Virus record (IMG/VR): IMGVR_UViG_3300030707_000003
DNA length: 64,000 nucleotides
DNA from: an uncultured virus (IMG/VR IMGVR_UViG_3300030707_000003)
Lineage: Duplodnaviria > Heunggongvirae > Uroviricota > Caudoviricetes
Direction: 5' to 3' (one strand)
The notes under the pieces are model-generated. The model saw only the letters and a program-made list of their open reading frames with translations, did no database searches and was not told where the DNA came from. Made by a program: the position numbers and the translations under genes. This document shows, piece after piece, positions 1-64,000 of this stretch (its first letter is position 1; the number at the start of each line of letters is the position of its first letter).

Positions 1-151
1 TCGACGCGGACGACCTCCAGGCGCTGATGCGGGCATGGGAAGACGGTGCCATGCCGGACGGTGCCGAGGTCGAGGCGTTCGCCCGGTGGCGCGCCGGAGA
101 GCCGCTGCCGGACCTGCCGCCGAAGGAAGCAACGAGAAACGGAGACCAGTG

Positions 152-649
152 ATGGGACAGTCAACTAACGGGATGCTCGTCTACGGCTATGACCTGGGCG
201 GCGGCGAAGACGACGGCTGGAAGGTCCGCGAGGCCGGTGAGTACGGCGAGCTGCGCGTGCCGTGGCTGCCCGACCCGGACACCGAGGAAGCCACGGAAGA
301 TCTCGATATCCCCGATGAGATGAAACGGTGCCTGCTCATCGCCTCAGGCTTCACTGAGACGTACGAGGATGGCCGCGAGGGCTACTTCGGCCGCGAAAGC
401 GAGGCTGAGGCCGCGCTGGGCATCGAGCTTGAGTCCTACTGCTCCGGTGAGTACCCGATGTACATCCTGGCGGCGAAGGTGCTGACCGCGCACCGGGGAG
501 ACTGCGACGTGCTCGACCTGGCCGCGCTGAGCGACCCGGCGACGCTCGCGGCGTATGACCAGAAGCTGAACGCGGCCCTGGCCGTCCTGGGCATCACGCC
601 CGTGCAGGACAAGCCCGCGTGGCTGCTGTGCTCGTACTGGGGCTGCTGA
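152..649 (+). CDS. hypothetical phage protein
   Basis: ORF with GGAG upstream of ATG 152; acidic, typical GC3-rich codons. Confidence 0.7.
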   Translation: MGQSTNGMLVYGYDLGGGEDDGWKVREAGEYGELRVPWLPDPDTEEATEDLDIPDEMKRCLLIASGFTETYEDGREGYFGRESEAEAALGIELESYCSGEYPMYILAAKVLTAHRGDCDVLDLAALSDPATLAAYDQKLNAALAVLGITPVQDKPAWLLCSYWGC

Positions 650-677
650 CCGGCCTGCCGCCGAAGGAGGAAAGCTG

Positions 678-995
678 ATGCCCCAGCACTATGAGATCGT
701 CGGCCCGTTCAGCGTCCACAGGGTGATCGTGGACGGCCGGGAAGTCCCGTTCCTTGACGCCATGCCCGCGAACGGGGGCATCATCCACCTTCTGCTCGAC
801 CAGCGCTACGGACTGGACATCACCGTGGCCGACGCCGAGACGTTCATCCCGTGGATAGCCGATGCCATCGCGGTAGCGATGGGCTACACCTGCCACCCGC
901 GCCCGTACATGGAGGAACCGCTGCGGTCGAACCCGTTCCCGCAGCTTCACGGCATCGACTGGGTTGAGACTGCGCCGCCGAAGGAGGAAGGCTGA
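678..995 (+). CDS. hypothetical protein
   Basis: AAGGAGG RBS; stop overlaps the next start. Confidence 0.7.
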   Translation: MPQHYEIVGPFSVHRVIVDGREVPFLDAMPANGGIIHLLLDQRYGLDITVADAETFIPWIADAIAVAMGYTCHPRPYMEEPLRSNPFPQLHGIDWVETAPPKEEG

Positions 996-1294
996 TGGCC
1001 GGGCCGAAGATCCACTACTCCCGCCAGGGTGGCGGCACCTTGTGCGGCACGCGCGGTGCCGCGGGGGAGGACGTTACGTGCAGGTCGTGCCTGCGCTTCG
1101 CGGGCAAGCCCGTTCCCGCGCGCACGCTGCCAGATCCCCTTGTGGTGAAGGTGCGCCTCTCCGGCACCGGCAGCGGCACCCTGGCGGACCGGCTGGCGGG
1201 CCCGGAGGGCTGGTACCTGCTTGACCGCAGTGAGCCGGGGCAGCGCGTCTGCCTGACGATGCGCTGCACGCCCGTGGAGGAAGACGATGGCTGA
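995..1294 (+). CDS. hypothetical protein, Cys/His (possible zinc-binding)
   Basis: AAGGAGG RBS; H..LCG..CRSC motif. Confidence 0.6.
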   Translation: MAGPKIHYSRQGGGTLCGTRGAAGEDVTCRSCLRFAGKPVPARTLPDPLVVKVRLSGTGSGTLADRLAGPEGWYLLDRSEPGQRVCLTMRCTPVEEDDG

Positions 1295-1484
1295 CCCGAT
1301 TGGATTTGTCGTGGCGACCCGGAATCAGGCTTCCGGCCGGTGGGACGTCGAGACATTCGGCATGTGGCCCGACGCCGAGTCCGCCGGAGCCGAGCGCGAC
1401 ACCCTGACTGCTGAAACAGCCGCAGCAGGGCGCGGGGAGGTTCACAGGGTCTGCGAAGTGATCCCGGTAGGCGACGATGAGTGA
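1287..1484 (+). CDS. hypothetical protein
   Basis: Overlapping gene chain with GGAGG RBS. Confidence 0.55.
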   Translation: MADPIGFVVATRNQASGRWDVETFGMWPDAESAGAERDTLTAETAAAGRGEVHRVCEVIPVGDDE

Positions 1485-1659
1485 GACAGGCCCGATTCCC
1501 CACACGAAGGACTGCTACCGCTGCAAGGTGCCCATCATCTGGCTGTGGTCCCCGCGAGTCTGCCAGGGCCTCGGCGGGTGGGTGATGCTGGAACGCGTCA
1601 GCGAGGACGGGATGACGATCCGGTCGCACCGCTGCGCGAGGAGTGGCAGGCGAACATGA
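1477..1659 (+). CDS. small CxxC protein
   Basis: Overlaps the previous stop; CYRC...HRC. Confidence 0.5.
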   Translation: MSETGPIPHTKDCYRCKVPIIWLWSPRVCQGLGGWVMLERVSEDGMTIRSHRCARSGRRT

Positions 1660-2269
1660 CCGCGCCGAGCGCCGCCTCGCTGCCGGGCTTGCCGCAGGTG
1701 CCGTCCGCGTACTCGACGAGGTTCGCGAACGCGAGACGCCCGGCGGTGTCGGTGCGCCACGGACAGGAAGCACAGGGGCGGCGGCGGTGCGGGATCAGGT
1801 CAGCCACCGGGCACCGGCCCTTGCCGTCGCGGGACAGCAGCCCCCGCCGCTGCGCTTCGAGGTAGCCGGCGAACCGGTGCCCCGCCTGCCGGGACAGGAT
1901 CATGGTCGTGCATTCGCGCAGTTCCCGGCCAAGCGGCGTGATGGACACGATCTCGTCATCGGGCACGAACAGCGGCAGGAGCACGGACGGGTTGCCCTGC
2001 AGCGCCAGGCGCATCCACTTGCGCAGGCCGTAGATCACCAGGTCAAGATCGCCAGGCCCGGACCTGTGGTGCTCGGGCTGGGTCCGGTACTCGTACTGCT
2101 CGAACCGCCGCAGCCCGATCACGTACTCAGGCGGCTCGATGCAGATTCCCATCTCGTCCCGGTCATCGTGGCCGTCGATCGCGATGCCGTGGACGCCCGA
2201 GCCGACCTGGCATCGCAAGATCGTGCCCCGCGCGGCCAGCTCGCGGAACTCATCGCTACCGTGCTTCAC
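1598..2269 (-). CDS. Pol-beta-like nucleotidyltransferase, C-terminally truncated and fused to a CxxCPW (DUF6283-like) fragment
   Basis: GSGVHG...DDRDEMG...LQGNPSVL motifs; after GKGR the sequence becomes VADLIPHRRRPCASCPWR...FACH; GGAGG RBS before GTG 2269. Confidence 0.7.
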   Translation of the reverse strand: MKHGSDEFRELAARGTILRCQVGSGVHGIAIDGHDDRDEMGICIEPPEYVIGLRRFEQYEYRTQPEHHRSGPGDLDLVIYGLRKWMRLALQGNPSVLLPLFVPDDEIVSITPLGRELRECTTMILSRQAGHRFAGYLEAQRRGLLSRDGKGRCPVADLIPHRRRPCASCPWRTDTAGRLAFANLVEYADGTCGKPGSEAALGAVMFACHSSRSGATGSSSRPR

Positions 2270-2455
2270 CGTGGTTCCTCCGGTATCTCGCACACGGCGA
2301 AGTTCCCTGCCGCCAGTTCCCGCGCGGCGATCCGTCTCACGTCCTCCCCGGTGAGGAACGCCCCGGCTGCGACCCTGGCGGCGATGGAGAAGTGACGGTC
2401 CCATGCCGTGGGGACGTGAGCCGGGTCACGGGGGTGCTGCCGCTCCGCGTGCGCG

Positions 2456-2683
2456 GTGATCCTGGCCGCGCAGTGCTCCGATGCCGAGGCCATCGAGCTC
2501 TACCCCGCCGCGTCCCGGCTGGTGGACATGTCCAACACGTACTGGCTCTGGGCGTTCCCGCCGGGAACCAGGCTGCCGTTCGGCTTTGACCTGCCCGGTG
2601 CCTATGAGCGCCTCGCCGGGCAGTTTCGTGTCGCGACGGCGGGTATAAACACTTACCTGACCGCCGTCAGTGGCACCCGGTAA
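2456..2683 (+). pseudogene. fragment of a conserved phage protein (EAIELYPAASRLVD...YWLW)
   Basis: Recognisable motif, but the N-terminal part (MPWD) is in another frame. Confidence 0.4.
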
Positions 2684-2950
2684 GCTGACTCCCGGCCCTG
2701 GCACCCCAAGCCCGGACTTACCATCCAGGCCCGGCGCGTACGCCGCCGGCCCAGCGTGCCAGGGCGGCAGATCCCCCGTATTCCATGGTCTGGCCTTCAG
2801 ACCAGACCATGGGGACGAGAGGACCGGGCAGCCCCGTGAAGATGCCGGTCACGGCATCGGCACCACGTCCGCTGCGGGGAGAGTCCAGACCATGGGCGGC
2901 CTGCGGGACCTCCGGCCGGGAACCAGCCCTATTCCGGGCATGAGTAAAAC

Positions 2951-2984
2951 CGGCCCCGGCACCAGTTGCCCGGTGCCGGGGCCG
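2951..2984 (-). terminator. intrinsic terminator ending the late operon
   Basis: 13-bp perfect stem CGGCCCCGGCACC/GGTGCCGGGGCCG followed by GTTTT on the minus strand, downstream of the last late gene. Confidence 0.75.
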
Positions 2985-3025
2985 TAACTCTTCGCCTGAG
3001 AGCAGCAGCCAGTCTACTCCGCCGG

Positions 3026-3313
3026 CTACACCTCGGCGGGCGCGTCAGCGGGCGGCGCGAGCTCAGCCGCCGCAGCTGCGTGCCCGGCCTGCCGCCCGTT
3101 CTCGGTGGCCTGCTGCACCGCCGCGGCGAACTCGTCGTTCAGCCGGGTCAGCGCGTCGGCGATGGCCTGCCGCGCTCCTGCGGGCAGCCCTGCCGCCGCC
3201 TGCGCCGCCTGCATGAGCGGGTCGGCGTCTACCGCCGCGGCGACGGCGGTGACCCGCTCGATCTCGGCGGCGTGGCTGTCGAAGAAGGACTTGATCTCGT
3301 CGATGAAGCTCAT
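3026..3313 (-). CDS. hypothetical protein (lysis cassette)
   Basis: ATGA overlap with the amidase; AGGAG RBS. Confidence 0.7.
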   Translation of the reverse strand: MSFIDEIKSFFDSHAAEIERVTAVAAAVDADPLMQAAQAAAGLPAGARQAIADALTRLNDEFAAAVQQATENGRQAGHAAAAAELAPPADAPAEV

Positions 3314-4008
3314 GCGGTCTCTCCTGTGGTGTAGGGGCGTGCGCGCAGCGCCGTGGCCCGGTCAGTCAGGACCTCGGCGTCAGTGCCCGCCAGGCGCGTC
3401 CAGACCCCGGCGGGGATGTCCTGGAGGGTTCCGTTCCCGGCGCGGATCTGCCGGGCCAGGGCGAGGATGGCGGGGCGCTGCGCGGCGCGGACGGGTCCGG
3501 GGCAGGCGTGGTTGCCCCACGGAACCCCGCCGTCGGAGTGCAGGATGACGCCCCGCCCGTTCACGTTATCGGTCGCCTGCAGCGGCCACGGGTTGCCGAG
3601 CGATCCGTCGAAGGTGCTCATTGCCTCGAATACCTGCGCGCTGGCGATCAGCTGCGCCTCGGGCATCGGCGTGGTCGGATGGCTCTTGTCCTCGTGCTCG
3701 ACGCCGCGCCAGTTCGGGTTGCCGGCCACCTGAGTCCAGGCCATCCAGTCCCTGCCGAGGGGGCCGTACTGGTGGATGCGGCCGTCCATGCCGATCGAGA
3801 AGAACGCCGACGCCTGCGCGGCCGGGGTGTTGAACTCGGCGATGGTGCCGTGCTCGAAGCCAACCTCGGTGTGGATCACCCCGCCGTAGGGGGTTCCGAA
3901 CCCGCCGGCCGTGCCGTTGCCCGTGGGCATGGGCACGTTGTGCGTGATGGCGGCGTTCCCGCGCAGCAGCCCGTCGGGGCCGATGGCAAGCCTGGCCGGG
4001 ATGGTCAT
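3310..4008 (-). CDS. endolysin, N-acetylmuramoyl-L-alanine amidase (Amidase_2)
   Basis: VIHTE, SAFFSIGMDGRIHQY, GVEHE, HSD...ACPG zinc-amidase motifs. Confidence 0.85.
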   Translation of the reverse strand: MTIPARLAIGPDGLLRGNAAITHNVPMPTGNGTAGGFGTPYGGVIHTEVGFEHGTIAEFNTPAAQASAFFSIGMDGRIHQYGPLGRDWMAWTQVAGNPNWRGVEHEDKSHPTTPMPEAQLIASAQVFEAMSTFDGSLGNPWPLQATDNVNGRGVILHSDGGVPWGNHACPGPVRAAQRPAILALARQIRAGNGTLQDIPAGVWTRLAGTDAEVLTDRATALRARPYTTGETA

Positions 4009-4028
4009 GCGATTCTCCCTCCGGAGAG

Positions 4029-4397
4029 TTAGCCGTGCAGCCTGGACACGATGGTGATCAGGAGCGTGATGACGGCCGCCGCCGCGACCACGGCGGCGAT
4101 GGTGGCAGTGACGCGGAACCGGCGCGATGAGATCCGGTCCCCGGCATCGTCCTGGTGCACTTTCATGTGCGCGTCGAAGCGCCTGTCCATGTCGGCTCGC
4201 AGGGCGTCCACGCTGGCCTGCAGGTTGGCCACCTCCTTAGCCAGGTCGGCCACCTGCACCTGCAATCCCACAACTCCCCGTGACCCGCCGGCGTCCAGCG
4301 CGTGCAGGTCGGACCGGAACCGGGCGTGCTCGGCGTCAGCGGCGGACCTCTGCATGTCCAGTTCCCGCCGGGTGGCGAAGGGGCCGGGATCGGTCAC
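4029..4397 (-). CDS. coiled-coil protein with C-terminal TM helix (holin-like)
   Basis: AAGGAGCGT-GTG start; hydrophobic C-terminus; adjacent to the endolysin. Confidence 0.6.
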   Translation of the reverse strand: MTDPGPFATRRELDMQRSAADAEHARFRSDLHALDAGGSRGVVGLQVQVADLAKEVANLQASVDALRADMDRRFDAHMKVHQDDAGDRISSRRFRVTATIAAVVAAAAVITLLITIVSRLHG

Positions 4398-4551
4398 ACG
4401 CTCCTTCCGATCCGGACGGCCGGCAGACTGCCTGACGTAAGCCCCTCGGCGGCGAGAACCGTCCGGGGCACGGCCCGGACGCAGGCGAGGATCGTCATGG
4501 CAGTCTCCTTCCGCGTCCTCACGATGGTTCACGGTGGTACCGTCATAGTTC

Positions 4552-4722
4552 ATGGCAACTATCGAGGACCGGACGGACTGGCGGAGCTTCAGCATCCGGG
4601 TGCCCGCCGGCGCCTACGAGGCGCTGAAGGCCCGCGCCCGGCGCGAGCACCGGAGCCTGTCGGCACAGGCGCAGATGTACATCGAGCGCGGCCTGTCCGC
4701 ACCGGAAGAGGAGGAGCAATGA
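4552..4722 (+). CDS. Arc/ribbon-helix-helix DNA-binding protein (56 aa, not in the ORF track)
   Basis: MATIEDRTDWRSFSIRVPAGAYEALKARARREHRSLSAQAQMYIERGL matches the Arc-like pattern. Confidence 0.75.
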   Translation: MATIEDRTDWRSFSIRVPAGAYEALKARARREHRSLSAQAQMYIERGLSAPEEEEQ

Positions 4723-5108
4723 GCAGAACCATCACGGCCCTGATCGCATCGGCCGCAGCCCTGGCCGGGCTGGCGGCCGGCGCGGCGCTTCCCGCAGGCG
4801 CGGCCTATCGCGCACCCGCCGTGCGGACGCACAGTGTGCGGACGCACACTGTGCAGCAGGCGGCAGCCCGCTCGCCGATCTGCAGGCCGCCGCTGCCGGT
4901 CCTCAGGGCCAGCGGCAGGATCTCGGCGTATTACTTCGCGAAACACTGGGACAGCAACACGGCGGTCCTGCTCGGCTACACCGTCGAGTACTGCGGCGGC
5001 CTGTCCATTCCCCTGATCCGTTACCTAAACAGGCTGGGGTGGCTCGGCCGCCATGTGCCGATGCCGAAGGGCATGTACTTCACCGACGAGCGCTGGGCGA
5101 AGTACTGA
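4719..5108 (+). CDS. secreted protein with signal peptide
   Basis: MSRTITALIASAAALAGLAAGAALPAGA; GAGGAG RBS; ATGA overlap. Confidence 0.7.
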   Translation: MSRTITALIASAAALAGLAAGAALPAGAAYRAPAVRTHSVRTHTVQQAAARSPICRPPLPVLRASGRISAYYFAKHWDSNTAVLLGYTVEYCGGLSIPLIRYLNRLGWLGRHVPMPKGMYFTDERWAKY

Positions 5109-5675
5109 TCACTCGCTCAGGAACACGATCTCCATCGACGGGACCCGCCCTGCGGTGGAGACGTCGGTGGAGAACGTGACGCTGCCGATGATCCGGGCCT
5201 GGACGTAGTCCTGGCCGCCGCCGATCATCGGGACGACCTGGGACGCGGACGCGCCGCCGAAGTTCGCGGCGGTGACCGCGACCTCCTCGTCCTGGAACGT
5301 GGTCCCGCCGGTTACCTGGACGCCCGCGCCGAGCCACTGGTTCCCGGCCTGCGCCGTGCCGGTGACCGTGACCTCGTACCACCCGGTGAACGGCGCGTAC
5401 CAGGCATTGCTGGAAGACCGCCAGCCGTACCCGGTGGTGCCGTAGGGCCCGAACGGGTCCTCGTCGACCGTGTCCAGCGCGAGGGTGAAGAACGCGTTAG
5501 CGCTGGTGATGTTCTGGGTGACGGTCTGCCGGCCCCGGAACGCGATCCGCTGGGTGCAGAACCCGAGGCTGGCCTGCACCCAGGAGGTCAGGGACGACCC
5601 GTCGCCGAGGGTGGCGGGCAGCGGCGCGTACCCGGCGATGAACGCGGGGACCGGCGGCGGGGGCCACAGCGGCAT
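5109..5675 (-). CDS. minor tail protein
   Basis: Position after the tail genes; beta-rich; APFTGWY motif. Confidence 0.65.
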   Translation of the reverse strand: MPLWPPPPVPAFIAGYAPLPATLGDGSSLTSWVQASLGFCTQRIAFRGRQTVTQNITSANAFFTLALDTVDEDPFGPYGTTGYGWRSSSNAWYAPFTGWYEVTVTGTAQAGNQWLGAGVQVTGGTTFQDEEVAVTAANFGGASASQVVPMIGGGQDYVQARIIGSVTFSTDVSTAGRVPSMEIVFLSE

Positions 5676-5676
5676 G

Positions 5677-6858
5677 TCAGGCCGCCAGCCAGCAGCAGAT
5701 CAGCCGCGTCGCGTAGGTCTGCTGCACCGCGGCGCCGGCGCCGCCGGAAGTCGCCTGCCACCCGGCGAGGCTGACCGTGTCCCCGGCGGCGAGCCGGAGC
5801 CTCTTCTGCACGATGGCGGCGTTGAGGAACCCGCCGGCGCTGAAAGCCTGCTGCGAGCCGCCCCACATCGTGAACTTCGTCCCGCCGTTGTAGTTCCCGC
5901 TGGTGATCGTCAGCCCGGCGGCGAGGCCGAGCGCGTTCGCGCTCATCGTCAGCCCGAGCTGCCCGTAGCAGTAGTACAGGCCGCCGTAGGGCGCGGTCCA
6001 GGTGAAGGCGCCCGTGCTGAACGCGCCGGAGTTGTCGACCGTGACGGCATCGCACTTGATCGTCGTGCCGGTGACGGGAACGGCGGCCTGGGAGCCGAGG
6101 GTCTGCGCGGTGCCGGAGTCGTATGCCTCCATGACCGGCGGCCCGAGCAGGAAGTCGCAGGCGTCGCGGCTGTTCTTGTTCAGGAACGCGCTGGTCACGT
6201 ACGACGGCGGCGACGGCCACGTGTCGTTCGTGGGGACGATCAGCCCCGCCGTGGACGCCCCGGTGCCGCACCACCGCAGCTGGAGCGTCGGGTACTGGTT
6301 GATCGTGATCCGGGTGGAGATCGTGGCGTTGGTGGAGGTCTGGGACGCCGCGGCGACGGCGTAGTCGTTGGCGGACCCGCCGTAGTTCCCGGTGCTGGTG
6401 AACTGGATCAGCTTCGCCGAGATGCACTGGTTGTTCCCCGGCGTGCCGGCGGTCGGGACGTACATCCCGGAGATGTAGACCGGCGCGCCGCCGCCCTGGC
6501 TCAGCCCGACGTAGGAGGTGAACACCCCGCCGCCGGACTGGTTCGCGGACGGCACCGACGCGATGGCGAGGTACCAGCCGGGGAACATGCCGTAGTACCG
6601 CGACGGGTTCACCGAGACCAGATGCCCGTTGTAGGGGTCCGCGTTCTCGGTGTCCAGCGCTATCTGGGTGGCGGCGCCGCTATTCGGGATCGACGTCGGG
6701 TTCACGGTCTGCGCGCCGGAGAAGAACGGCGGGTTCGTCAGGACCTGAACGGTGCCGCCGACGTCGGCCCGCAGCAGCGGTGCCTTGACCTGCTGGTTCA
6801 GCGCGTAGGTCTGCGGTGACGGCAGGTAGACCAGCAATCCGCCACTGGTCAGCGGCAT
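5677..6858 (-). CDS. minor tail / receptor-binding protein (tandem C1q-like beta domains)
   Basis: TAPYGGLY and RLAAGDTVSL motifs; position. Confidence 0.65.
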   Translation of the reverse strand: MPLTSGGLLVYLPSPQTYALNQQVKAPLLRADVGGTVQVLTNPPFFSGAQTVNPTSIPNSGAATQIALDTENADPYNGHLVSVNPSRYYGMFPGWYLAIASVPSANQSGGGVFTSYVGLSQGGGAPVYISGMYVPTAGTPGNNQCISAKLIQFTSTGNYGGSANDYAVAAASQTSTNATISTRITINQYPTLQLRWCGTGASTAGLIVPTNDTWPSPPSYVTSAFLNKNSRDACDFLLGPPVMEAYDSGTAQTLGSQAAVPVTGTTIKCDAVTVDNSGAFSTGAFTWTAPYGGLYYCYGQLGLTMSANALGLAAGLTITSGNYNGGTKFTMWGGSQQAFSAGGFLNAAIVQKRLRLAAGDTVSLAGWQATSGGAGAAVQQTYATRLICCWLAA

Positions 6859-6894
6859 AACTCACCGCCCGGCAGGAAATCGTACGGGCGGGCA

Positions 6895-9800
6895 CTACCA
6901 GCCGAGAATGTGAGTTCCGTCCAGCAATCCGAGCGTAGGGCTGTCGCAGGTAAGAATCTCGGCCTCCGGCGCGGCGTCGATGATCAGCTGCAGGGACCCC
7001 TCGGTGATGCCCTTGTCGCCGGACACCAGCCTGCGGGTGGTCTGCGAGACCCTTCCCGTGATGGGGATGACCAGGCCCCCGCCAGTCGGGGGCCGCGTGT
7101 TCACCTGCACCATGTCGGCGACGCTCGCGCCGAGGACAACCGGCCATGCGGCGGGGTTGGCGGCGGCGTCGATCGTGATGACCTCGCCGCGCATCAGCGG
7201 CGCCTGGTAGGTGGTGGCCAGCCAGTTCGCCAGGTCGTACAGCCCCGGCCCGGACCCGATTGACGTGGTCGCGTCGGCGAACAAATAGCCGGTGGCGTTG
7301 ATCGTGACCGACCCGTACTGCGCCTCGCTCGCGTTCGTGATCGCGGGGACCTGGGAGGTGACGATGTCCTGCCGGTCGAGCTGGGTGAACTGGATGGCGT
7401 TGGCGACCTTCGCCGGGTCGTAGCCCAGGGACGCGGAGTCGGTGAACGGGATCTCCCCGGCGCTGACGTTGCTGCCCAGGGTCCACCGGGCGGGCTGGCC
7501 CCACGCGGCCTGCTTGGACAGCATGAACAGCTCGCCGCCGGGGGTGACGAACGTCTGGCCGGGGGTGACCGAGCCGGCGATGTTGGTGATCCCCTGACCG
7601 GCAGGGCTGCCCGGCAGGTCGGTGCAGGATGCCACCTGGTCCAGCCCGCCGCCGAGGCCCATCCTGGTTTCCTGCATGATCAGGCGGCGGAACACGGCGT
7701 CGGTGGACGCGCCGAGGATCCGCTCCACCCGCTGCGACGCCTGATCCCCGGCCATGCCGGTCAGCGCGGCCTCGTAGTGCGTGAGGATCCGCAGCGGGTG
7801 CAGGATCCGGGGGAAGATCGCGACCTGGCCGGCGTAGCCCGCCCAGAACACGCTGTCGCCCTGGACCTGGGTGTTGCTCTCCATCGCCGTCCCGGCGACG
7901 CCGTTGACGCAGAGGTACGGCAGGTCGCGGTGCAGCGGGGTGCTCCAGCTGCCGGACACCTTGGCCACGCCGTTGAGGTACACCGTGAACGTCGTGCTGT
8001 TGTAAGTGACGGCGATGTGGGTCAGCGGCGACCCGGCCGCGTTGTAGTTGACCGAGCTGTCGATCAAGGTGGCGACGTTCCCGACCGGCGACCCGCCGTC
8101 CCTCCAGATGACCAGGTTCCCGGACAGGTAGATGACCGAGATCGCGAAGCCGCAGGAGCGGATGTCGGTGACGGAGATGATGAACGGGTCGGTCGTGGTC
8201 GAGAAGTTCGCGGTGACCTGGAACCAGCACTCGATCGTCGCGCCGCCGGCCGGGGACGGGAAGCCGCTGTCCACGGCGGTGAGGCTGAAGCCGACGGTGT
8301 TAACGCCGGACGCGGGCTGGGTCGCGCTCCACATCCCGGCCTGGGACGAGATCCGGTACTGCGGGTTGATCAGGAACGTGCCCTGCGCCCCCGGCAGCGC
8401 CCCGGCGTTCGCGCCGAACGCCTGCGTCAGGGACGGCACGCCGCTCTTCGCGGCCCGGACGAACATCGGGTTGCTGTTCCCCGGCGCCAGGTTGGACGCG
8501 ACCAGCGACCCGGGCAGGTCTGTGCAGGGCCAGACGGACTGCGGCGCGTCGGCGAGCATCTCGGCCGGCAGGATGGGCTGCATGTTCTCCTGCAGCGACG
8601 TCCACATGTCCGTGATCGTCGCGGCGGTGAACCCCCGCCACGTCTCGTCCCACTGCTGCGGCAGCCGCTCCACGAAACCGGAGAACGGCACGTACCAGGG
8701 CGTCGGGTTCGGCGGCCCCAGCGCGTTCGCCGACCACGCGGACTGGCTGAGGATCGTCGCGGTGGAGAACGTGGTGTTCCACGGCCCGAGCGGGTACACG
8801 ATCCCGGGACCGGGCGGCCCCGGCGGGACCGGGGCGGCGGACGCCGAGAACACCGTCGCGGCGGGCGGGGTGCCGTTGGCCTGGAGGTAGAACGCCGCGT
8901 ACTGCGTGCCTGCCGGCGCGGGCCCGGTGGTGACCGCCATCTCCGCCGGCACCGGGCCCGCCGCCAGGCCCGAGGTATACGTCGCCAGGGTGGCGAAGCC
9001 GCCGTCCTGGAAGATGACGACCAGGTTCATCCCGGCGGCCCAGGCCGGGGAGCACGCGCCCCACGCCGACTGCGTCCACACCTGCCCCGGTGCCGCGAAC
9101 GCCGACGCGCTGTTGACGAACGGCCCTGCGCCGGACCCGTTCCCGCTGAACCGGACCTGCCACGCCCCGCCCGGCCAGTAGCAGCGGATCCGCGCCGGGG
9201 TCCCCGAGTCCACTCCCGCGGATGACGGGAACGCGGGCGGCAGGACCGCGCCGGCCGGGTTGTCCAGGGTCAGCACCCCGTCGCCGGTGGCCAGCGCCTG
9301 CTGCTCGTACTGCCGGCCCTGCGTGAACGCGAAGTCCAGCACCGGCGCGACCGCCGGGACCCAGTTCTGGGAATCGGCGGTCGTGTACTGCCCGTCCCCC
9401 ACCGCGATCTCGGGGATCATCACCGGCCAGCTGGGGTTCGGCTGGGCCAGCGCCGCCGGTGCCGCGATCAGGCCGCCGAGGACTCCGGACAGGTCCATCG
9501 CGGGGCTCGCGGACCACGTCGCGGTCTTCGCGGCCGACGCGACCTGCCAGGCCGCGTTCAGCGCCAGGTCCGAGGTGTGGTCGGTGCCGTTGAACGCCAC
9601 CACGGGGGTCAGCGTCGTCCACCCCGCGCCAGGCCCGGTGACCTGGGAGGCGTTCCCGCCGGACAGCAGGTCCGACCCGCAGGAGGCGAGCAGGATCGCG
9701 GAGGCTCCGGGAGCGGCCGACGTCATCGCCAGCGACGTCGCGGCGTTCGCGTACCCGGTGACGGGGAGGACCTGCGCGATCCAGTCCGTCATCCCGCCGA

Positions 9801-10167
9801 TGTCCAGCACCGTCATCGCCATCGACAGGACGAACCCGGTGGGCTCGGCCTGCACCAGCGCAGACGCCCGGGAGCGGGGGCAGAACCAGGCCACCGACCG
9901 GGTCACCCCGGACGGGCTCGAGACCGCGCTGGGCGCGCCGAGCGGCTCCCACCACGAGTGCGCGTCGTCGGCCACCGACGCGATCGTCACGGCGGGGGAG
10001 TTCGGCGGCTGCCGCCACGACACGAGCGCGACGGCCCAGTCCCCGGCCGGCATCGCGACCGTGATCCCCAGGCCCTGGCACCCGGGCGCGGGGGTCGTGC
10101 CGGTGCCCGGCGGGGTCAGCGGCGGGCAGTACGACCCGGACCACGACGTGAGCACCGACGGCGCCAC
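6895..10167 (-). CDS. large minor tail / baseplate hub protein with LamG-like domain
   Basis: GRQYE..LDNP, TIECWF, HIAVTY..YLNG motifs; follows the tape measure. Confidence 0.75.
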   Translation of the reverse strand: MAPSVLTSWSGSYCPPLTPPGTGTTPAPGCQGLGITVAMPAGDWAVALVSWRQPPNSPAVTIASVADDAHSWWEPLGAPSAVSSPSGVTRSVAWFCPRSRASALVQAEPTGFVLSMAMTVLDIGGMTDWIAQVLPVTGYANAATSLAMTSAAPGASAILLASCGSDLLSGGNASQVTGPGAGWTTLTPVVAFNGTDHTSDLALNAAWQVASAAKTATWSASPAMDLSGVLGGLIAAPAALAQPNPSWPVMIPEIAVGDGQYTTADSQNWVPAVAPVLDFAFTQGRQYEQQALATGDGVLTLDNPAGAVLPPAFPSSAGVDSGTPARIRCYWPGGAWQVRFSGNGSGAGPFVNSASAFAAPGQVWTQSAWGACSPAWAAGMNLVVIFQDGGFATLATYTSGLAAGPVPAEMAVTTGPAPAGTQYAAFYLQANGTPPAATVFSASAAPVPPGPPGPGIVYPLGPWNTTFSTATILSQSAWSANALGPPNPTPWYVPFSGFVERLPQQWDETWRGFTAATITDMWTSLQENMQPILPAEMLADAPQSVWPCTDLPGSLVASNLAPGNSNPMFVRAAKSGVPSLTQAFGANAGALPGAQGTFLINPQYRISSQAGMWSATQPASGVNTVGFSLTAVDSGFPSPAGGATIECWFQVTANFSTTTDPFIISVTDIRSCGFAISVIYLSGNLVIWRDGGSPVGNVATLIDSSVNYNAAGSPLTHIAVTYNSTTFTVYLNGVAKVSGSWSTPLHRDLPYLCVNGVAGTAMESNTQVQGDSVFWAGYAGQVAIFPRILHPLRILTHYEAALTGMAGDQASQRVERILGASTDAVFRRLIMQETRMGLGGGLDQVASCTDLPGSPAGQGITNIAGSVTPGQTFVTPGGELFMLSKQAAWGQPARWTLGSNVSAGEIPFTDSASLGYDPAKVANAIQFTQLDRQDIVTSQVPAITNASEAQYGSVTINATGYLFADATTSIGSGPGLYDLANWLATTYQAPLMRGEVITIDAAANPAAWPVVLGASVADMVQVNTRPPTGGGLVIPITGRVSQTTRRLVSGDKGITEGSLQLIIDAAPEAEILTCDSPTLGLLDGTHILGW

Positions 10168-10168
10168 G

Positions 10169-13150
10169 TCAGTGGGTCCGTCCCGGCAGCCACAGCTGGT
10201 TGCCCATGTTCCGCCCCGTCTGCCGGTTCAGGACCGTCAGCAGCGTCCGGCCGAGCTCCTGCTCCGCGAGCACCGACCCGGCGTTGTTCACCGTCACCGA
10301 GTAGTGGTTGTGCACCTGCATCCCGCCCCCGCCGCCGCCCGAGGCCGCCGAGGCCAGGGCGGGGGAGACGTGCGCGGCCGACCGCAGGGCCGACGGCAGC
10401 GACGGCGCGATCCCGCCCGTCCCGAACCCCGGCCCGGCCATCCGGGGGGCGGAGAAGTACCGGTTCGCGGCGTGCACGAACCCCGCGCCCAGGCCCCGCA
10501 CCGCCTCCGGGGTCAGGATGCCCTCGCCCGGCGACAGCATCGCCCGCACCGTGTCATGGCCGGGTGCGTAGCCGGGGATGACGCCGCCCGATGCACCGTG
10601 AGCGCCCGGGATGGTGATCTGCGGCGGGACGTTGCCGGTGGTGATGATGTTGAGGTAGACGGTCTTGTCGTGCAGGCCCCGGAGCTGCAGGATCAGGTTG
10701 TCCACCTGCCTGGCGGCCCCGCCGGCCGCGTTCCCCGCCCGCGCGGCGCTGTTCGTGAAGCGGTCCATGCTCCCGGCGGCCTGGATCGCGTAATTGCTGG
10801 CCTGCTGCTCGGCCGTCGAGAGGTTGCGCGCGGCCTGGACGGCCTGCGGCGAGTTCGCGCCGTACTTCTGGATCGCGGCGGTCAGGGCGTCGACCTTGTC
10901 CTGGAAGCCGACGGTCTTCAGCGCCGCCGTCGCGATCGACGTGGACATCTGGGAGTTCAGCGCGGCGGCCGTGTTCTTCGCGATGTCAGACAGGTGCGAC
11001 AGGGCGATGGTGGTGGCGTCGACCTTCTTCTGCAGGTCGGCCTGGCCGATGCCCTGGTGGTGCACGGCGGCGAGCAGCTGCGGCCAGGTGCGGATGTTCA
11101 GTCCCTGCGCCTGCACGAACGCGAGCACCTCGGCCTGCGCGGTCTTGTTCGACCCGGCGTAGCGGAGCATCGACGAGGCGGCGTCCAGGGCCGCCCGGCT
11201 GATCTCCTGCGAGGACGCCGCGCCGAGGACCCCGGCCTGGCGGAACCAGTCCATCAGCTGCGGCATCGTGGACCCGACGATCTGGTCGAAGTTCGACCAC
11301 GCTGCCGCGCCGACCGCCGTGTTCTTCGACAGCGCCTCGCCGAACTGCCTGGCGGTCAGGCTCAGCTGCACGGTCGCGGTGCCCAGGTTGTTCGTGGTCG
11401 TCGCCGCGACGGAGCCGATGTTCGACAGGGACGTCGTGAACGCCGCCAGCCCGGCGGTCCCGCCGGTCACCAGGGTCATGTACTGGTCCAGCGCCTGGTT
11501 CAGCTGGGACACCTTGGAGTCCGCCAGGGCGGTGGAGATCGCCAGCGCGTTCTCCCCGGCCGCGACCGCACCGGTGCCGGCCCCGGTCTGCGCCAGCCCG
11601 ATCTCCAGGTTCAGCAGCTCCGTGACCTGCTTGCGGATGGCGGCGGTGAGGGCCGCCGTGTCCTGCGCCGCGAGGCCCATCATGACCCCGGCCGCCGCCG
11701 CGCCCTTCCAGCCCTCGTGCGAGACGGCCGTCCACTGCCTGGTCGCCCCCGTGACCTGCGTCAGCTGCCCGGAAAGCTGTGTGACCCCCTTCGCCAGGTT
11801 CGACAGGGTGGGCGGCATCGCCTGCACCTGCTGGATCAGCTGCGTAGTCGCGTCGGCAGTCTGCCGGGTCGCCAGCCACCACAGCCCCAGCCCGGCGACC
11901 GTCGCGGCCATCGCTATCCCCAGCGGGCCCATGAGCAGCGTGACCAGCGGCATCAGGACGCCGTCGAGGAACACCGCCGCCGCGCCCAGGATCCCGAACT
12001 CCGCCGCCGCCGCCACGGCCGCGATCCCGGCCTGCACGAACACCTGCACGATCGCGAGCCGCGAGAGGAACCCGAACACCACCACCAGAAGCTGGCTGTA
12101 CCGGTACAGCGCCGACATGGACGCCGCGACCCCGATCAGCCACGCCCCCACCGGGTTGGACGTGAGCGCCACGAACGCCCGCGACAGCCCGACCAGGACG
12201 TCCAGCAGGATGTGGGAGACGCCCCACATGTCATTGATCGCGTTCGCGAACCCGTGCGCCAGGTTCCCCAGCACCTGGCCCCACTGGATCATGTACTTCA
12301 CGGCGTTCGCGAAGAACCCGGCGAGCTGTGCGCCCATCGGGCCCTGAAGATCCATGGTGACCTTCGTCGCGAACGCGGCGAGCACCGTCCCGGCCTGCTG
12401 CGCCACCTGCGAGAACGCGCCGAACCGCCCGGTCAGGTCATTGATCACCGACCCGAAGATGATGTAGGCGTCGGGGGCCATGGCCGCGCTGACCTGCCCG
12501 AAGTTCACGCCCAGGGCGTGCAGCGGCCCGACGGAGTTCAGGAGCGCCCCCCGCAGGCTCCCCGACGCGACGTACAGGTTGCTCATCTGGTCGTAGATGT
12601 GCACGAACGCGGGGTACATCCCGGCGGCAGCCGCGCCGAGGGCCACCAGCGCCGGGATCGCCGTCGCCGCGACCTCCACGGTCCCCATCACGATCCAGTG
12701 CAGGGCCGCCCCGGTCAGCCGCAGGCCGCCCGCCATCATCCCCGTCGCGGCGGCCGTCCGCGCGCCCGCCCCGGACATGTCCGTGCCGATCCGCACCGTC
12801 GCGCCGCCCAGCCCGGCCATGGCGGCCTTCAGCGCCTCGACCTGGGCTATCGCGCCGGCGACCGGCCCGGAGATCCCGGACACCGACGCCGTGACGGAGA
12901 TGTGCTTGCTGTCCAGGGCCGCCATCGCCGACGCGAGCCCGGCCACGGCCCTGGTCGCCCTGTCCATCGACGACGCGATCACCGTCGCCGCGTCGTTGGC
13001 CGCCAGCGCCAGCGCCGCGACCGCGTCCTCCGCTTCCTTGTTGGCGGCGGCGAACTCGGCGGCCTTCGCGATCCCGGCATCGAGACCGGCAAGGTAACGG
13101 GTCAGATCGGAAATGAAGGCTTGCTCTACGCTCTCAAGATTCTCGGCCAA
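10169..13150 (-). CDS. tape measure protein
   Basis: 993 aa, Ala-rich and helical with a hydrophobic segment; C-terminal GGVIPGYAPGHDTV.AMLSPGE motif. Confidence 0.9.
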   Translation of the reverse strand: MAENLESVEQAFISDLTRYLAGLDAGIAKAAEFAAANKEAEDAVAALALAANDAATVIASSMDRATRAVAGLASAMAALDSKHISVTASVSGISGPVAGAIAQVEALKAAMAGLGGATVRIGTDMSGAGARTAAATGMMAGGLRLTGAALHWIVMGTVEVAATAIPALVALGAAAAGMYPAFVHIYDQMSNLYVASGSLRGALLNSVGPLHALGVNFGQVSAAMAPDAYIIFGSVINDLTGRFGAFSQVAQQAGTVLAAFATKVTMDLQGPMGAQLAGFFANAVKYMIQWGQVLGNLAHGFANAINDMWGVSHILLDVLVGLSRAFVALTSNPVGAWLIGVAASMSALYRYSQLLVVVFGFLSRLAIVQVFVQAGIAAVAAAAEFGILGAAAVFLDGVLMPLVTLLMGPLGIAMAATVAGLGLWWLATRQTADATTQLIQQVQAMPPTLSNLAKGVTQLSGQLTQVTGATRQWTAVSHEGWKGAAAAGVMMGLAAQDTAALTAAIRKQVTELLNLEIGLAQTGAGTGAVAAGENALAISTALADSKVSQLNQALDQYMTLVTGGTAGLAAFTTSLSNIGSVAATTTNNLGTATVQLSLTARQFGEALSKNTAVGAAAWSNFDQIVGSTMPQLMDWFRQAGVLGAASSQEISRAALDAASSMLRYAGSNKTAQAEVLAFVQAQGLNIRTWPQLLAAVHHQGIGQADLQKKVDATTIALSHLSDIAKNTAAALNSQMSTSIATAALKTVGFQDKVDALTAAIQKYGANSPQAVQAARNLSTAEQQASNYAIQAAGSMDRFTNSAARAGNAAGGAARQVDNLILQLRGLHDKTVYLNIITTGNVPPQITIPGAHGASGGVIPGYAPGHDTVRAMLSPGEGILTPEAVRGLGAGFVHAANRYFSAPRMAGPGFGTGGIAPSLPSALRSAAHVSPALASAASGGGGGGMQVHNHYSVTVNNAGSVLAEQELGRTLLTVLNRQTGRNMGNQLWLPGRTH

Positions 13151-13159
13151 CGGGAGGAG

Positions 13160-13678
13160 TCACCTCCCCCATACGGCCGCCATGAAAGCGCTGATCCCGG
13201 CCCGTTCCAGTGAGCCGTTAACGATGGTCTCGTCCACTGCGACGTCCATGTAGGGGTAAGCAGGAATTTTCACCGTGTGCCTGACCCAGCCGCGCCGGCG
13301 CACCTCGCCAGGGCCGATGTAGGCCACCCAGAGCCACATCCAGGGCTTCCCTGTGTGCACCGCGCCCCACTGGAGCGTGGCCGAGTAGATCGCCTTCGGC
13401 GCGACGATCGACGTCGCGACCCCCCCGGACCCGGTGCCGGGAGTCCTGATCACCGACCCGGCGAGGCTCCCGTGCTTCCCGCCGGGCATGAATGCGGGAG
13501 GCCTGCCCGGAACCGCCGGTGTCCGGGTGACCGGCTCATGCTCGCCGGATTCATGCAGGGTGTAGCCGACCAGATGCTCTTTGTACGTCTCCGCGATGGC
13601 GTCCACCACGGGAACGGCGGCGGCCTCCACCCGCGCCCTGATGGCCTCCAGGTAGCCGGGCAGCTCGGCCGGCGTCAC
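13160..13678 (-). CDS. HK97 gp10-like tail completion protein
   Basis: PGRPP...GSLAGS...YS..LQWG...IPAYPYM pattern. Confidence 0.6.
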   Translation of the reverse strand: MTPAELPGYLEAIRARVEAAAVPVVDAIAETYKEHLVGYTLHESGEHEPVTRTPAVPGRPPAFMPGGKHGSLAGSVIRTPGTGSGGVATSIVAPKAIYSATLQWGAVHTGKPWMWLWVAYIGPGEVRRRGWVRHTVKIPAYPYMDVAVDETIVNGSLERAGISAFMAAVWGR

Positions 13679-14429
13679 CGCGCACCGCCCTCCGGGGCGC
13701 TCGCCCCCGGCATCCCGTAGATCGGGCGGGTCCTGCCGTGGTCAGGCTTCGGCGCGTTCTTCCTCGCGTGCCGCTTCTGCACCACCATCACGGCCTCGTC
13801 CCAGCCCGCGTGGGCCAAGACCACCTCCTCCGCCTTCCCGGCCGGAAGGGCGTCGATCTGCTCGAACGTCCAGCGGTACCGGCGGATCAGCTCGAAGTCC
13901 GTGGCGTCGAATCCGGGGTCGTCGCCGGCTGGCCATCCGGCCCCGGGCTTGCCGAGGAAGAAGTCCCGATAGCCCTCGATGCGTTTTTTGGGTCCGGCCC
14001 CCCGCCCTCGCGGGTGAAGTCAGGGCTGGCGTCCAGCGCCTCCGCGTCCGCCGCGGTCGCGGCCTGCACCCGCACCCCGGAGACGTGGGTGAACACGTCC
14101 GGCTTCTCGGTGTCCAGGCACGCCTCCACCCACGGTCCCGCGGCCGCCTTCACCGCCTGCCAGTCCTCGCTGTCCAGCACCTCGTCCAGGATGCGCTGCT
14201 GCAGGCCCTCGGTCTGCGCCTCGCGCGGCAGCGGCTGCCCGAAGTCCCAGCCGGTGAGCATCCGGGTCACGATCCGGCCGGTCATGTCCTCGACGAGCGA
14301 GCCCTCGATCGTCCGGCTCCCGTCCGGGGAGATGACGACCTTCACGCCGCGCTTGGCCTCCCGGATGTCGCCCCGCATCAGGGTGTCGCGGAACTCGGCG
14401 GTGTGGCCCGAGGGGAGGGGGACTTTCAT
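13675..14429 (-). CDS. tail assembly chaperone, -1 frameshift product (GT-like)
   Basis: Slippery CCCAAAAAAC at 13992-13983; the -1 frame reads KRIEGYRDFF...RYRWTFEQIDALP and stops overlapping the GTG at 13678. Confidence 0.75.
13887..14429 (-). CDS. tail assembly chaperone (G-like)
   Basis: Directly downstream of the tail tube gene; contains slippery site C CCA AAA AAC. Confidence 0.75.
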   Translation of the reverse strand: MKVPLPSGHTAEFRDTLMRGDIREAKRGVKVVISPDGSRTIEGSLVEDMTGRIVTRMLTGWDFGQPLPREAQTEGLQQRILDEVLDSEDWQAVKAAAGPWVEACLDTEKPDVFTHVSGVRVQAATAADAEALDASPDFTREGGGPDPKNASRAIGTSSSASPGPDGQPATTPDSTPRTSS

Positions 14430-14454
14430 GCGCGGCTCCTATGTCCGGTTCGTA

Positions 14455-15717
14455 CTAATAGTTCACGACCTGGTTCACCAGGGTCAGGGACACCGGCGAG
14501 TAACCGCCCGAAGGGCCGGCCAGCGCCGTGCTGGCGATCAGCTTGGCGCTCTCGGTCAGCGCGAAGACGTCCTTGGTGTCGTCGTACTCGCCGGCGTCGA
14601 AGCCCGCCGCCTGCGCGTTGATGGTCAGAGATGCCGCGTTCGTGCCGGGGAGGTTGTTGGCCGCCACGATCTGGATGGTCGGCTGGGTGTTGTTCACGTA
14701 CAGATTGAACTCGGACTCGTCTGAGATCGGGTCGAAGTTGAAGGCGAGCGCGGCGTCGAGGTAGCCCGCCGGGTTCGCGTAGGGGTCCTGGGTGCCCTGG
14801 TTGGTGAACTTCGGCCCGGTCTTCTGGGTGAGCGTGAGCTTCCACTCGGCGTTGTTCTGCGTGCCCGCCCCGGCGATGGCCAGCGTGGACACCCAGGCCG
14901 GCTGCGGCGCGACGGGCGAGATGATCACCGACGGGGTGGACCCGGCGATCTGCGAGGCCAGCGCGACCATCTTCGCGTCCCACATGACCAGGCCCTCGGC
15001 CGACCCGGTGATGGTGACCTCGGAGAACCTGCCGAAGGAGTACTGCCGCGCCCCGGACCCGGCCGGCACGCCGGTCCAGTCGTAGTACGTGTACGTCGGC
15101 GGCTGCGCTGACATGGAGCCGCCCGCGCCCGTGCCGGAATTGAGCAGGGTGAAGGTGTGCCCCACGCCGTTGTAGCTCGCGTAGGAGATCACGGTGCCGC
15201 CCGTCGCGTGACCCTGGTACAGGGCCGCGTTCAGGGTCAGCGTTCCCGGCGCCAGGCCCGGGGAGATCGCGGTGACCGAGCGGACTTCCTCGGCGATGGT
15301 CCCGGTGCCGCCCACGGAGATGATCTTGCCGATGGCGAACCCGGTGCCCGAGGAGACCACGACCGACGTCGCGCCGGCCGACATGGAGCCCGACAGGCTG
15401 GACGACGTGCCGATGACCCCGCCGGAGACGAACTGGTAGTAGTCGCCGGTCACGCCCAGGATCGGGTACCCGATGGTATCCGCGAAGATGGGTCCGCCCA
15501 TAGACATGTCCGCGATCCGCACCCCGTCGATCAGGTTGTACAGGTGCGCCCGGGAGTTGCGCCACGCCGTGTCCTCCAGCCGGGTGCGCTTGTCCACCGG
15601 CTTGAACTGGGTCATCGGGGCGGTGAACGTGGCGGAGGCCACCGAGCCGGGGCCCGCCTCCTTGCCGCCGTCGATGTAGCGGTCGGGGACCGGCCAGACG
15701 GAGGGGGAATACGCCAC
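14455..15717 (-). CDS. major tail tube protein with an inserted beta domain
   Basis: Size and position; GKE..PG, LED..WRNS and HTFTLLN motifs. Confidence 0.75.
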   Translation of the reverse strand: MAYSPSVWPVPDRYIDGGKEAGPGSVASATFTAPMTQFKPVDKRTRLEDTAWRNSRAHLYNLIDGVRIADMSMGGPIFADTIGYPILGVTGDYYQFVSGGVIGTSSSLSGSMSAGATSVVVSSGTGFAIGKIISVGGTGTIAEEVRSVTAISPGLAPGTLTLNAALYQGHATGGTVISYASYNGVGHTFTLLNSGTGAGGSMSAQPPTYTYYDWTGVPAGSGARQYSFGRFSEVTITGSAEGLVMWDAKMVALASQIAGSTPSVIISPVAPQPAWVSTLAIAGAGTQNNAEWKLTLTQKTGPKFTNQGTQDPYANPAGYLDAALAFNFDPISDESEFNLYVNNTQPTIQIVAANNLPGTNAASLTINAQAAGFDAGEYDDTKDVFALTESAKLIASTALAGPSGGYSPVSLTLVNQVVNY

Positions 15718-15755
15718 ACGGCTCCTTCAGGAATGCTTGGGCGGCAGGGAAAGGG

Positions 15756-16268
15756 CTAAGCCTGGAATATCTCCAGGAGCGAGCACCTGATGCGGAAGTC
15801 GTAGCGCCGCATCGCCTGGCCTTCCAGGGTGCGCGGCGGGACGTAGTCGTAGGTCATGACCTCGCCCAGGTTGACCATCTGCGAGGTGCTCCCGGTGTCC
15901 GGGTCGGCGTACAGGGCCGGGTTCGGGGAGGTGCGCAGGGTCATCATCACGAAGTCGAGGAACAGCGGGAAGTTCACGTCGGCGGCCGGGTCGTCGGGGT
16001 AATCCATCCAGACCCCGAAAAGCTCCAGCTCGTGCAGGATCTGCTTGACCCCGGCCGGGGTGCCCGGTCCCTTGTTGCGGGGTATGGCGATGCGCTTCTC
16101 GGGTCCTCTTGCGGGCCAGACGTACAGGCGGGCGATGCCGTCGGGGTTCACGTCCGGGTCCAGCGGCGTGATCAGCGCGGAGATGGGACCCTTCAGGCCG
16201 GTCGCGCCGGGCGGGGTCAGGCCCTCGAGCAGGCCCGCGACGTACGACACGGCGGCGGTTACCGGCAT
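15756..16268 (-). CDS. tail terminator-like protein
   Basis: MPVTAAVSYV...; lies immediately upstream of the tail tube gene. Confidence 0.55.
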   Translation of the reverse strand: MPVTAAVSYVAGLLEGLTPPGATGLKGPISALITPLDPDVNPDGIARLYVWPARGPEKRIAIPRNKGPGTPAGVKQILHELELFGVWMDYPDDPAADVNFPLFLDFVMMTLRTSPNPALYADPDTGSTSQMVNLGEVMTYDYVPPRTLEGQAMRRYDFRIRCSLLEIFQA

Positions 16269-16270
16269 CC

Positions 16271-17225
16271 CTACACCGTGACCCGGTAGGGGGCCAGCAT
16301 GTCCTGGGCCTGCTGGCGCAGGATGCTGCCCGTCACCGTCTGCTGGCGGCCGGAGGTGGTCTGGATGGTGGTGGCGGTCGCGCCGCGCATCAGCGCCGCC
16401 TCCCCGGCGAGCAGGGCTGCGGCCCAGATCGCGGTCTGCGGCAGGGCGGACACCATGATCCCGGCGGCGTGGCCGTAGGCCAGCGGCGAGGCCAGGGTCA
16501 GCGTCCCGGGCCCCGATACGGCCGAGGCCGCGGTGCAGGACACGGCTTCCTGGCCGCCGCCGAGGGCGTCGTAGACGATCCCGTACGCACCCGGGAGCCC
16601 GGGCGCGGGGGGTGCCCACGCGGTGCAGTCATCGACCGGGATCGTGCCGGCACCCGCGATCACGGCAGCGGTGAGGCACGCGTGCGGCCAGCACGCGATG
16701 TAGGTGACCTTCATCCGCCACCCGTACCGGCCCAGCCGCCGGTTTATCCACCCGCGCTGGATCAGGATGGACTGGCCGCCTTCCCCGGACCCGGCCGGGA
16801 CGGACGTGCCGTACAGGCCGGGGACGGGCCACTCGGGCTCGTAGCTCCCCGCCGGCACCGGGGTCCACTGCCGGGGCCACACGTCGTTCGGGCACACGCT
16901 CACGGCCAGGACCTGGGTCACCGGCCCGCGGGAGCAGACGAACCGGGAGTTCTTCTCGTCGGCCTGGACGGTGAGGCGGAAGTGCGGGCCGGAGATGGTC
17001 TCGGTGGCGATGACGGAGCGCAGCGGCTGGCGGGCGATCTCCTCGGCCTTCACGGTGCCCTGCTGGCAGACCATCGCCTGGACGGCGAACTGCGCCGGCC
17101 CGGAGACGCCCTGCATGGGGGGGATCGTGCCCCACTGGACTCCGTAATCCGACCGGCCATAGTGTCAGCTGGTCAGGGGTCACGTAAGGTGTCTGGCCTG
17201 GCTGCCACGGGAGGACGGTCGGCAT
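16271..17225 (-). CDS. head-tail connector/adaptor with a 7-nt gap (17147-17141) requiring net +1 recoding
   Basis: GGGAGGTGA RBS and ATG 17225, TPYVTPDQL; GGA TTAC GGA junction into the frame of ORF 16271..17116. Confidence 0.7.
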
Positions 17226-17285
17226 TGCGCATCACCTCCCGCCTTTCTCGGGCACCCGCCGGGTGCCTGGCGGGATACTGGCAGC

Positions 17286-17642
17286 ATGAGCACCTGGGAA
17301 GAGCGCATGTCCCGGCGGACCCGCCAGCGTGAGGGTGGCGCACTGGACGAGCGCCGCGCCCAGTTCCTGGGTGAGGCGTTCCTGCCGTTCTGGCCGCCTG
17401 ATGATCCGTGGCCGTTCGGCGCGTCGGAGGAAGTCCTTCCGGAGATCATCGCGGCCCGGTGCCTGGGCATCGGGTACGGTGACCCGGGTCCGCTGCTCGG
17501 CGGCGAGACCTGCCATGAATGCTGGGGTGACCGCCGTGTCTGGCTCGGCGACTGCTGGGGAGTCCGGCACAGGGGCGGCACGATGAGCGGCTGCCGGCAT
17601 CCCTGCCACGAGGGCGAGATCTGGATGGGGGCAGCGGGCTAG
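17286..17642 (+). CDS. hypothetical antisense moron
   Basis: GATACT-N6-ATG leaderless arrangement; Cys-rich. Confidence 0.55.
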   Translation: MSTWEERMSRRTRQREGGALDERRAQFLGEAFLPFWPPDDPWPFGASEEVLPEIIAARCLGIGYGDPGPLLGGETCHECWGDRRVWLGDCWGVRHRGGTMSGCRHPCHEGEIWMGAAG

Positions 17643-17845
17643 GCGGGCCTCCGGGCGTCCCGCTCGCACAGCGTGCCGTTCCTGCACACCCACGCACTGG
17701 ACGGCGAGTCCCACACGGCGTGGTCACCGCAGATCCCGGCCCCGCACCGGGCGCAGGGAGCCATCACCGACGAGCCGGACACGTGGCGGCGCTTGCCGTG
17801 CCGCTTCGCCCCGCACCGGGCGCACGCCTCCCCGCGCCTCCCCAC
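17639..17845 (-). CDS. small zinc-finger-like protein
   Basis: AAGGAGCGT-GTG start; two CARCG motifs. Confidence 0.6.
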   Translation of the reverse strand: MGRRGEACARCGAKRHGKRRHVSGSSVMAPCARCGAGICGDHAVWDSPSSAWVCRNGTLCERDARRPA

Positions 17846-17852
17846 ACGCTCC

Positions 17853-18521
17853 TTACGCGGCCACGGGCAGCCGGGCCAGGTCCGCCGAGGTCACCCCGGC
17901 CCCTGCCAGCCGGGCAATCAGGTCCGCCCGGGTGCCGTCCTCGCTCAGGCCCCGCGCCAGCGCCAGCGCCTTCAGCTCGTCGGAGCGGGCGTCGCGGAGC
18001 CGGCGCGGCCTCTGGCCCGGCTGCGGTGCGGCGACTGCCTCCGTGCCGTTCACGGGCGCGGGCAGGGCCGTCTTCGCGGCGGTCCCGTGCATCGGCTGGC
18101 CGCAGTCGCCGCAGAACCCCTTGCCCGGCGGGTTGGAATGGCCGGACGGGCACACCATCTGCCCGGTCACGGGAATGTGCGGCAGCCTTCCGGCCATCGC
18201 CCCCGCGATCGTCTCGGGGATCTCCAGGCCGGTGAGCCGGGCCAGTGCCATCGCCATCAGCTTGCGCTCGTCGAGGGCACCGCGCTGCTCGAAGTCCTTG
18301 CGCACCGACTCCTCGTCGAAAGTCTCGGGGATCTTGGCGATAGTCGGGCTCCAGTGGGTGCTCTTGCGCAGGTGATCTTCGCAGCCGCCGTCGCACGTCA
18401 GCGCCCAGATATTCTCGGGCTTTCCGCCGGGTGCCGGTCGCGAGTGGGTACGCCCACATCCGCCATGCCCGTCGGGCGAGACAGTGACCGCAACGATGTC
18501 GTTACGGCAGTACAGAGTCAA
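17853..18521 (-). CDS. zinc-ribbon plus SAP/HeH domain protein
   Basis: CPSGH...FCGDCG; ELKALALARGLSEDGTRADLIARL; GAAAGG RBS before TTG 18521. Confidence 0.7.
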   Translation of the reverse strand: MTLYCRNDIVAVTVSPDGHGGCGRTHSRPAPGGKPENIWALTCDGGCEDHLRKSTHWSPTIAKIPETFDEESVRKDFEQRGALDERKLMAMALARLTGLEIPETIAGAMAGRLPHIPVTGQMVCPSGHSNPPGKGFCGDCGQPMHGTAAKTALPAPVNGTEAVAAPQPGQRPRRLRDARSDELKALALARGLSEDGTRADLIARLAGAGVTSADLARLPVAA

Positions 18522-18563
18522 GGTAGTCGCCTTTCTGTGAGTGATGAGTGAGATGCTGAACGA

Positions 18564-18935
18564 GTGAACGACTACGACCTGGTCGGCATGCAGGTAGCCG
18601 AACCGGTCTTCGGCGAGCAGGCAGGCATGGCCCTGCTGCAGACGCACGCTGCGGATAAGTGCGCCGGCCGGGAGATTCCGTGCTGCATCCACCGGCCCTC
18701 AGCGCATCGCATGGTCACGTGGCCGATGAACTGGCGCGGCGACACGGGCGTCATGGAGCGGATCTGCCCGCACGGCGTCGGGCATCCCGACCCGGATCAC
18801 ATGGCGTACGTGAAGTCGCTGACTCCGGAGCACGACTGCCCCGGCGACCACGGCACCTGGTTCGATCCGCGCGAGTGCGAGTACCCGCACCTGGACTGGC
18901 AGGGCGTCCACGGCTGCGACGGGTGCTGCCGGTGA
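18564..18935 (+). CDS. conserved actinophage Cys/His protein
   Basis: CCIH.PS.H...MERICPHGVGHPDPD...HGCDGCC; leaderless promoter. Confidence 0.7.
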   Translation: MNDYDLVGMQVAEPVFGEQAGMALLQTHAADKCAGREIPCCIHRPSAHRMVTWPMNWRGDTGVMERICPHGVGHPDPDHMAYVKSLTPEHDCPGDHGTWFDPRECEYPHLDWQGVHGCDGCCR

Positions 18936-19091
18936 GCGATGACTGGGTCGGCTGGTGGCTGGCTCGCGGTTACGGCCGCAACCCGTGCGGGGAATCCTGC
19001 CCGTACCGCGGCGAGGACCACGCGCACCTGCGCACGCCCGATGGCGACGACGTGATGCTGTGGCCGGACGGGAGCTTCAGCAACTTCGACC

Positions 19092-19409
19092 TCAGCCAGC
19101 CGGCCCGGCTGATCTTCCCCCTCTATCCTCAGGCTCGGCAGCCGCAGGCGGAGACCATTTGAGCCAGTCCGCGCCGATGACCTTCGGGTCCGGGCGCGGT
19201 CCCGAGTCGCGGGAGTCCCAGGCGAGCCTGCAGAGCCCGTGAACCAGCTCGCAGATCGTGTTGAACTCGTCCTCGGACGTGACCTCAACCGGCGGCTCGA
19301 TGGTGATCACGGTTCTCGTGATGGGGTTCTGGACCTTGCTCAGCACGAACGGGTAAATGGTGCCGCCAAAGCATCCCCATCCTGTCGCGACCATGCTGTC
19401 AGCTGTCAC
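19092..19409 (-). CDS. hypothetical protein
   Basis: Overlapping chain; GAGGGG RBS. Confidence 0.45.
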   Translation of the reverse strand: MTADSMVATGWGCFGGTIYPFVLSKVQNPITRTVITIEPPVEVTSEDEFNTICELVHGLCRLAWDSRDSGPRPDPKVIGADWLKWSPPAAAEPEDRGGRSAGPAG

Positions 19410-19707
19410 CGTCGATCCCCTCAGGCTCGGTAGCCGCCCCGCAGCGGGGACAGGCCGTGCTCCACGGCTGCCACAGCCTCGCCGGCTGGCAGGTCGTGCA
19501 CCAGCGGCCGTTCTTCTTCGCGCCCGTAACGTAGACCCCGCCGTCCGCGCTCACCAGCCCGGCCGTCCCGTTGCCCGGGATGGCGTCGATGGCCTTCGCG
19601 TGGTCGTCGGAGACCGTGATCCAGCCGCCCTCGCGGGCGGCCCGGTAGTGGGTGCCGTCCTCGAGGCGCAGACCCTGGCAGCCCGGCGGCAGGTTCACGA
19701 CGCGCAC
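19399..19707 (-). CDS. hypothetical zinc-ribbon protein
   Basis: GGAGG RBS; VNLPPGC...CTTC...CPRCG. Confidence 0.65.
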   Translation of the reverse strand: MRVVNLPPGCQGLRLEDGTHYRAAREGGWITVSDDHAKAIDAIPGNGTAGLVSADGGVYVTGAKKNGRWCTTCQPARLWQPWSTACPRCGAATEPEGIDGDS

Positions 19708-21149
19708 GGTGACCCACCTCCCGGCGGGAACGCCCGCAGCCACCCGTGCTGATGCCACAGCCGGGACCCCTCCGGGTAGTGCGGATGCCGCACCGTCTCC
19801 ACTGAGTACCCGGCGGCTTCCAGGATCGCGGCGCATTCCTGCCGCAGCCCGGCGCTGTGGAACTCGGTCAGCCACGACGCCCGGCCGGCCGCCAGGACAC
19901 CCGCGGCGCCGCGCAGCACAGCCGCCTCATGGCCCTCGGTGTCCACCTTCACCAGGTCCGGCAGGCCCTCGGCCGCCGCGATCTCGTCCAGCGTCAGGCA
20001 CGGCACGGCGACCTGCTCCGCGCCGGCGATGTCATCGCGCTCCCACACCTCGTGCCCGGGAGAGGTCAGCTGCGCGCCGGACAGGAACAGCGTCACCTTC
20101 CCCGCGTGGTCGGAGATGGCGACCTGCCGCACGTCCGCCCCTGGCACCGCGGCAGCCGCCGCGTAGCTCTCGGGCCACGGCTCGAACGACACGACGCGCG
20201 AGTACCGGGACGCCATGAACGGGATCGACTCGCCGCGGTGCGCGCCCACGTCGAACGCCAGTGCGCCGGACAGGCCGTCCCACAGCGCCGCGCCGCCCGG
20301 GTCGGTCACCGGGGGCGCCGGCGCTGCGGTCACCGGCGCGACCGGGGGCACGGACTCATCCGTGACGAGGCGGTAGGCCACCTTCCCGCGCCGGGCGCGG
20401 AACGTGGCGGTCTGCGTCTGCGCGAACCACGCCGGGTCGGAGCTTCCGGCCCAGCCCTCGTGCTGGCCGGTGTTCTGGGACCGCGACGCGTCCGGGACCA
20501 GGCACCTCATACCGTACTCCGGCAGGATCCGCAGCTGGACGTTCCAGTCGTACCCGGAGTCCATCGGGCCGCCGGAGTCGCACTCCCAGTCCCAGTGCGG
20601 CTCCAGGAAATGCTCCCACCGCTCGCGCCACGTCCCCCAGATCCACGGGTTGAAGTACGGCACCAGCCGGATGTTGCGCGGGTCGGCGGCGGGGTCCTGC
20701 GGCGGCGGCGGGTTGTCCCAGGCCTGCCCGTGCCGGTTGTGCGCCAGCGCGGCCAGCACGTCCGGCATCCCCGCGAACTGGTCCCGTGCCCACGCCATGT
20801 ACGCGAGCACGTCGTCGGAGACGGCGACGTCCTCCTCGCCGGACACCACGAACCCGATGCCCGGGTCGTCCCTGAAGATCGCTGAGATGGCCTCGCCGAT
20901 GGCGCGGTGCGGGCCGTTCGACAGCACCGCCCGGTGGGCCTGCGGCAGCACTTCCAGCGGGACGGGGAAGTGCGGGCGCATCCTGGTGATCACGTCCGAC
21001 ATCGCGGCGGTCCGGTCGGTCCGGCCCAGGGCGATCACGAACCGGGCCGGGGGGCAGATGGCGCAGGCTTTCGCCCAGGACTCCAGGACCGGCTCAAGGT
21101 AGAAGGGTCGTCTCCACGCCGTGAGCATAATCGCCGTCTTGTTCAACAA
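19695..21149 (-). CDS. GT-A glycosyltransferase fused to a FkbM-family methyltransferase
   Basis: GEEDV and PWIWGTW..RW motifs; FDVGAHRGES, LVKVDTEGHE..VLRGA. Confidence 0.85.
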   Translation of the reverse strand: MLNKTAIMLTAWRRPFYLEPVLESWAKACAICPPARFVIALGRTDRTAAMSDVITRMRPHFPVPLEVLPQAHRAVLSNGPHRAIGEAISAIFRDDPGIGFVVSGEEDVAVSDDVLAYMAWARDQFAGMPDVLAALAHNRHGQAWDNPPPPQDPAADPRNIRLVPYFNPWIWGTWRERWEHFLEPHWDWECDSGGPMDSGYDWNVQLRILPEYGMRCLVPDASRSQNTGQHEGWAGSSDPAWFAQTQTATFRARRGKVAYRLVTDESVPPVAPVTAAPAPPVTDPGGAALWDGLSGALAFDVGAHRGESIPFMASRYSRVVSFEPWPESYAAAAAVPGADVRQVAISDHAGKVTLFLSGAQLTSPGHEVWERDDIAGAEQVAVPCLTLDEIAAAEGLPDLVKVDTEGHEAAVLRGAAGVLAAGRASWLTEFHSAGLRQECAAILEAAGYSVETVRHPHYPEGSRLWHQHGWLRAFPPGGGSPCAS

Positions 21150-21156
21150 GCGCCTC

Positions 21157-21390
21157 CTACTGGCCGTTTCCGAACCCGAAGGCGCTGGCGGGTGCCGCAG
21201 CATGGGGTGCCCACCTGCGCTCGGTCCCCGCTGCCGTGTTGTTGATCTCCGTCTTGGCGGCCTGCTGCTGCGGGTCGCGGCAGGCGATGCGGACCACCGT
21301 GCCGAGCGCGGACCAGAACGTCATCCACTCGTCCTCGTCCAGTTTCGCGGCCACGTCAGCTAGCTCGGGCCAGGCCGGAAGCGCGGTCAT
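21157..21390 (-). CDS. hypothetical protein
   Basis: Start lies within the 42-bp repeat. Confidence 0.5.
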   Translation of the reverse strand: MTALPAWPELADVAAKLDEDEWMTFWSALGTVVRIACRDPQQQAAKTEINNTAAGTERRWAPHAAAPASAFGFGNGQ

Positions 21391-21420
21391 GCGCTCAAGT
21401 ATGCCCGCGCGGCCTGCGCC
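21379..21420. repeat. 42-bp direct repeat, copy 1
   Basis: AAGCGCGGTCATGCGCTCAAGTATGCCCGCGCGGCCTGCGCC, identical to 21772-21813. Confidence 0.95.
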
Positions 21421-21454
21421 GGGCATAACATGTGTTGCCAGCGCGTTCCAGCTA

Positions 21455-21474
21455 ACGTACAATTTCCTGTACGT
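21455..21474. promoter_or_regulatory. YefM operator-like palindrome
   Basis: ACGTACA-ATTTCC-TGTACGT upstream of yefM. Confidence 0.65.
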
Positions 21475-21485
21475 CAAGAGCAGGC

Positions 21486-21746
21486 GTGTGGTTGAAGACC
21501 ATAACCTACAGCGAGTCTCGGGCGCGATACGCCGAGACGCTGAACTCAGTCGTCGAGGACCGCGAGGAGGTCATCGTGACCCGCGCCGGGCATGACCCGG
21601 TCGTGATCGTCGCGCTGGACGACTATCAGTCTCTGCGGGAGACCGCCTACCTGCTCAGGAGCCCGCCCAACGCCCGCAGGCTGCTGGCGTCGATCGACCG
21701 GCTGGAGAACGGGGGCGGGGCGGAGCACGAGCTGGCCGACCCGTGA
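21486..21746 (+). CDS. yefM: Phd/YefM antitoxin
   Basis: TYSESRARYAETLNSV.EDREEVIVTR...SLRETAYLLRSP.NARRLLASI. Confidence 0.9.
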   Translation: MWLKTITYSESRARYAETLNSVVEDREEVIVTRAGHDPVVIVALDDYQSLRETAYLLRSPPNARRLLASIDRLENGGGAEHELADP

Positions 21747-21772
21747 AGCTCGTCTGGGACGAATCTGCCTAA
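21743..21772 (+). pseudogene. yoeB: truncated YoeB/Txe toxin (9 codons)
   Basis: GTGA overlap with yefM; MKLVWDESA then TAA at the edge of the repeat. Confidence 0.75.
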
Positions 21773-21813
21773 AGCGCGGTCATGCGCTCAAGTATGCCCG
21801 CGCGGCCTGCGCC
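21772..21813. repeat. 42-bp direct repeat, copy 2
   Basis: Identical to 21379-21420. Confidence 0.95.
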
Positions 21814-22564
21814 ACTCTTCCGGGCACCGCCGCTCGCGGATCATCTTCGGCCACGTCTGATCCACCTCAACCGGAACCACCGGGAGATGGCCCTCGCCAT
21901 TGCATCCCGTGCGCCAGCGCTCCCCGCTCGCGATCAGGTCACCTTCGGTTGTATCAAGCAGTTCAACATGACATGTGGCGGTTACCAGTTTCTCCCGCTG
22001 CCATTCGGGTCCGCCGGTCCAGCTAAAATGCCATCCGCCATCAGCGAGTACCGGATAGGAGTTCCTGCTGTCGCGCACGGCCGCCAGCGAGCCGCCGTGT
22101 CCGCGCAGGCAGGAGACCGTCGCGGCCACGCAAGTGGGCGGGATCAGGGACTGCGGGACTTCCCAGTCAACCGCGAACAAGGTCGTTCTCATTCTTGCCG
22201 AGATAGCGCCCGGGCCATTCCAGGAAAGCAATTCCGGCGACGGGATCTCATCGACATCACCGATGATCACAATATCGGTATCGTCAGCCCGCGCATCAAT
22301 GACCGGCCACGCCTGGTCACGCTGGTAATGCTCGCGGCCCCACGGCGGCAGGTCCGGCAGGTCCGCGACCACATGGATGATCCGGTCAGCCCACGGCGCG
22401 AATCGGTCGGCGTTCTCCTGGTAGCACAGCGGCTTGGGCACCCCGCGATGGGTCTGCGTCGCTTCAGCGATCACGTGGTGAGCCGGCCAGCCCTGCGTCT
22501 CCTCCAGCCGCATCTGAAGCATCGGAAGCTCGTCCCGGAACATCACCGGCAGCCAGATCGTCAC
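21788..22564 (-). CDS. glycosyltransferase, GT17-like
   Basis: IAEATQTHRG.PKP, REHYQRD, GDVDEIP, GGWHFSW. Confidence 0.85.
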   Translation of the reverse strand: MTIWLPVMFRDELPMLQMRLEETQGWPAHHVIAEATQTHRGVPKPLCYQENADRFAPWADRIIHVVADLPDLPPWGREHYQRDQAWPVIDARADDTDIVIIGDVDEIPSPELLSWNGPGAISARMRTTLFAVDWEVPQSLIPPTCVAATVSCLRGHGGSLAAVRDSRNSYPVLADGGWHFSWTGGPEWQREKLVTATCHVELLDTTEGDLIASGERWRTGCNGEGHLPVVPVEVDQTWPKMIRERRCPEEWRRPRGHT

Positions 22565-22670
22565 CGGCCGTCATCCCGTGGCAGCCGGGACTGGTCCGGG
22601 CCGCCCGGGCGGCCCGCGAGCAGGAACACCAGCCGCAGGTACAGCCAGTCTAGCAGGCGGTCCCGGATCG

Positions 22671-23657
22671 TCACCCGAACAGGCTAGCCCAGTCCAGCAT
22701 CGCCGACCCGAGACGCCGCCAGTACCCGGGCGGGGCCGGGACCGCGCACGCGCCCACGACGCCGGCGAGTTCCCGGTAGCACTCCGCCACGGACTCGCCT
22801 TCCAGGCGGGCGGAGGCGATCAGGGGCCACAGCCTCTCGTGCGCGGCCATGCCCGGCGCCTCAAGTTCCGCGTTGCGCCGGGGGTCCGACGCCCGGGAGT
22901 GCCGCACCGACGGGGAGCCCGAGGTGACCGCGTAGCCGAGATGGTCGCAGATCCGCTTGGCGAGCAGGCCGGCCCAGATGTCGTCGAACCGGTCGAAGCC
23001 GAACCGGTCCCCGGCGTCGTCCTGGCCCATGAGCAGCATGTACATCGCCGGGGTCATCTCGCGGCGGAACGCCAGGTTCATCACGCACATCGGGAACATG
23101 GCCCCGGTGGGGACCGGTCCGCGTTCCCGCGCCGGCGGCAGCCGGAAGTCGGGGTTGGCCAGCTGGGTGACGCCGTCCAGGTCCGGGACCTGTGACCACA
23201 GCCCGTGGTGAATCATGACCGGGCGCTTCGCCTCGCGGACGCCGTAGGGGAAGCCGCGCGGGTGCAGCCCGCCGATCGTGCTCCACCACGCGTCCGAGGG
23301 CGCGGCCCAGGCTAGGTTGCCCTCGATCCGGGCAAGGTAGGTGCCGCGCCGGGCGTCCTCGGGGTAGCAGTCGTCGTCCAGGGTCCAGATGACGTCCGCG
23401 CCGCCGTGGTACGCCAGCCAGAAGCCGTAGGAGCGGACGGCTGAGGTGCGGCGCGGGATGATCCGTGCCAGGTCCCCGAGATCCCGCTCTATGTCATCCC
23501 AGGCGTAGTGCTCGCAGCCGGCCGGGAGGCTGAACGTGCGCTCCGGGTTGTCCTCCACGACGATGACCCTTGCGCCGTCCAGGTCGTCTTTCCACTCGTG
23601 CAGGAACCTGCGGGCGCAGTCCTCCCGGATCGTCGGGACAACGACGGCGGTGCTCAC
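22671..23657 (-). CDS. RGP / UDP-arabinopyranose mutase-like protein (GT75)
   Basis: VVPTIR, DDDCYP, GLWSQVPDLD, FPMCVMNLAFRRE, FDDIWAG..KRICDHLG. Confidence 0.85.
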   Translation of the reverse strand: MSTAVVVPTIREDCARRFLHEWKDDLDGARVIVVEDNPERTFSLPAGCEHYAWDDIERDLGDLARIIPRRTSAVRSYGFWLAYHGGADVIWTLDDDCYPEDARRGTYLARIEGNLAWAAPSDAWWSTIGGLHPRGFPYGVREAKRPVMIHHGLWSQVPDLDGVTQLANPDFRLPPARERGPVPTGAMFPMCVMNLAFRREMTPAMYMLLMGQDDAGDRFGFDRFDDIWAGLLAKRICDHLGYAVTSGSPSVRHSRASDPRRNAELEAPGMAAHERLWPLIASARLEGESVAECYRELAGVVGACAVPAPPGYWRRLGSAMLDWASLFG

Positions 23658-24331
23658 AGGTGCTTCCCGCTGGCCTCGAGCCGCAGCCACCGGCTGGACC
23701 GGTACGCCGGCAGCCCGTCCCCCAGCCCCGGCAGCAGCGCCGGCCGCAGCCCCGTCAGCCGCAGCACGTACGGCTGGGACACCTGGTCCTGCGTCGACCA
23801 CAGGTCCGTCTCGGCCTGCCACCGCCGGCCCATGTCCCGGACCTGCGCGGTGTGGACCCGGGCGATCGCCGACGTGGACCACAGCCCCCAGCGCTCCGGG
23901 TGGCCCCTGGTCCGGTACCAGGCGGCCTGCTCGGCGATCGGCTCGCCGGCGTACTTCGGGATGCCCGGCGACACCGCCGCCTCATCGAACAGGCACGTCC
24001 GGTCGCTGTGCGGGAACTGCGCCAGCGGCCTCGCGCAAGCCATCACATCCGTGGCGAACGACGGGGACAGGACACGGTAGGACCCGTCGATCCAGATGCT
24101 CGCCGGGGCGTCCGTATACAGCCACGGGCGGAGCTTCGGCTTCTTCGCCGCCCGCATCGGGTCCATCCCCGGGTGCGGCTCGCGGATCACGTGCCAGCCC
24201 AGGTAGCCGTCCGGGACCTGCTCGTCGTCGGTGACCAGGATCCACTCGACATCGGCGCCGTCCTGCGGCAGCACCGGCTTGATCACGTCGTAGTTACCGT
24301 AGTTCGCGCTGATCACCGCGATGTCAGCCAT
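23654..24331 (-). CDS. DUF616-like glycosyltransferase
   Basis: SANYGNYD, K.PKLRP, SIWIDGS, H..R.CLFDEA, QDQVS. Confidence 0.8.
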   Translation of the reverse strand: MADIAVISANYGNYDVIKPVLPQDGADVEWILVTDDEQVPDGYLGWHVIREPHPGMDPMRAAKKPKLRPWLYTDAPASIWIDGSYRVLSPSFATDVMACARPLAQFPHSDRTCLFDEAAVSPGIPKYAGEPIAEQAAWYRTRGHPERWGLWSTSAIARVHTAQVRDMGRRWQAETDLWSTQDQVSQPYVLRLTGLRPALLPGLGDGLPAYRSSRWLRLEASGKHL

Positions 24332-24860
24332 TGGGCCGCGCGATCTCGCCGAGGCCGTACTGGCCGCCGTGCTCGGCCCACGTCCGGCCGGTCTCCGCGC
24401 AGAACGCGTCCAGCGCCTCCCGCACCTGCCACGGCCCTCCCGGCGGGTCGCCGAGGATCGTGTCGTGCAGCAGCACCGTGCCGCCCGCCGCGACCAGCGG
24501 CACGAACCTCCTGAGCTCGGCCAGGGTGTGGTCGTAGGCGTGGGACGTGTCGATGAACAGCACGCCGAACATCCGGTCCGGCAGCGGGATGGCCATGTCG
24601 TCGCCCTGGGTGAACGTCCACAGGCCGCAGGAGTACCAGTCATCCGGCACGTCCGGCTGGTTCACGTCAGCCGACCAGACGTGGCCGCCGGATACCTGCG
24701 CCCCGGCCAGCCACGCCGACGTGGAGTTCCCGCCCCGCACGCCGAGCTCCAGCACCGCAGCGCCGGGCCTTGAAGCGGCCTCGTCATGGAACCGCGGCAT
24801 GCAGTACTGCACGTCCGACCACGCGGCGAGCCGCGCCAGGTAGTCATCGCGGAGCGTCAT
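24324..24860 (-). CDS. class I SAM methyltransferase (Methyltransf_24-like)
   Basis: LELGVRGGNST, LFIDTSHAY, LLHD. Confidence 0.85.
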   Translation of the reverse strand: MTLRDDYLARLAAWSDVQYCMPRFHDEAASRPGAAVLELGVRGGNSTSAWLAGAQVSGGHVWSADVNQPDVPDDWYSCGLWTFTQGDDMAIPLPDRMFGVLFIDTSHAYDHTLAELRRFVPLVAAGGTVLLHDTILGDPPGGPWQVREALDAFCAETGRTWAEHGGQYGLGEIARPNG

Positions 24861-25542
24861 GCACTTTCCTGACGGTCTCGCTGTCGATGGCCCGCTGATG
24901 CTCCCGCCAGGCGAAGAACGCCCTCTGGTCGGCGTCCCACGAAGCGTAGGCGTCGGCGTACGTCGCGTCGTTGTCCCGGCCCGTCACCGAGGGGTGCAGG
25001 TGCTCGATGACCACGTCCGGCAGCAGGTACAGGCACCCGGCGTCCTTCCCCAGGTCCTCCCAGACGTTATCGGCATAAAAATGGCTTATGCCCGGAAGGC
25101 ACATCCACCCGAGCGCCGTGACGATCTCGCTGGAGATCACCGGGGCGGTCACCATGATCTGCCCATGCTGATTGCGGGGGTTCAGGTCGTCGCCGTAGGC
25201 GATACCGGGTCCGTTCTCGTCCAGCGCTCCCAGAAGTTTCGCGTCCCAGCCCGGCGTGCGCGGCTGGTGATCGTCGCCGAGGGAGGCCAGCGCCCGGTAC
25301 TCCCCGGCGAACATCATCGCCAGCCTGCTGGTCCACTCCGGCATGCCGAGTCGCGCGCCGGTCAGCCAGAACACGCGCTCGCGGCCCTCCAGCGCCCGGT
25401 AGCCCTCCAGCGACGGGTCGTCCTCGTCCAGGCCCACCACGACATCCGTCTGTGCCTCGGCCAGGCCCAGGGCCGCGTCCAGCATCGCCGCGAGCCGGTG
25501 CGGCCTGCCCCGCGACGGGACGATCACCAGCAGGTCACGCAT
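24844..25542 (-). CDS. GT2-like glycosyltransferase
   Basis: VIVPSRGRP, LGDDH, HFYADN, IEHLH. Confidence 0.85.
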   Translation of the reverse strand: MRDLLVIVPSRGRPHRLAAMLDAALGLAEAQTDVVVGLDEDDPSLEGYRALEGRERVFWLTGARLGMPEWTSRLAMMFAGEYRALASLGDDHQPRTPGWDAKLLGALDENGPGIAYGDDLNPRNQHGQIMVTAPVISSEIVTALGWMCLPGISHFYADNVWEDLGKDAGCLYLLPDVVIEHLHPSVTGRDNDATYADAYASWDADQRAFFAWREHQRAIDSETVRKVHDAPR

Positions 25543-26512
25543 GCAGTTCCGCCTTTACCTGATCGAAGGTCCAGGCGTAGGTCCGCTCCATGCCCTCGCG
25601 GAAGCTCACCTGCGGCTTCCATCCGACTTCGGCCGCGATGCGGCTGTCATCGGACGGCCTGCCGCCCACGCCCACCGGGCCGTCCGTGTACTTCCGCCCC
25701 ACCCGGTAGCCCGCGATGTCCTCGATCACCGACACCAGCTCGTCGATCGACGAGGTCTTCGGGCAGCCGACGTTCAGCGGCTGGCCGTAGTCCCCCGCCG
25801 TGATCGCCAGCGTCGCCGCGACCGCGTCATCGACGTAGGTGAAGGTCCGGCGGGCGGTGCCGTCGCCCCACACCTCGATCTCGGCCGCGCCCGTGAGCTT
25901 CGCGACGGCGACCTTGCGGCACAGCGCGGTCGGCGCCTTCTCCCGGCCTCCCCTGTACCAGCCCGCCGGGCCGTAGACCGAGAAGTAGCGCCCGATGCGG
26001 ACTTCCAGGCCGAAGTCCTCCGCGAACGCCAGGAACAGCTTCTCGGCGAACAGCTTCTCCCACCCGTAGCCCTGCTCCGGGTCGATGGCGTTGGCCGCCA
26101 GGTCGTCCTCCCGCAGCGGCGGGGTGTCCGGGCTCACCTGGATGTGCAGCGGATACGCGCAGGAACTGCTCGCGAAGTAGATCCTCGCCCCGGCGACGTA
26201 CGCGGCCCTGGCCATCGTCGCGTCGGCCAGGATGTTCAGCATGCAGTCGGCGTGGTGATAGGAGATGTAGCCCATGCCGCCGGAATCGGCCGCGAGATGG
26301 TAGATCACATCGCAGCCGTCGGCGGCGCGCTGCGCGCTCCCGCGCTGCGACAGGTCGCAGCGATCCCGGTTGTCCGCATCCGGGTGGACCTGCTTCCACT
26401 CGCCCAGCGGCCGGATGTCCGCCGCACGGACCTCATCACCGTGATCCAGCAGGGCCCTGATCAGGTGGCCGCCGATGAAACCGCCGCCTCCGGTGATCAG
26501 GGCGCGCATCAT
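25535..26512 (-). CDS. NAD-dependent sugar epimerase (GDP-mannose 3,5-epimerase-like)
   Basis: TGGGGFIG, HLAADSGGMGYI, YGWEK, GGREKAPTALCRK. Confidence 0.9.
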   Translation of the reverse strand: MMRALITGGGGFIGGHLIRALLDHGDEVRAADIRPLGEWKQVHPDADNRDRCDLSQRGSAQRAADGCDVIYHLAADSGGMGYISYHHADCMLNILADATMARAAYVAGARIYFASSSCAYPLHIQVSPDTPPLREDDLAANAIDPEQGYGWEKLFAEKLFLAFAEDFGLEVRIGRYFSVYGPAGWYRGGREKAPTALCRKVAVAKLTGAAEIEVWGDGTARRTFTYVDDAVAATLAITAGDYGQPLNVGCPKTSSIDELVSVIEDIAGYRVGRKYTDGPVGVGGRPSDDSRIAAEVGWKPQVSFREGMERTYAWTFDQVKAELHA

Positions 26513-27649
26513 GATCCTCCCGGTATCAGCTCTTTGAGCGCGACGGCCCAGTAATCCGCGTACACGCGGTCAGCATCGTAGCGCTGGGCGAAGGCGACGG
26601 CCTGCTCCCGCTTCCCGGCGGCCTTCTCGTATGCCTGCTCGTACGCCTGCGTGATGGATGAGATGAACGGAACGCGCCAGAAAGCGTCGTGGCCCCTGTT
26701 GAACGCCGGCTGGCCCTGCACCAGCCACCCGGCGCCGCACAGCTCCGTCATCGACGAGCAGTCCGTCACCGCCACCGGCGTGCCCACGGCGAGGGACTGC
26801 AGGATGGCCAGCCCGAACCCCTCCCCGTAGGAGCAGTTGGAGCACAGGTCCAGGAGGCCGTGCCAGTCCGCCATCTGGGACTCCGGGATCAGCCCGGCCG
26901 CGATCTGGTACTGGTCCCCGACCATCACCTGACGGCCGATGCCCAGCTCGCCGATCAGCTTCGCGAGGTTCACGCCCTGCCGGGTCTGCGCCCGGGAGTG
27001 GATCAGCATCAGCGCGTCGTCGTGGCGCTTAGCGAACTGCGCGAACGCGGCGAGCTGCTCCCCGAAGCCCTTGCGGAACGGGTCCTGGTTCGCGGCGTTG
27101 ATCCCGATCACGAACCGGCCGTCCATGCCCAGCGCCTGCCGGGCGGCCTTCCGGTCCGCCAGCGGCTTCCACACGGACAGATCGAGCGCGTGCGGGGCAT
27201 ACAGGGCGTCGTAGCCCGCGTCCCGCAGCATCGCCTCCCCAAACCGGGACATGGCTACCGGCCTGCCGGGGCCGGCGTCGAGGATCCGCCGGTCCATCGA
27301 CCCCAGCGGGGAGCAGTCCACCGGCATCCAGTGCGCCACGTTCATCCCGGCGAGCCGGGCCGGGTCCAGGATCCACGCGTCCATCAGCGTGATCAGCAGG
27401 TCGGCCCGGAAGTGCTGGTAGTGCAGCGGCAGGATGTCCTGGGAGTACGCGTCCTCGGACGAGCCGGGGTAGGTGACGACCCCGTCCGGCCCGGTGATCG
27501 GGATGCCCTGCAGCCCGTGGAACGCGGCGAAGGCCACCTCATGGCCGTTCTTGCGCAGCACGCGGGCGAGCAGGTCACCCTGCGTTCCGTAGCCAGCCCT
27601 CTAAAGAGGGGCACCAGGGCGCGTTCCCGTACACCAGTAGCCGACTCAT
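26509..27649 (-). CDS. GT4-like glycosyltransferase with a 10-nt gap (27604-27595) requiring net +1 recoding
   Basis: MSRLLVYGNAPWCPS [TTAGAGGGCT] GYGTQGDLLARVLRK; C-terminal GEGFGL...GTPV. Confidence 0.8.
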
Positions 27650-27749
27650 ATAAGCATCACCCCCCGGCGGGCGGCAGTTACCGCCCCAGGATGCCCGCAG
27701 TCCTGCGGGCTCACGGGCATGGACATCAGGGCCGGAGCGGGGCCGCCGG

Positions 27750-28055
27750 CTAGAACCCGGTCTGTCCCGTAGCGGTGCTGAGCAGCCACGCCACGGAGGC
27801 GGTCCCCGAGCCCGTGATCGCCGTCACCGAGCCGCCGAGCCCGCCCGGGTAGCCCTGCAGCACCATCGGGGGCACCAGGCCGGAGGGCAGCGGGAAGCCG
27901 TTCAGCGTGGTCAGCGACCCCGGCCCGGCGATCCCGATGTACACCGGCGACGCCGTGCCGGCGTTGGCGAGCTGGAGCTGGCAGTCACCGGGGGGCATCA
28001 CGCACACCGGCGACGCCGACCCGGACACCGCCTGCCGCTGCCCCCCGGTGATCAC
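27750..28055 (-). CDS. small virion / head decoration-like protein
   Basis: GTGA overlap; beta-rich; NAGTASPVYIG. Confidence 0.55.
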   Translation of the reverse strand: MITGGQRQAVSGSASPVCVMPPGDCQLQLANAGTASPVYIGIAGPGSLTTLNGFPLPSGLVPPMVLQGYPGGLGGSVTAITGSGTASVAWLLSTATGQTGF

Positions 28056-28489
28056 CTGATGACCATGTAGGAGATCAGGTACGACGCCCCGGACGCGGGC
28101 GCGCCGCCCTGGACCACGAACCCCTTGCCCGTGACCGAGACCGCGCCGCATCCGAACGCCACCGTCCCGGCGGTGTACCCGGCATCCACGACCACCGCCG
28201 ACGGGGCGGCGGCCAGCGGCTGGCCGAACGTCACCGAGCACAGCGACCCGCCGGCGATCGACGCCGTCCCCGCGTTCAGGACGAACGACCCGGCCTGGTC
28301 ATACCCGATCTGCGCGGTGACCGACCCGACCGTCCCGGCGCCCGGCAGCAGCGCCACCGTGGGCACGTTCCCGGCCGCGGCGATCCCGTTGTAGGTCGTG
28401 ATCTGGCCGCCGAACGCCGTCGGCAGCGGCTCGGAATGCTGGCCGATCAGCGCCTGGCCCGGGATGTACGGCTTCGACGGGGGCGCCAT
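28052..28489 (-). CDS. small virion protein
   Basis: Gly/Ala/Thr-rich; in the post-capsid chain. Confidence 0.6.
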   Translation of the reverse strand: MAPPSKPYIPGQALIGQHSEPLPTAFGGQITTYNGIAAAGNVPTVALLPGAGTVGSVTAQIGYDQAGSFVLNAGTASIAGGSLCSVTFGQPLAAAPSAVVVDAGYTAGTVAFGCGAVSVTGKGFVVQGGAPASGASYLISYMVIR

Positions 28490-28490
28490 C

Positions 28491-28865
28491 TCAGATCACC
28501 GTGGCCGGGCTGAGCGTCGCCAGGCCCGCGACCGTCGAGGACACCGCGCCGGACCCGGCGGTCTGCGCCCAGATCTGCCCCGTCGTCGCCGTCCCGGCCG
28601 TCACGCTGTAGCCGTAGAAGATCAGCGAGCCGCCCGGCTGGATCTGCGCGCCGGTCGTGCCGTTCGCGGAAGCGGACCCCATCCCGGCGTAGACCGCCGA
28701 CGCCCCGGTGTTGATCACCACGACGTCCTTCAGGACGGTCCCCGCCGGGAAGGAGCCGAGCGGGCCGAACGCGGTGCCGCTGGTGTTCGCGGGATTGAAG
28801 ACGATGCTCGCGGTGCCGGTGACGGCACCATTCACTTGCTGGATGCTCGAGAAAAGCTGGGGCAC
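28491..28865 (-). CDS. head decoration-like protein
   Basis: GGAGCCGT-GTG start; first gene after the capsid. Confidence 0.6.
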   Translation of the reverse strand: MPQLFSSIQQVNGAVTGTASIVFNPANTSGTAFGPLGSFPAGTVLKDVVVINTGASAVYAGMGSASANGTTGAQIQPGGSLIFYGYSVTAGTATTGQIWAQTAGSGAVSSTVAGLATLSPATVI

Positions 28866-29038
28866 ACGGCTCCGATCTTGCTGTTCTGGCGGCACGGTGC
28901 CGCGCGCTGGATGGTGCGGGCGACGAGCGGAAGCCCTGCGAGCCTGAGCCGGGCCGGGAGCGCATTCGGGGGTGTCTCCCGGCCCGGCCCAGTCATGTCA
29001 CTCGCCGTCACTGTCTGTTGTGTGACGACTACGGGGAG

Positions 29039-32000
29039 TTACGAGAACGGGGCGGAATCGCTGTTCTGGAGTCCGCCGAGGTGCGCGCTGTACATCGGGG
29101 CATGTGCGACAAGTGCCTCGAAGCATAGCAGACTATACCTCCAGGTGACATCGATCGCGGGCCACGCCAAACTGACGTAATCCTGACATGTCGAGACTTC
29201 CCACGCATTCGCGACATTCGTCCACGACTGGGGGAGCTGGTAGGACAGGAGGGTCGCGTTCCCCTGCGGGTAGAAGGGATGCACGACCATCTTCAGGATC
29301 GACCGGGTCAGCGGGTTCTGGAACTGGGAGACGGCCGCGCCGACGGTGACGTCGCCGACCTCGCCCTGCTTGATGAACAGCTCGTAGGCGGTGCCGGTGC
29401 CCTGGGAGATGACGTCCTGGGACAGGTTCGCCAGGTCCGACCCGCTGGAGATGATCTCCGCCGGGTCGGCCTTGAACGCCCCCGGCGAGATGCCGGGGCT
29501 GTCGAACAGGGCCTTCAGCGCGGTGTAGATGGTGTTGTAGTTGAAGTGCAGGCCGACGCCGCCGTTGTAGTACCCGCCCTGCCAGCCGCTGGGATACACG
29601 CCAGCCTGCTGGGAAAGGCCGGACAGGACCGGGATGACGCCCTCGATGCGGGTGCCCTTGCCGGTGCCGCTGTCAGCGGTCGGCTGCGTGCTCGCCGCGG
29701 GAAGCGTCCCGCCCTGCAGGGTGTACTTCACCCCGCCGCAGGTGGCCAGCAGGTAGTAGGTGGAGGAGACCAGGCCCCAGATGCTGTACTGCATCGCGCC
29801 CGCGGACGGGGCGATCGTCACGTCCACGACCTGGCCCGCGCTGACAGTCACCGCGGTGCTCCCGGAGACGGCGGTGGTGCCGAAGTAGTTCGTGGCCGCG
29901 ACCAGGACATGGTCGACGGTGGTGTTCAGCGCAGTCTCGTTGCTCTGCGCGTTCCGGACGGTGCAGGTCGGGGCAGCCGGCGTCGCCAGGTTCTGCGCAG
30001 AACCGGCGATGATGGCGTACTCCTCGGCGAGCATCCGATTTGTTACTCTCTGCCCCTTTTGGCAGAGGGACGGGTCATTTCTGCCCGTCTCTTACGCTTT
30101 CGTCGTAAGACCCGACTATATCTTCACCCGCGTGGGGTGCTCCGTGCATAGTCTGTGAACCATCGCGTCGGCCGCAAGGCCAGGCGCGCTCGGCTGCTGA
30201 TTGCCCCTCAAGCGGCATGAAGCCGCCGCGATCTTCTCGGACCGTCGCGCCCGCCCTTTCGGGCCACGCTGTGGTGATCGCGGGTGACACGGGCGTTCCA
30301 GCAATTCTCGGAGTTTATTGCCCGCCTGTTGCCAGGCGGCGGAGACGATCGTCAGAAAATCTCCTGAAGCATAATCAGGTTGGCTCACTGTTGTTACTCA
30401 CTGCCAGCGCCGAGATGATGCGGCGTCGGCAGCGGGCCAGGCCGTTTCTGTTCCGCCTAGCTCCGCGCCTTTGTCATTGAACGCGGGTCGGACCATGTCA
30501 TGATCTGACTACTGCGAGCCGGGAAGGCTGCCGCGAGGACGGGCGCCGCCCTGCGGGCGCATCGGAATGCCGCGCCGGCGCATCTCCAGCATGACGTACG
30601 AGCGGCTTACCCCGTAGGAGCCGGCCACCTGCTGCGCGTTCATCCCTGAGTTGTACCGGTCGGCGAGATCGGCCATCCCGGGCATGACGCGCTTGTTGTT
30701 GACCGTTTCGGGATGCTCGTGCATCCACTTCCCGTAGCACTCTGAACTGCAGAAACGCGCAGGCTTGCCGCCGTTCCGCTTATGGAACGTGACGGGTGCG
30801 CCGCACTGCTCGCACCCGATGGTCGCCGGGCCGCCGCCCCAGTTGGGGTTGAGCGCACCAACGTGGCCATCGCGGTTCAGCCGGATCAGCACGGTAGGCG
30901 CGGCCTCTGGCACGAGGCCGTTCTCCCTCATCACCCGCCGCACTGCGGCGTCGGGATCGGTGCGCGCCTGATGGTTGCTGAACCAGTAGACCCGGTAGCC
31001 CGCGGCTTGCAGCGCTGCCGTCTTGCGCTCACGGCGCAGTGCGGCCCGCGTCTCGCCGGGGCTGTTGGTCACCTCGATGACGACCGGTTTCTGCTTCAGT
31101 TCGATGTCCGCCTCGTACCTGTCCCCAGCCGGGTGAGACTGCGTCTCGAAGCTGAGGCGAGCGCGGATGAGTGCCTGATGGAACATTGCCTCACACGGCG
31201 TGTTGATCACACTGGTGCTCGCTGGCTGGCGGGCATCCGCGCAGTCCGCGGGAGGGTATTCCAGCTCGTCAGATCCCCTGCGTATGGCCTCTACGGCTCG
31301 CCCGCTGCGTAGCGGGATTGCCTCGGCGTTACCCATGGTCCTGATGATATCAAATCAGGGTGAAGGGCTTTCACCGATACAGCAGGGTTATTCACTCGCG
31401 CGTCACCGCGCGAGGCCCCAGGTCAGTTTAGGGCGCTGATGTCCTCGTAACCCTGGCCGGCGAACTGCGCCAGCCACGAGAGCTGCTCGGTGACGCCGTA
31501 GAAGCGGTAGGGAATGTCAAGCGTGACCACGGTCTGCGATCCAGCCGGGGGCAGGTTCAGCGGCCAGTTCCCGAAGGAGCCGCCCTGCTGCACCATCTCC
31601 GACAGGGACGCGTCCAGCACGCCCTGGCCCCCGGTCTGGGAGCCCGAGATGCCGGTGATCAGGCGCTCGAGGACCGACGCGCCCATGCCGGGCGGCCGGG
31701 GGAACTTGTTGCGGTAGCGATTTCTGTTGCCTCTCGCCATCAGGCGAGCGGGCTGGTCATTTCTGCCAGCCTCCTGCACTTTTCCATCGTGCAGGTCCGG
31801 ACTGTCTCATGCTCTGCGGCCGGGCACCAGCAATGCCCCTGATGAATCGTCCTTTGCAGAGCCCGCACGTACAGTCTCTACGCCGCCACGGGCATCGTGG
31901 CGGACCGGGATTCCCCTTGGGATCGGCGGGGTTCCCCGGGCAGTGCGGTTGGCATCCGCAGATCACTCTGCGGAGCCGCCTAAACGACGGTATAGACCGG

Positions 32001-33882
32001 GTAGATGAGACGCGACGTCTCTTGTTACTTCGGCCCGGTCAGGCCGGGCTACCTCGTTTCCGGGTAGCTCCGGACATTACTGCCCGGATCGGACTGTGAC
32101 ACTATCTGGTTACTGCGGATCCGGAGAATTGCGCTCGCGATGACCGCGCCCGCTGATACCCATCCGGGCCATGGCCCTCTGGACGGTATGGAGCGAGACG
32201 CCGTAGTATGCCGCGAGTTCCCGCTGCGTCATGCCGCTGGCATAAAGCGCGGGGACTTCGCTCAGGTCGATCTTGAGCCGCCGGTTGCTGGCCCCGGGAT
32301 GCTCCCTGAGCCAGTCTCCGTAGCACTTCGAGTTGCAGAACCGCTTCTTCATCTGCATCCGGTGGGCGTTCCGCTGCGTCTCTGCGCCGCACTGCTCGCA
32401 GCTGACGGTGACGGGGCCGCCGCCCCAGTTCGGGTTCTCCGGTCCCATCATGCCGGTGCGGATGTCGGCTACCGGGTCGGCGTCGGAAACGAGCCCGCAC
32501 GCCTCGATGACCTCTGCCACGCACTGGTCGGCACCGCGGTTGATCCGCGATCCCGTGAACCGGAAGACCCGGTAGCCGGCCACGGCGAGATTCGCGTCGC
32601 GCTCTGCGTCCTGCTCTTTGCGCAGGCTGTGGAGCGCGCCGTCCGCCTCGATGATGACCCGGGCTTGCTGAAGAAGGATGTCCACGCAGTACCGGCCCAG
32701 CAGGACGCGCTGGGTTGAGAAGCTGAGGCCGGCTTTCATGAGTGCTGCCTGGAGCAGTTTCTCAAGGGGCGAGTTTGCTGATGGTCCCCGCATCGTCGGG
32801 AGACGCTTCAGCAGGTTCTCGCGGTTCTTGGCTCGCCACTCGGGACGGTCGACCGCCGCGCGATGTGCTGCGCGCCGCTCATCGGTCCACTCGTAGCCCT
32901 CTGGCAGCCCGGTCGGGCGGGGCGTCACGCCGAGACGCCTCATGGCGTTCTGCACGGCGTGGACGCTGCACCCGTAGCGAGCGGTCAGTTGTTCGTAGGT
33001 CATGCCGCTCGCGTACAAGGCGGGAAGCCCGGACCAGTCGATCAGGAGTGACCGGCCTTCCGGCTTCGGATTGATGCCCTGCCGCTTGGCTTCCTGCGCG
33101 ACGTACCCCTTGGATACGCCGTATTCGGCTGCCACGGCTGAATATGAGCCAAGGCGCTCGTAGTCCGCCTTGAGATTGCTCCAGTCCACCAGATACCCCT
33201 GCGTTCAGTCTCTACCGCCGCCCGGCTACGTGCCGGGCCGCATCGGCGTCGTCCTCAGATCACTATACCGGTTACTTCAGTCCGGTGTCGTGCGTAGGAG
33301 TTCCGCCGAACGGCAGGGGTTATTCGACGTACCTCGCGGTACGAAGGCCCTCGCGTTCTAAGGCGCGAGCAGGTTGACGGGAACAAGGCCGTAGACGGAG
33401 CCTAGTCCCACGTTGCCTGCAGTGAAGGAGCGGACGAGGTCAGGCGCGGCCACCCCGAGATAGGGCGACAGGGCCTGCGCCATGGACTCGGCCATGGAGG
33501 GCTGGAGCAGCGCGGTCTTCAGCGCCCCGTACTGGGTGAGCCAGCCCTGGTTGAGCTCGGACACGACGGCGGACTTGGCGCGGAAGCCCTTCCAGGTCTC
33601 GGTGCGCAGGTCCACGGCCGCCTGGGCCGAGCGGGTCATGATGTCGGCGTGGTTGGTCAGGGGCTGGTTGGCGCCCTGGCCGCGCATGCCCGCGCCCTTG
33701 ACCAGGGACGGCATGCGGGACTTGATCGCCTCGCCGATGTTCGCGCCGGAGGCGTAGCGGTTCGGGACGCCGGCGTCGCCGTAGCGCGCCTGGGTCAGCG
33801 GGTCCATGGCGAGGGGGGTGCCCATCGCCGCGATCCCCGTGCGGGGATCCTCTACCTGGATGTCTTCGATGAGAGCCGCCAC
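29039..33882 (-). CDS. major capsid protein, 5 exons: 33882-33361, 32015-31987, 31717-31430, 30385-30359, 30035-29039 (620 aa spliced)
   Basis: Exons join in frame (1863 nt): LLAP|SRLIYPVYTV|YRNKFPR...DISAL|ANLIMLQEM|MLAEEYAII; follows the protease/scaffold gene. Confidence 0.85.
30036..30358 (-). ncRNA. group I intron 4 (no ORF, 323 nt)
   Basis: P AATTGCTGGAA, Q AATCAGCAG, R GTTCACAGACTA, S AAGATATAGTCG; P1 GGAGAU/GUCUCC; terminal G. Confidence 0.92.
30386..31429 (-). ncRNA. group I intron 3 (1044 nt) with endonuclease ORF
   Basis: P1 GCCCU/GGGGC; GTATCGGTGAAAGCC...GGTAACGCCGAG; R GTAGAGGCCAT pairing with S GACATGGTCCG; terminal G. Confidence 0.85.
30509..31336 (-). CDS. intron-encoded DUF559/Vsr-like endonuclease with zinc finger and HTH (possibly degenerate; start uncertain)
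   Basis: TPCE..F, RYEADI, VIEV, AGYRVYWF, NPNWGGG, CEQC..FCSSEC. Confidence 0.75.
   Translation of the reverse strand: MGNAEAIPLRSGRAVEAIRRGSDELEYPPADCADARQPASTSVINTPCEAMFHQALIRARLSFETQSHPAGDRYEADIELKQKPVVIEVTNSPGETRAALRRERKTAALQAAGYRVYWFSNHQARTDPDAAVRRVMRENGLVPEAAPTVLIRLNRDGHVGALNPNWGGGPATIGCEQCGAPVTFHKRNGGKPARFCSSECYGKWMHEHPETVNNKRVMPGMADLADRYNSGMNAQQVAGSYGVSRSYVMLEMRRRGIPMRPQGGARPRGSLPGSQ
31718..31986 (-). ncRNA. group I intron 2 (no ORF, 269 nt)
   Basis: P1 CCGU/GCGG; ACTGCCCGGGGAAC...AATCCCGG; R GTAGAGACTGT; S GAGACAGTCCG; terminal G. Confidence 0.88.
32016..33360 (-). ncRNA. group I intron 1 (1345 nt) with endonuclease ORF
   Basis: P1 GCCU/GGGC; P10 ACGCGA pairs with exon 2 TCGCGT; R GTAGAGACTGA; S TCACAGTCCG; terminal G. 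Confidence 0.9.
32110..33189 (-). CDS. intron-encoded DUF559/Vsr-like homing endonuclease with HTH repeats and zinc finger
   Basis: SPLEKLL, RYCVDI, IIEADGALH, DAERD, GYRVFRF; three HTH-like segments. Confidence 0.85.
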   Translation of the reverse strand: MDWSNLKADYERLGSYSAVAAEYGVSKGYVAQEAKRQGINPKPEGRSLLIDWSGLPALYASGMTYEQLTARYGCSVHAVQNAMRRLGVTPRPTGLPEGYEWTDERRAAHRAAVDRPEWRAKNRENLLKRLPTMRGPSANSPLEKLLQAALMKAGLSFSTQRVLLGRYCVDILLQQARVIIEADGALHSLRKEQDAERDANLAVAGYRVFRFTGSRINRGADQCVAEVIEACGLVSDADPVADIRTGMMGPENPNWGGGPVTVSCEQCGAETQRNAHRMQMKKRFCNSKCYGDWLREHPGASNRRLKIDLSEVPALYASGMTQRELAAYYGVSLHTVQRAMARMGISGRGHRERNSPDPQ

Positions 33883-33928
33883 ACGGCTCCTCTCGCTCTG
33901 CCGCGCGCACTCGGCGGCGCGGCGCGTT

Positions 33929-36900
33929 TTACGTCTGGGGTAGTCGCTGCATGGGAGTGAGTCCGCTGCCGTAGCCGGTCATGGGCTGGGTTCCGAGCAT
34001 CGCCTGAAGCTCCTGCCAGGCCGCTTCCTGGTACTCGGGGTTGTTGTTGGTGCGCCATTCGTGCCAGAGGCGCTGCATCTTGGCGGTCTGGGCCAGCTCC
34101 GCTGACTGGGCCGCCGTCACGGGCACCGCCGGTGCCGGTGAGGTCATGGTGGCCGACTTCGCCACGCCGGCTCCCCGGAAGGGGGCGGCGGAGGTGTCGG
34201 ACTGGTTCGCGATCGCGTCGGCCGTCTTCGCGATCGCGTCGGCCGTCTTCGTGATCTGCCGCAGGCGCTTGTCCTGGGCGCGCTGCCCCCTGATCAGCGG
34301 CCTGGTGGCCGTCTTCACGGCCTGCGCGATCATCTCGGCGTCGGTGCCGGAATGCAGCGGCGCGGGCACCGGGACGATCGGCGCGGCGGCCGGATCCGGT
34401 GCGGCGACGGGCAGCGGCGTCACGGTCGCGCTCTTGGTCACCGCTGTCCTGCGCCGCTTCTGCGCGGCCTTCCGCTTCGCCTTGCGTGCCGCGGCCTTTC
34501 TCGCGCCGGGCTTCGCGGTCTTGCCCGCGGTGTGCGGGACCGGGCCGCCGACCGCGGCCGGGACCGGCGGGGCCGGCTTCTGGGTCTCGCCCAGGGGCGG
34601 GGACATGGCGCAGATGTCGGGGAACAGGTGCGCGATGTGGTCGTGCATCGCGTTCAGCGCCGCCCTCGCGTTGTCCCGGATCGTGTTCTGGTAGAACACG
34701 CGGGACGGCTGGCCCGCCTCGCGGGGGGCGGGCTGGGGCATGTGCCGGGGGGTGTCGTTGGCCGGGGAGTCGGCGGCGTGGCCGGCGGTGATGTAGTCCC
34801 GCTGGTACTGCACCGCGGCAGGCGTCCCTTCCGGAGCCGGGAACGCGTGCGGGCCGCCGTGCTGCGGCGATGGCGCGGCGTGGCCGGCGGAGATGTACGG
34901 CCGGCGGAACTGGCCGGGCGTCAGGTGCGCCGGGGTCGGGAAGCTGCCGGGGCCGGGGGCCGCGCCGGTCAGGGCCTTCAGCGCGTCCTCGTTGGCGGCG
35001 CGGAACGCGGCGTGGTGCTCGGTCCGCAGGTCCGCCAGCAGCTGCGGGTCGGCGGCCTTCAGCGTCAGGGCGTGCCGGGACAGGGCGGACATCTCGTTCC
35101 ACCGTGCCATCGCCGTGGCCATGTCGCCGCCCGAGGCGGCCTCGAGGGCCCTGGACTGCCACACGCCGTCGTCGATGCCGGCGAAGCTGGCGGCGGGCAG
35201 CGTCTTGCTCACCGAGGCGGGGCTGAACGCGGGGCAGGCCAGGTCGTGCAGGACCGCCAGCTGCGGGTCGATGCCCAGGGACTTGTGCCGGATCGAGGCG
35301 GCCAGCTCGGCCCGCTCGTCGCCGTCGGTCAGGTGCGTGTCCTGCTCGAACATCTCCACCGGGGGGCCGTCCGGCTCGCGGTGCGGCGGCAGGGCATCAG
35401 TGTGCTGGGGCACCGCCCCGACGGCAGGAGACTTGCCCTTCCCCTTGCCCTTGCGTCGCTTGACCGCCTTCGCGGGCTCCGCCGGGATGGCAGGGCTGAC
35501 GGCCTTCTGCGCTTCGGCGTCGTCGTTCTTGCCGTCGCCGTCCGGGCCGAACGCAGGGGCCTGATTGCCGCCGAACGGCTTGCTCTTCTTGCCCTTCTTG
35601 CCCTTGACCTTCGCCTTTGCCTTCTTGCCCTTGGCCGCCTTGGTGACCTCGCTGTCGGTGCTCACACGCTCCTTAGCGGCCTTGTTGGCCGGGATCTTGT
35701 GGTCCGCCTCGGGCAGGTAGCCGGGGTTCTCCCGCCCGCACTGCGGGCAGTGCGGCTCGCCCTTGTCCAGGTCCTTCCCGCAGCCCAGGCACGTGAAGTC
35801 GTGGTTCTTGGCCACCGGCATAGCGCCCGGCGAGAGGCTGTTCCCGCACTCGGGGCAGTGGACGTGCTTGCTGTTCTGCTTCGCGCCGCAGTGCCCGCAC
35901 ATCACCTTGGTCTTCTTGGTGACACCGGGCGGCGGGGTGCCGTCGAACCCGGCGGCGGCCTTCGCGACCAGCGCCTCCGCAGCCTTCGCCCCGGCCGCGC
36001 ACGACGTGCAGGGCTTCCCGTCCGCCGTGCCGGAGTCCTTGCACACGTCGCAGACGGCGGCTGCGGCCTTGTCCGCCTTCGGCTTCTTCTTCAGCGGGTT
36101 CGGGATGCCCAGCGCCTTCGCCCGCCGGCCCAGCAGCTTCGCGGCGGCCTGCCACTTTCCGTGCTTGGACCGGATCAGGATGGCGGCGCGGCGCACCGCG
36201 TCGGCGTCCGGCATCGGGTACGAGCCATCCGCCAGGGCGGTGCCTTCGGATGCGTGCTCGCGGCGCTGCTCGGCGGTGAACGTCCGGCTGCCCTTGCCCA
36301 GCACCGCGTCCTCGGCCTCGCCGACGGCCTTGAGCGCCTCGGCCTGGGCGATGACGAGGGGGGCCACTTCCTCCAGCTTGTGGTACACGTCGGCGTAATC
36401 CGGCTCGCCGGCCGCCTTCGGTGCGCCCGGCTCCGCGACCTTAGTGACCGTGCCCGCCGCGACGGCGTTGCGCTGCGCCATCGTGTTCATCTTCGCCAGC
36501 TGCGCCGGGCTGACCTTGATCCGCATGCCGGCCGGCAGATCCACCGAGACCGTCTTGTACGTCCGGGGTGCCGACACCTTCGCGAGCACGGCATCGGGAG
36601 CGGTCAGCGTGCCGACCCATTCCGGGCTGCCGTCGGCAGCGGCTTTCAGCATGGCGAACTTGGTGCTGAAGTTCGAGCCCCGGTCGACCAGGGACACCTC
36701 GCCGATCTTGCTCAGCCCGTCATCGCGGCCGGTGATGACGCCGTTGACCGCCTTGCCCTGGGGGTCCAGGTGGGCGAACCGGGGGTCGCGGACGCGGACG
36801 TCGGGGTTCATGATCCCGACGCTGAAGTCCTGCAGCACCCCGGCCCTCACCAGCTTGACCGCGACCGGCTCGATGACCCGGGCGCGGATCTGGTGTCCCT

Positions 36901-37183
36901 GGAGCCAGGTGCCCTTGCCGGCCGGGTCGCGCTGCGCCTGGTGCTGGACCCTGACGTTGGCGCCCGTGTCGAACCACTCGCGCAAGGCCTTCTCGGACCA
37001 GGCCGGGTCGACTATCTGCAGGTCGGAGTCAAGGGACCCGTCGGTGGCCTTCCCGATAACCGTTATCTCCCCGTCCGGCCCGTCCTCCACTTTCTCGATG
37101 GGAAACGAGAAGAACGCCATCTCGCCGGCAGGAGTCAGCGTCGCAGCCTTCGCGGCATCAGGCTCGGTCAGGACTGCAGCCAC
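33929..37183 (-). CDS. prohead protease / scaffold polyprotein
   Basis: GKATDGSLDSDLQ, NVRVQH, FSVG, EVSLVDRGSN; LADGSYP domain; zinc ribbons; AAGGAGCCGT-GTG start. Confidence 0.85.
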   Translation of the reverse strand: MAAVLTEPDAAKAATLTPAGEMAFFSFPIEKVEDGPDGEITVIGKATDGSLDSDLQIVDPAWSEKALREWFDTGANVRVQHQAQRDPAGKGTWLQGHQIRARVIEPVAVKLVRAGVLQDFSVGIMNPDVRVRDPRFAHLDPQGKAVNGVITGRDDGLSKIGEVSLVDRGSNFSTKFAMLKAAADGSPEWVGTLTAPDAVLAKVSAPRTYKTVSVDLPAGMRIKVSPAQLAKMNTMAQRNAVAAGTVTKVAEPGAPKAAGEPDYADVYHKLEEVAPLVIAQAEALKAVGEAEDAVLGKGSRTFTAEQRREHASEGTALADGSYPMPDADAVRRAAILIRSKHGKWQAAAKLLGRRAKALGIPNPLKKKPKADKAAAAVCDVCKDSGTADGKPCTSCAAGAKAAEALVAKAAAGFDGTPPPGVTKKTKVMCGHCGAKQNSKHVHCPECGNSLSPGAMPVAKNHDFTCLGCGKDLDKGEPHCPQCGRENPGYLPEADHKIPANKAAKERVSTDSEVTKAAKGKKAKAKVKGKKGKKSKPFGGNQAPAFGPDGDGKNDDAEAQKAVSPAIPAEPAKAVKRRKGKGKGKSPAVGAVPQHTDALPPHREPDGPPVEMFEQDTHLTDGDERAELAASIRHKSLGIDPQLAVLHDLACPAFSPASVSKTLPAASFAGIDDGVWQSRALEAASGGDMATAMARWNEMSALSRHALTLKAADPQLLADLRTEHHAAFRAANEDALKALTGAAPGPGSFPTPAHLTPGQFRRPYISAGHAAPSPQHGGPHAFPAPEGTPAAVQYQRDYITAGHAADSPANDTPRHMPQPAPREAGQPSRVFYQNTIRDNARAALNAMHDHIAHLFPDICAMSPPLGETQKPAPPVPAAVGGPVPHTAGKTAKPGARKAAARKAKRKAAQKRRRTAVTKSATVTPLPVAAPDPAAAPIVPVPAPLHSGTDAEMIAQAVKTATRPLIRGQRAQDKRLRQITKTADAIAKTADAIANQSDTSAAPFRGAGVAKSATMTSPAPAVPVTAAQSAELAQTAKMQRLWHEWRTNNNPEYQEAAWQELQAMLGTQPMTGYGSGLTPMQRLPQT

Positions 37184-37241
37184 ACGGCTCCTTGCGGTGA
37201 ATCGGGGAAGGGGGAAGTCAGGGAGCATCTAGGCTCGGGGC

Positions 37242-37634
37242 GTGAGACGGTTCCTGCACCAGGTCAGCTTCGGCATGGCCGCCGGCACGACGGTCGGCGT
37301 GCTCGGCGGTGTCACATTCGGCTACGCCGGGCCGTGGCTGCTCCTGGGGCTGCTGCTCACGATCCCGGCGGCGGTCGTGCTGCTGAGGACGTGGCCCGAG
37401 CCTGCCCGGCTGGTGGCCGCGCCGTCGCCGCCTGCCCGCGAGGCCCGGTGGCCCTCCGGCGCGGCGGAGGGCTGCTGCCCCGTCTGCGGCATGGACGACC
37501 CGGAGCGGTTCCGGCTCGGCGTCGGCGTGACGCGGTGGCGGGGATGGGCCGTCCACGACTCCTGCGCGGAATGGCTGGCGGGCGGCCCGGCGCGCGTGGG
37601 CGCTGGTGCCGCGCGGTGCAGCCCGCTGAGATGA
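37242..37634 (+). CDS. antisense membrane protein
   Basis: Two hydrophobic helices; TAGGCT-N6-GTG leaderless arrangement. Confidence 0.6.
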   Translation: MRRFLHQVSFGMAAGTTVGVLGGVTFGYAGPWLLLGLLLTIPAAVVLLRTWPEPARLVAAPSPPAREARWPSGAAEGCCPVCGMDDPERFRLGVGVTRWRGWAVHDSCAEWLAGGPARVGAGAARCSPLR

Positions 37635-37638
37635 GCGC

Positions 37639-37917
37639 TCAGTCCTCCCCGCCGTCATCGGGTGACAGCGGGTCGTAGGCCAGGGTCCGCGCCGTCCACC
37701 GGCCGCCTGCCAGCGGCAGCACGTAGCCGTCCTTGCCGATCGCTACGCCGTGAGCGAACCTGATCTTCATGTCTGAGTCGGCGCAGGAGTTCAGCACCGA
37801 CGCGAGGGCCCGCAGCAGCGCGCCCGGGGAGCCGTCGGCGGGGGAGTGGCAGCGGGGGCAGGCCACCGGCCGGGACGGCCTGGGGCGCTTGCGGCGGCGG
37901 CCCTTGCGCTTGCTCAC
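37639..37917 (-). CDS. hypothetical protein
   Basis: GTGA overlap; basic N-terminus; CPRC. Confidence 0.55.
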   Translation of the reverse strand: MSKRKGRRRKRPRPSRPVACPRCHSPADGSPGALLRALASVLNSCADSDMKIRFAHGVAIGKDGYVLPLAGGRWTARTLAYDPLSPDDGGED

Positions 37918-40145
37918 GCCAGCACCGCGGCCTGGGGCGGGTTCAGGATCACGCTCCCGGGCGGGACGGGCGTCACGGGCTGCGGCGGCGTCGCGATGAC
38001 ACCGGGCGCGCCCTGCGGCAGGACCGCGTACAGCGTGACGGGCCGCGGCGGGACGATCACGGCCTCCGGCGGGTTCAGCGGCACCGGCGAGGTCACCGTC
38101 ACCACGCCGGGGGATGCCGGGGCGATGGTGATGACCGCGCCCGTGACCTGGAGCGCGGTCACCAGGGCCGGGAACGCCGGGGCGATGGTGACGATTCCGG
38201 GCGCGGCCGGGGTGATCAGGGTAACGGCCGGGGCGTACGGCGCGGCGGTGACGACGCCGGGGAGCAGGAGTCCCGGCAGCACGACTGCCCTGGCGGTCAG
38301 GTATCCCGTCCCGGCGAAGGCAGCACCGGCCCGCACGCCTGACGGGGCGGCCAGCGACCCGGTGCCCGTCAGGGCGGCAGGAACGGACAGGCCGGCCGGG
38401 GCAGTCAGCGATCCGGTGGCGGCCAGTGCGGCAGGAGCGCCGGCGCTTCCCGGCGCGGTCAGCGAGCCGGCTGCGGCGAGGACCGCGGTCGCGGCCTGCG
38501 CCGCGGGAGCGGCAAGCGAGCCCGCGGCGGCGAGCGCTGTGCCTGCCTGCTGCGTGACAGCCGCCGTGAGCGAGCCTGCGGCGGCCAGTGCGGCGGGTGA
38601 CCCTGTGACGGCGGGGGCGGACAAGGAGCCCGCGCCCTGCAGCCCCGCGGTGCCGCCCGCCGAGGCGGACAGGACGCCTGCTGCTGCCAAGGACGCGCCG
38701 GCGCCCTGGACGGCAGGAGCGGACAGCGAGCCGGTGCCGCTGAGCGCGGCGGCGGGGGCGAGGATTGCCAGCCCGGCCAGCGACCCGGTCCCGGCCAGGG
38801 ACGCGCCGGCCTGGAGAACGGAGAGGGGGGCCGCAAGCGAGCCGGTGCCGCTCAGGACGCCGGGTGCCCGGACGGTGACGCCGGCGGTCAGGCTCCCTGC
38901 GGCGGCCAGGACTGCGGTGGCCTGCTGCGCTGCGGCGGCCGTCAAGGATGCGGTGCCTGGGAGCGCTGCGGCCGGGACGAGGATGCTGGGAGCGCCGAGT
39001 GACCCGGTGCCGCCCAGGTTCGCGGAGGCTCCCTGGGCCACTGCCGCGGCGACGGCGGCTGTCCCGGTCAGCGCGGCGGCCGCGTCCTGCGCGGCGGCGG
39101 CGGTCAGCGAGCCTGCGGCGGCCAGGGACGCCGCAGCGTCCACGCCCGCGGCTCCGGTCAGCGAACCGGCAGCCGGCAAGGTAGCCGCCCCGGCTACGGT
39201 CGCGGGGGCTGATGCGGTCAGCAACCCGGCAGCGGGCAGCGTGGCAGCGGCGCCCAGCGCGGCGGGTGCGCTGAGGCTTCCCGCGCCGCCCAGGGACGCC
39301 GTCGCGCCCTGGGCGGCAGCGGCAGCCAGTGATCCGGCGCCCGCAAGCACCGCGGGTGCTGCCTCGGTGACAGCGGTCGCGAGCGAGGCTGCCCCCGCCA
39401 GGGATGCGGTAGCTCCGAGCGTGCCCGCCGCGGTCAGCGAGCCTGCGGCAGACAGAGTGGCCGCGCCGGGGACCGCGCCGGGCATGAAGACGACGACGAC
39501 ACCGGAGGTATCTGTCGAGGTAATCGTGTGCGTGGGAGCGTAGGACAAGGTGCTGCCGGACGTGGGTCCGGACAGGATGGCGAAGACGAAGTGGGCGAAG
39601 CCGCTGAGGCCGTCCGTGAACTCGTTGGTCCATGATCCGGACGTGCCCCAGGTGTTCGACCCGGTAGAACCCTTATTGGCTAGCTGCGCCGCGAGAGCGT
39701 ACTCGCCGCCGGCCGCGACGGAGGCCAGGGTGGTGACGGTCAGCGTGCCCGACGTTCCCGAATTAAGGCCATGGGTGTCAACGCCGGGGGTGGAACCACC
39801 CGAATCGTGAAGCTGGTACAGCGTCGCGGTGACGATGGTGCGCGACGCTGTACCAGCTATCGAGCTGGTGAACTGCGGGGCCGCGTCCGAGCCCGCCGCC
39901 GTCTTCGTCCAGAAGGCCACGACGCACTTGGTCTCAGCGGCCTCCCAGATCTTGGTCCAGCCGCTGGTACCGGAAGCCTGCGCAGTAGCGGCGGCGGATG
40001 TGCTGCCGAACGCGGTGACCACCGCGACGAGCAGATCCCCGGCGGCCGTGGTCTGCGTCCCGCTCCACGCCGTGGTCGTAGTGACGGTGCCGGTGCCGGT
40101 GACGACCGCCGGGGTGGCCGGAGTGCCGACCTGGCTTATGGCCAC
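37914..40145 (-). CDS. Ala/Gly/Thr/Ser repeat fibre-like virion protein
   Basis: N-terminal AGDLLV domain, then many L(A/S)(G/A)(T/A)GSL repeats and a Pro-rich tail. Confidence 0.7.
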   Translation of the reverse strand: MAISQVGTPATPAVVTGTGTVTTTTAWSGTQTTAAGDLLVAVVTAFGSTSAAATAQASGTSGWTKIWEAAETKCVVAFWTKTAAGSDAAPQFTSSIAGTASRTIVTATLYQLHDSGGSTPGVDTHGLNSGTSGTLTVTTLASVAAGGEYALAAQLANKGSTGSNTWGTSGSWTNEFTDGLSGFAHFVFAILSGPTSGSTLSYAPTHTITSTDTSGVVVVFMPGAVPGAATLSAAGSLTAAGTLGATASLAGAASLATAVTEAAPAVLAGAGSLAAAAAQGATASLGGAGSLSAPAALGAAATLPAAGLLTASAPATVAGAATLPAAGSLTGAAGVDAAASLAAAGSLTAAAAQDAAAALTGTAAVAAAVAQGASANLGGTGSLGAPSILVPAAALPGTASLTAAAAQQATAVLAAAGSLTAGVTVRAPGVLSGTGSLAAPLSVLQAGASLAGTGSLAGLAILAPAAALSGTGSLSAPAVQGAGASLAAAGVLSASAGGTAGLQGAGSLSAPAVTGSPAALAAAGSLTAAVTQQAGTALAAAGSLAAPAAQAATAVLAAAGSLTAPGSAGAPAALAATGSLTAPAGLSVPAALTGTGSLAAPSGVRAGAAFAGTGYLTARAVVLPGLLLPGVVTAAPYAPAVTLITPAAPGIVTIAPAFPALVTALQVTGAVITIAPASPGVVTVTSPVPLNPPEAVIVPPRPVTLYAVLPQGAPGVIATPPQPVTPVPPGSVILNPPQAAVLA

Positions 40146-40192
40146 GCGTTCCCCCCGGAACCTCCCTTAGCGCCGCGCCCAGGGGACCCCGG

Positions 40193-40630
40193 TCAGAAGC
40201 CGCCGGCGGAGATGGCGGCGATCGCGACCTGGAACGTGTTGCCGTTCGCGACCGCTATCGGCTGCCCGTTCCAGTTCCCGAAGAACCCCCGCAGCTGCAC
40301 GTGGTCGGTGATCTCCAGCGACACGATCGACGCAGCGAACGTCATCGTCCATGACATCGCCGCAGTCGCGGGCATGGTCACGTTCGACCCCGCCGAGGAC
40401 GCGGTGCACTGGTTGGAAAACGCCAGGCCGTTCGTCGTGTAGCCGCCGCCAGTGTTCGCCAGCTCGGTGCCCGACGACGCGCCCGTGGAGGCAGTCGAGG
40501 TGAGCTTGAGGTACATCGCCCCGGCGTTCATCGCGGCCAGCGCGGTGCCGGGCACTCCGGCGGACCCGACCGGCAGGTTCGCGTTCAGCATCGCCGAGGA
40601 CCGGGCGGCGTCGACCGCCGTCTGCGCCAT
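40193..40630 (-). CDS. conserved phage structural protein (fibre-associated)
   Basis: YLKLT...GTEL..GGY...G.W...V.NGNTF pattern. Confidence 0.6.
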   Translation of the reverse strand: MAQTAVDAARSSAMLNANLPVGSAGVPGTALAAMNAGAMYLKLTSTASTGASSGTELANTGGGYTTNGLAFSNQCTASSAGSNVTMPATAAMSWTMTFAASIVSLEITDHVQLRGFFGNWNGQPIAVANGNTFQVAIAAISAGGF

Positions 40631-40631
40631 G

Positions 40632-40946
40632 TCAGGCTCCTGCCTGCTGCACGGCGGTCGAGCCGGGCAGCAGCGTGATCGTCACCGGGCGGCATACCGT
40701 GCAGTCCGGGTTCTCCTTGCCGCACAGATGACTGTCGTCGGGGATGCCCGGGCAGGAGTTCGCCGCCTGCCCGTGGTGATGGTCGACGGTGCAGCACCCG
40801 GTGGCCGCCGGGTCCGGGCACACCACCAGGGAGTCCAGGTCAGCGGCCCGGCACCCGTCCAGGTGCGCGCCTATCACCTTCTCGCAGCCGGGCGCGCACT
40901 CCGCGTACGCGGCCGTGCCGCACCCGTTGCACCGGACCTCGAGCAT
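40632..40946 (-). CDS. Cys-rich hypothetical protein
   Basis: GGAGG RBS; abuts the next gene. Confidence 0.6.
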   Translation of the reverse strand: MLEVRCNGCGTAAYAECAPGCEKVIGAHLDGCRAADLDSLVVCPDPAATGCCTVDHHHGQAANSCPGIPDDSHLCGKENPDCTVCRPVTITLLPGSTAVQQAGA

Positions 40947-40974
40947 GGGGCCGTTCCTCCGTTACCTTGGTCAG

Positions 40975-41379
40975 ATGAGCGAGAGCGGATTCGTGCAGAA
41001 CGTGCTCGCGGCTGCCCTCGGGGAATCGCCGGCCCCGGTCAGCTACGGCCAGTTCGGCTTCCAGGTCCACAAGCCCGGCGAGCCCGGCACCGAATGGGCC
41101 GCAGTTGAGGACTGGGCGATCTGCCTGCCGCACCAGTGCGATAACTGGGAGATCGCCGGCCATCCCGATCTGGCCGTGTTCCTTGAGCGTGCGCAGCGGT
41201 TCCGTGCCGAGCTGAACAGCGCGGTGCGGCAGCTGGAGAAGGCGGCCGGCGTCCGTGAGTGCGGCAGCCGGTGCGGTGCCTGGGTGCGCCCCGTGCAGCC
41301 GGAAGACGGCGTGGACGGATACGGCCTCGTGCACCTGGACGGCAACCCGATCTGCGACGGGCCTGCAGTCGCCTGCTGA
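40975..41379 (+). CDS. antisense hypothetical protein
   Basis: TACCTT-N6-ATG; LPHQCDNWEI. Confidence 0.6.
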   Translation: MSESGFVQNVLAAALGESPAPVSYGQFGFQVHKPGEPGTEWAAVEDWAICLPHQCDNWEIAGHPDLAVFLERAQRFRAELNSAVRQLEKAAGVRECGSRCGAWVRPVQPEDGVDGYGLVHLDGNPICDGPAVAC

Positions 41380-41380
41380 G

Positions 41381-41770
41381 CTACGGCTGGGGACTGGGGT
41401 CGATCAGCAGGGAACCTTCAAACCAGACAACCTGGCTACTAGTGGACGGATTGATCCAGAGCGCGTGCGCGTACGTCCCCGGGGCCAGCGGCGCGGTCGC
41501 GGCGGGCAGGATGTCCAGCAGGACCTGGGACAGGGACGCGGTCGCGGTGACGGTGATCTGGCCCGCGCTGGTCAGCGCCGTGGTGATGGAGATCAGCGGG
41601 ACGCCGGTGTCCGCGGCATTCGCGCGGACCACGTACTCCCACGTTGCCCCGGAGATCGGGTAGGGAACGCCCGCGGGGCCGGGCTCGGTGAAGGTGAAGG
41701 TCCACTGCTGCAGGGTGCCCTGGGGCATCCGCAGGGTCCACGACGGGGTGGCGACGGACACGGCAGGCAT
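41381..41770 (-). CDS. Ig-like adaptor (BppU-like) protein
   Basis: QGT..WTF, PYPISGAT, PGTY..L..., EG.L. Confidence 0.6.
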   Translation of the reverse strand: MPAVSVATPSWTLRMPQGTLQQWTFTFTEPGPAGVPYPISGATWEYVVRANAADTGVPLISITTALTSAGQITVTATASLSQVLLDILPAATAPLAPGTYAHALWINPSTSSQVVWFEGSLLIDPSPQP

Positions 41771-41800
41771 GGCTCACCTGCCCGGCGTAGGCTGCGGACC

Positions 41801-42016
41801 ATGAGCGGGCAGATCGCGTTCTGCGCACCCGGGCAGAAACTCGCCGCCGAGGCGCAGCTGGCCGCTGACGGCGTGACCGTGGCCGAGGTCCGCGAGCACC
41901 CGTACGTGACCGCGCCGCACATCTTCACCGCCGAGGCGGACAAGGCACGGTCATTCACCGATGAGGACGTGCGGGAGATCGAGGCGATATTCGTCGCCAG
42001 GGCGCGGGCGGACTAA
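41801..42016 (+). CDS. antisense hypothetical protein
   Basis: TAGGCT-N7-ATG. Confidence 0.5.
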   Translation: MSGQIAFCAPGQKLAAEAQLAADGVTVAEVREHPYVTAPHIFTAEADKARSFTDEDVREIEAIFVARARAD

Positions 42017-42720
42017 TCAGGTAGGTCGCGCTCAGCGCGCTTGCGCGCCTCACGAAGCAGCGCGGCCTGACGTAGCTTCTCCCGTGTCGCCGCCTTGGCC
42101 TCGGGCGAACGGCTAGCGTGCGCCTGCGCTATCTTCATGCGCGTCTCAGGCGAATGCTCGGTGCGGCGGTTCGCCAGATTGCCGACAAGTCCGTCGTACT
42201 TGTGGTGGCACGACCGGCACAACGGCATGTAGTCATCCGGGCTCTCGCCGGACTGACCGTGGATGGTGGCCCAGTGAGATGCCTGCTCTCCGCAGTGTGC
42301 GCAGCGCTGCCGCCATGCCGGGCCTCGCGCCTTGCGCACCCGGACATGATTCACGTGGTACTCGCTTGTCGTGCCCGTCCTCGGCCCCTCGCCGCGCTGC
42401 TTCCTGAGCGGCGGCCCCGCCAGTGGATCACCATAGTCAACGCGGCGCTGATGATGAGGGACGCACAGGCCATCGGCTGCGCTTCTCGGCCGCCCGCAGT
42501 CACCGATGGCACACGATGCGACCCTGAGCCGCTCCGTGCGGTCTTCCATGTAGTGCTTCTTGCACAAGCCCCTGGCGTTGACGTTCTCATCGCAGCCAGC
42601 AACACCGCACGTTCCCCGCGCAGTGGCCGAGCGCCATTGCTGGTAATGCTTGCCGCAGAGATCACGGCCAGTGATGTCAGACCTATCGCAGCCGTCAGCG
42701 GCACACATACGCTTGTCCAT
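42013..42720 (-). CDS. free-standing HNH endonuclease with zinc repeats and NUMOD3-like tail
   Basis: Three Cx4C...LCxxH repeats; CAHCG...LCRSCHHKYD; HSPETRMKI. Confidence 0.8.
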   Translation of the reverse strand: MDKRMCAADGCDRSDITGRDLCGKHYQQWRSATARGTCGVAGCDENVNARGLCKKHYMEDRTERLRVASCAIGDCGRPRSAADGLCVPHHQRRVDYGDPLAGPPLRKQRGEGPRTGTTSEYHVNHVRVRKARGPAWRQRCAHCGEQASHWATIHGQSGESPDDYMPLCRSCHHKYDGLVGNLANRRTEHSPETRMKIAQAHASRSPEAKAATREKLRQAALLREARKRAERDLPD

Positions 42721-42814
42721 GTCGTTCCTGTCAGAGTCAGGTTCGGCAAGCCCCGGCGGTGTCCAACCACTGCCGGGGCGCTATTCGTACAAGTATTCTA
42801 CAGCTCCAGGTCGA

Positions 42815-45800
42815 TCAGACCGGGTGACCGGGCCAGACTCCCAAGACTTCGTGGTGCCTCAGATTGCAGTAACCCTTGGAGCCTTCGGCCCCCAGGTACG
42901 GCGTTAGCTGCTCAACGCACCGGTACCAGTCGTGCGGCTCTCCCCAGCGGATCTTCTCTTCAAGGGCGTACTGCGTCGGTCCGGGGTGCCCGGTATGCGT
43001 CCAGTACTCGCGGAGAATCTCGGCGCTGCCCTTGGCCGACTTCTCTGCGTTCCCTGCCAGCGCCGCCTGCACCAGCGGAAGATCGGCGAGAAGCTCATGG
43101 CGGACGGCCGGATTACCGCCCAGCAGCCGCGGCTCCCACCAGGCGATCACCTCGATCGCATCGTGATCGGGATCATCGGGGTTGGTCACCTGGTCCCGGT
43201 CGCCGAACACCGGCAGGCCGGACTCCGACCCGATGGTCAGCACGAAGCCGTGATACCGGCCGTCCGATGACTGCCAGTGCCCGGTCATCTCGCCGGCGGG
43301 CAGGCGGACTCCTGCCTCTTCCTGCCATTCGCGCACCGCTGCGGCCATCGGCGTCTCGCCGGGCTCGAGGCAGCCGCCCGGGAACTCGAAGAGGCCTGCT
43401 GCCGGGTCGGCTGGATCATGCGCCCTCTGGAGCATCAAGATGCGCCCGGTGTCCGCCGCCCTCACCGCCAGCCCGGCGGCGACGGGGAGCGCGATTCCCC
43501 CGAAGCTGACCGGCACCAGGCCGTGCGCGGCACCGTCGCCCGTGGCGCCGGCCGTGAAGCTCTTGTTATGCGGCGAGTCACCGGAGTGGAACTGCTCGTG
43601 ATAGGTCGAGTACGCGGCTTCCTGGTTCGCGTCGTCCAGCCAGCCCACGTAGGCCGTGACCGGCCGGCCGAGCTTGCGGGCCGCTTCCACCCGGTGCCTG
43701 CCGTCGATCATCCGCAGGTGGTCGTGGCCCTCGCGGAGCACGGCGATGACCGGGTTGACCGGCTCCCCGGCCTCCATCTGCCGGGCGATCGCACTGACAT
43801 GATCCTGCTGGTGACGCGCTGCCCATTCGCCGGAGTTCGCGGTGTCGATGAGCGCGACCGGGATCTCGGCGGGCCCGGCCCAGCGGATGCGGGACACCCA
43901 GCCCAGGGCGCCCGCCGGGAAGTTCTGCCGCATGACCGCGCGGACGGCGGACGGCTTCGCCTTCGGCGCGCCCTTCAGGAACGCGGCAGCAGACGGGGCC
44001 TTCCGGCCCTTGCCCGCGGCGTTCGGCGGCCGTCCCGTCGCCGCGCCGGGAGACGACGAGCCGGGCTGCCCGGTGCCGTGACCCGCAGGGGAGGGGAACC
44101 AGCCGTCCATGTACGGGGCGGGCCAGTACGCCTGCGGCGGCGACCCGGTGCCCTCCGCGCTGCCATAGTCAGCGTCATCGTCAGTGTCCGGGGCGTGCTC
44201 CGCGACGGGATCGGGCTCGGAGCCGTCCCACCTCGGGGGCTCGCCGCCGCCCGCTTCCATAGTCCCGTCGGCGCGGTGCGGCTGGAAGACCCGGCCGCCG
44301 GAATAGTCCGGCTCAGGCTCGGTCTCGGTCCACGTCTCCTGGCCGTTCAGCCCGACCTCGCGGCGCAGCACCTTGCCCGTCAGCGGCTGCGGAGCGGGCG
44401 CGGCGGCAAGATGGCACCGGCAGCGCGGATGGGCCAGGGGAGCCAGGTCGCCCGACTTGAACGGCTGATCCAGCGGCACCGGACCCTGCGCGGCGTTTGC
44501 CAGGCAGCGGGCGCACGTGCCCGGCAGCCCGGACGTGACCCAGATCTTGCAGGCGATCCCTGCGGCCTTCAGCGCGTCAAAGTACGCGGCGTTCCACGCC
44601 CGGCTCACCTCGGACGCCGCGATCATCTCGCTGCGCTGCTCCGCGTCGAGAATGGCCCACAGCCGGCCCGTGACCGACGCGGCGTCCCCGGCCCGCAGGG
44701 CCTGCGTGATCGCCGCCAGCAGCGCCGCTATCCCGGTACCCGAGATCAGGTCCGCCCAGTTCGCCCCGTGCGTCGCCAGGAACGCCTCCAGCGCCGCCTG
44801 CGACCCCGGTGCGGGCTTCCCGGTCTCCCGCTCAGCGGCCTTCGCCCCGGCCTGCCACGCCGCGCTCCACAGCGCCGTCAGCACCGCCAGGAGGGCCGCC
44901 TGGATCAGGTCCGCGATCATGCCCGCCAGCACCGCTGCGGTGACGCTGAGCGTCCCGGCGATCCACGCCGCGATCAGGCCCTGCGCCTGGGTAATGGCGG
45001 AGGAGAAGGCGGCCTGGACCTGCGCCTGGTACTGCGCGGCCAGCCGGGCCATCTGCTGCCGCTGCGCCTGCTGCGACGGCGGGGATGTCTTCGGCAGCGA
45101 CCCGATCGCGGCCCTGATCACGTAGTCGGCGGACAGGCCCTTGCCCAGGTCCTCCGCGATGATCGCCATGACCTCGCCGGGAAGGTGGACCGGCACCCAC
45201 TCCGCCGCCGGCATGCCCTTGCGCAGGTGCCGTCCCAGGGCCTCCAGCTCCGCCATCGCGGCCTTCGGCGCGGGCTTCCCGCCGGAATGCCCGGGTGCGC
45301 CCTCGGCCGTGGCGTGGGCCGGCGCCAGCGCGCCGCCGCGGCGTGCCTGCCGCTGCGTCACCGGGCCGTTCATCCGCCCCTGTCCCGACGTCCCGGCCGG
45401 CAGTGCCCTGCGTGGCGGGGTGTTTCCCGTGATTGCCTGCCGGGCCTGACCCCGGGCGGCCTCGTGTGCGCCGGTCAGTGCCTCCTGCTGCTGCGACACC
45501 GTGTCGGATGAGGCCTGGCCGAGCGGAACCGGGCCGAGCTGGGTAAACACCACCGGACCCGAGGTCTCCGGCAGCCCCCACGGCGGCAGGTGCAGATCCC
45601 CGCGCACTTCGTCGATCGACTTGATCGCGGACTGGGCCTGCTTGATGCCCATGTCAGTGATGGCAGCGGTGTCCTGCGTCTGCTCCATGCCGGAGAAGAT
45701 GAACCGCATATCGGGCTGGCCGCAGATGACTTGGAGGATCATGTCCGGCAGGGCCGCCAGGTAGGCCAGGGTGGGCTTGGTCGCCGTGCGCTCGTGGATC

Positions 45801-47143
45801 GAGCGGGCCGCCTGCGCCATCTCCCGCGCCGCGAACGGCGACGCCGCCGCCGACACCTTCGGCAGCAGTCCCAGCTCAACCGGGGTCACGTCGCAGACCA
45901 TCGCTACTTCCGTGGCGATCCAGTTGTCGGAGTCGTCGACAATCTGGATGTCTTTCTGCGGGATGATTTTAGAATTGGGGGGGACGACCATTACCTTAAA
46001 CGCCCAGGCGATATCCCCCGCAATACTATTAATCGCGTCTTGCAATTCCCGGATCTGATTCGGCGTCATTGTTGAATCGCCCGGGGAAAGCCACACGCGG
46101 GGAACCGAGGATTCATTGAAGAAATCGAGCTGCATTGCCTGCTTGCGCAGCCCGGTCATGATCGGGATCAGCGCTTCCTCCACGAGGCTGAACCCGTAGG
46201 GACTGTCGGTGCGGCGGAAGTACGGACGGTAGGACAGCTGGTCGCCGCGCAGCATCGCCCGCAGCCCGGCCCGTACGTCAATCCTGGTCAGATTCGCCCG
46301 CAGCCGGCCTTCCGAGCCATCCAGATCCAGCCCAGCTTCGATAACGGTCAGATCAGCACGAGGTACCCCGAATTCGTACTGCTGATACGAAACTGCAGGC
46401 GGCCGGGGCCGTTCTCCGTGCAGGCCCGCCAGCGGCCGGATGCTGGACCCGTCGATCAGCCACACCTCGTCCAGGTCCGATCCGAGCAGCCCCCGGCCCA
46501 GGCCCTGGCCTTTCTTCGGGCACATGTAGACCGACACGGCGTCGTAGACGAATAGCTGCTCAGCGAGGGCATACAGCCAGGACCCGAAATCGTCGTAGTC
46601 CGTATCGGGGCGCTTGAAGAACTTCAGGGCCTCGGCCCGGCGCTCTCCGAAATCCCGCATGGCCTTGCGGTCACCCTGGTATGCCTTGGCGGCGTCCTCG
46701 GTGAGCACGATGTCCCAGTCCAGAGCACGGATCTCGTCCTTGCGGCGGTTCAGGCAGGACCGCAGCACAGAGTACGTTTCGGACAGAGTTTTCAAAGTGG
46801 CGAAACTCGCCAGCTTATAGCCCTCACTACCCGGAACACCTACAGGTAGATTATATCCGACATATGGTTGCCAGCGACGCGGCTGAGGGCGCGAGAATCC
46901 CTCGGGTGGCTGGTCAATCGGGACTGGCAGAATGGGCGAGAACGGGCCAAAGGCACCTTGCGTGAATGTTTCGGCAGGTCTCGGAAGGAATCCGCCGTAG
47001 ATCCGGCTGTATGAGCCACCGGGCTCAGTCGCATACGACGGCAGCTGCCCGATCCACGGGGATCCGCTCTGCGGCGGATACGCTGGCTGAGCAGCGCCGG
47101 GCGCCGCCTGCGCGGCACGGAGGATAGCGGCCCTCGAGGCGAT
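42815..47143 (-). CDS. portal fused to MuF, ParB-like, NUDIX and C-terminal domains; probable ATC start at 47143
   Basis: IDGSSIRP and YGFSLVE (portal); CARC..HPRCRC (MuF); IDGRHR (ParB); GGCLEPGET..AAVREWQEEAG (NUDIX); frame open 116 codons upstream of the track start. Confidence 0.85.
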   Translation of the reverse strand: MASRAAILRAAQAAPGAAQPAYPPQSGSPWIGQLPSYATEPGGSYSRIYGGFLPRPAETFTQGAFGPFSPILPVPIDQPPEGFSRPQPRRWQPYVGYNLPVGVPGSEGYKLASFATLKTLSETYSVLRSCLNRRKDEIRALDWDIVLTEDAAKAYQGDRKAMRDFGERRAEALKFFKRPDTDYDDFGSWLYALAEQLFVYDAVSVYMCPKKGQGLGRGLLGSDLDEVWLIDGSSIRPLAGLHGERPRPPAVSYQQYEFGVPRADLTVIEAGLDLDGSEGRLRANLTRIDVRAGLRAMLRGDQLSYRPYFRRTDSPYGFSLVEEALIPIMTGLRKQAMQLDFFNESSVPRVWLSPGDSTMTPNQIRELQDAINSIAGDIAWAFKVMVVPPNSKIIPQKDIQIVDDSDNWIATEVAMVCDVTPVELGLLPKVSAAASPFAAREMAQAARSIHERTATKPTLAYLAALPDMILQVICGQPDMRFIFSGMEQTQDTAAITDMGIKQAQSAIKSIDEVRGDLHLPPWGLPETSGPVVFTQLGPVPLGQASSDTVSQQQEALTGAHEAARGQARQAITGNTPPRRALPAGTSGQGRMNGPVTQRQARRGGALAPAHATAEGAPGHSGGKPAPKAAMAELEALGRHLRKGMPAAEWVPVHLPGEVMAIIAEDLGKGLSADYVIRAAIGSLPKTSPPSQQAQRQQMARLAAQYQAQVQAAFSSAITQAQGLIAAWIAGTLSVTAAVLAGMIADLIQAALLAVLTALWSAAWQAGAKAAERETGKPAPGSQAALEAFLATHGANWADLISGTGIAALLAAITQALRAGDAASVTGRLWAILDAEQRSEMIAASEVSRAWNAAYFDALKAAGIACKIWVTSGLPGTCARCLANAAQGPVPLDQPFKSGDLAPLAHPRCRCHLAAAPAPQPLTGKVLRREVGLNGQETWTETEPEPDYSGGRVFQPHRADGTMEAGGGEPPRWDGSEPDPVAEHAPDTDDDADYGSAEGTGSPPQAYWPAPYMDGWFPSPAGHGTGQPGSSSPGAATGRPPNAAGKGRKAPSAAAFLKGAPKAKPSAVRAVMRQNFPAGALGWVSRIRWAGPAEIPVALIDTANSGEWAARHQQDHVSAIARQMEAGEPVNPVIAVLREGHDHLRMIDGRHRVEAARKLGRPVTAYVGWLDDANQEAAYSTYHEQFHSGDSPHNKSFTAGATGDGAAHGLVPVSFGGIALPVAAGLAVRAADTGRILMLQRAHDPADPAAGLFEFPGGCLEPGETPMAAAVREWQEEAGVRLPAGEMTGHWQSSDGRYHGFVLTIGSESGLPVFGDRDQVTNPDDPDHDAIEVIAWWEPRLLGGNPAVRHELLADLPLVQAALAGNAEKSAKGSAEILREYWTHTGHPGPTQYALEEKIRWGEPHDWYRCVEQLTPYLGAEGSKGYCNLRHHEVLGVWPGHPV

Positions 47144-48098
47144 GGGACCTCACCGCCTCGCCGATGCCATGCCTGGCGGATGACCGAGCCCGATCCTGAC
47201 GCCGTGACCCTGCCGCGAGCCGATCTGGACATCCTGCTCGCGGTCGGGACTCTTATGCGGACATTCTAGCGGGGGCCGCTGACGATAACCGCGCCGGGCG
47301 GGATGCGGGGCGGGATGCCCTTAGGCCGCCCGTACTTTGCTTTCGCCCCGGCGATGGCCGCGAACTCGGCGTCGCACCCCGCGAGCAGCGCCCGGGCCTG
47401 CCTGCGCCGCTGCCGGCTGAGCAACGGCCGCCACCACTGCCGGCGTGCCTCGCAGATCAGCGCCACGGCCTGGTCCTCCAGGACGCGGACATGCAGCATG
47501 CGCTCTTTCCTGGTGGTCACCGTGCCTCCTGCCGCTTCCACCCGTCGCAGAAGGAGCAGGTGCCGACGTGCAAGATGCAGTGCAGGTGGCGGATCAGCCA
47601 GAGCCTGACGGAGTAGCGGAAGGAACGCAAGCGCACCCCCCGGACGGAAACTATCTGCCCGCGTGACAGTCAGTTACCCGCTATCCCTCACCCCCGCTGG
47701 CGTCCCGGCCCACTCGAACCGCATGCCCTCGGGCAGCAGATCCGCGTACCGCCTGTTCACCTCGGCTGCGGCAGCCGCCATGCGGCCGGGCAGTTCCTCC
47801 CGGTACCGCTGCATCTTCGTCTGCCACGGGTCGGGCGTGGTGATCAGCCGCACGAAGACGGGGTCGGCGGGCAGGCCGAAGGCTTCCAGGATCTGGCGGG
47901 TGACGTCGGGCGCGTAGTCGCTCATCCGCCCAGCATGACGGCGGTGACCGCCCGGCGGCAACTGGGCCGCTCTCGCGGGCCTGCCTTCGCGATAGTGGAC
48001 AGGCTGCGGCTGCCGGGCAGTCGGTGGGGCCGGTGCCCGGACTTCGAAGACCGGATACCATGCCGCTGTCACCGACCCCGTGGGTACCCGCGGCGTCG

Positions 48099-48172
48099 TA
48101 GCGGGGACGCGACTTGAACGCGCAATCTGCTGGTTATGAGCCAGCCGAGGTACCGAGTTCCTCCACCCCGCG
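48099..48172 (-). tRNA. tRNA-Met(CAT), initiator-like
   Basis: CGCGGGG acceptor with C1:U72 mismatch; GAGG/CCTC D stem; GCTGG-CTCATAA-CCAGC; TTCAAGT T loop; no encoded CCA. Confidence 0.9.
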
Positions 48173-49419
48173 TCGGGCACAACTCACGTACGGGCAAGCC
48201 TATCGGTCAGCATCGGGAGGTGGCAACAGGGACGCGCTGGTCACTCACCGAGGGCATCCAGGAGTCCCGCGAATCTCGGCGGCGGCGTCTCGCCCCTGAT
48301 GTCCCAGCCGAGCATCCTGGAGAACTCGGCGCGGCAATTTCGAGCTCACGAGGGCAGATGATGCCCGCTGCGCGGATCTCCGCGCGGGCCGCATCGGCGT
48401 CGGCGTGGATGACGTCAGCTATTTCGCTCATCGCGGCGCACCGCAGTTCCGGCACGGGCAGTCCTCGCCGTCGCCGCACTCGAAAGTCACGCTGCCGTGC
48501 GCGCCGTAGCGGACCTCATCCCTGGGATGGTGGCGGCTGCAATGGGAGATGTAGATGCCGCCCGGTGGCGGCAGGTAGCCGCAGCCGTAAGGATTCCGGG
48601 CTAGCTTCGGCACCTCAGTCATCGCGACCGCCTTCAGTGCCGCGCCGATCGGGTCGTCAGATGCCACTGAGCAGCCCTCCCAGGTTCAGTGGCGGCAGCG
48701 GAGGGTGGGCGATCCAGCAGAACGGGTAGTGCGAGTCCGGGTCGAAGACGCCCTCGAACTGGGTGGTCAGGCAGCCGGGGCAGCGGTAGGACGTCAGCGG
48801 CCACGGAACCGGATCGGGCTCGTACAGCCAGCCGGTGTCCGGGAAGGTGTCAGGCACCCTGGCCAGCCACGTCTCGGTGCCGGTCAGGTACGGATGGCCC
48901 CGGATCTCCGCCACGCGCTCGCCGTGCAGTTCCAGCGTCAGCGCGGTGTCCAGCTCGCGGCCCTTCGCGCAGAACGCGACGGGCAGATCGCCCGGCGGGG
49001 ACTCGCGGTCGGCTTCCCACTGCGCCATCCGCAGCGACGGGATGTCCCCGGATCCGATCAGGCCGAGGCGGTGCCTGACCTGCGCTATCCATACGGCCCG
49101 CTTCTCGCGTTCCCTCATGTCGTTGCAGAAGTAGCCGAGGGAGCGGTGCCACTCGCAGCAGCGGCGGACTCTCACGCCGGGCGCTCCAGGACGGCACCGC
49201 ATCCCCGGCAGATGGTGCCGCCGGCACGGTAAGCGATGTTCCAGTAACCGGGCGGCAGTTCCGGCGGCTGGCAGGCGGGGCACAGCGCGCCCTGCCCGGG
49301 ACTGACGATCCAGTCACCCAGGACGTGATAGGCCGCGTGATCCTTATCCGTGACAACGGTGAGTTCGGGATAGCGGCAGATACCGCAGTTCGCGCTGTCG
49401 GACGGGTGCGCTATGCGGA

Positions 49420-50208
49420 TCACGACGGGTGCCATTCCGGCGGGTGCACCTGATCCGTTTCGTACTGGCGGCCGGACGTGGTCGTTCCGCCTTTCGCCCG
49501 CGAGCCGCAACCGCACGTCCCGTCCTCCTGCGGAGTGGCGCAAGAACCGCCGACATGATACTTCCAGCGGCGCGGGGACGGGCGGTCGCCGGCCGGCCCA
49601 TCAACGGGGACCGGCAGAATGGGGCTGAAGGGAGCGAACGCGCCGAACGGGCGGCAGCCGTGGCCGTACTTGCAGTTCACGTCCTGGCAGGCGTGGTCAT
49701 CGCCGGCCGGCCAGTAGATCATCTGCGTGCCGTGGACCGGGCAGGCGCATCTCTTATCGCACTCGTGCGGTCTGCGCTGTGCCACCGCGTGCCTCAGCCG
49801 CTCCATCTCCTCATCCGGCGCGAACGCGCGCCCGCGATGGCCGGCCAGCTCGTGCAGCCGCCGTGTCAGGCCGGTCAGCGACGCGCACCCGGCGTCACCC
49901 CGGCAGCGCCATACGGACGGCCCGCGCCCCGATACCGCGCCGTCGAGATACCAGCCCTCGTAGTTCCCGTCCGATGTCATCCCGCAGGGCTGGCGGGGCA
50001 GTCCGCCGCCGGCGGTGACCAGGCCGTAGCGCTGGCGGACGGTCTCGATCCACTCATGGCGGTCACGCTCGTAACGACCCCCGTCATCCTCATAGGTGAT
50101 GATCACAGGCAACGTGGGCGTATCCGGCCACGGCTTCAGGCCAGGCCAGGCCACACCGACCGGATAGTCCGGCAGCCACTCTCCCGGCAGTGACAGGTCG
50201 CCGGTCAC
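49420..50208 (-). CDS. mosaic hypothetical protein carrying a copy of the portal N-terminal motif
   Basis: GAFAPFSPILPVPVD...RPSPRRW. Confidence 0.6.
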   Translation of the reverse strand: MTGDLSLPGEWLPDYPVGVAWPGLKPWPDTPTLPVIITYEDDGGRYERDRHEWIETVRQRYGLVTAGGGLPRQPCGMTSDGNYEGWYLDGAVSGRGPSVWRCRGDAGCASLTGLTRRLHELAGHRGRAFAPDEEMERLRHAVAQRRPHECDKRCACPVHGTQMIYWPAGDDHACQDVNCKYGHGCRPFGAFAPFSPILPVPVDGPAGDRPSPRRWKYHVGGSCATPQEDGTCGCGSRAKGGTTTSGRQYETDQVHPPEWHPS

Positions 50209-53200
50209 TGGCTCACCTCGTACGGCGGGAGGTCCGGGTCGGCGTTGGCCTCGCCGCCGACGCAGCCGCTCACAGCGTGACCGTCCACGACGGGGAGATG
50301 CGGCCCCACTTCGCCAGTTCCCTGCGCGCCTTCCACCCGGCCCACCTCCTGCCGGGGCACATCCAGCCCTCGCGCAGCGTGATCGCCCCGGCGCGGATGT
50401 TCACGTCGTAGAAGAACCACCAGAGCCTCGTGACGACCGCCTCGGGGAGTTCGGGCACGCAGGTGTGCACGTAAGGCGGTCCCGGCTGAGGATCGGGGCT
50501 CAGCATGTTGCGCAGGAAGTGGCCCGCCGCGTCACCGCTCATTCCGCAAGCACCTCGTACTTCGGCAGGTCCGGGTCGATGTTGCGGTCCACGATGGCCA
50601 CGTTGCGGATCTCGCCGGCGGTGATGCGGCCCAGCGGGTGATCGTCATCCTTCTCCAGCACGGTACTGCCGACGCCGATGGCGAAGTAGGGTGCCGCCCG
50701 GTCGCGGATGAGCCGCGCCGTCGCCGGGTCCGGGTCTCCTATGTCCGCGCTGGCCAGGATGTCGCCGTTCGCCGCGCGCGTCAGCGTGGCGATCCCGATG
50801 CACCGCTGGTAGTCGAACTGCACCAGCAGCGGCACGGATTCCGGCACCACCACGTCCGGGCCCAGCGGCTGCTCAGGGGAGGCTGCCCGCTCGCAGATGC
50901 CGTGGAGGCGGGTCACCGGCCTGCCTCGCACGGGACGGTATCGAAGGTGATGGCCCGCGCGTTCGGCTCGTGGTTCCAGTACTTGGGGCCGATCGGCGGC
51001 CCGAACTGGAACCATGCGGAGCACAACTCGTCATGGCCGGGACTCTTGTCGCACGGCTCTGACAGCAGGCAGCCGCAGACCTCGACCGTGACGGGCCTGC
51101 CGCAGGTGCTCACCGGCTCAGCCCCTGCCGGATCCTGCGCCTGCGCCGCATCTCCCGCACCCGGAACAGCGCCGTCAGCAGCCGCGACCTGGCGCGTTCC
51201 CAGCTGCTCAGGTCCTCGCCGTAGAAACGTGTCTGCCATCCGTACCACGGCTTCCTCGCCACGCACAGCGCGCCGTCATCCTGCGGGTGGCTGTCGCCGC
51301 AGTCGCAGCACCCGCAGTCGTGCGGACGCAGGCGCTTGCCGTGGCCGCGCTCGAGGTCGCATCCGTGGCTGCCCCAGTAAACCCGGCAGGGGTTCCCGCG
51401 CGCCGGCCCGGCAGTGGCGGCCCAGGTGATCATCTCCGTGTCCCCGGTCTGCGTCCAGCCCCCGGGCAGCACAGGCCATTCCGGCTGGCCGGCGCCTTCC
51501 CGGAGCGCGGTCAGGTCGGCCAGGGGCATGCTGCCGGGGAACGGGCCGGTCACGGCAGCCTGCGCCTGGCATCCGGCGGCACCGGATAAGGCCCCGCCAC
51601 CTGTCGCGGCCAGGGCGCCCGCTTCCACGCCGCCATGCAGGATTCCGAGCAGTCCGCCGTGCCGTTCAGGTGGGCGCGCAGCGCGGCGAGCACGGGAACG
51701 GCTTCCACCGGAGGCTGCCCGGTGCGCATCAGGGTAGAAAGAGCGGTCACGGGGGCTATCCTGCCTCATCGGCGGCCGGTTCCGGGGGGATGTGCTCGCG
51801 GTGGATGCGGTGGCAGCCCGGGCATTCCCACGGCTGCGGGATTCCCTGCCACGATATATATCCGCAGCAGGAAACCGACACCTGCCGGACCGGCGGGGCG
51901 GCGATGACGGGACCTGCCTGCGGCAGCGGGAACATCACGATGCCTCCGGCGCGGGCGCGTCCCTGACCATCGCCGCGAGCATGCAGCCGAGGATGTTCTC
52001 CGCCGAGGCGGCCGGGATCCCGGCCGCGAGCATGTCCTCAAGCATGTCCTTGGCGGCGATCGCCGCCAAGGCGCCGCCTCCCGCGAACGGGTCGGCCGGC
52101 AGCGGCAGGTCAGGCTGCCCGGCGGGATCCCCGGGCGGCGCCGCGGAGTCAGCGGGGGCGACAGGGAAGAACTCGTTGCTGCCGCAGGAAGCGCAGACGG
52201 TGAGCGGACCATGCGGGCCGCCGACCCATCTGAGCATCCGGCTGCCGCACATAGCGCATTCGTGCCCTGTGCTGGCGAACGGCACCGGGCACGCTGAGCC
52301 GGCGGGCTCAGGTCGCTGGCAGCTCCGGCACCACCGCATGCCCGCAGCCGCCTGACTCGCCTTCGCGAGCCGGCTGAGCGGCACCGAGGATGCCTGCGCG
52401 GCCTTCAGCGACGCCATGAGAGCGTCCGGGTCGGTCCCGGGCGGGGTGAGCGCGGCGAACGCGTCCCGCACCGATGGCGGGACGGGCGCGGACGGATCAG
52501 GCGCGGATTCGGTCACGTTTCCTCCCCTGAGCGCGTCCAGCACCTCAGCGTAGGACGGGGTGCCGTCGTCGTCAGCCACCGGCCAGCGCCCGGAGCCTGG
52601 TCAGCTTCCCGTCCTCGATGACGGGCTCGTAACCGGGACCGGCGTCCACGGTGCCGTCCGCGCGGATGAACAGGTCCATGGTGATCTGCGCAGACCACGC
52701 CGGGCAGGCCGGGCCCGAGCAGATCCCGGTCAGGATGCGGTACCCCACGCCCGTGCTCCCCGGCGGGGCGGACGCCAGGGCCTCAGCGATGTCGATGCCA
52801 TCGCCGGGGATGTTGCCCCGCCCGGCGTCGAGCCCGGCCAGGATGATGTCCTCAGCCACCGGCCAGTCCCTTCAGCGCTTTCGCCGACGCGTTCGCCTGG
52901 ATGAATGACAGCACGATCATGAACGCCTCCGGGCGCCCGAACCCGGCCCGCTCGTACGCCAGCATCGCCTCGTGGTGCCCGATCGCGGCCTGGACCAGGC
53001 CGCCCACCGGGTCGTCGGGCATCGCCTGCTGCTGCGCCGCCGTCGCGAGCCGGGCGCAGGCCTCGATCGCCGCGCCGAAGCCTGGGATGTGGCCCAGCGA
53101 CGAGCCGAACGCGGCGGCGGCGATGGTCAGCACCGACGTGACGGCCCGGATGTCATCGGTCAGGACAGTGGAAGTGTCAGGCATGCTCACCTGCCCCCTG

Positions 53201-54108
53201 CGACGATGAGGCCGCCCTTGCAGGTTCTCTCGTGCTTGCGCCGCTCGGCCGCGAACTCGGCGAACTGGCGCTCGGTGTTCGCCGTCCGCATCCAGCCGCA
53301 CGGATGGTCGCCGCCCATGCTGCACAGAAGAAGCGAGGGCAGGCGGATGGGACGGCCGACCACCTCGCCGGGCAGGACGGCGGACGGGTCGGAGGTGATC
53401 CGGACGGTCACGGCAGCACCGTGTAGACGTGCCCGGCGTGGCCGCCCGCGCAGGCGCTGGCGACAGGATTCGCGACCGTGAGCGGCCGGTCGGCGCAGGC
53501 CGTCGTGTTCACGATGTACGTCTGCCCGGCGCCTGCCGCGCCGGGGGCGACGCCGCTGCCGCGCACCTGGAGCCACGCCCGCGTATGGACAGGGCATCCC
53601 GTCAGGCCGGCAGTCGCCGTGCCCATGCAAGTGCACGTCGGCCCAGGGCAAACGTGGCCGCGCAGTGCCGCCACCTCGGCCCTCAGTGCCGCTACCTCAG
53701 CGCGCAGGGCCTCGAGCCCGGCGGTCTCGGTGTCAGTCATGGGTCAGCCTCGCTTCCAGTGCTACCGGAACGGGTTCCGCATCGGAATGTACGCCGGGCG
53801 CAGGTACCTCGGGGCGGTGGCAAGCCGGTCGCCCCCGGTGACGGACCAGCGGCGCGCCTCCACCTGGTGCCCGCATTCGCCGCAGCAGTCCGGGCAGTCT
53901 TCCATCACCGTCGCGGCGGTCCAGGCGCTGCCGCAGTCCCCGCACTCCCACGGCACGCCGTCCGGGAGGTCCCCGATGTCCGGGCGCTCGGTGCAGCGGT
54001 GCCGGGTGGTCACCTCGTCGCACGCCGTACACCCGGTCTCCATGCCGTCGTACAGGAGCCGGTCCATCCTGGCCCGGCCGCACTCGGGGCAGAAGTTCGC
54101 GGCGAGGC

Positions 54109-54372
54109 TCACGACGGGCGCCGAACTTCAGTGAAGTCCGCGTCGCCGGGACTCCCGGTCAGGACCTCGCGCCGGGCCGGGTCGGACAGGGCCTCAGCGG
54201 TGACGCGCCAGTCGCGCAGGCATGCCTCAATCCCCGAGACATCCAGCGCGCCCCTCGCGAAGCCGACCGCGAACTCGAGCTCATGGAAGAACTGCTCCCG
54301 GTCATCGGCGTCAAGGTGGCGCAGCCAGCTCGTGGTCACGGCAATCACGCCTCCTGACGGATACGGGCGCAA
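54109..54372 (-). CDS. orphan antitoxin-like protein (C-terminal domain; start probably 54348 or 54339)
   Basis: WLRHL...REQFFHEL...DWRVTAEALSDP...D..EV.RP resembles actinobacterial Phd-like antitoxin C-termini. Confidence 0.55.
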   Translation of the reverse strand: MRPYPSGGVIAVTTSWLRHLDADDREQFFHELEFAVGFARGALDVSGIEACLRDWRVTAEALSDPARREVLTGSPGDADFTEVRRPS

Positions 54373-57300
54373 GGCTACTGGCTAGCTAGCTGCTGATCGA
54401 CCGGAACAGGGCACCCGGGACCCCCATCGGGTCGACCGGGGTCCGCAGCTTCGGCGGGAGCCGGTAGCAGTACTGGCACCGGGAGTTCGGCCACCGCAGC
54501 GGGTGCACGCACGGGACCTTCCTGTCGTAGTTCTCCTGCGCCCGCTCGATCTCCTGCTCCAGCCACCGCAGGCCGTGCTCGAAGATGTAGGCGTCGGTGC
54601 AGCCCGTCGCCGCCTTCGCCGCCTCCCGGCGGGCGTTCAGGACGCCCGGGAAGTAGATCGAGGACAGCTTGCCGTCGAACTTGCCCGGCACGCGGCGGGG
54701 ACGGCGGATCGCCTCCCGCTCGGCGTCGGTGAGGTGCAGGCCGCAAGCGTGCGGGTCAGTGATCTTCGCATTGCCGGGCCACGGGGTCTGCCAGCGGGAG
54801 CACGGGGCACCGGCCTTCGTGAACCGGGTGCAGTAGCTGACGGGGAAGCGGTCCTGGCTGGTCTCAGCGGTCATAAGGTTGAGCATACCATGACAGCACC
54901 ATGAGCGCGAGGTTACAGCGGGTCAGGCTCCCCGCAGCCGCACATGCCGCCTTCGCGCGGCGGCTGGCAGCCTTCTGACCTGGGCTTTTCCGGGCCGCAG
55001 CGGCCGCACTGGCGGACCCCTGGCGCCCAGCCCCGGCCGCATCCGGGACAGGTCCAGCCGATGTTTGACCCCGGCCGCGTGCCGCGTCCGGCCGGGTACT
55101 CGTACTCGCCCCGGAGCCAGGTCTCCGCGAAGCCGGGCCAGGTGACCGGCGCGGGCATGCCGTAGCCGTACGGGAACTCAGTGGCCGGCATCGCCGTCCT
55201 CCTCAAGCAGTTCCTCGACATCCTCGGCGAACTCGACGCGGCCCTTCTTCCAGCCCCTGCCGGGCCAGAATGTGCCCGCCTTCACCCGGCCCTCGCCGTC
55301 AAGCTCGAAACTTGCCAGGCGCGGGCAGCCGGGCGGGCTGAGCTCCGACAGCGCGTGATAGCCCAGGCATAGCCGGCAGACGCGGTCCTTCTTCCTGACC
55401 TTCTGCCCCTCAGCGCGGTCCTGCGGTGTCAGCGGCAGGCGGCGCGGCTGCGGGCGGGTGGCCGATATGACGTCCCGGGCGATCTGCTCGAACGGCGGGG
55501 CGGACCGGCCGCCGGGCATGGTCATGCGCCCTCGGTCTCGGTGTTCCCGCAGGCGCAGCGCCAGACCTGCAGCGAGGAGCAGCCGGGTCTCAGCTTGCCG
55601 TAGGAGCGCAGGTCCTCCGGGGACGGGATGTCAGACATGACCGGCCTCGGCCCTCTGCCGGACGCGCCGCTCGCGGCGCTTGATCTCCTCGTACGCCAGC
55701 CTGTCCCGGCGTTCCAGTTCCTCGCGGACCACGCGGCGCAGCCTGTCCTCGAGATTGGCCTGCGCCTGATAGGAACGACTGAGATCGTCTTTGGCGCGGT
55801 CTAGCAGCATGTGCAGCCACTCGTGATGGTCCGGCGACTGGCACCAGCGGCGGCCCGTTGGCGCGGACTCATCGAAGACGCCCTGATCCGGTGCCGCTGC
55901 CTCAGTCATGGCTCGCCGGCCAGTAGTGCGCCACCACGGCACCCAGCGTCACGCCGAGGTGAGCCGGGAACCGCACCGGGCGGGTGGCGGACACCTGCAC
56001 CAGGACCCGCTCGCCGTCCGGCATGTCGCAGATCTCGCCGAGGCAGGGGAACCACGGGCCGGTCTCGCGCCTGCGCTGCTCCGACAGCCGGGCCGCCTCC
56101 GCCTCGAGATCCGGCACCTCCGTGATGCCGGGCTGGTGCTGCGGGATCTTCATGGCACCTCCGCCGGGGTGATCAGGAAGTCGAACCAGGGGTCGGTGAC
56201 CGGCAGGGACCAGGCTTCCAGGTCGCGGTCCGGCTCGAAGTCCGCGGCGAGGCGGGCGAACTCGCCCGTGCCGGGGATGTCCTCCAGGCCCGTGCCAGCC
56301 AGGGCGGAACTCCAGCCGACCGTGACCGTCCTGGCCGGGCGCGGGCTGCGGTACGCGGGCGGTGCGGCAGGCAGCGTCGCGGCGTAGTCCGCGAGCATGG
56401 CCTCCGTGCCCGGGCCGAAGCCGGGCAGCTGCCGGATCGCGGTGATCAGGTCGCCCATGCGGTCGCGCGGCTTGCGGTCGATGCCGATCAGGTCGCCGTC
56501 GGCGTAGCAGTCGCCGGGCTCCAGCGGCCCGGCGAAGGTGATCGTCCTGGTCACGCCGCCTCCCCCGCGAGCATGCGGCGGAAGCCGCGCGCTCGCTGGC
56601 CGGGACGGGTCACGGGCCGGGTACCTTCTCGTCAGGCACATGAGCATAGGCTCCCGGCGCGACGGCATCGGGCGGGGGGGCCGGGGCGAAGGATCCGGAT
56701 GTGCCGTCACCGGACGGCTTCTCCTGCTCAGGATCGGCGCGCACCGCGAACGTGTAGCAGTACGCAGGGAAATAGGCCGTGTAGCCCGCAGCGTCGCGGA
56801 AGGTGAGGGAGCCGCCGGGGCCGATGCGCATCGATGAGTCCCTGACCGTCCCGGTGCCTTCCGGGTGCCGGACCCTCCAGTCGGCGCGATGTTCGGCTTT
56901 GGTGCTCCCGGTGCTGCTCTTGCTGCTGGTCTTGCTGCTGGTCTTGCTCATGGCTTTACGCGCCTCCTGGTCAGATGGTGGTCATTCCCCGGTCGTCTCC
57001 CGGTCACGCGGTCCCGTCGAGGACCGCCCTGTACCTGTCGTAGTCCTCGCGCCCCATGCGCGCGAACAGATCATCGGCGTCCGGCGGCGGCGGGATAAGA
57101 GGCGCGAGCACCTGGGACAGCACGCCCTCCAGTGCGGTGATGCGGGCCGTGATGGCATCCCCGTAGGCAGTGACCGCAGCCCGCATCGCGGAGACTGTCA
57201 CCACGTCGGTGCCGGAAAGCAGGGCCTCGATCCGGCCGGCGGCCCTGGCGACCGGGTCCGGCTCGGTCCCGCTGCCGTCGCAGTGCGTGCAGGGCCTGGG

Positions 57301-57642
57301 CATAAGCGGCCTCCTGGGCGTTGCCCGGTAACTTTACCGGCCCCGGTCTTGGGCGTGACCGTACGCGCCTCCATCATCACCTCATCCCGCTTCCTGCGGC
57401 GCCGTGCCGGGGCCGAAGCCGCCGGGCCGGAAGCAGTTCAGGTGACCCTCATCCGGCACCATCTCCTGCGGCCAGGACATTGAGGCCCAGGCCCTGGCGT
57501 AGGCGGCCCGCACCGGGGGCGACTGCGCGGCCCGCTGCGCGCCCTCGGTCCAGAGACCCTCGCCATGCATCGCCAGATGGTACTCGTCGTAGTCCCGGTC
57601 ACCCGGGTGGCTCATCACGGGCCGGCTATCCATCCGCGCTCC

Positions 57643-59301
57643 TCACCTGATCCTGACCGCCAGCGCCCGGGCGAACGCGGGCGGCAGGCCGCCGCCTGAT
57701 CCGCCGCCGCTGCGGGCGCAGCGCGGGCAGTCCTCGCCGTGCCCGCCGGCGTACACATGGCCCGCCGCGCACTTCCGGGCATCGGCGGGCAGGTACGCGC
57801 TGGCCCAGGACCCGGGCTGCGGCGCGGCGGCCACCGATGCCGTGCGCAGCGGCCCGCGGACGGCCTCGGGGGCCTCGGGGGCCTCGGGGTTCGGGGCGGC
57901 GCACCAGATGCAGGCCTGGCGGGCCGCGAGGTACACCTTCCCGCACGCCTGGCAGGACCGGGTCTTCCCGCAGTAGTCCTTCCACGACGACGACGGGCGG
58001 GACAGCAGCCACTCCGCCGCGTACATGATCGCGGTCACCCGGTCGAAGTGGCCCAGGCTGGAGCCGTCCTGGCGCAGCGTCACCACGCCCGGCGTGGACC
58101 CCTCCGCGAGCCGCAGCGACAGGAACTCCCGGCGCAGCATGTCATCGTCGGGGATCTCGATCGCCCGGTCCCGGATCAGCCGCATCAGGATCTGGGCGCG
58201 CCTGCTGGACGCGCCGGCCCCCAGTCTCACCTCCCGGATGTTCCAGCCCCCGGCCGCCATCTCCTGGATCCGGTCAGCGGCCTGCCACGGGTCCCCGACG
58301 ATCGGCGCGCCGCCGTACTCCCGTGACAGGGCTCCCGCCGTGCCGAGTACCGCGCCCAGATCCACCTGGCCGCCCCTCGGCGGCACCCACCCGTACAGCC
58401 GGTCGACGATGACGGCCCTGCGCCGGTCGCGGTCCCCGGCGTGCGCGACCGCGACCGCGGAATGGTCCTTCTTCAGGCCCAGGTCAAACGTGACGACGTA
58501 CTCGGCGCCGTGCTCCGGCGCCAGCATCCCGTCCCGGGTGCACGCGGCGAGCGCGGCGTCGTCGGCGAGGGCGTCATCGGCGGCGGCCCACCGGCACTCG
58601 AACAGGCGCAGCCACTGGAACTCCGGCAGCCGCCGCCGCTCGCTGGCGAGTTCGGCCGGGTCCTGCCACGGGGCCGGGCCGGTGACGATCGACGTCCGCC
58701 ACAGCGGGTCCTCCAGCGCGTTCTGCCAGAGCCGGTACGACCAGTGCGTGACCGCGCTCGGCGTCGACCCGATCAGCAGCACCGAGCCGGGGCGCTTGAC
58801 CATCGAGGTGATCAGCGCGTCGATGAACGTCCAGTCCCGCTCGCTGATCCCGTGGTTGCACACCTCGTCGATGAACAGCCAGAACGGGGTCTTGCCCCAC
58901 GCGCCCTCCAGCTCGGAGGAGATGACCTCCAGGACCGCGCCGGTGCGCCGGGCGATCACCCGGCGCTGCTGCACCTCGACGAGGCCGCGCAGGCTGGGGG
59001 TCGCGTCGGTGATCGCCTGGATCTTGCGGACCAGCAGCGCCGCCTGGTCCTTGCCCGCCGCCGCCACGTACATCTCGTCACCAGGGCGCGCCCTGGTGAT
59101 CATGACCGCGAGGGTCGCGGCGGCGGCGTCCCAGGTCTTGCTGCGCCCGCGCGCGCGCAGCCAGAAGTGCTTGCGCGGCCCGTCCCCGGGCTCGAGCAGT
59201 GCCTCCATGTCGGCCCACTGGTCCCCGGTGGCGCACTCGCCCCAGGTGCGCCCGTTGTCGAGCACCATCCCGGCGACCATTTCCAGGGCGCCGTCACCCA
59301 T
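57643..59301 (-). CDS. terL: terminase large subunit with C-terminal zinc-ribbon extension
   Basis: RARGRSKT Walker A, LFIDE Walker B, FDLG and HFD nuclease motifs. Confidence 0.9.
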   Translation of the reverse strand: MGDGALEMVAGMVLDNGRTWGECATGDQWADMEALLEPGDGPRKHFWLRARGRSKTWDAAAATLAVMITRARPGDEMYVAAAGKDQAALLVRKIQAITDATPSLRGLVEVQQRRVIARRTGAVLEVISSELEGAWGKTPFWLFIDEVCNHGISERDWTFIDALITSMVKRPGSVLLIGSTPSAVTHWSYRLWQNALEDPLWRTSIVTGPAPWQDPAELASERRRLPEFQWLRLFECRWAAADDALADDAALAACTRDGMLAPEHGAEYVVTFDLGLKKDHSAVAVAHAGDRDRRRAVIVDRLYGWVPPRGGQVDLGAVLGTAGALSREYGGAPIVGDPWQAADRIQEMAAGGWNIREVRLGAGASSRRAQILMRLIRDRAIEIPDDDMLRREFLSLRLAEGSTPGVVTLRQDGSSLGHFDRVTAIMYAAEWLLSRPSSSWKDYCGKTRSCQACGKVYLAARQACIWCAAPNPEAPEAPEAVRGPLRTASVAAAPQPGSWASAYLPADARKCAAGHVYAGGHGEDCPRCARSGGGSGGGLPPAFARALAVRIR

Positions 59302-59836
59302 CTGCGGGGACCGCCTTCAGTGCCCGGCGCCGGGCGACGATCTCCGCGCCGGCTGCGATGTGCGCGCCGAGCGCCGCGTCCTCGGCCTTGCGGGTCAGCC
59401 CCAGGTCGTCCATCAGCTTCGCGTACGACGCCGGGTCCAGGCCGAGTGCCTTGCGCGCCTGGTCGGCGCCGCGCTCGGCGATCCGCCACGTCTCGATCAG
59501 CGCCTTGGTGCCGGGCATGGGCGGGAGCATCATCGCGGCGATGCTGCCCTGGACGGACATCAGCTCATCCATCCAGGCGTAGATCACATCGGTGATCACC
59601 TCGGCCCGGGCCCACGCCTGCAGCGCCCTGGCGTACATGGGGTGGCGGAGGTAGTCGGGGTAGTCGCCGCTTCGCAGCACGTCCCGGATGAACCGGGCCG
59701 TGCGCTCCTCGATCAGCCACCCGGCCGGGTAGTACGCGTCCCGCTTGCCGGACTTCTTCTTCCCGACCGGGACGCCCTGCAGCGGGGTCGCTCCGTCTTT
59801 CGCGTCACGCGGGATGTTCGGGCGTCTTCCGGCCAC
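59294..59836 (-). CDS. terS: terminase small subunit
   Basis: Overlaps terL; LGLDPASYAKL motif; GGAGCCGT-GTG start. Confidence 0.7.
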   Translation of the reverse strand: MAGRRPNIPRDAKDGATPLQGVPVGKKKSGKRDAYYPAGWLIEERTARFIRDVLRSGDYPDYLRHPMYARALQAWARAEVITDVIYAWMDELMSVQGSIAAMMLPPMPGTKALIETWRIAERGADQARKALGLDPASYAKLMDDLGLTRKAEDAALGAHIAAGAEIVARRRALKAVPADG

Positions 59837-59869
59837 ACGGCTCCCCTCTGGCATGGGATGATGGGAACC

Positions 59870-60082
59870 ATGGGATCAACGAGCATCACCGTGGATCAGG
59901 ACACGGCGATGGAGCTGCGGCAGATCAAGAACGACATGTCCCGGGCGGCGGGGCGGGTGGTGCCGCTGCCAGCGGTGATCATGACGCTGATCGCCTGCTG
60001 GCGGGAGCGGCAGCCGCGAGATCACGTCGCTGCGGTGATGGCCATGACAGACAGGGAGCTGAGCCGTGGCCGGCACGGGTGA
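59870..60082 (+). CDS. small RHH-like DNA-binding protein
   Basis: TSITVDQDTAMELRQIK; GATGAT-N7-ATG. Confidence 0.5.
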   Translation: MGSTSITVDQDTAMELRQIKNDMSRAAGRVVPLPAVIMTLIACWRERQPRDHVAAVMAMTDRELSRGRHG

Positions 60083-60291
60083 TGACCCGGTGAGCGATCA
60101 CCGGTGCTGGGCGTGCGCGATGAGCGAATGGCTCGGGAGGCCGCCGGCCCGTTTCGGGTCACGGGCGGCGATCTGGGCCTTGCTCTGCGCCGGTTTCTCG
60201 CTGGGCTGCGCGACAACCTGGACCTGTGCGTCCAGTCGATGACGCGTGTCCCCGTCCGGGCCGTGACGCTGACCGGGGAGGATGAGACGCC

Positions 60292-60555
60292 GTGAGCGAC
60301 ATCTGCATCGTGATCACCGAGGACCGGCACGCTGACACGGAGGTCACGCCGTTCGCCGGCGAGGCGGAGGCGCTCGCGTTCGCGGAGCAGCAGGCTCAGG
60401 ACGGCGCGCCTGATCCTGAGTCGATCACCGCTGAGGACCGCGAGCTGACCGATGGCATGAGAGCGGACGGCTGGCTCTGGTACTGCCGCTACAGCGGCGA
60501 GGGCGACAGCGTGCGGGTGGTCCGCCGCGAGCTGCGCGGGACGGCGGCGCCGTGA
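60292..60555 (+). CDS. hypothetical protein
   Basis: GTGA overlaps; EDRHAD motif. Confidence 0.6.
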   Translation: MSDICIVITEDRHADTEVTPFAGEAEALAFAEQQAQDGAPDPESITAEDRELTDGMRADGWLWYCRYSGEGDSVRVVRRELRGTAAP

Positions 60556-60748
60556 AGATCCTGTGGCACTCCATCCCGCCGAAGTGGGAGTTCACGCCCT
60601 ACGGGAAATCGATCCCGGAGCCGAACCTGTCCTGCCAGTCGCACGGGCTGATGATGCCGATGCCGGACTGGGGCGGACGCTGCTGGTACTGCGCCTTCGA
60701 TGAGGCGAAGGAGCGGCTGGCGGAGTTCCCGCTGCGGGAGGACGAGAC

Positions 60749-61270
60749 GTGAGCGACCTGGCAGCTTTCGCAGCCGCCCGGCTGGATGAGCGCCAGAAGA
60801 TGGCAGGCGAGCCGCGCACCTGGAAGGTAGCCCACCACGACTGCCGCGAGCCCCAGTGGGACCCCTGCACGGAGGACCCGTGCTCTTACGCCGCCGAGTG
60901 CGCTGAGGGCAGCTGCGGTCACCGCGTCATCGAGGGCAGCGACGGCATGACGATCTACGACGAGGGCGGTCACACGGAGGCGGAGGCCGCGCTGATCGCC
61001 GCGCACGACCCGGCCTGGGTGCTCCGTGACGTGGCGGCGAAGCGGGCGATCCTGGACCTCTACGCCAGGACGGAGGCTGCCAGGGACGAGTGCGAGGCGA
61101 GGATCCGGGCTGCCGCCAGCGCGCCCGCGGGCACCGTGCTGTCACCCGCCTGGGCGCGCGACCACGTGGACGCGGAACGGGAACTGCGCGCGCTTGAGCC
61201 TGTGGTTCTCGCTCTCGCCGCCATCGACAGTGATCACGCTGACTACGACCCGGGATGGGCGGTCCCGTGA
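60749..61270 (+). CDS. DUF6221-like protein
   Basis: LAAF..ARLDE...HDPA.VLRDVAAKRAIL...DHADY..W. Confidence 0.75.
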   Translation: MSDLAAFAAARLDERQKMAGEPRTWKVAHHDCREPQWDPCTEDPCSYAAECAEGSCGHRVIEGSDGMTIYDEGGHTEAEAALIAAHDPAWVLRDVAAKRAILDLYARTEAARDECEARIRAAASAPAGTVLSPAWARDHVDAERELRALEPVVLALAAIDSDHADYDPGWAVP

Positions 61271-61443
61271 GCGGTGGCTGACCTGATCGTGGCGGTCTCG
61301 TTCCTGGTGACCCTGGCCTGCGGGATCGCTGCCGCGGCCGCGCGGGACCCGTGGTGGCTGGCGGGCATGGCCACCGGGTTCATCGCGCTGCCCGCCTGCC
61401 GTAACCACATCACCAGAGGTCCCTGACGTGCGATAATGGGCAG

Positions 61444-61803
61444 ATGAGCACGAGGGCCGGGCGCCAGGAACTGCCTGCCGCTGACCGGGAGCGGCGCCGG
61501 GCGGCACGCGCCGGCAGCGACCGGCAGGCACGCGAGCGCATCCTGTCCGGGATCGTGCCGGGCGACCTGGCCGGCTACGTGGTGATCCGCGAGACCTGGC
61601 CGCACATCGCGTCCGCTCACGGAGGCCATCGTGCGCCCCGCAGCTCGCTGGTGACGGATCGCGCTGAGGCGGAGAGCGCCGCCGCCCGCGCCCAGGCCCA
61701 TGCCGACATCGACGCGGACGAGGCTGACTGCACGACCGTGTACTGGGTCGCCGAGGTCCGCAGGGCAGCCCCGCGTCCCGTCAGCGGGGAAGAGGACCGG
61801 TGA
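61444..61803 (+). CDS. hypothetical protein
   Basis: GATAAT-N6-ATG; chain with 61800..62075. Confidence 0.55.
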   Translation: MSTRAGRQELPAADRERRRAARAGSDRQARERILSGIVPGDLAGYVVIRETWPHIASAHGGHRAPRSSLVTDRAEAESAAARAQAHADIDADEADCTTVYWVAEVRRAAPRPVSGEEDR

Positions 61804-62503
61804 GCGCGGCGAACGACGCTTACAACGACGAGGCCAGGGTCGCCGGCCGGGTTCACGCCGAAGCGTGCGAGGCAGCGCGGATCGCCTTCTACGACTCGAT
61901 CGCGCCCCAGCGGGCCGTCTACGAGGCGGCGGCCAGGGCGGCGGGGGAAGCGCACCCGGCGGCTATCGCACAGGCGCGCGACGGCCGCGCCGCGGCGGCG
62001 CGGCCGGCCTTCGAGTGGGACGACACGACTCACAGGCTTGTCCCGGCCCGCTCCGGGGATACGGTGACACCGTGAGCAGGCCGGACCGGATCATGTTCAG
62101 CACTGCGGCGGCAGGATCGGGCTGCGCAGCCGGATTCGCACAGGGCGCGGGACTCCCGGCAGCCGCGGTCATCTGCTTCAGTGTCATGGCCGCCGGCTTC
62201 CTGCTCCTGATCGCCCTGCCGCGTTAGGCCCCGCAGATTTCCCGGTGCCCTGTCATGCCGCGCACGCAGGCCCGTCCAGCCACGACCCGCAGGCTCCGCA
62301 CCAGAACCGCCCCGAGCACGGACGCGGCAGCGCCCTCACCGCGGACGGCTTCGCCCCGGGCGGCGACGGGACCGGGACCATCGGGTGAGCGTGCGGGTGC
62401 GGCGCGTGAGCACCCGCATTCGCGCAGCAGGACGGGCCGCAGTACCTCGCGCCGGGCATGGCCACCGGATCGCCGCAGGCGGCGCACAGGCGGGCGCTTC
62501 CGC

Positions 62504-62779
62504 TCACAGCCACTCCCCGCACGCCGTGCACCGGCCGTCGCTGATCGCCTCAGCCGGGTGCGGGCACCTCGGCGCGGCGCTTCCCGCAGCCTCAAGATCG
62601 TCGCGGAGTCCGGCGCTCTCCCTGATGGCCGCGTCCAGCGATGTCCGCAGGCGCCCGTTCTCAGCCGACAGCCGCGACACGTCAGCCTCAAGATCCGCGA
62701 TCCGCTCACGATCAGCGGTGCGCTCCTCCCGCTGGCGCTCCCGCCACGCCGCCTGGTACTGGGCGTTCGTCCTCGGCAT
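62504..62779 (-). CDS. basic/coiled-coil protein, possible DNA binder
   Basis: MPRTNAQYQAAWRERQR plus heptad repeat and zinc motif. Confidence 0.6.
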   Translation of the reverse strand: MPRTNAQYQAAWRERQREERTADRERIADLEADVSRLSAENGRLRTSLDAAIRESAGLRDDLEAAGSAAPRCPHPAEAISDGRCTACGEWL

Positions 62780-62874
62780 AAGCCCAGCGTAACACTGCCT
62801 AACGTAAGGAGCGGCCGGACCGGGGCGAAACTAACGTAAGGACAGGCCCGGAACGGCGCCGCGGGCCCTGATCC

Positions 62875-63180
62875 TTACGAAACATCGTTCTCCGGCCCCG
62901 GCAGGACCACCGGCCGCGACGGCAGGTCCCCCGGCGGCCCCGTGATCACCCCCTCCCGCGCCAGCGCCCACACATCCGCCGCGAACCGGTCAGCCACGGC
63001 CCTCAGCGGGTCAGGAGGCGCGCCCTCCACCGACGCCCAGTACGCGTCCACCCCCCACTCCACCACCGCCGCCAGCTGCTGCCCCGACGCCTTCCAGCGG
63101 GCATACACCCGCCACGGCAGCTTCACCGACGTGTGCACTGACCTGGGCACGCCCGTCTCCCGGCAGAACAGAAGGGACAA
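62875..63180 (-). CDS. hypothetical RHH-like protein
   Basis: HTSVKLP; GGAGGTGA upstream. Confidence 0.45.
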   Translation of the reverse strand: MSLLFCRETGVPRSVHTSVKLPWRVYARWKASGQQLAAVVEWGVDAYWASVEGAPPDPLRAVADRFAADVWALAREGVITGPPGDLPSRPVVLPGPENDVS

Positions 63181-64000
63181 AACGGACTCACCTCCCGGAA
63201 CACGGGAAATATGCAGGGCGGGTAGTCGGGGTCAGGGACGGCCGGTCACCGTCTCAGCGATCACCCGGGCGCGGCGCGCGTCATCCGCGGGCGTCATCCC
63301 ATCCCCCGCGTGCGCGCTGCCTGCCATCCCTCACGTATCCCATGGTCTGGACTTGCCCGCGCTGCCCGCTCGCGCGGTGCCGTGACCTGGGGCGATGCGC
63401 GCTGCCTGCCCTGGCATGCTCCGTGGTCTGGAGTACAGATCAGAGCACGGGGTTGACGCTGCTTCCACGTTGGGTATACCATGAGTGCATGATGACGGAC
63501 AGCAAGCCAGGAGGCGGTCCCGGGATGAGCAGCCAGGATGCAAGTTGCAGTGCAGATTCTAGCGGCATTGCGGAGACGTACGGCCAGCTGGTCGCGCGGT
63601 ATGACCGGCTCATCGGGGCGCTGCAGCGTGACGGCAGGCAGGTGCCGAAGGCTAAGCGGTTCGCTTGCCATGCGGAGGCTGCTTGACGAGCGGAACGCCG
63701 CCATCGGGCGGATGTTCCCGGACCAGATCTAGCCAGGAGGATTCGATGACCAGGACAGAGGCGATGGACCTGACGGCGCAGACCTGGGACGGCAGGCCGC
63801 CATGGGTGCGGGCATGCTCGCTTCCCGGGTGCGTGATTACCTCGGATCACCAGCACGGGACGCAGCGCGAGGCCGCGGCTGATGAGCCGGCGCAGTGGGC
63901 CCGGCAGTACACCGCGGGATACGAGCACGGCCGCAGTGACGCGAGGTTCTGCCGTGACCCGCGCGAGGGCGCGCTGGCCGCGATTCCGGCTGAGCTGCCT

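What the first reader, a model, noticed from the sequence alone, without database searches (positions are those of the whole stretch)
27595..27649. Candidate UUA-triggered ribosomal bypass (10-nt gap) at the head of the glycosylation cluster
Seen: ATG 27649 reads MSRLLVYGNAPWCPS, then TTAGAGGGCT, then GYGTQGDLLARVLRK in the frame of the GT4 ORF. Removing exactly these 10 nt restores the NAPW.PSGYGTQ motif typical of this phage GT family. The gap begins with an in-frame TTA and folds with the take-off region (CCCTC-TTTA-GAGGG). Read straight through, the frame stops at TGA 9 codons after TTA. Known: UUA is the rarest codon in high-GC actinomycetes (bldA-dependent in Streptomyces), and UUA-associated bypassing has been proposed for some Streptomyces phages. 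Inference: full-length enzyme is made only when tRNA-Leu(UAA) is scarce, linking virion glycosylation to host state. Take-off TCT and landing GCT match imperfectly.
Basis: partly seen in the sequence, partly recalled or inferred. Interest (0 to 1): 0.85.

Follow-up and report, generated by a model that had tools for sequence, protein, structure and literature searches.

The report
Ribosome-hop gap in phage glycosyltransferase gene
A sugar-transferase gene of an uncultured high-GC phage is broken after codon 15 by ten extra bases that start with the phage's rarest codon, and similarly built breaks at the same spot in eleven related phages suggest that ribosomes hop over them rather than that the gene is dead.

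Summary
On the minus strand, ATG 27649 opens 15 codons. Ten bases follow (27604-27595, TTA first), and the GT4 frame then runs on to 26509. Deleting them gives a 376-aa protein with the invariant GYG..Q motif placed as in all intact homologues. The insert is no artefact: it is identical in 9 contigs of two collections and in contigs of three further studies.

Among 114 distinct homologous gene heads, 11 lineages are frame-broken and one carries an in-frame insert, all within the first 16 codons. Inserts are 4-10 nt. All 12 start with TTA or TGA. In 7 of 12 the last triplet is a synonym of the codon before the insert. None of the 114 has a stop in the next 320 codons.

This is the architecture of the phiHau3 terminase gaps, the published candidate for UUA-triggered bypassing. 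Six of 11 broken lineages, against 0 of 92 intact ones, have an HNH endonuclease gene directly upstream, as in T4 gene 60/mobA; the window does not. The scan noted such gaps before on other DNA.

Best reading: a 10-nt translational hop (0.62). Weak points are the imperfect landing codon (TCT/GCT), a shallow clade and an unknown host. The host-state regulation idea is untested.

The parts
27657..27665 (-). Shine-Dalgarno-like GGGGGGTGA, 7 nt before the ATG
   Evidence: Sequence. Broken relatives carry a longer anti-SD match than intact ones; the window's own exact match is only 6 nt (GGTGAT).
27605..27649 (-). ORF part 1: ATG plus 14 codons, MSRLLVYGNAPWCPS (strand beta-1 and loop of the GT-B N-domain)
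   Evidence: Aligns with residues 1-15 of the homologues. In the AF2 model of homologue P0002, beta-1 is residues 3-9 and the loop is 10-15.
27605..27607 (-). Proposed take-off codon TCT (Ser), a rare codon here
   Evidence: TCT is 28 of 1,043 Ser codons.
27595..27604 (-). 10-nt coding gap TTAGAGGGCT, absent from all intact homologues
   Evidence: Pairwise DNA alignment with sister L040 shows a clean 10-nt gap.
27602..27604 (-). TTA, zero-frame codon 16, which would sit in the A site at take-off
27601..27603 (-). TAG in the +1 frame, which closes the GT frame to a simple +1 slip at TTA
   Evidence: Sequence. The GT frame opens only at 27600 (stop-to-stop ORF 26509-27600).
27597..27610 (-). Hairpin CCCTC-TTTA-GAGGG that encloses the take-off codon and the first 8 gap bases
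   Evidence: MFE and centroid. Not better than shuffles. AGAGGG is the reverse complement of the preceding CCCTCT.
27595..27597 (-). Proposed landing triplet GCT (2 of 3 positions like TCT)
   Evidence: It is the first xCT triplet downstream that puts GGC 27594 in the A site.
26509..27594 (-). ORF part 2: 361 codons plus stop, GYGTQ... to the end of the GT4 enzyme
   Evidence: PF13692 32.8 bits, PF00534 26.6 bits. 70-72% identity to the 376-aa homologues.
27575..27577 (-). Zero-frame stop TGA; standard reading ends in a 24-aa peptide
27559..27561 (-). GTG, the first canonical start in the GT frame. It equals residue 27 of the full protein, lies inside helix alpha-1, and has no SD at normal spacing.
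   Evidence: The invariant G16, Y17 and Q20 lie upstream of it.
19695..26512 (-). Downstream glycosylation cluster: epimerase/dehydratase, PHROG glycosyltransferase, methyltransferase, RGP-like and GT17-like transferases, FkbM methyltransferase
   Evidence: Pfam and PHROGs.

Best explanation
The gene encodes one 376-aa GT4 glycosyltransferase whose mRNA carries a 10-nt untranslated gap after codon 15.

Proposed mechanism. Ribosomes start at ATG 27649 and reach TCT with peptidyl-tRNA-Ser in the P site. They meet UUA, the phage's rarest codon, in the A site and wait. A fraction of them release the P-site codon, slide 10 nt and re-pair at GCU (27597-27595). They resume at GGC and make the normal enzyme. 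The rest read UUA and stop after 24 residues. A +1 slip at UUA would run into UAG at once.

Shown: the anatomy, its fixation in nature, the conservation of the junction, and the recurrence of the same design in relatives and in phiHau3.

Inferred: the hop itself, its efficiency and its purpose.

The purpose may be immunity of a homing-endonuclease cassette's target site, with the endonuclease since lost here. It may instead be down-tuning or conditional expression of the enzyme.
For: 1. A precise 10-nt excess at a junction where G16, Y17 and Q20 are invariant in 37 homologues. The gap lies between the beta-1 loop and the N-cap of alpha-1 in a pLDDT 94.5 model, so extra residues or an N-terminal truncation are unlikely to be harmless.

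2. Of 114 distinct homologous gene heads (169 loci), 11 lineages are frame-broken and 1 has an in-frame insert. All lie within the first 16 codons. None of the 114 has a stop in the following 320 codons.

3. All 12 of 12 inserts begin with TTA (10) or TGA (2). The frequency of those triplets in these loci is 0.0175.

4. In 7 of 12 the last insert triplet is a synonym of the preceding codon (ACT/ACC three times, ACC/ACC, TCT/TCC, AGT/AGC, CTT/CTC). Chance per site is 0.0285, giving P = 1e-8.

5. On the tree the broken rows are scattered, each next to intact sisters. Both halves keep conserved residues in their different frames.

6. The phiHau3 terminase gaps, read here from the record, have the same build: GGC/10 nt/GGT and TCT/10 nt/TCC, both TTA-led. 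For these a junction peptide and a full-length product are reported (PMC10732093, passages and section 3.4 read).

7. The window's insert is stable: 9 identical contigs; a 5,480-nt contig of an RNA library with 0 differences; and contigs from two other studies with 0 gaps, one of them with 5 substitutions in 268 nt.

8. TTA is the rarest codon. The +1 frame is closed by TAG.

9. Broken alleles have stronger SD matches than intact ones (Mann-Whitney p = 5e-8). That would fit compensation for a low-yield hop.
Against: - The landing triplet GCT matches TCT at only 2 of 3 positions, with a first-position G against the anticodon's A.
- The window clade is shallow: three alleles, at most 6 of 350 residues apart. 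Persistence under selection since the insertion is therefore not shown.
- The enzyme is accessory, so a recently broken gene could survive for a while.
- No endonuclease gene is adjacent here, and the window's own exact SD match is only 6 nt.
- The hairpin is not statistically notable and is not shared by all relatives.
- No protein, Ribo-seq or raw-read evidence exists. The RNA-library contig does not prove transcription, and contigs cannot show minority alleles.
- The host and its tRNA-Leu(UAA) supply are unknown.
Confidence: 0.62

Rival explanations
1. The gene is simply broken. A 10-nt insertion inactivated an accessory glycosyltransferase recently. It could be a template-switch copy of the neighbouring CCCTCT, or debris left by a homing-endonuclease cassette. 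Only the 24-aa peptide is made, and the rest of the ORF has not yet had time to decay.
For: The clade is shallow, at most 6 of 350 residues apart. The landing codon is imperfect. AGAGGG in the insert is the reverse complement of the preceding CCCTCT, as a snap-back mutation would give. No adjacent endonuclease and only a modest SD. Five of 12 lineages lack a matched landing codon.
Against: A random insert would rarely put the rarest codon in frame at its first position; the triplet frequency is 0.0175 for TTA plus TGA. The same design recurs 12 times at this spot and nowhere else in 114 genes. The six differences of allele P0129 mostly go to residues seen in homologues. The insert persists across peat, freshwater and lake samples of 2017-2022.
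Confidence: 0.27
2. Ribosomes read UUA and then shift +1 within GAG GGC T, giving a 377-379-aa enzyme with one to three extra residues in the loop before GYG.
For: A 10-nt insert equals three codons plus one base. Relative L012 carries an in-frame 6-nt insert that would add two residues if read straight.
Against: The +1 frame is closed by TAG until 27600, and no slippery or re-pairing codon follows. Loop length is constant in all 101 intact gene heads seen. A frameshift model does not explain the matched take-off and landing codons, nor the mix of 4-, 5-, 6-, 7- and 10-nt inserts.
Confidence: 0.06
3. Translation restarts at GTG 27561 and the 350-aa product works on its own or together with the 24-aa peptide.
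For: Gene callers annotate exactly this 350-aa ORF: cluster P0001, 13 members, with the representative on 34 contigs.
Against: That product lacks beta-1, the loop and most of alpha-1, including the invariant G16, Y17 and Q20. There is no SD at normal spacing. The 11 codons between the gap and the GTG keep the conserved residues although they contain no start codon.
Confidence: 0.03
4. Sequencing or assembly artefact.
For: None beyond the fact that all sources are short-read assemblies.
Against: The same 10 nt occur in 9 contigs of two collections and in Logan contigs of runs from three further studies.
Confidence: 0.01

Closest known systems
UUA-led 10-nt coding gaps in the large terminase gene of Streptomyces phage phiHau3 (g6/g7/g8), and the 7-nt gaps of the StrepC.1 and S. 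catenulae prophages (Smith et al. 2013 as cited in, and Antonov et al. 2023 = PMC10732093)
   Same: A frame-breaking block of 10 nt with TTA as its first zero-frame codon, a stop soon after, flanks that abut in homologues, a highly conserved junction, and a high-GC phage that otherwise avoids TTA. The phiHau3 g7/g8 site even uses the same take-off codon, TCT.
   Different: Here the gene is a glycosyltransferase and not an essential terminase. The gap is at codon 16, not mid-gene. The landing triplet is GCT and not a synonym (phiHau3: GGC/GGT and TCT/TCC). The host is unknown. Relatives also use UGA and gaps of 4-7 nt, and often carry an HNH endonuclease gene next door. I saw no such link in the parts of that paper I read.
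Phage T4 gene 60 50-nt bypass with the MobA homing endonuclease cassette (Manning and Atkins, bioRxiv 10.1101/2022.08.31.505936; abstract and sections 7 and 12 read)
   Same: [quoted passage not shown] Linkage to a free-standing HNH endonuclease is seen in relatives, with repeated insertion at one site of one gene. Some copies keep the bypass after losing the endonuclease, as the window may have done.
   Different: The gap is 10 nt, not 50. No nascent-peptide signal or take-off stem-loop with tetraloop has been shown. The gene is not split into two ORFs with added tails. There is no sequence homology. The window has no adjacent endonuclease.
Short spontaneous or engineered hops over stop or hungry codons in E. 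coli (Weiss et al. 1987; Gallant, Lindsley; known to me only from the reference list of PMC10732093 and from recall)
   Same: Peptidyl-tRNA re-pairs to a like codon a few bases downstream when the A-site codon is slow to decode. The 5- and 6-nt inserts of relatives (ACC TG ACC, ACT TTA ACC) have exactly this form.
   Different: Those are low-level events in test constructs. Here the design is fixed in natural genes.
Byps of Magnusiomyces capitatus mitochondria (Lang et al. 2014, cited in PMC10732093; recalled)
   Same: Many natural, mobile, translationally bypassed inserts with matched codons.
   Different: 27-55 nt long, in a mitochondrial system, and unrelated in sequence.

Membership tests
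UUA-led short coding gap read by translational bypassing (phiHau3 terminase type) | A short frame-breaking block absent from homologues, whose flanks abut in them | tested here: met
   a clean 10-nt excess against sister L040 and against all 14 fetched full-length proteins.
UUA-led short coding gap read by translational bypassing (phiHau3 terminase type) | TTA is the first zero-frame codon of the block and is very rare in the genome | tested here: met
   5 of 16,765 codons, the rarest sense codon.
UUA-led short coding gap read by translational bypassing (phiHau3 terminase type) | Zero-frame stop shortly after the block | tested here: met
   TGA nine codons after TTA.
UUA-led short coding gap read by translational bypassing (phiHau3 terminase type) | A junction so conserved that added residues are unlikely to be tolerated | tested here: met
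   G16, Y17 and Q20 invariant, N9 and G18 at least 90%, in 37 homologues. Constant spacing in 101 intact gene heads.
UUA-led short coding gap read by translational bypassing (phiHau3 terminase type) | A landing triplet that the take-off tRNA can read (typical of the family; both phiHau3 sites have it) | tested here: inconclusive
   Window: TCT against GCT, 2 of 3 positions. phiHau3: GGC/GGT and TCT/TCC. In the GT family, 7 of 12 are matched.
UUA-led short coding gap read by translational bypassing (phiHau3 terminase type) | A contiguous product with the junction peptide | not testable with these tools
   Needs a reporter assay or mass spectrometry.
UUA-led short coding gap read by translational bypassing (phiHau3 terminase type) | A host in which charged tRNA-Leu(UAA) is limiting | not testable with these tools
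   The host is unknown and the window's own assembly is not held. The only tRNA gene in the window is tRNA-Met.
T4 gene 60 / MobA-type endonuclease-borne bypass cassette | A free-standing HNH homing endonuclease gene next to the gap | tested here: not met
   Window: no hit for the ORFs at 27750-28895. Met in 6 of 11 broken relatives against 0 of 92 intact ones.
T4 gene 60 / MobA-type endonuclease-borne bypass cassette | A roughly 50-nt gap with a take-off stem-loop, an internal SD and a nascent-peptide signal | tested here: not met
   The gap is 10 nt. The hairpin is present but not notable. The peptide signal was not tested.
Programmed +1 frameshift (prfB/RF2 type) | A P-site codon that re-pairs in +1, with an open +1 frame at the shift site | tested here: not met
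   the +1 triplet after TCT is CTT for re-pairing, and the next +1 codon is TAG.
GT4 (GT-B fold) glycosyltransferase | Pfam group-1 glycosyltransferase domain above the curated cut-off, and a GT-B fold | tested here: met
   PF13692 32.8 bits (cut-off 27) and PF00534 26.6 bits (cut-off 26.4). Model of the 70%-identical P0002: pLDDT 94.5. Best Foldseek hits are the PBCV glycosyltransferase 3oy2, MshA, BshA and PimA.

The most novel reading that the evidence does not exclude
Short-range ribosome hopping may be a common, portable device of high-GC soil and freshwater phages. In this reading a cassette repeatedly invades the head of this glycosyltransferase gene. The cassette consists of a free-standing HNH endonuclease gene, a near-perfect Shine-Dalgarno sequence, its own copy of the first 8-15 codons, and a 4-10-nt gap. 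The gap starts with UUA or UGA and ends in a copy of the take-off codon.

The gap would make the carrier immune to its own endonuclease without changing the protein. The strong SD would pay for the low yield of the hop, and trailing ribosomes queuing at codon 16 might even push the stalled one forward. The window would be a hit-and-run survivor that kept the gap after losing the endonuclease.
Probability: 0.4. Interest if true: 0.85.

Novelty: new member of a known kind. Interest (0 to 1): 0.72.

Why it matters
Natural translational bypassing is known from very few systems: T4 gene 60, yeast mitochondrial byps, and a handful of Streptomyces phage terminase genes that are still called candidates.

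This locus and its 11 differently built relatives form a natural mutational series. Gap lengths run from 4 to 10 nt, the A-site codon is UUA or UGA, and the landing codon is matched or near-matched, all in one small, non-essential, easily assayed enzyme. That makes the rules of short hops directly testable.

The link with HNH endonuclease genes ties the Streptomyces-type UUA gaps to the gene 60/MobA logic. It also offers an explanation other than host-state sensing.

In practice, gene callers truncate all these genes (350 aa instead of 376), so such enzymes are mis-annotated in databases.

Tried and rejected
- **Close relatives in cultured phages.** Megablast of the locus against 50,697 phage records gave no match. 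tblastn found only three distant cultured-phage homologues.
- **Own assembly.** It is not held. The nearest record, G001, is a 31-kb fragment identical at the site.
- **Other hops in the window.** A scan for in-frame TTA after 12 or more open high-GC3 codons gave 26 candidates. The scan did not return the finding's own TTA at 27604, so it is not a sensitive test. Those I inspected were antisense or out of frame, for example 38224 (GTT ACC in ORF 37914-40166) and 49247/49232 (GGT TAC and GCT TAC in ORF 49172-49543). UGA-led gaps were not searched for.
- **Hairpin as a signal.** It is no more stable than shuffles, and it is not shared by all 14 sites folded.
- **Selection within the window clade.** Only three alleles exist, at most 6 residues apart, and no DNA is available for the variants, so dN/dS was not possible.
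- **Careful tree.** It did not finish in time, so a quick IQ-TREE was used. L067 (partial) and rows shorter than 300 aa were left out.
- **Genome contigs.** Only 2 true orthologues were found (L197, L198), both intact. The other 78 loci are distant GT4 genes and were not examined for gaps.
- **Sequencing runs.** X14 covers only 26523-26704 and says nothing about the gap. All four runs are contigs, so minority gap-less alleles cannot be excluded. The RNA-library contig does not prove transcription.
- **Earlier scan notes.** Searches by sequence and by place gave nothing.
- **Literature.** Searches with 'translational bypassing + phage + Streptomyces' (5 papers) and 'bypassing + UUA + glycosyltransferase + phage' (0 papers) found no report of this gene family. 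The supplements of PMC10732093 were not opened.
- **Loci not examined.** Loci whose match lacked the gene's head were left out: L054, L066, L071, L080, L087, L089, L091, L093, L095-L100, L102 and L104-L116.

Full report
**What is in the window**

On the minus strand a Shine-Dalgarno-like GGGGGGTGA (27665-27657) precedes ATG 27649. The ATG opens MSRLLVYGNAPWCPS, whose last codon is TCT at 27607-27605. The next ten bases are TTAGAGGGCT (27604-27595).

From GGC 27594 another frame reads GYGTQGDLLAR. It runs on through the 350-aa ORF that a mechanical ORF list starts at GTG 27561 and ends at 26509. Read straight on, the first frame stops at TGA 27577-27575 after 24 residues. The second frame is closed upstream by TAG 27603-27601.

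The ORF carries group-1 glycosyltransferase domains above Pfam's cut-offs. It heads a run of sugar-modifying genes from 19695 to 26512: an epimerase, further transferases and methyltransferases. One addition: because CT flanks the insert, its borders can slide by two bases.

**It is a real insert at a conserved junction**

A protein search gave 1,010 relatives among 8,000 scored candidates. The best full-length ones are 372-376 aa, and all 14 that I fetched read NAPxxPSGYGTQ or close variants without interruption. Removing 10 nt gives exactly 376 aa.

In an alignment of 37 full-length homologues, G16, Y17 and Q20 are invariant, and N9 and G18 are nearly so.

An AlphaFold model of the 70%-identical P0002 has pLDDT 94.5. 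It puts beta-1 at residues 3-9, a loop at 10-15 and helix alpha-1 at 16-30. Its fold matches GT4 enzymes such as MshA, BshA and PimA. The gap therefore sits exactly between the loop and the glycine-rich helix cap. A start at GTG 27561 (residue 27) would delete beta-1, the loop and most of alpha-1.

The insert is not an assembly error:
- It is identical in 5 IMG/VR contigs from five samples and in 4 metagenome contigs.
- It is present in a 5,480-nt contig of an RNA library with 0 differences.
- It is present in a 499-nt contig of a freshwater run from another study with 0 differences.
- It is present in a 268-nt contig of a lake run, with 5 substitutions and no gap.

No run showed the ten bases left out. 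All of these are contigs, however, so they cannot reveal rare alleles or prove transcription.

**Codon context**

The window is 70.5% G+C. In 58 ORFs with 16,765 codons, TTA is the rarest sense codon: 5 occurrences against 872 CTG. At least two of the five are out of the real frame. TCT is also rare, 28 of 1,043 Ser codons. The only tRNA gene in the window is tRNA-Met.

**The break recurs in relatives**

I fetched homologous loci from viral, metagenome and genome collections. Every one whose match included the gene's head was inspected: 169 loci with 114 distinct junction regions.

Eleven lineages are frame-broken and one has an in-frame insert. In each entry below, the codon before the insert comes first, then the insert, then the codon at which reading would resume.

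| Lineage | Junction | Insert length |
|---|---|---|
| window clade | TCT / TTAGAGGGCT / GGC | 10 |
| L011 | ACT / TTACC / GGG | 5 |
| L061 | ACT / TTACC / GGG | 5 |
| L045 | TCC / TTACC / GGC | 5 |
| L138 | AGT / TTAGC / GGT | 5 |
| L067 | TCT / TTACTCC / GCT | 7 |
| L189 | CTT / TTAGCCGCTC / AAA | 10 |
| L021 | ACC / TGACC / GGC | 5 |
| L028 | ACC / TGAAGCT / GGG | 7 |
| L012 | ACT / TTAACC / GGT | 6, in frame |
| L055 | AAT / TTAGC / TCT | 5, six or seven codons further upstream |
| L124 | AAT / TTAC / GCC | 4, same upstream site as L055 |

Pairwise DNA alignments with the nearest intact sisters show clean gaps of the stated lengths. None of the 114 genes has a stop in the 320 codons after the junction. 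Disruption is therefore confined to the first 16 codons.

On a quick maximum-likelihood tree of 54 rows the broken rows are scattered, each beside intact sisters. That means many separate gains or transfers. The loci are 57-71% G+C, and TTA is rare in all that I tallied.

**The inserts look designed for hopping**

- All 12 begin with TTA or TGA. The frequency of those triplets in the same loci is 0.0175.
- In 7 of 12 the last three bases of the insert are a synonym of the codon before it. The same offset inside the same genes gives such a match at 2.85% of positions, so 7 or more of 12 has P = 1e-8.
- In 9 of the 10 TTA cases the preceding codon ends in T. Where a match exists, the landing codon ends in C. 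That suggests take-off from a wobble pair and landing on a stronger one; this is my inference.

A frameshift model does not explain matched codons. It also does not explain the mix of insert lengths that shift the frame by +1, by -1 or not at all.

**Comparison with the published case**

The phiHau3 record shows GGC/TTACTCCGGT/AAG and TCT/TTAACGGTCC/ACG in its terminase region. Both are 10-nt, TTA-led gaps with synonymous take-off and landing codons. Antonov et al. 2023 (PMC10732093; abstract, section 3.4 and search passages read, supplements not opened) report several things:
- These blocks are absent from counterpart phages.
- A full-length product is seen in Streptomyces.
- With UUA changed to UAA, a junction peptide is found by mass spectrometry in E. 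coli.
- A +1-frame stop inside the gap does not lower recoding.

The window's site has the same take-off codon as phiHau3 g7/g8. It naturally carries a +1-frame stop at the start of the gap.

**Link with homing endonucleases**

Earlier notes of this scan on other DNA gave this lead. I tested it here.

A gene matching PHROG HNH-endonuclease families at E of 1e-26 or lower lies directly upstream of the glycosyltransferase in 6 of 11 frame-broken lineages: L021, L061, L124, L138, L055 and L067.

For comparison I took the 92 intact distinct loci with at least 800 nt of upstream sequence. I scanned 147 of 167 upstream ORFs. Twenty were dropped because they were the transferase itself or its antisense. 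Nine loci were left out for lack of upstream sequence. None of the 92 has such a gene at E of 1e-5 or lower. Fisher's exact test gives p = 3e-7.

The window, L011, L028, L045 and L189 show none, and L045 has little upstream sequence. L012 was scanned with Pfam only.

In two close pairs the 45 nt before the gap are much less alike than the gene body. For L021/L034 it is 28 of 40 against 139 of 150. For L028/L026 it is 27 of 38 against 135 of 150. This is what one would expect if the gene's head came in with a cassette.

Broken alleles also have longer matches to the anti-SD complement. Seven of 12 lineages have 9 nt or more, against 1 of 101 intact gene heads (Mann-Whitney p = 5e-8). The window's exact match is only 6 nt.

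This parallels T4 gene 60. There the bypass insert protects the carrier from its own MobA endonuclease, and some phages keep the bypass after losing the endonuclease (bioRxiv 10.1101/2022.08.31.505936; abstract and sections 7 and 12 read).

The window does hold two endonuclease-like ORFs 3-5.5 kb upstream: 30509-31336 (weak) and 32110-33189 (DUF559 plus HTH, with PHROG HNH families). They are not adjacent to the gap.

**Verdict for the window**

The most likely reading is a 10-nt translational hop from TCT to GCT, triggered by a slow UUA. It would yield the normal 376-aa enzyme at reduced efficiency.

What weakens it:
- The landing triplet is only a 2-of-3 match.
- The hairpin is statistically unremarkable.
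- No endonuclease gene is adjacent.
- The clade is so shallow (three alleles, at most 6 residues apart) that selection since the insertion cannot be measured.

A recently broken accessory gene therefore remains a serious rival.

The UGA-led relatives and the endonuclease link point to another origin.

Two searches found nothing in print on this gene family. Similar gaps were noted before by this scan in portal, neck, nuclease and terminase genes and in another transferase gene on other DNA. One of those notes was later marked as partly fallen.

Noticed in passing
window 32110-33189 (-) and 30509-31336 (-): Two endonuclease-like ORFs lie near the capsid-region genes. The first has DUF559 (1e-16), an HTH domain and PHROG HNH-endonuclease families. 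The second has only weak DUF559/HNH hits. They may be free-standing homing endonucleases with targets of their own. I did not check the neighbouring genes for UGA-led gaps.
   Followed up: partly
L021 against L034 and L028 against L026, the 45 nt before the gap compared with the gene body: Identity drops to about 70% in the first 15 codons but is 86-97% downstream. This looks as if the gap-bearing alleles received a foreign gene head. The numbers are small (38-40 nt).
   Followed up: partly
5' leaders of the broken alleles (L021, L067, L189, L028, L045, L011, L124): Near-perfect extended Shine-Dalgarno AAGGAGGTGAT, often followed by GC and then 4-7 nt to the start. Only 1 of 101 intact gene heads has a match of 9 nt or more. 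This could reflect common cassette ancestry or compensation for a low-yield hop.
   Followed up: partly
L012 (= L127) 2917-4098: An in-frame variant, ACT TTA ACC GGT. Read straight it adds Leu-Thr before GYG. A 6-nt hop from ACT to ACC would give the standard protein. It is a natural test of whether hopping occurs when the frame does not demand it.
   Followed up: no
window 21486-21746 (+): A Phd/YefM-type antitoxin ORF (PF02604, 2e-19) sits on the opposite strand inside the glycosylation cluster.
   Followed up: no
window 37914-40166 (-): A 750-aa Ala/Gly/Ser/Thr-rich ORF with many GSLTA-like repeats, probably a fibre or decoration protein.
   Followed up: no
L021, L028, L026, L034, L011, L124, L128: In many relatives the transferase is fused to a C-terminal methyltransferase domain (FkbM or Methyltransf_24) in ORFs of 540-648 aa. 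In the window these are separate genes.
   Followed up: no
window 27605-27649 (-): The 15-codon head uses AGT, CTA and TCT, and TTA follows directly as codon 16. These are four of the twelve rarest codons of the window, within 16 codons.
   Followed up: no
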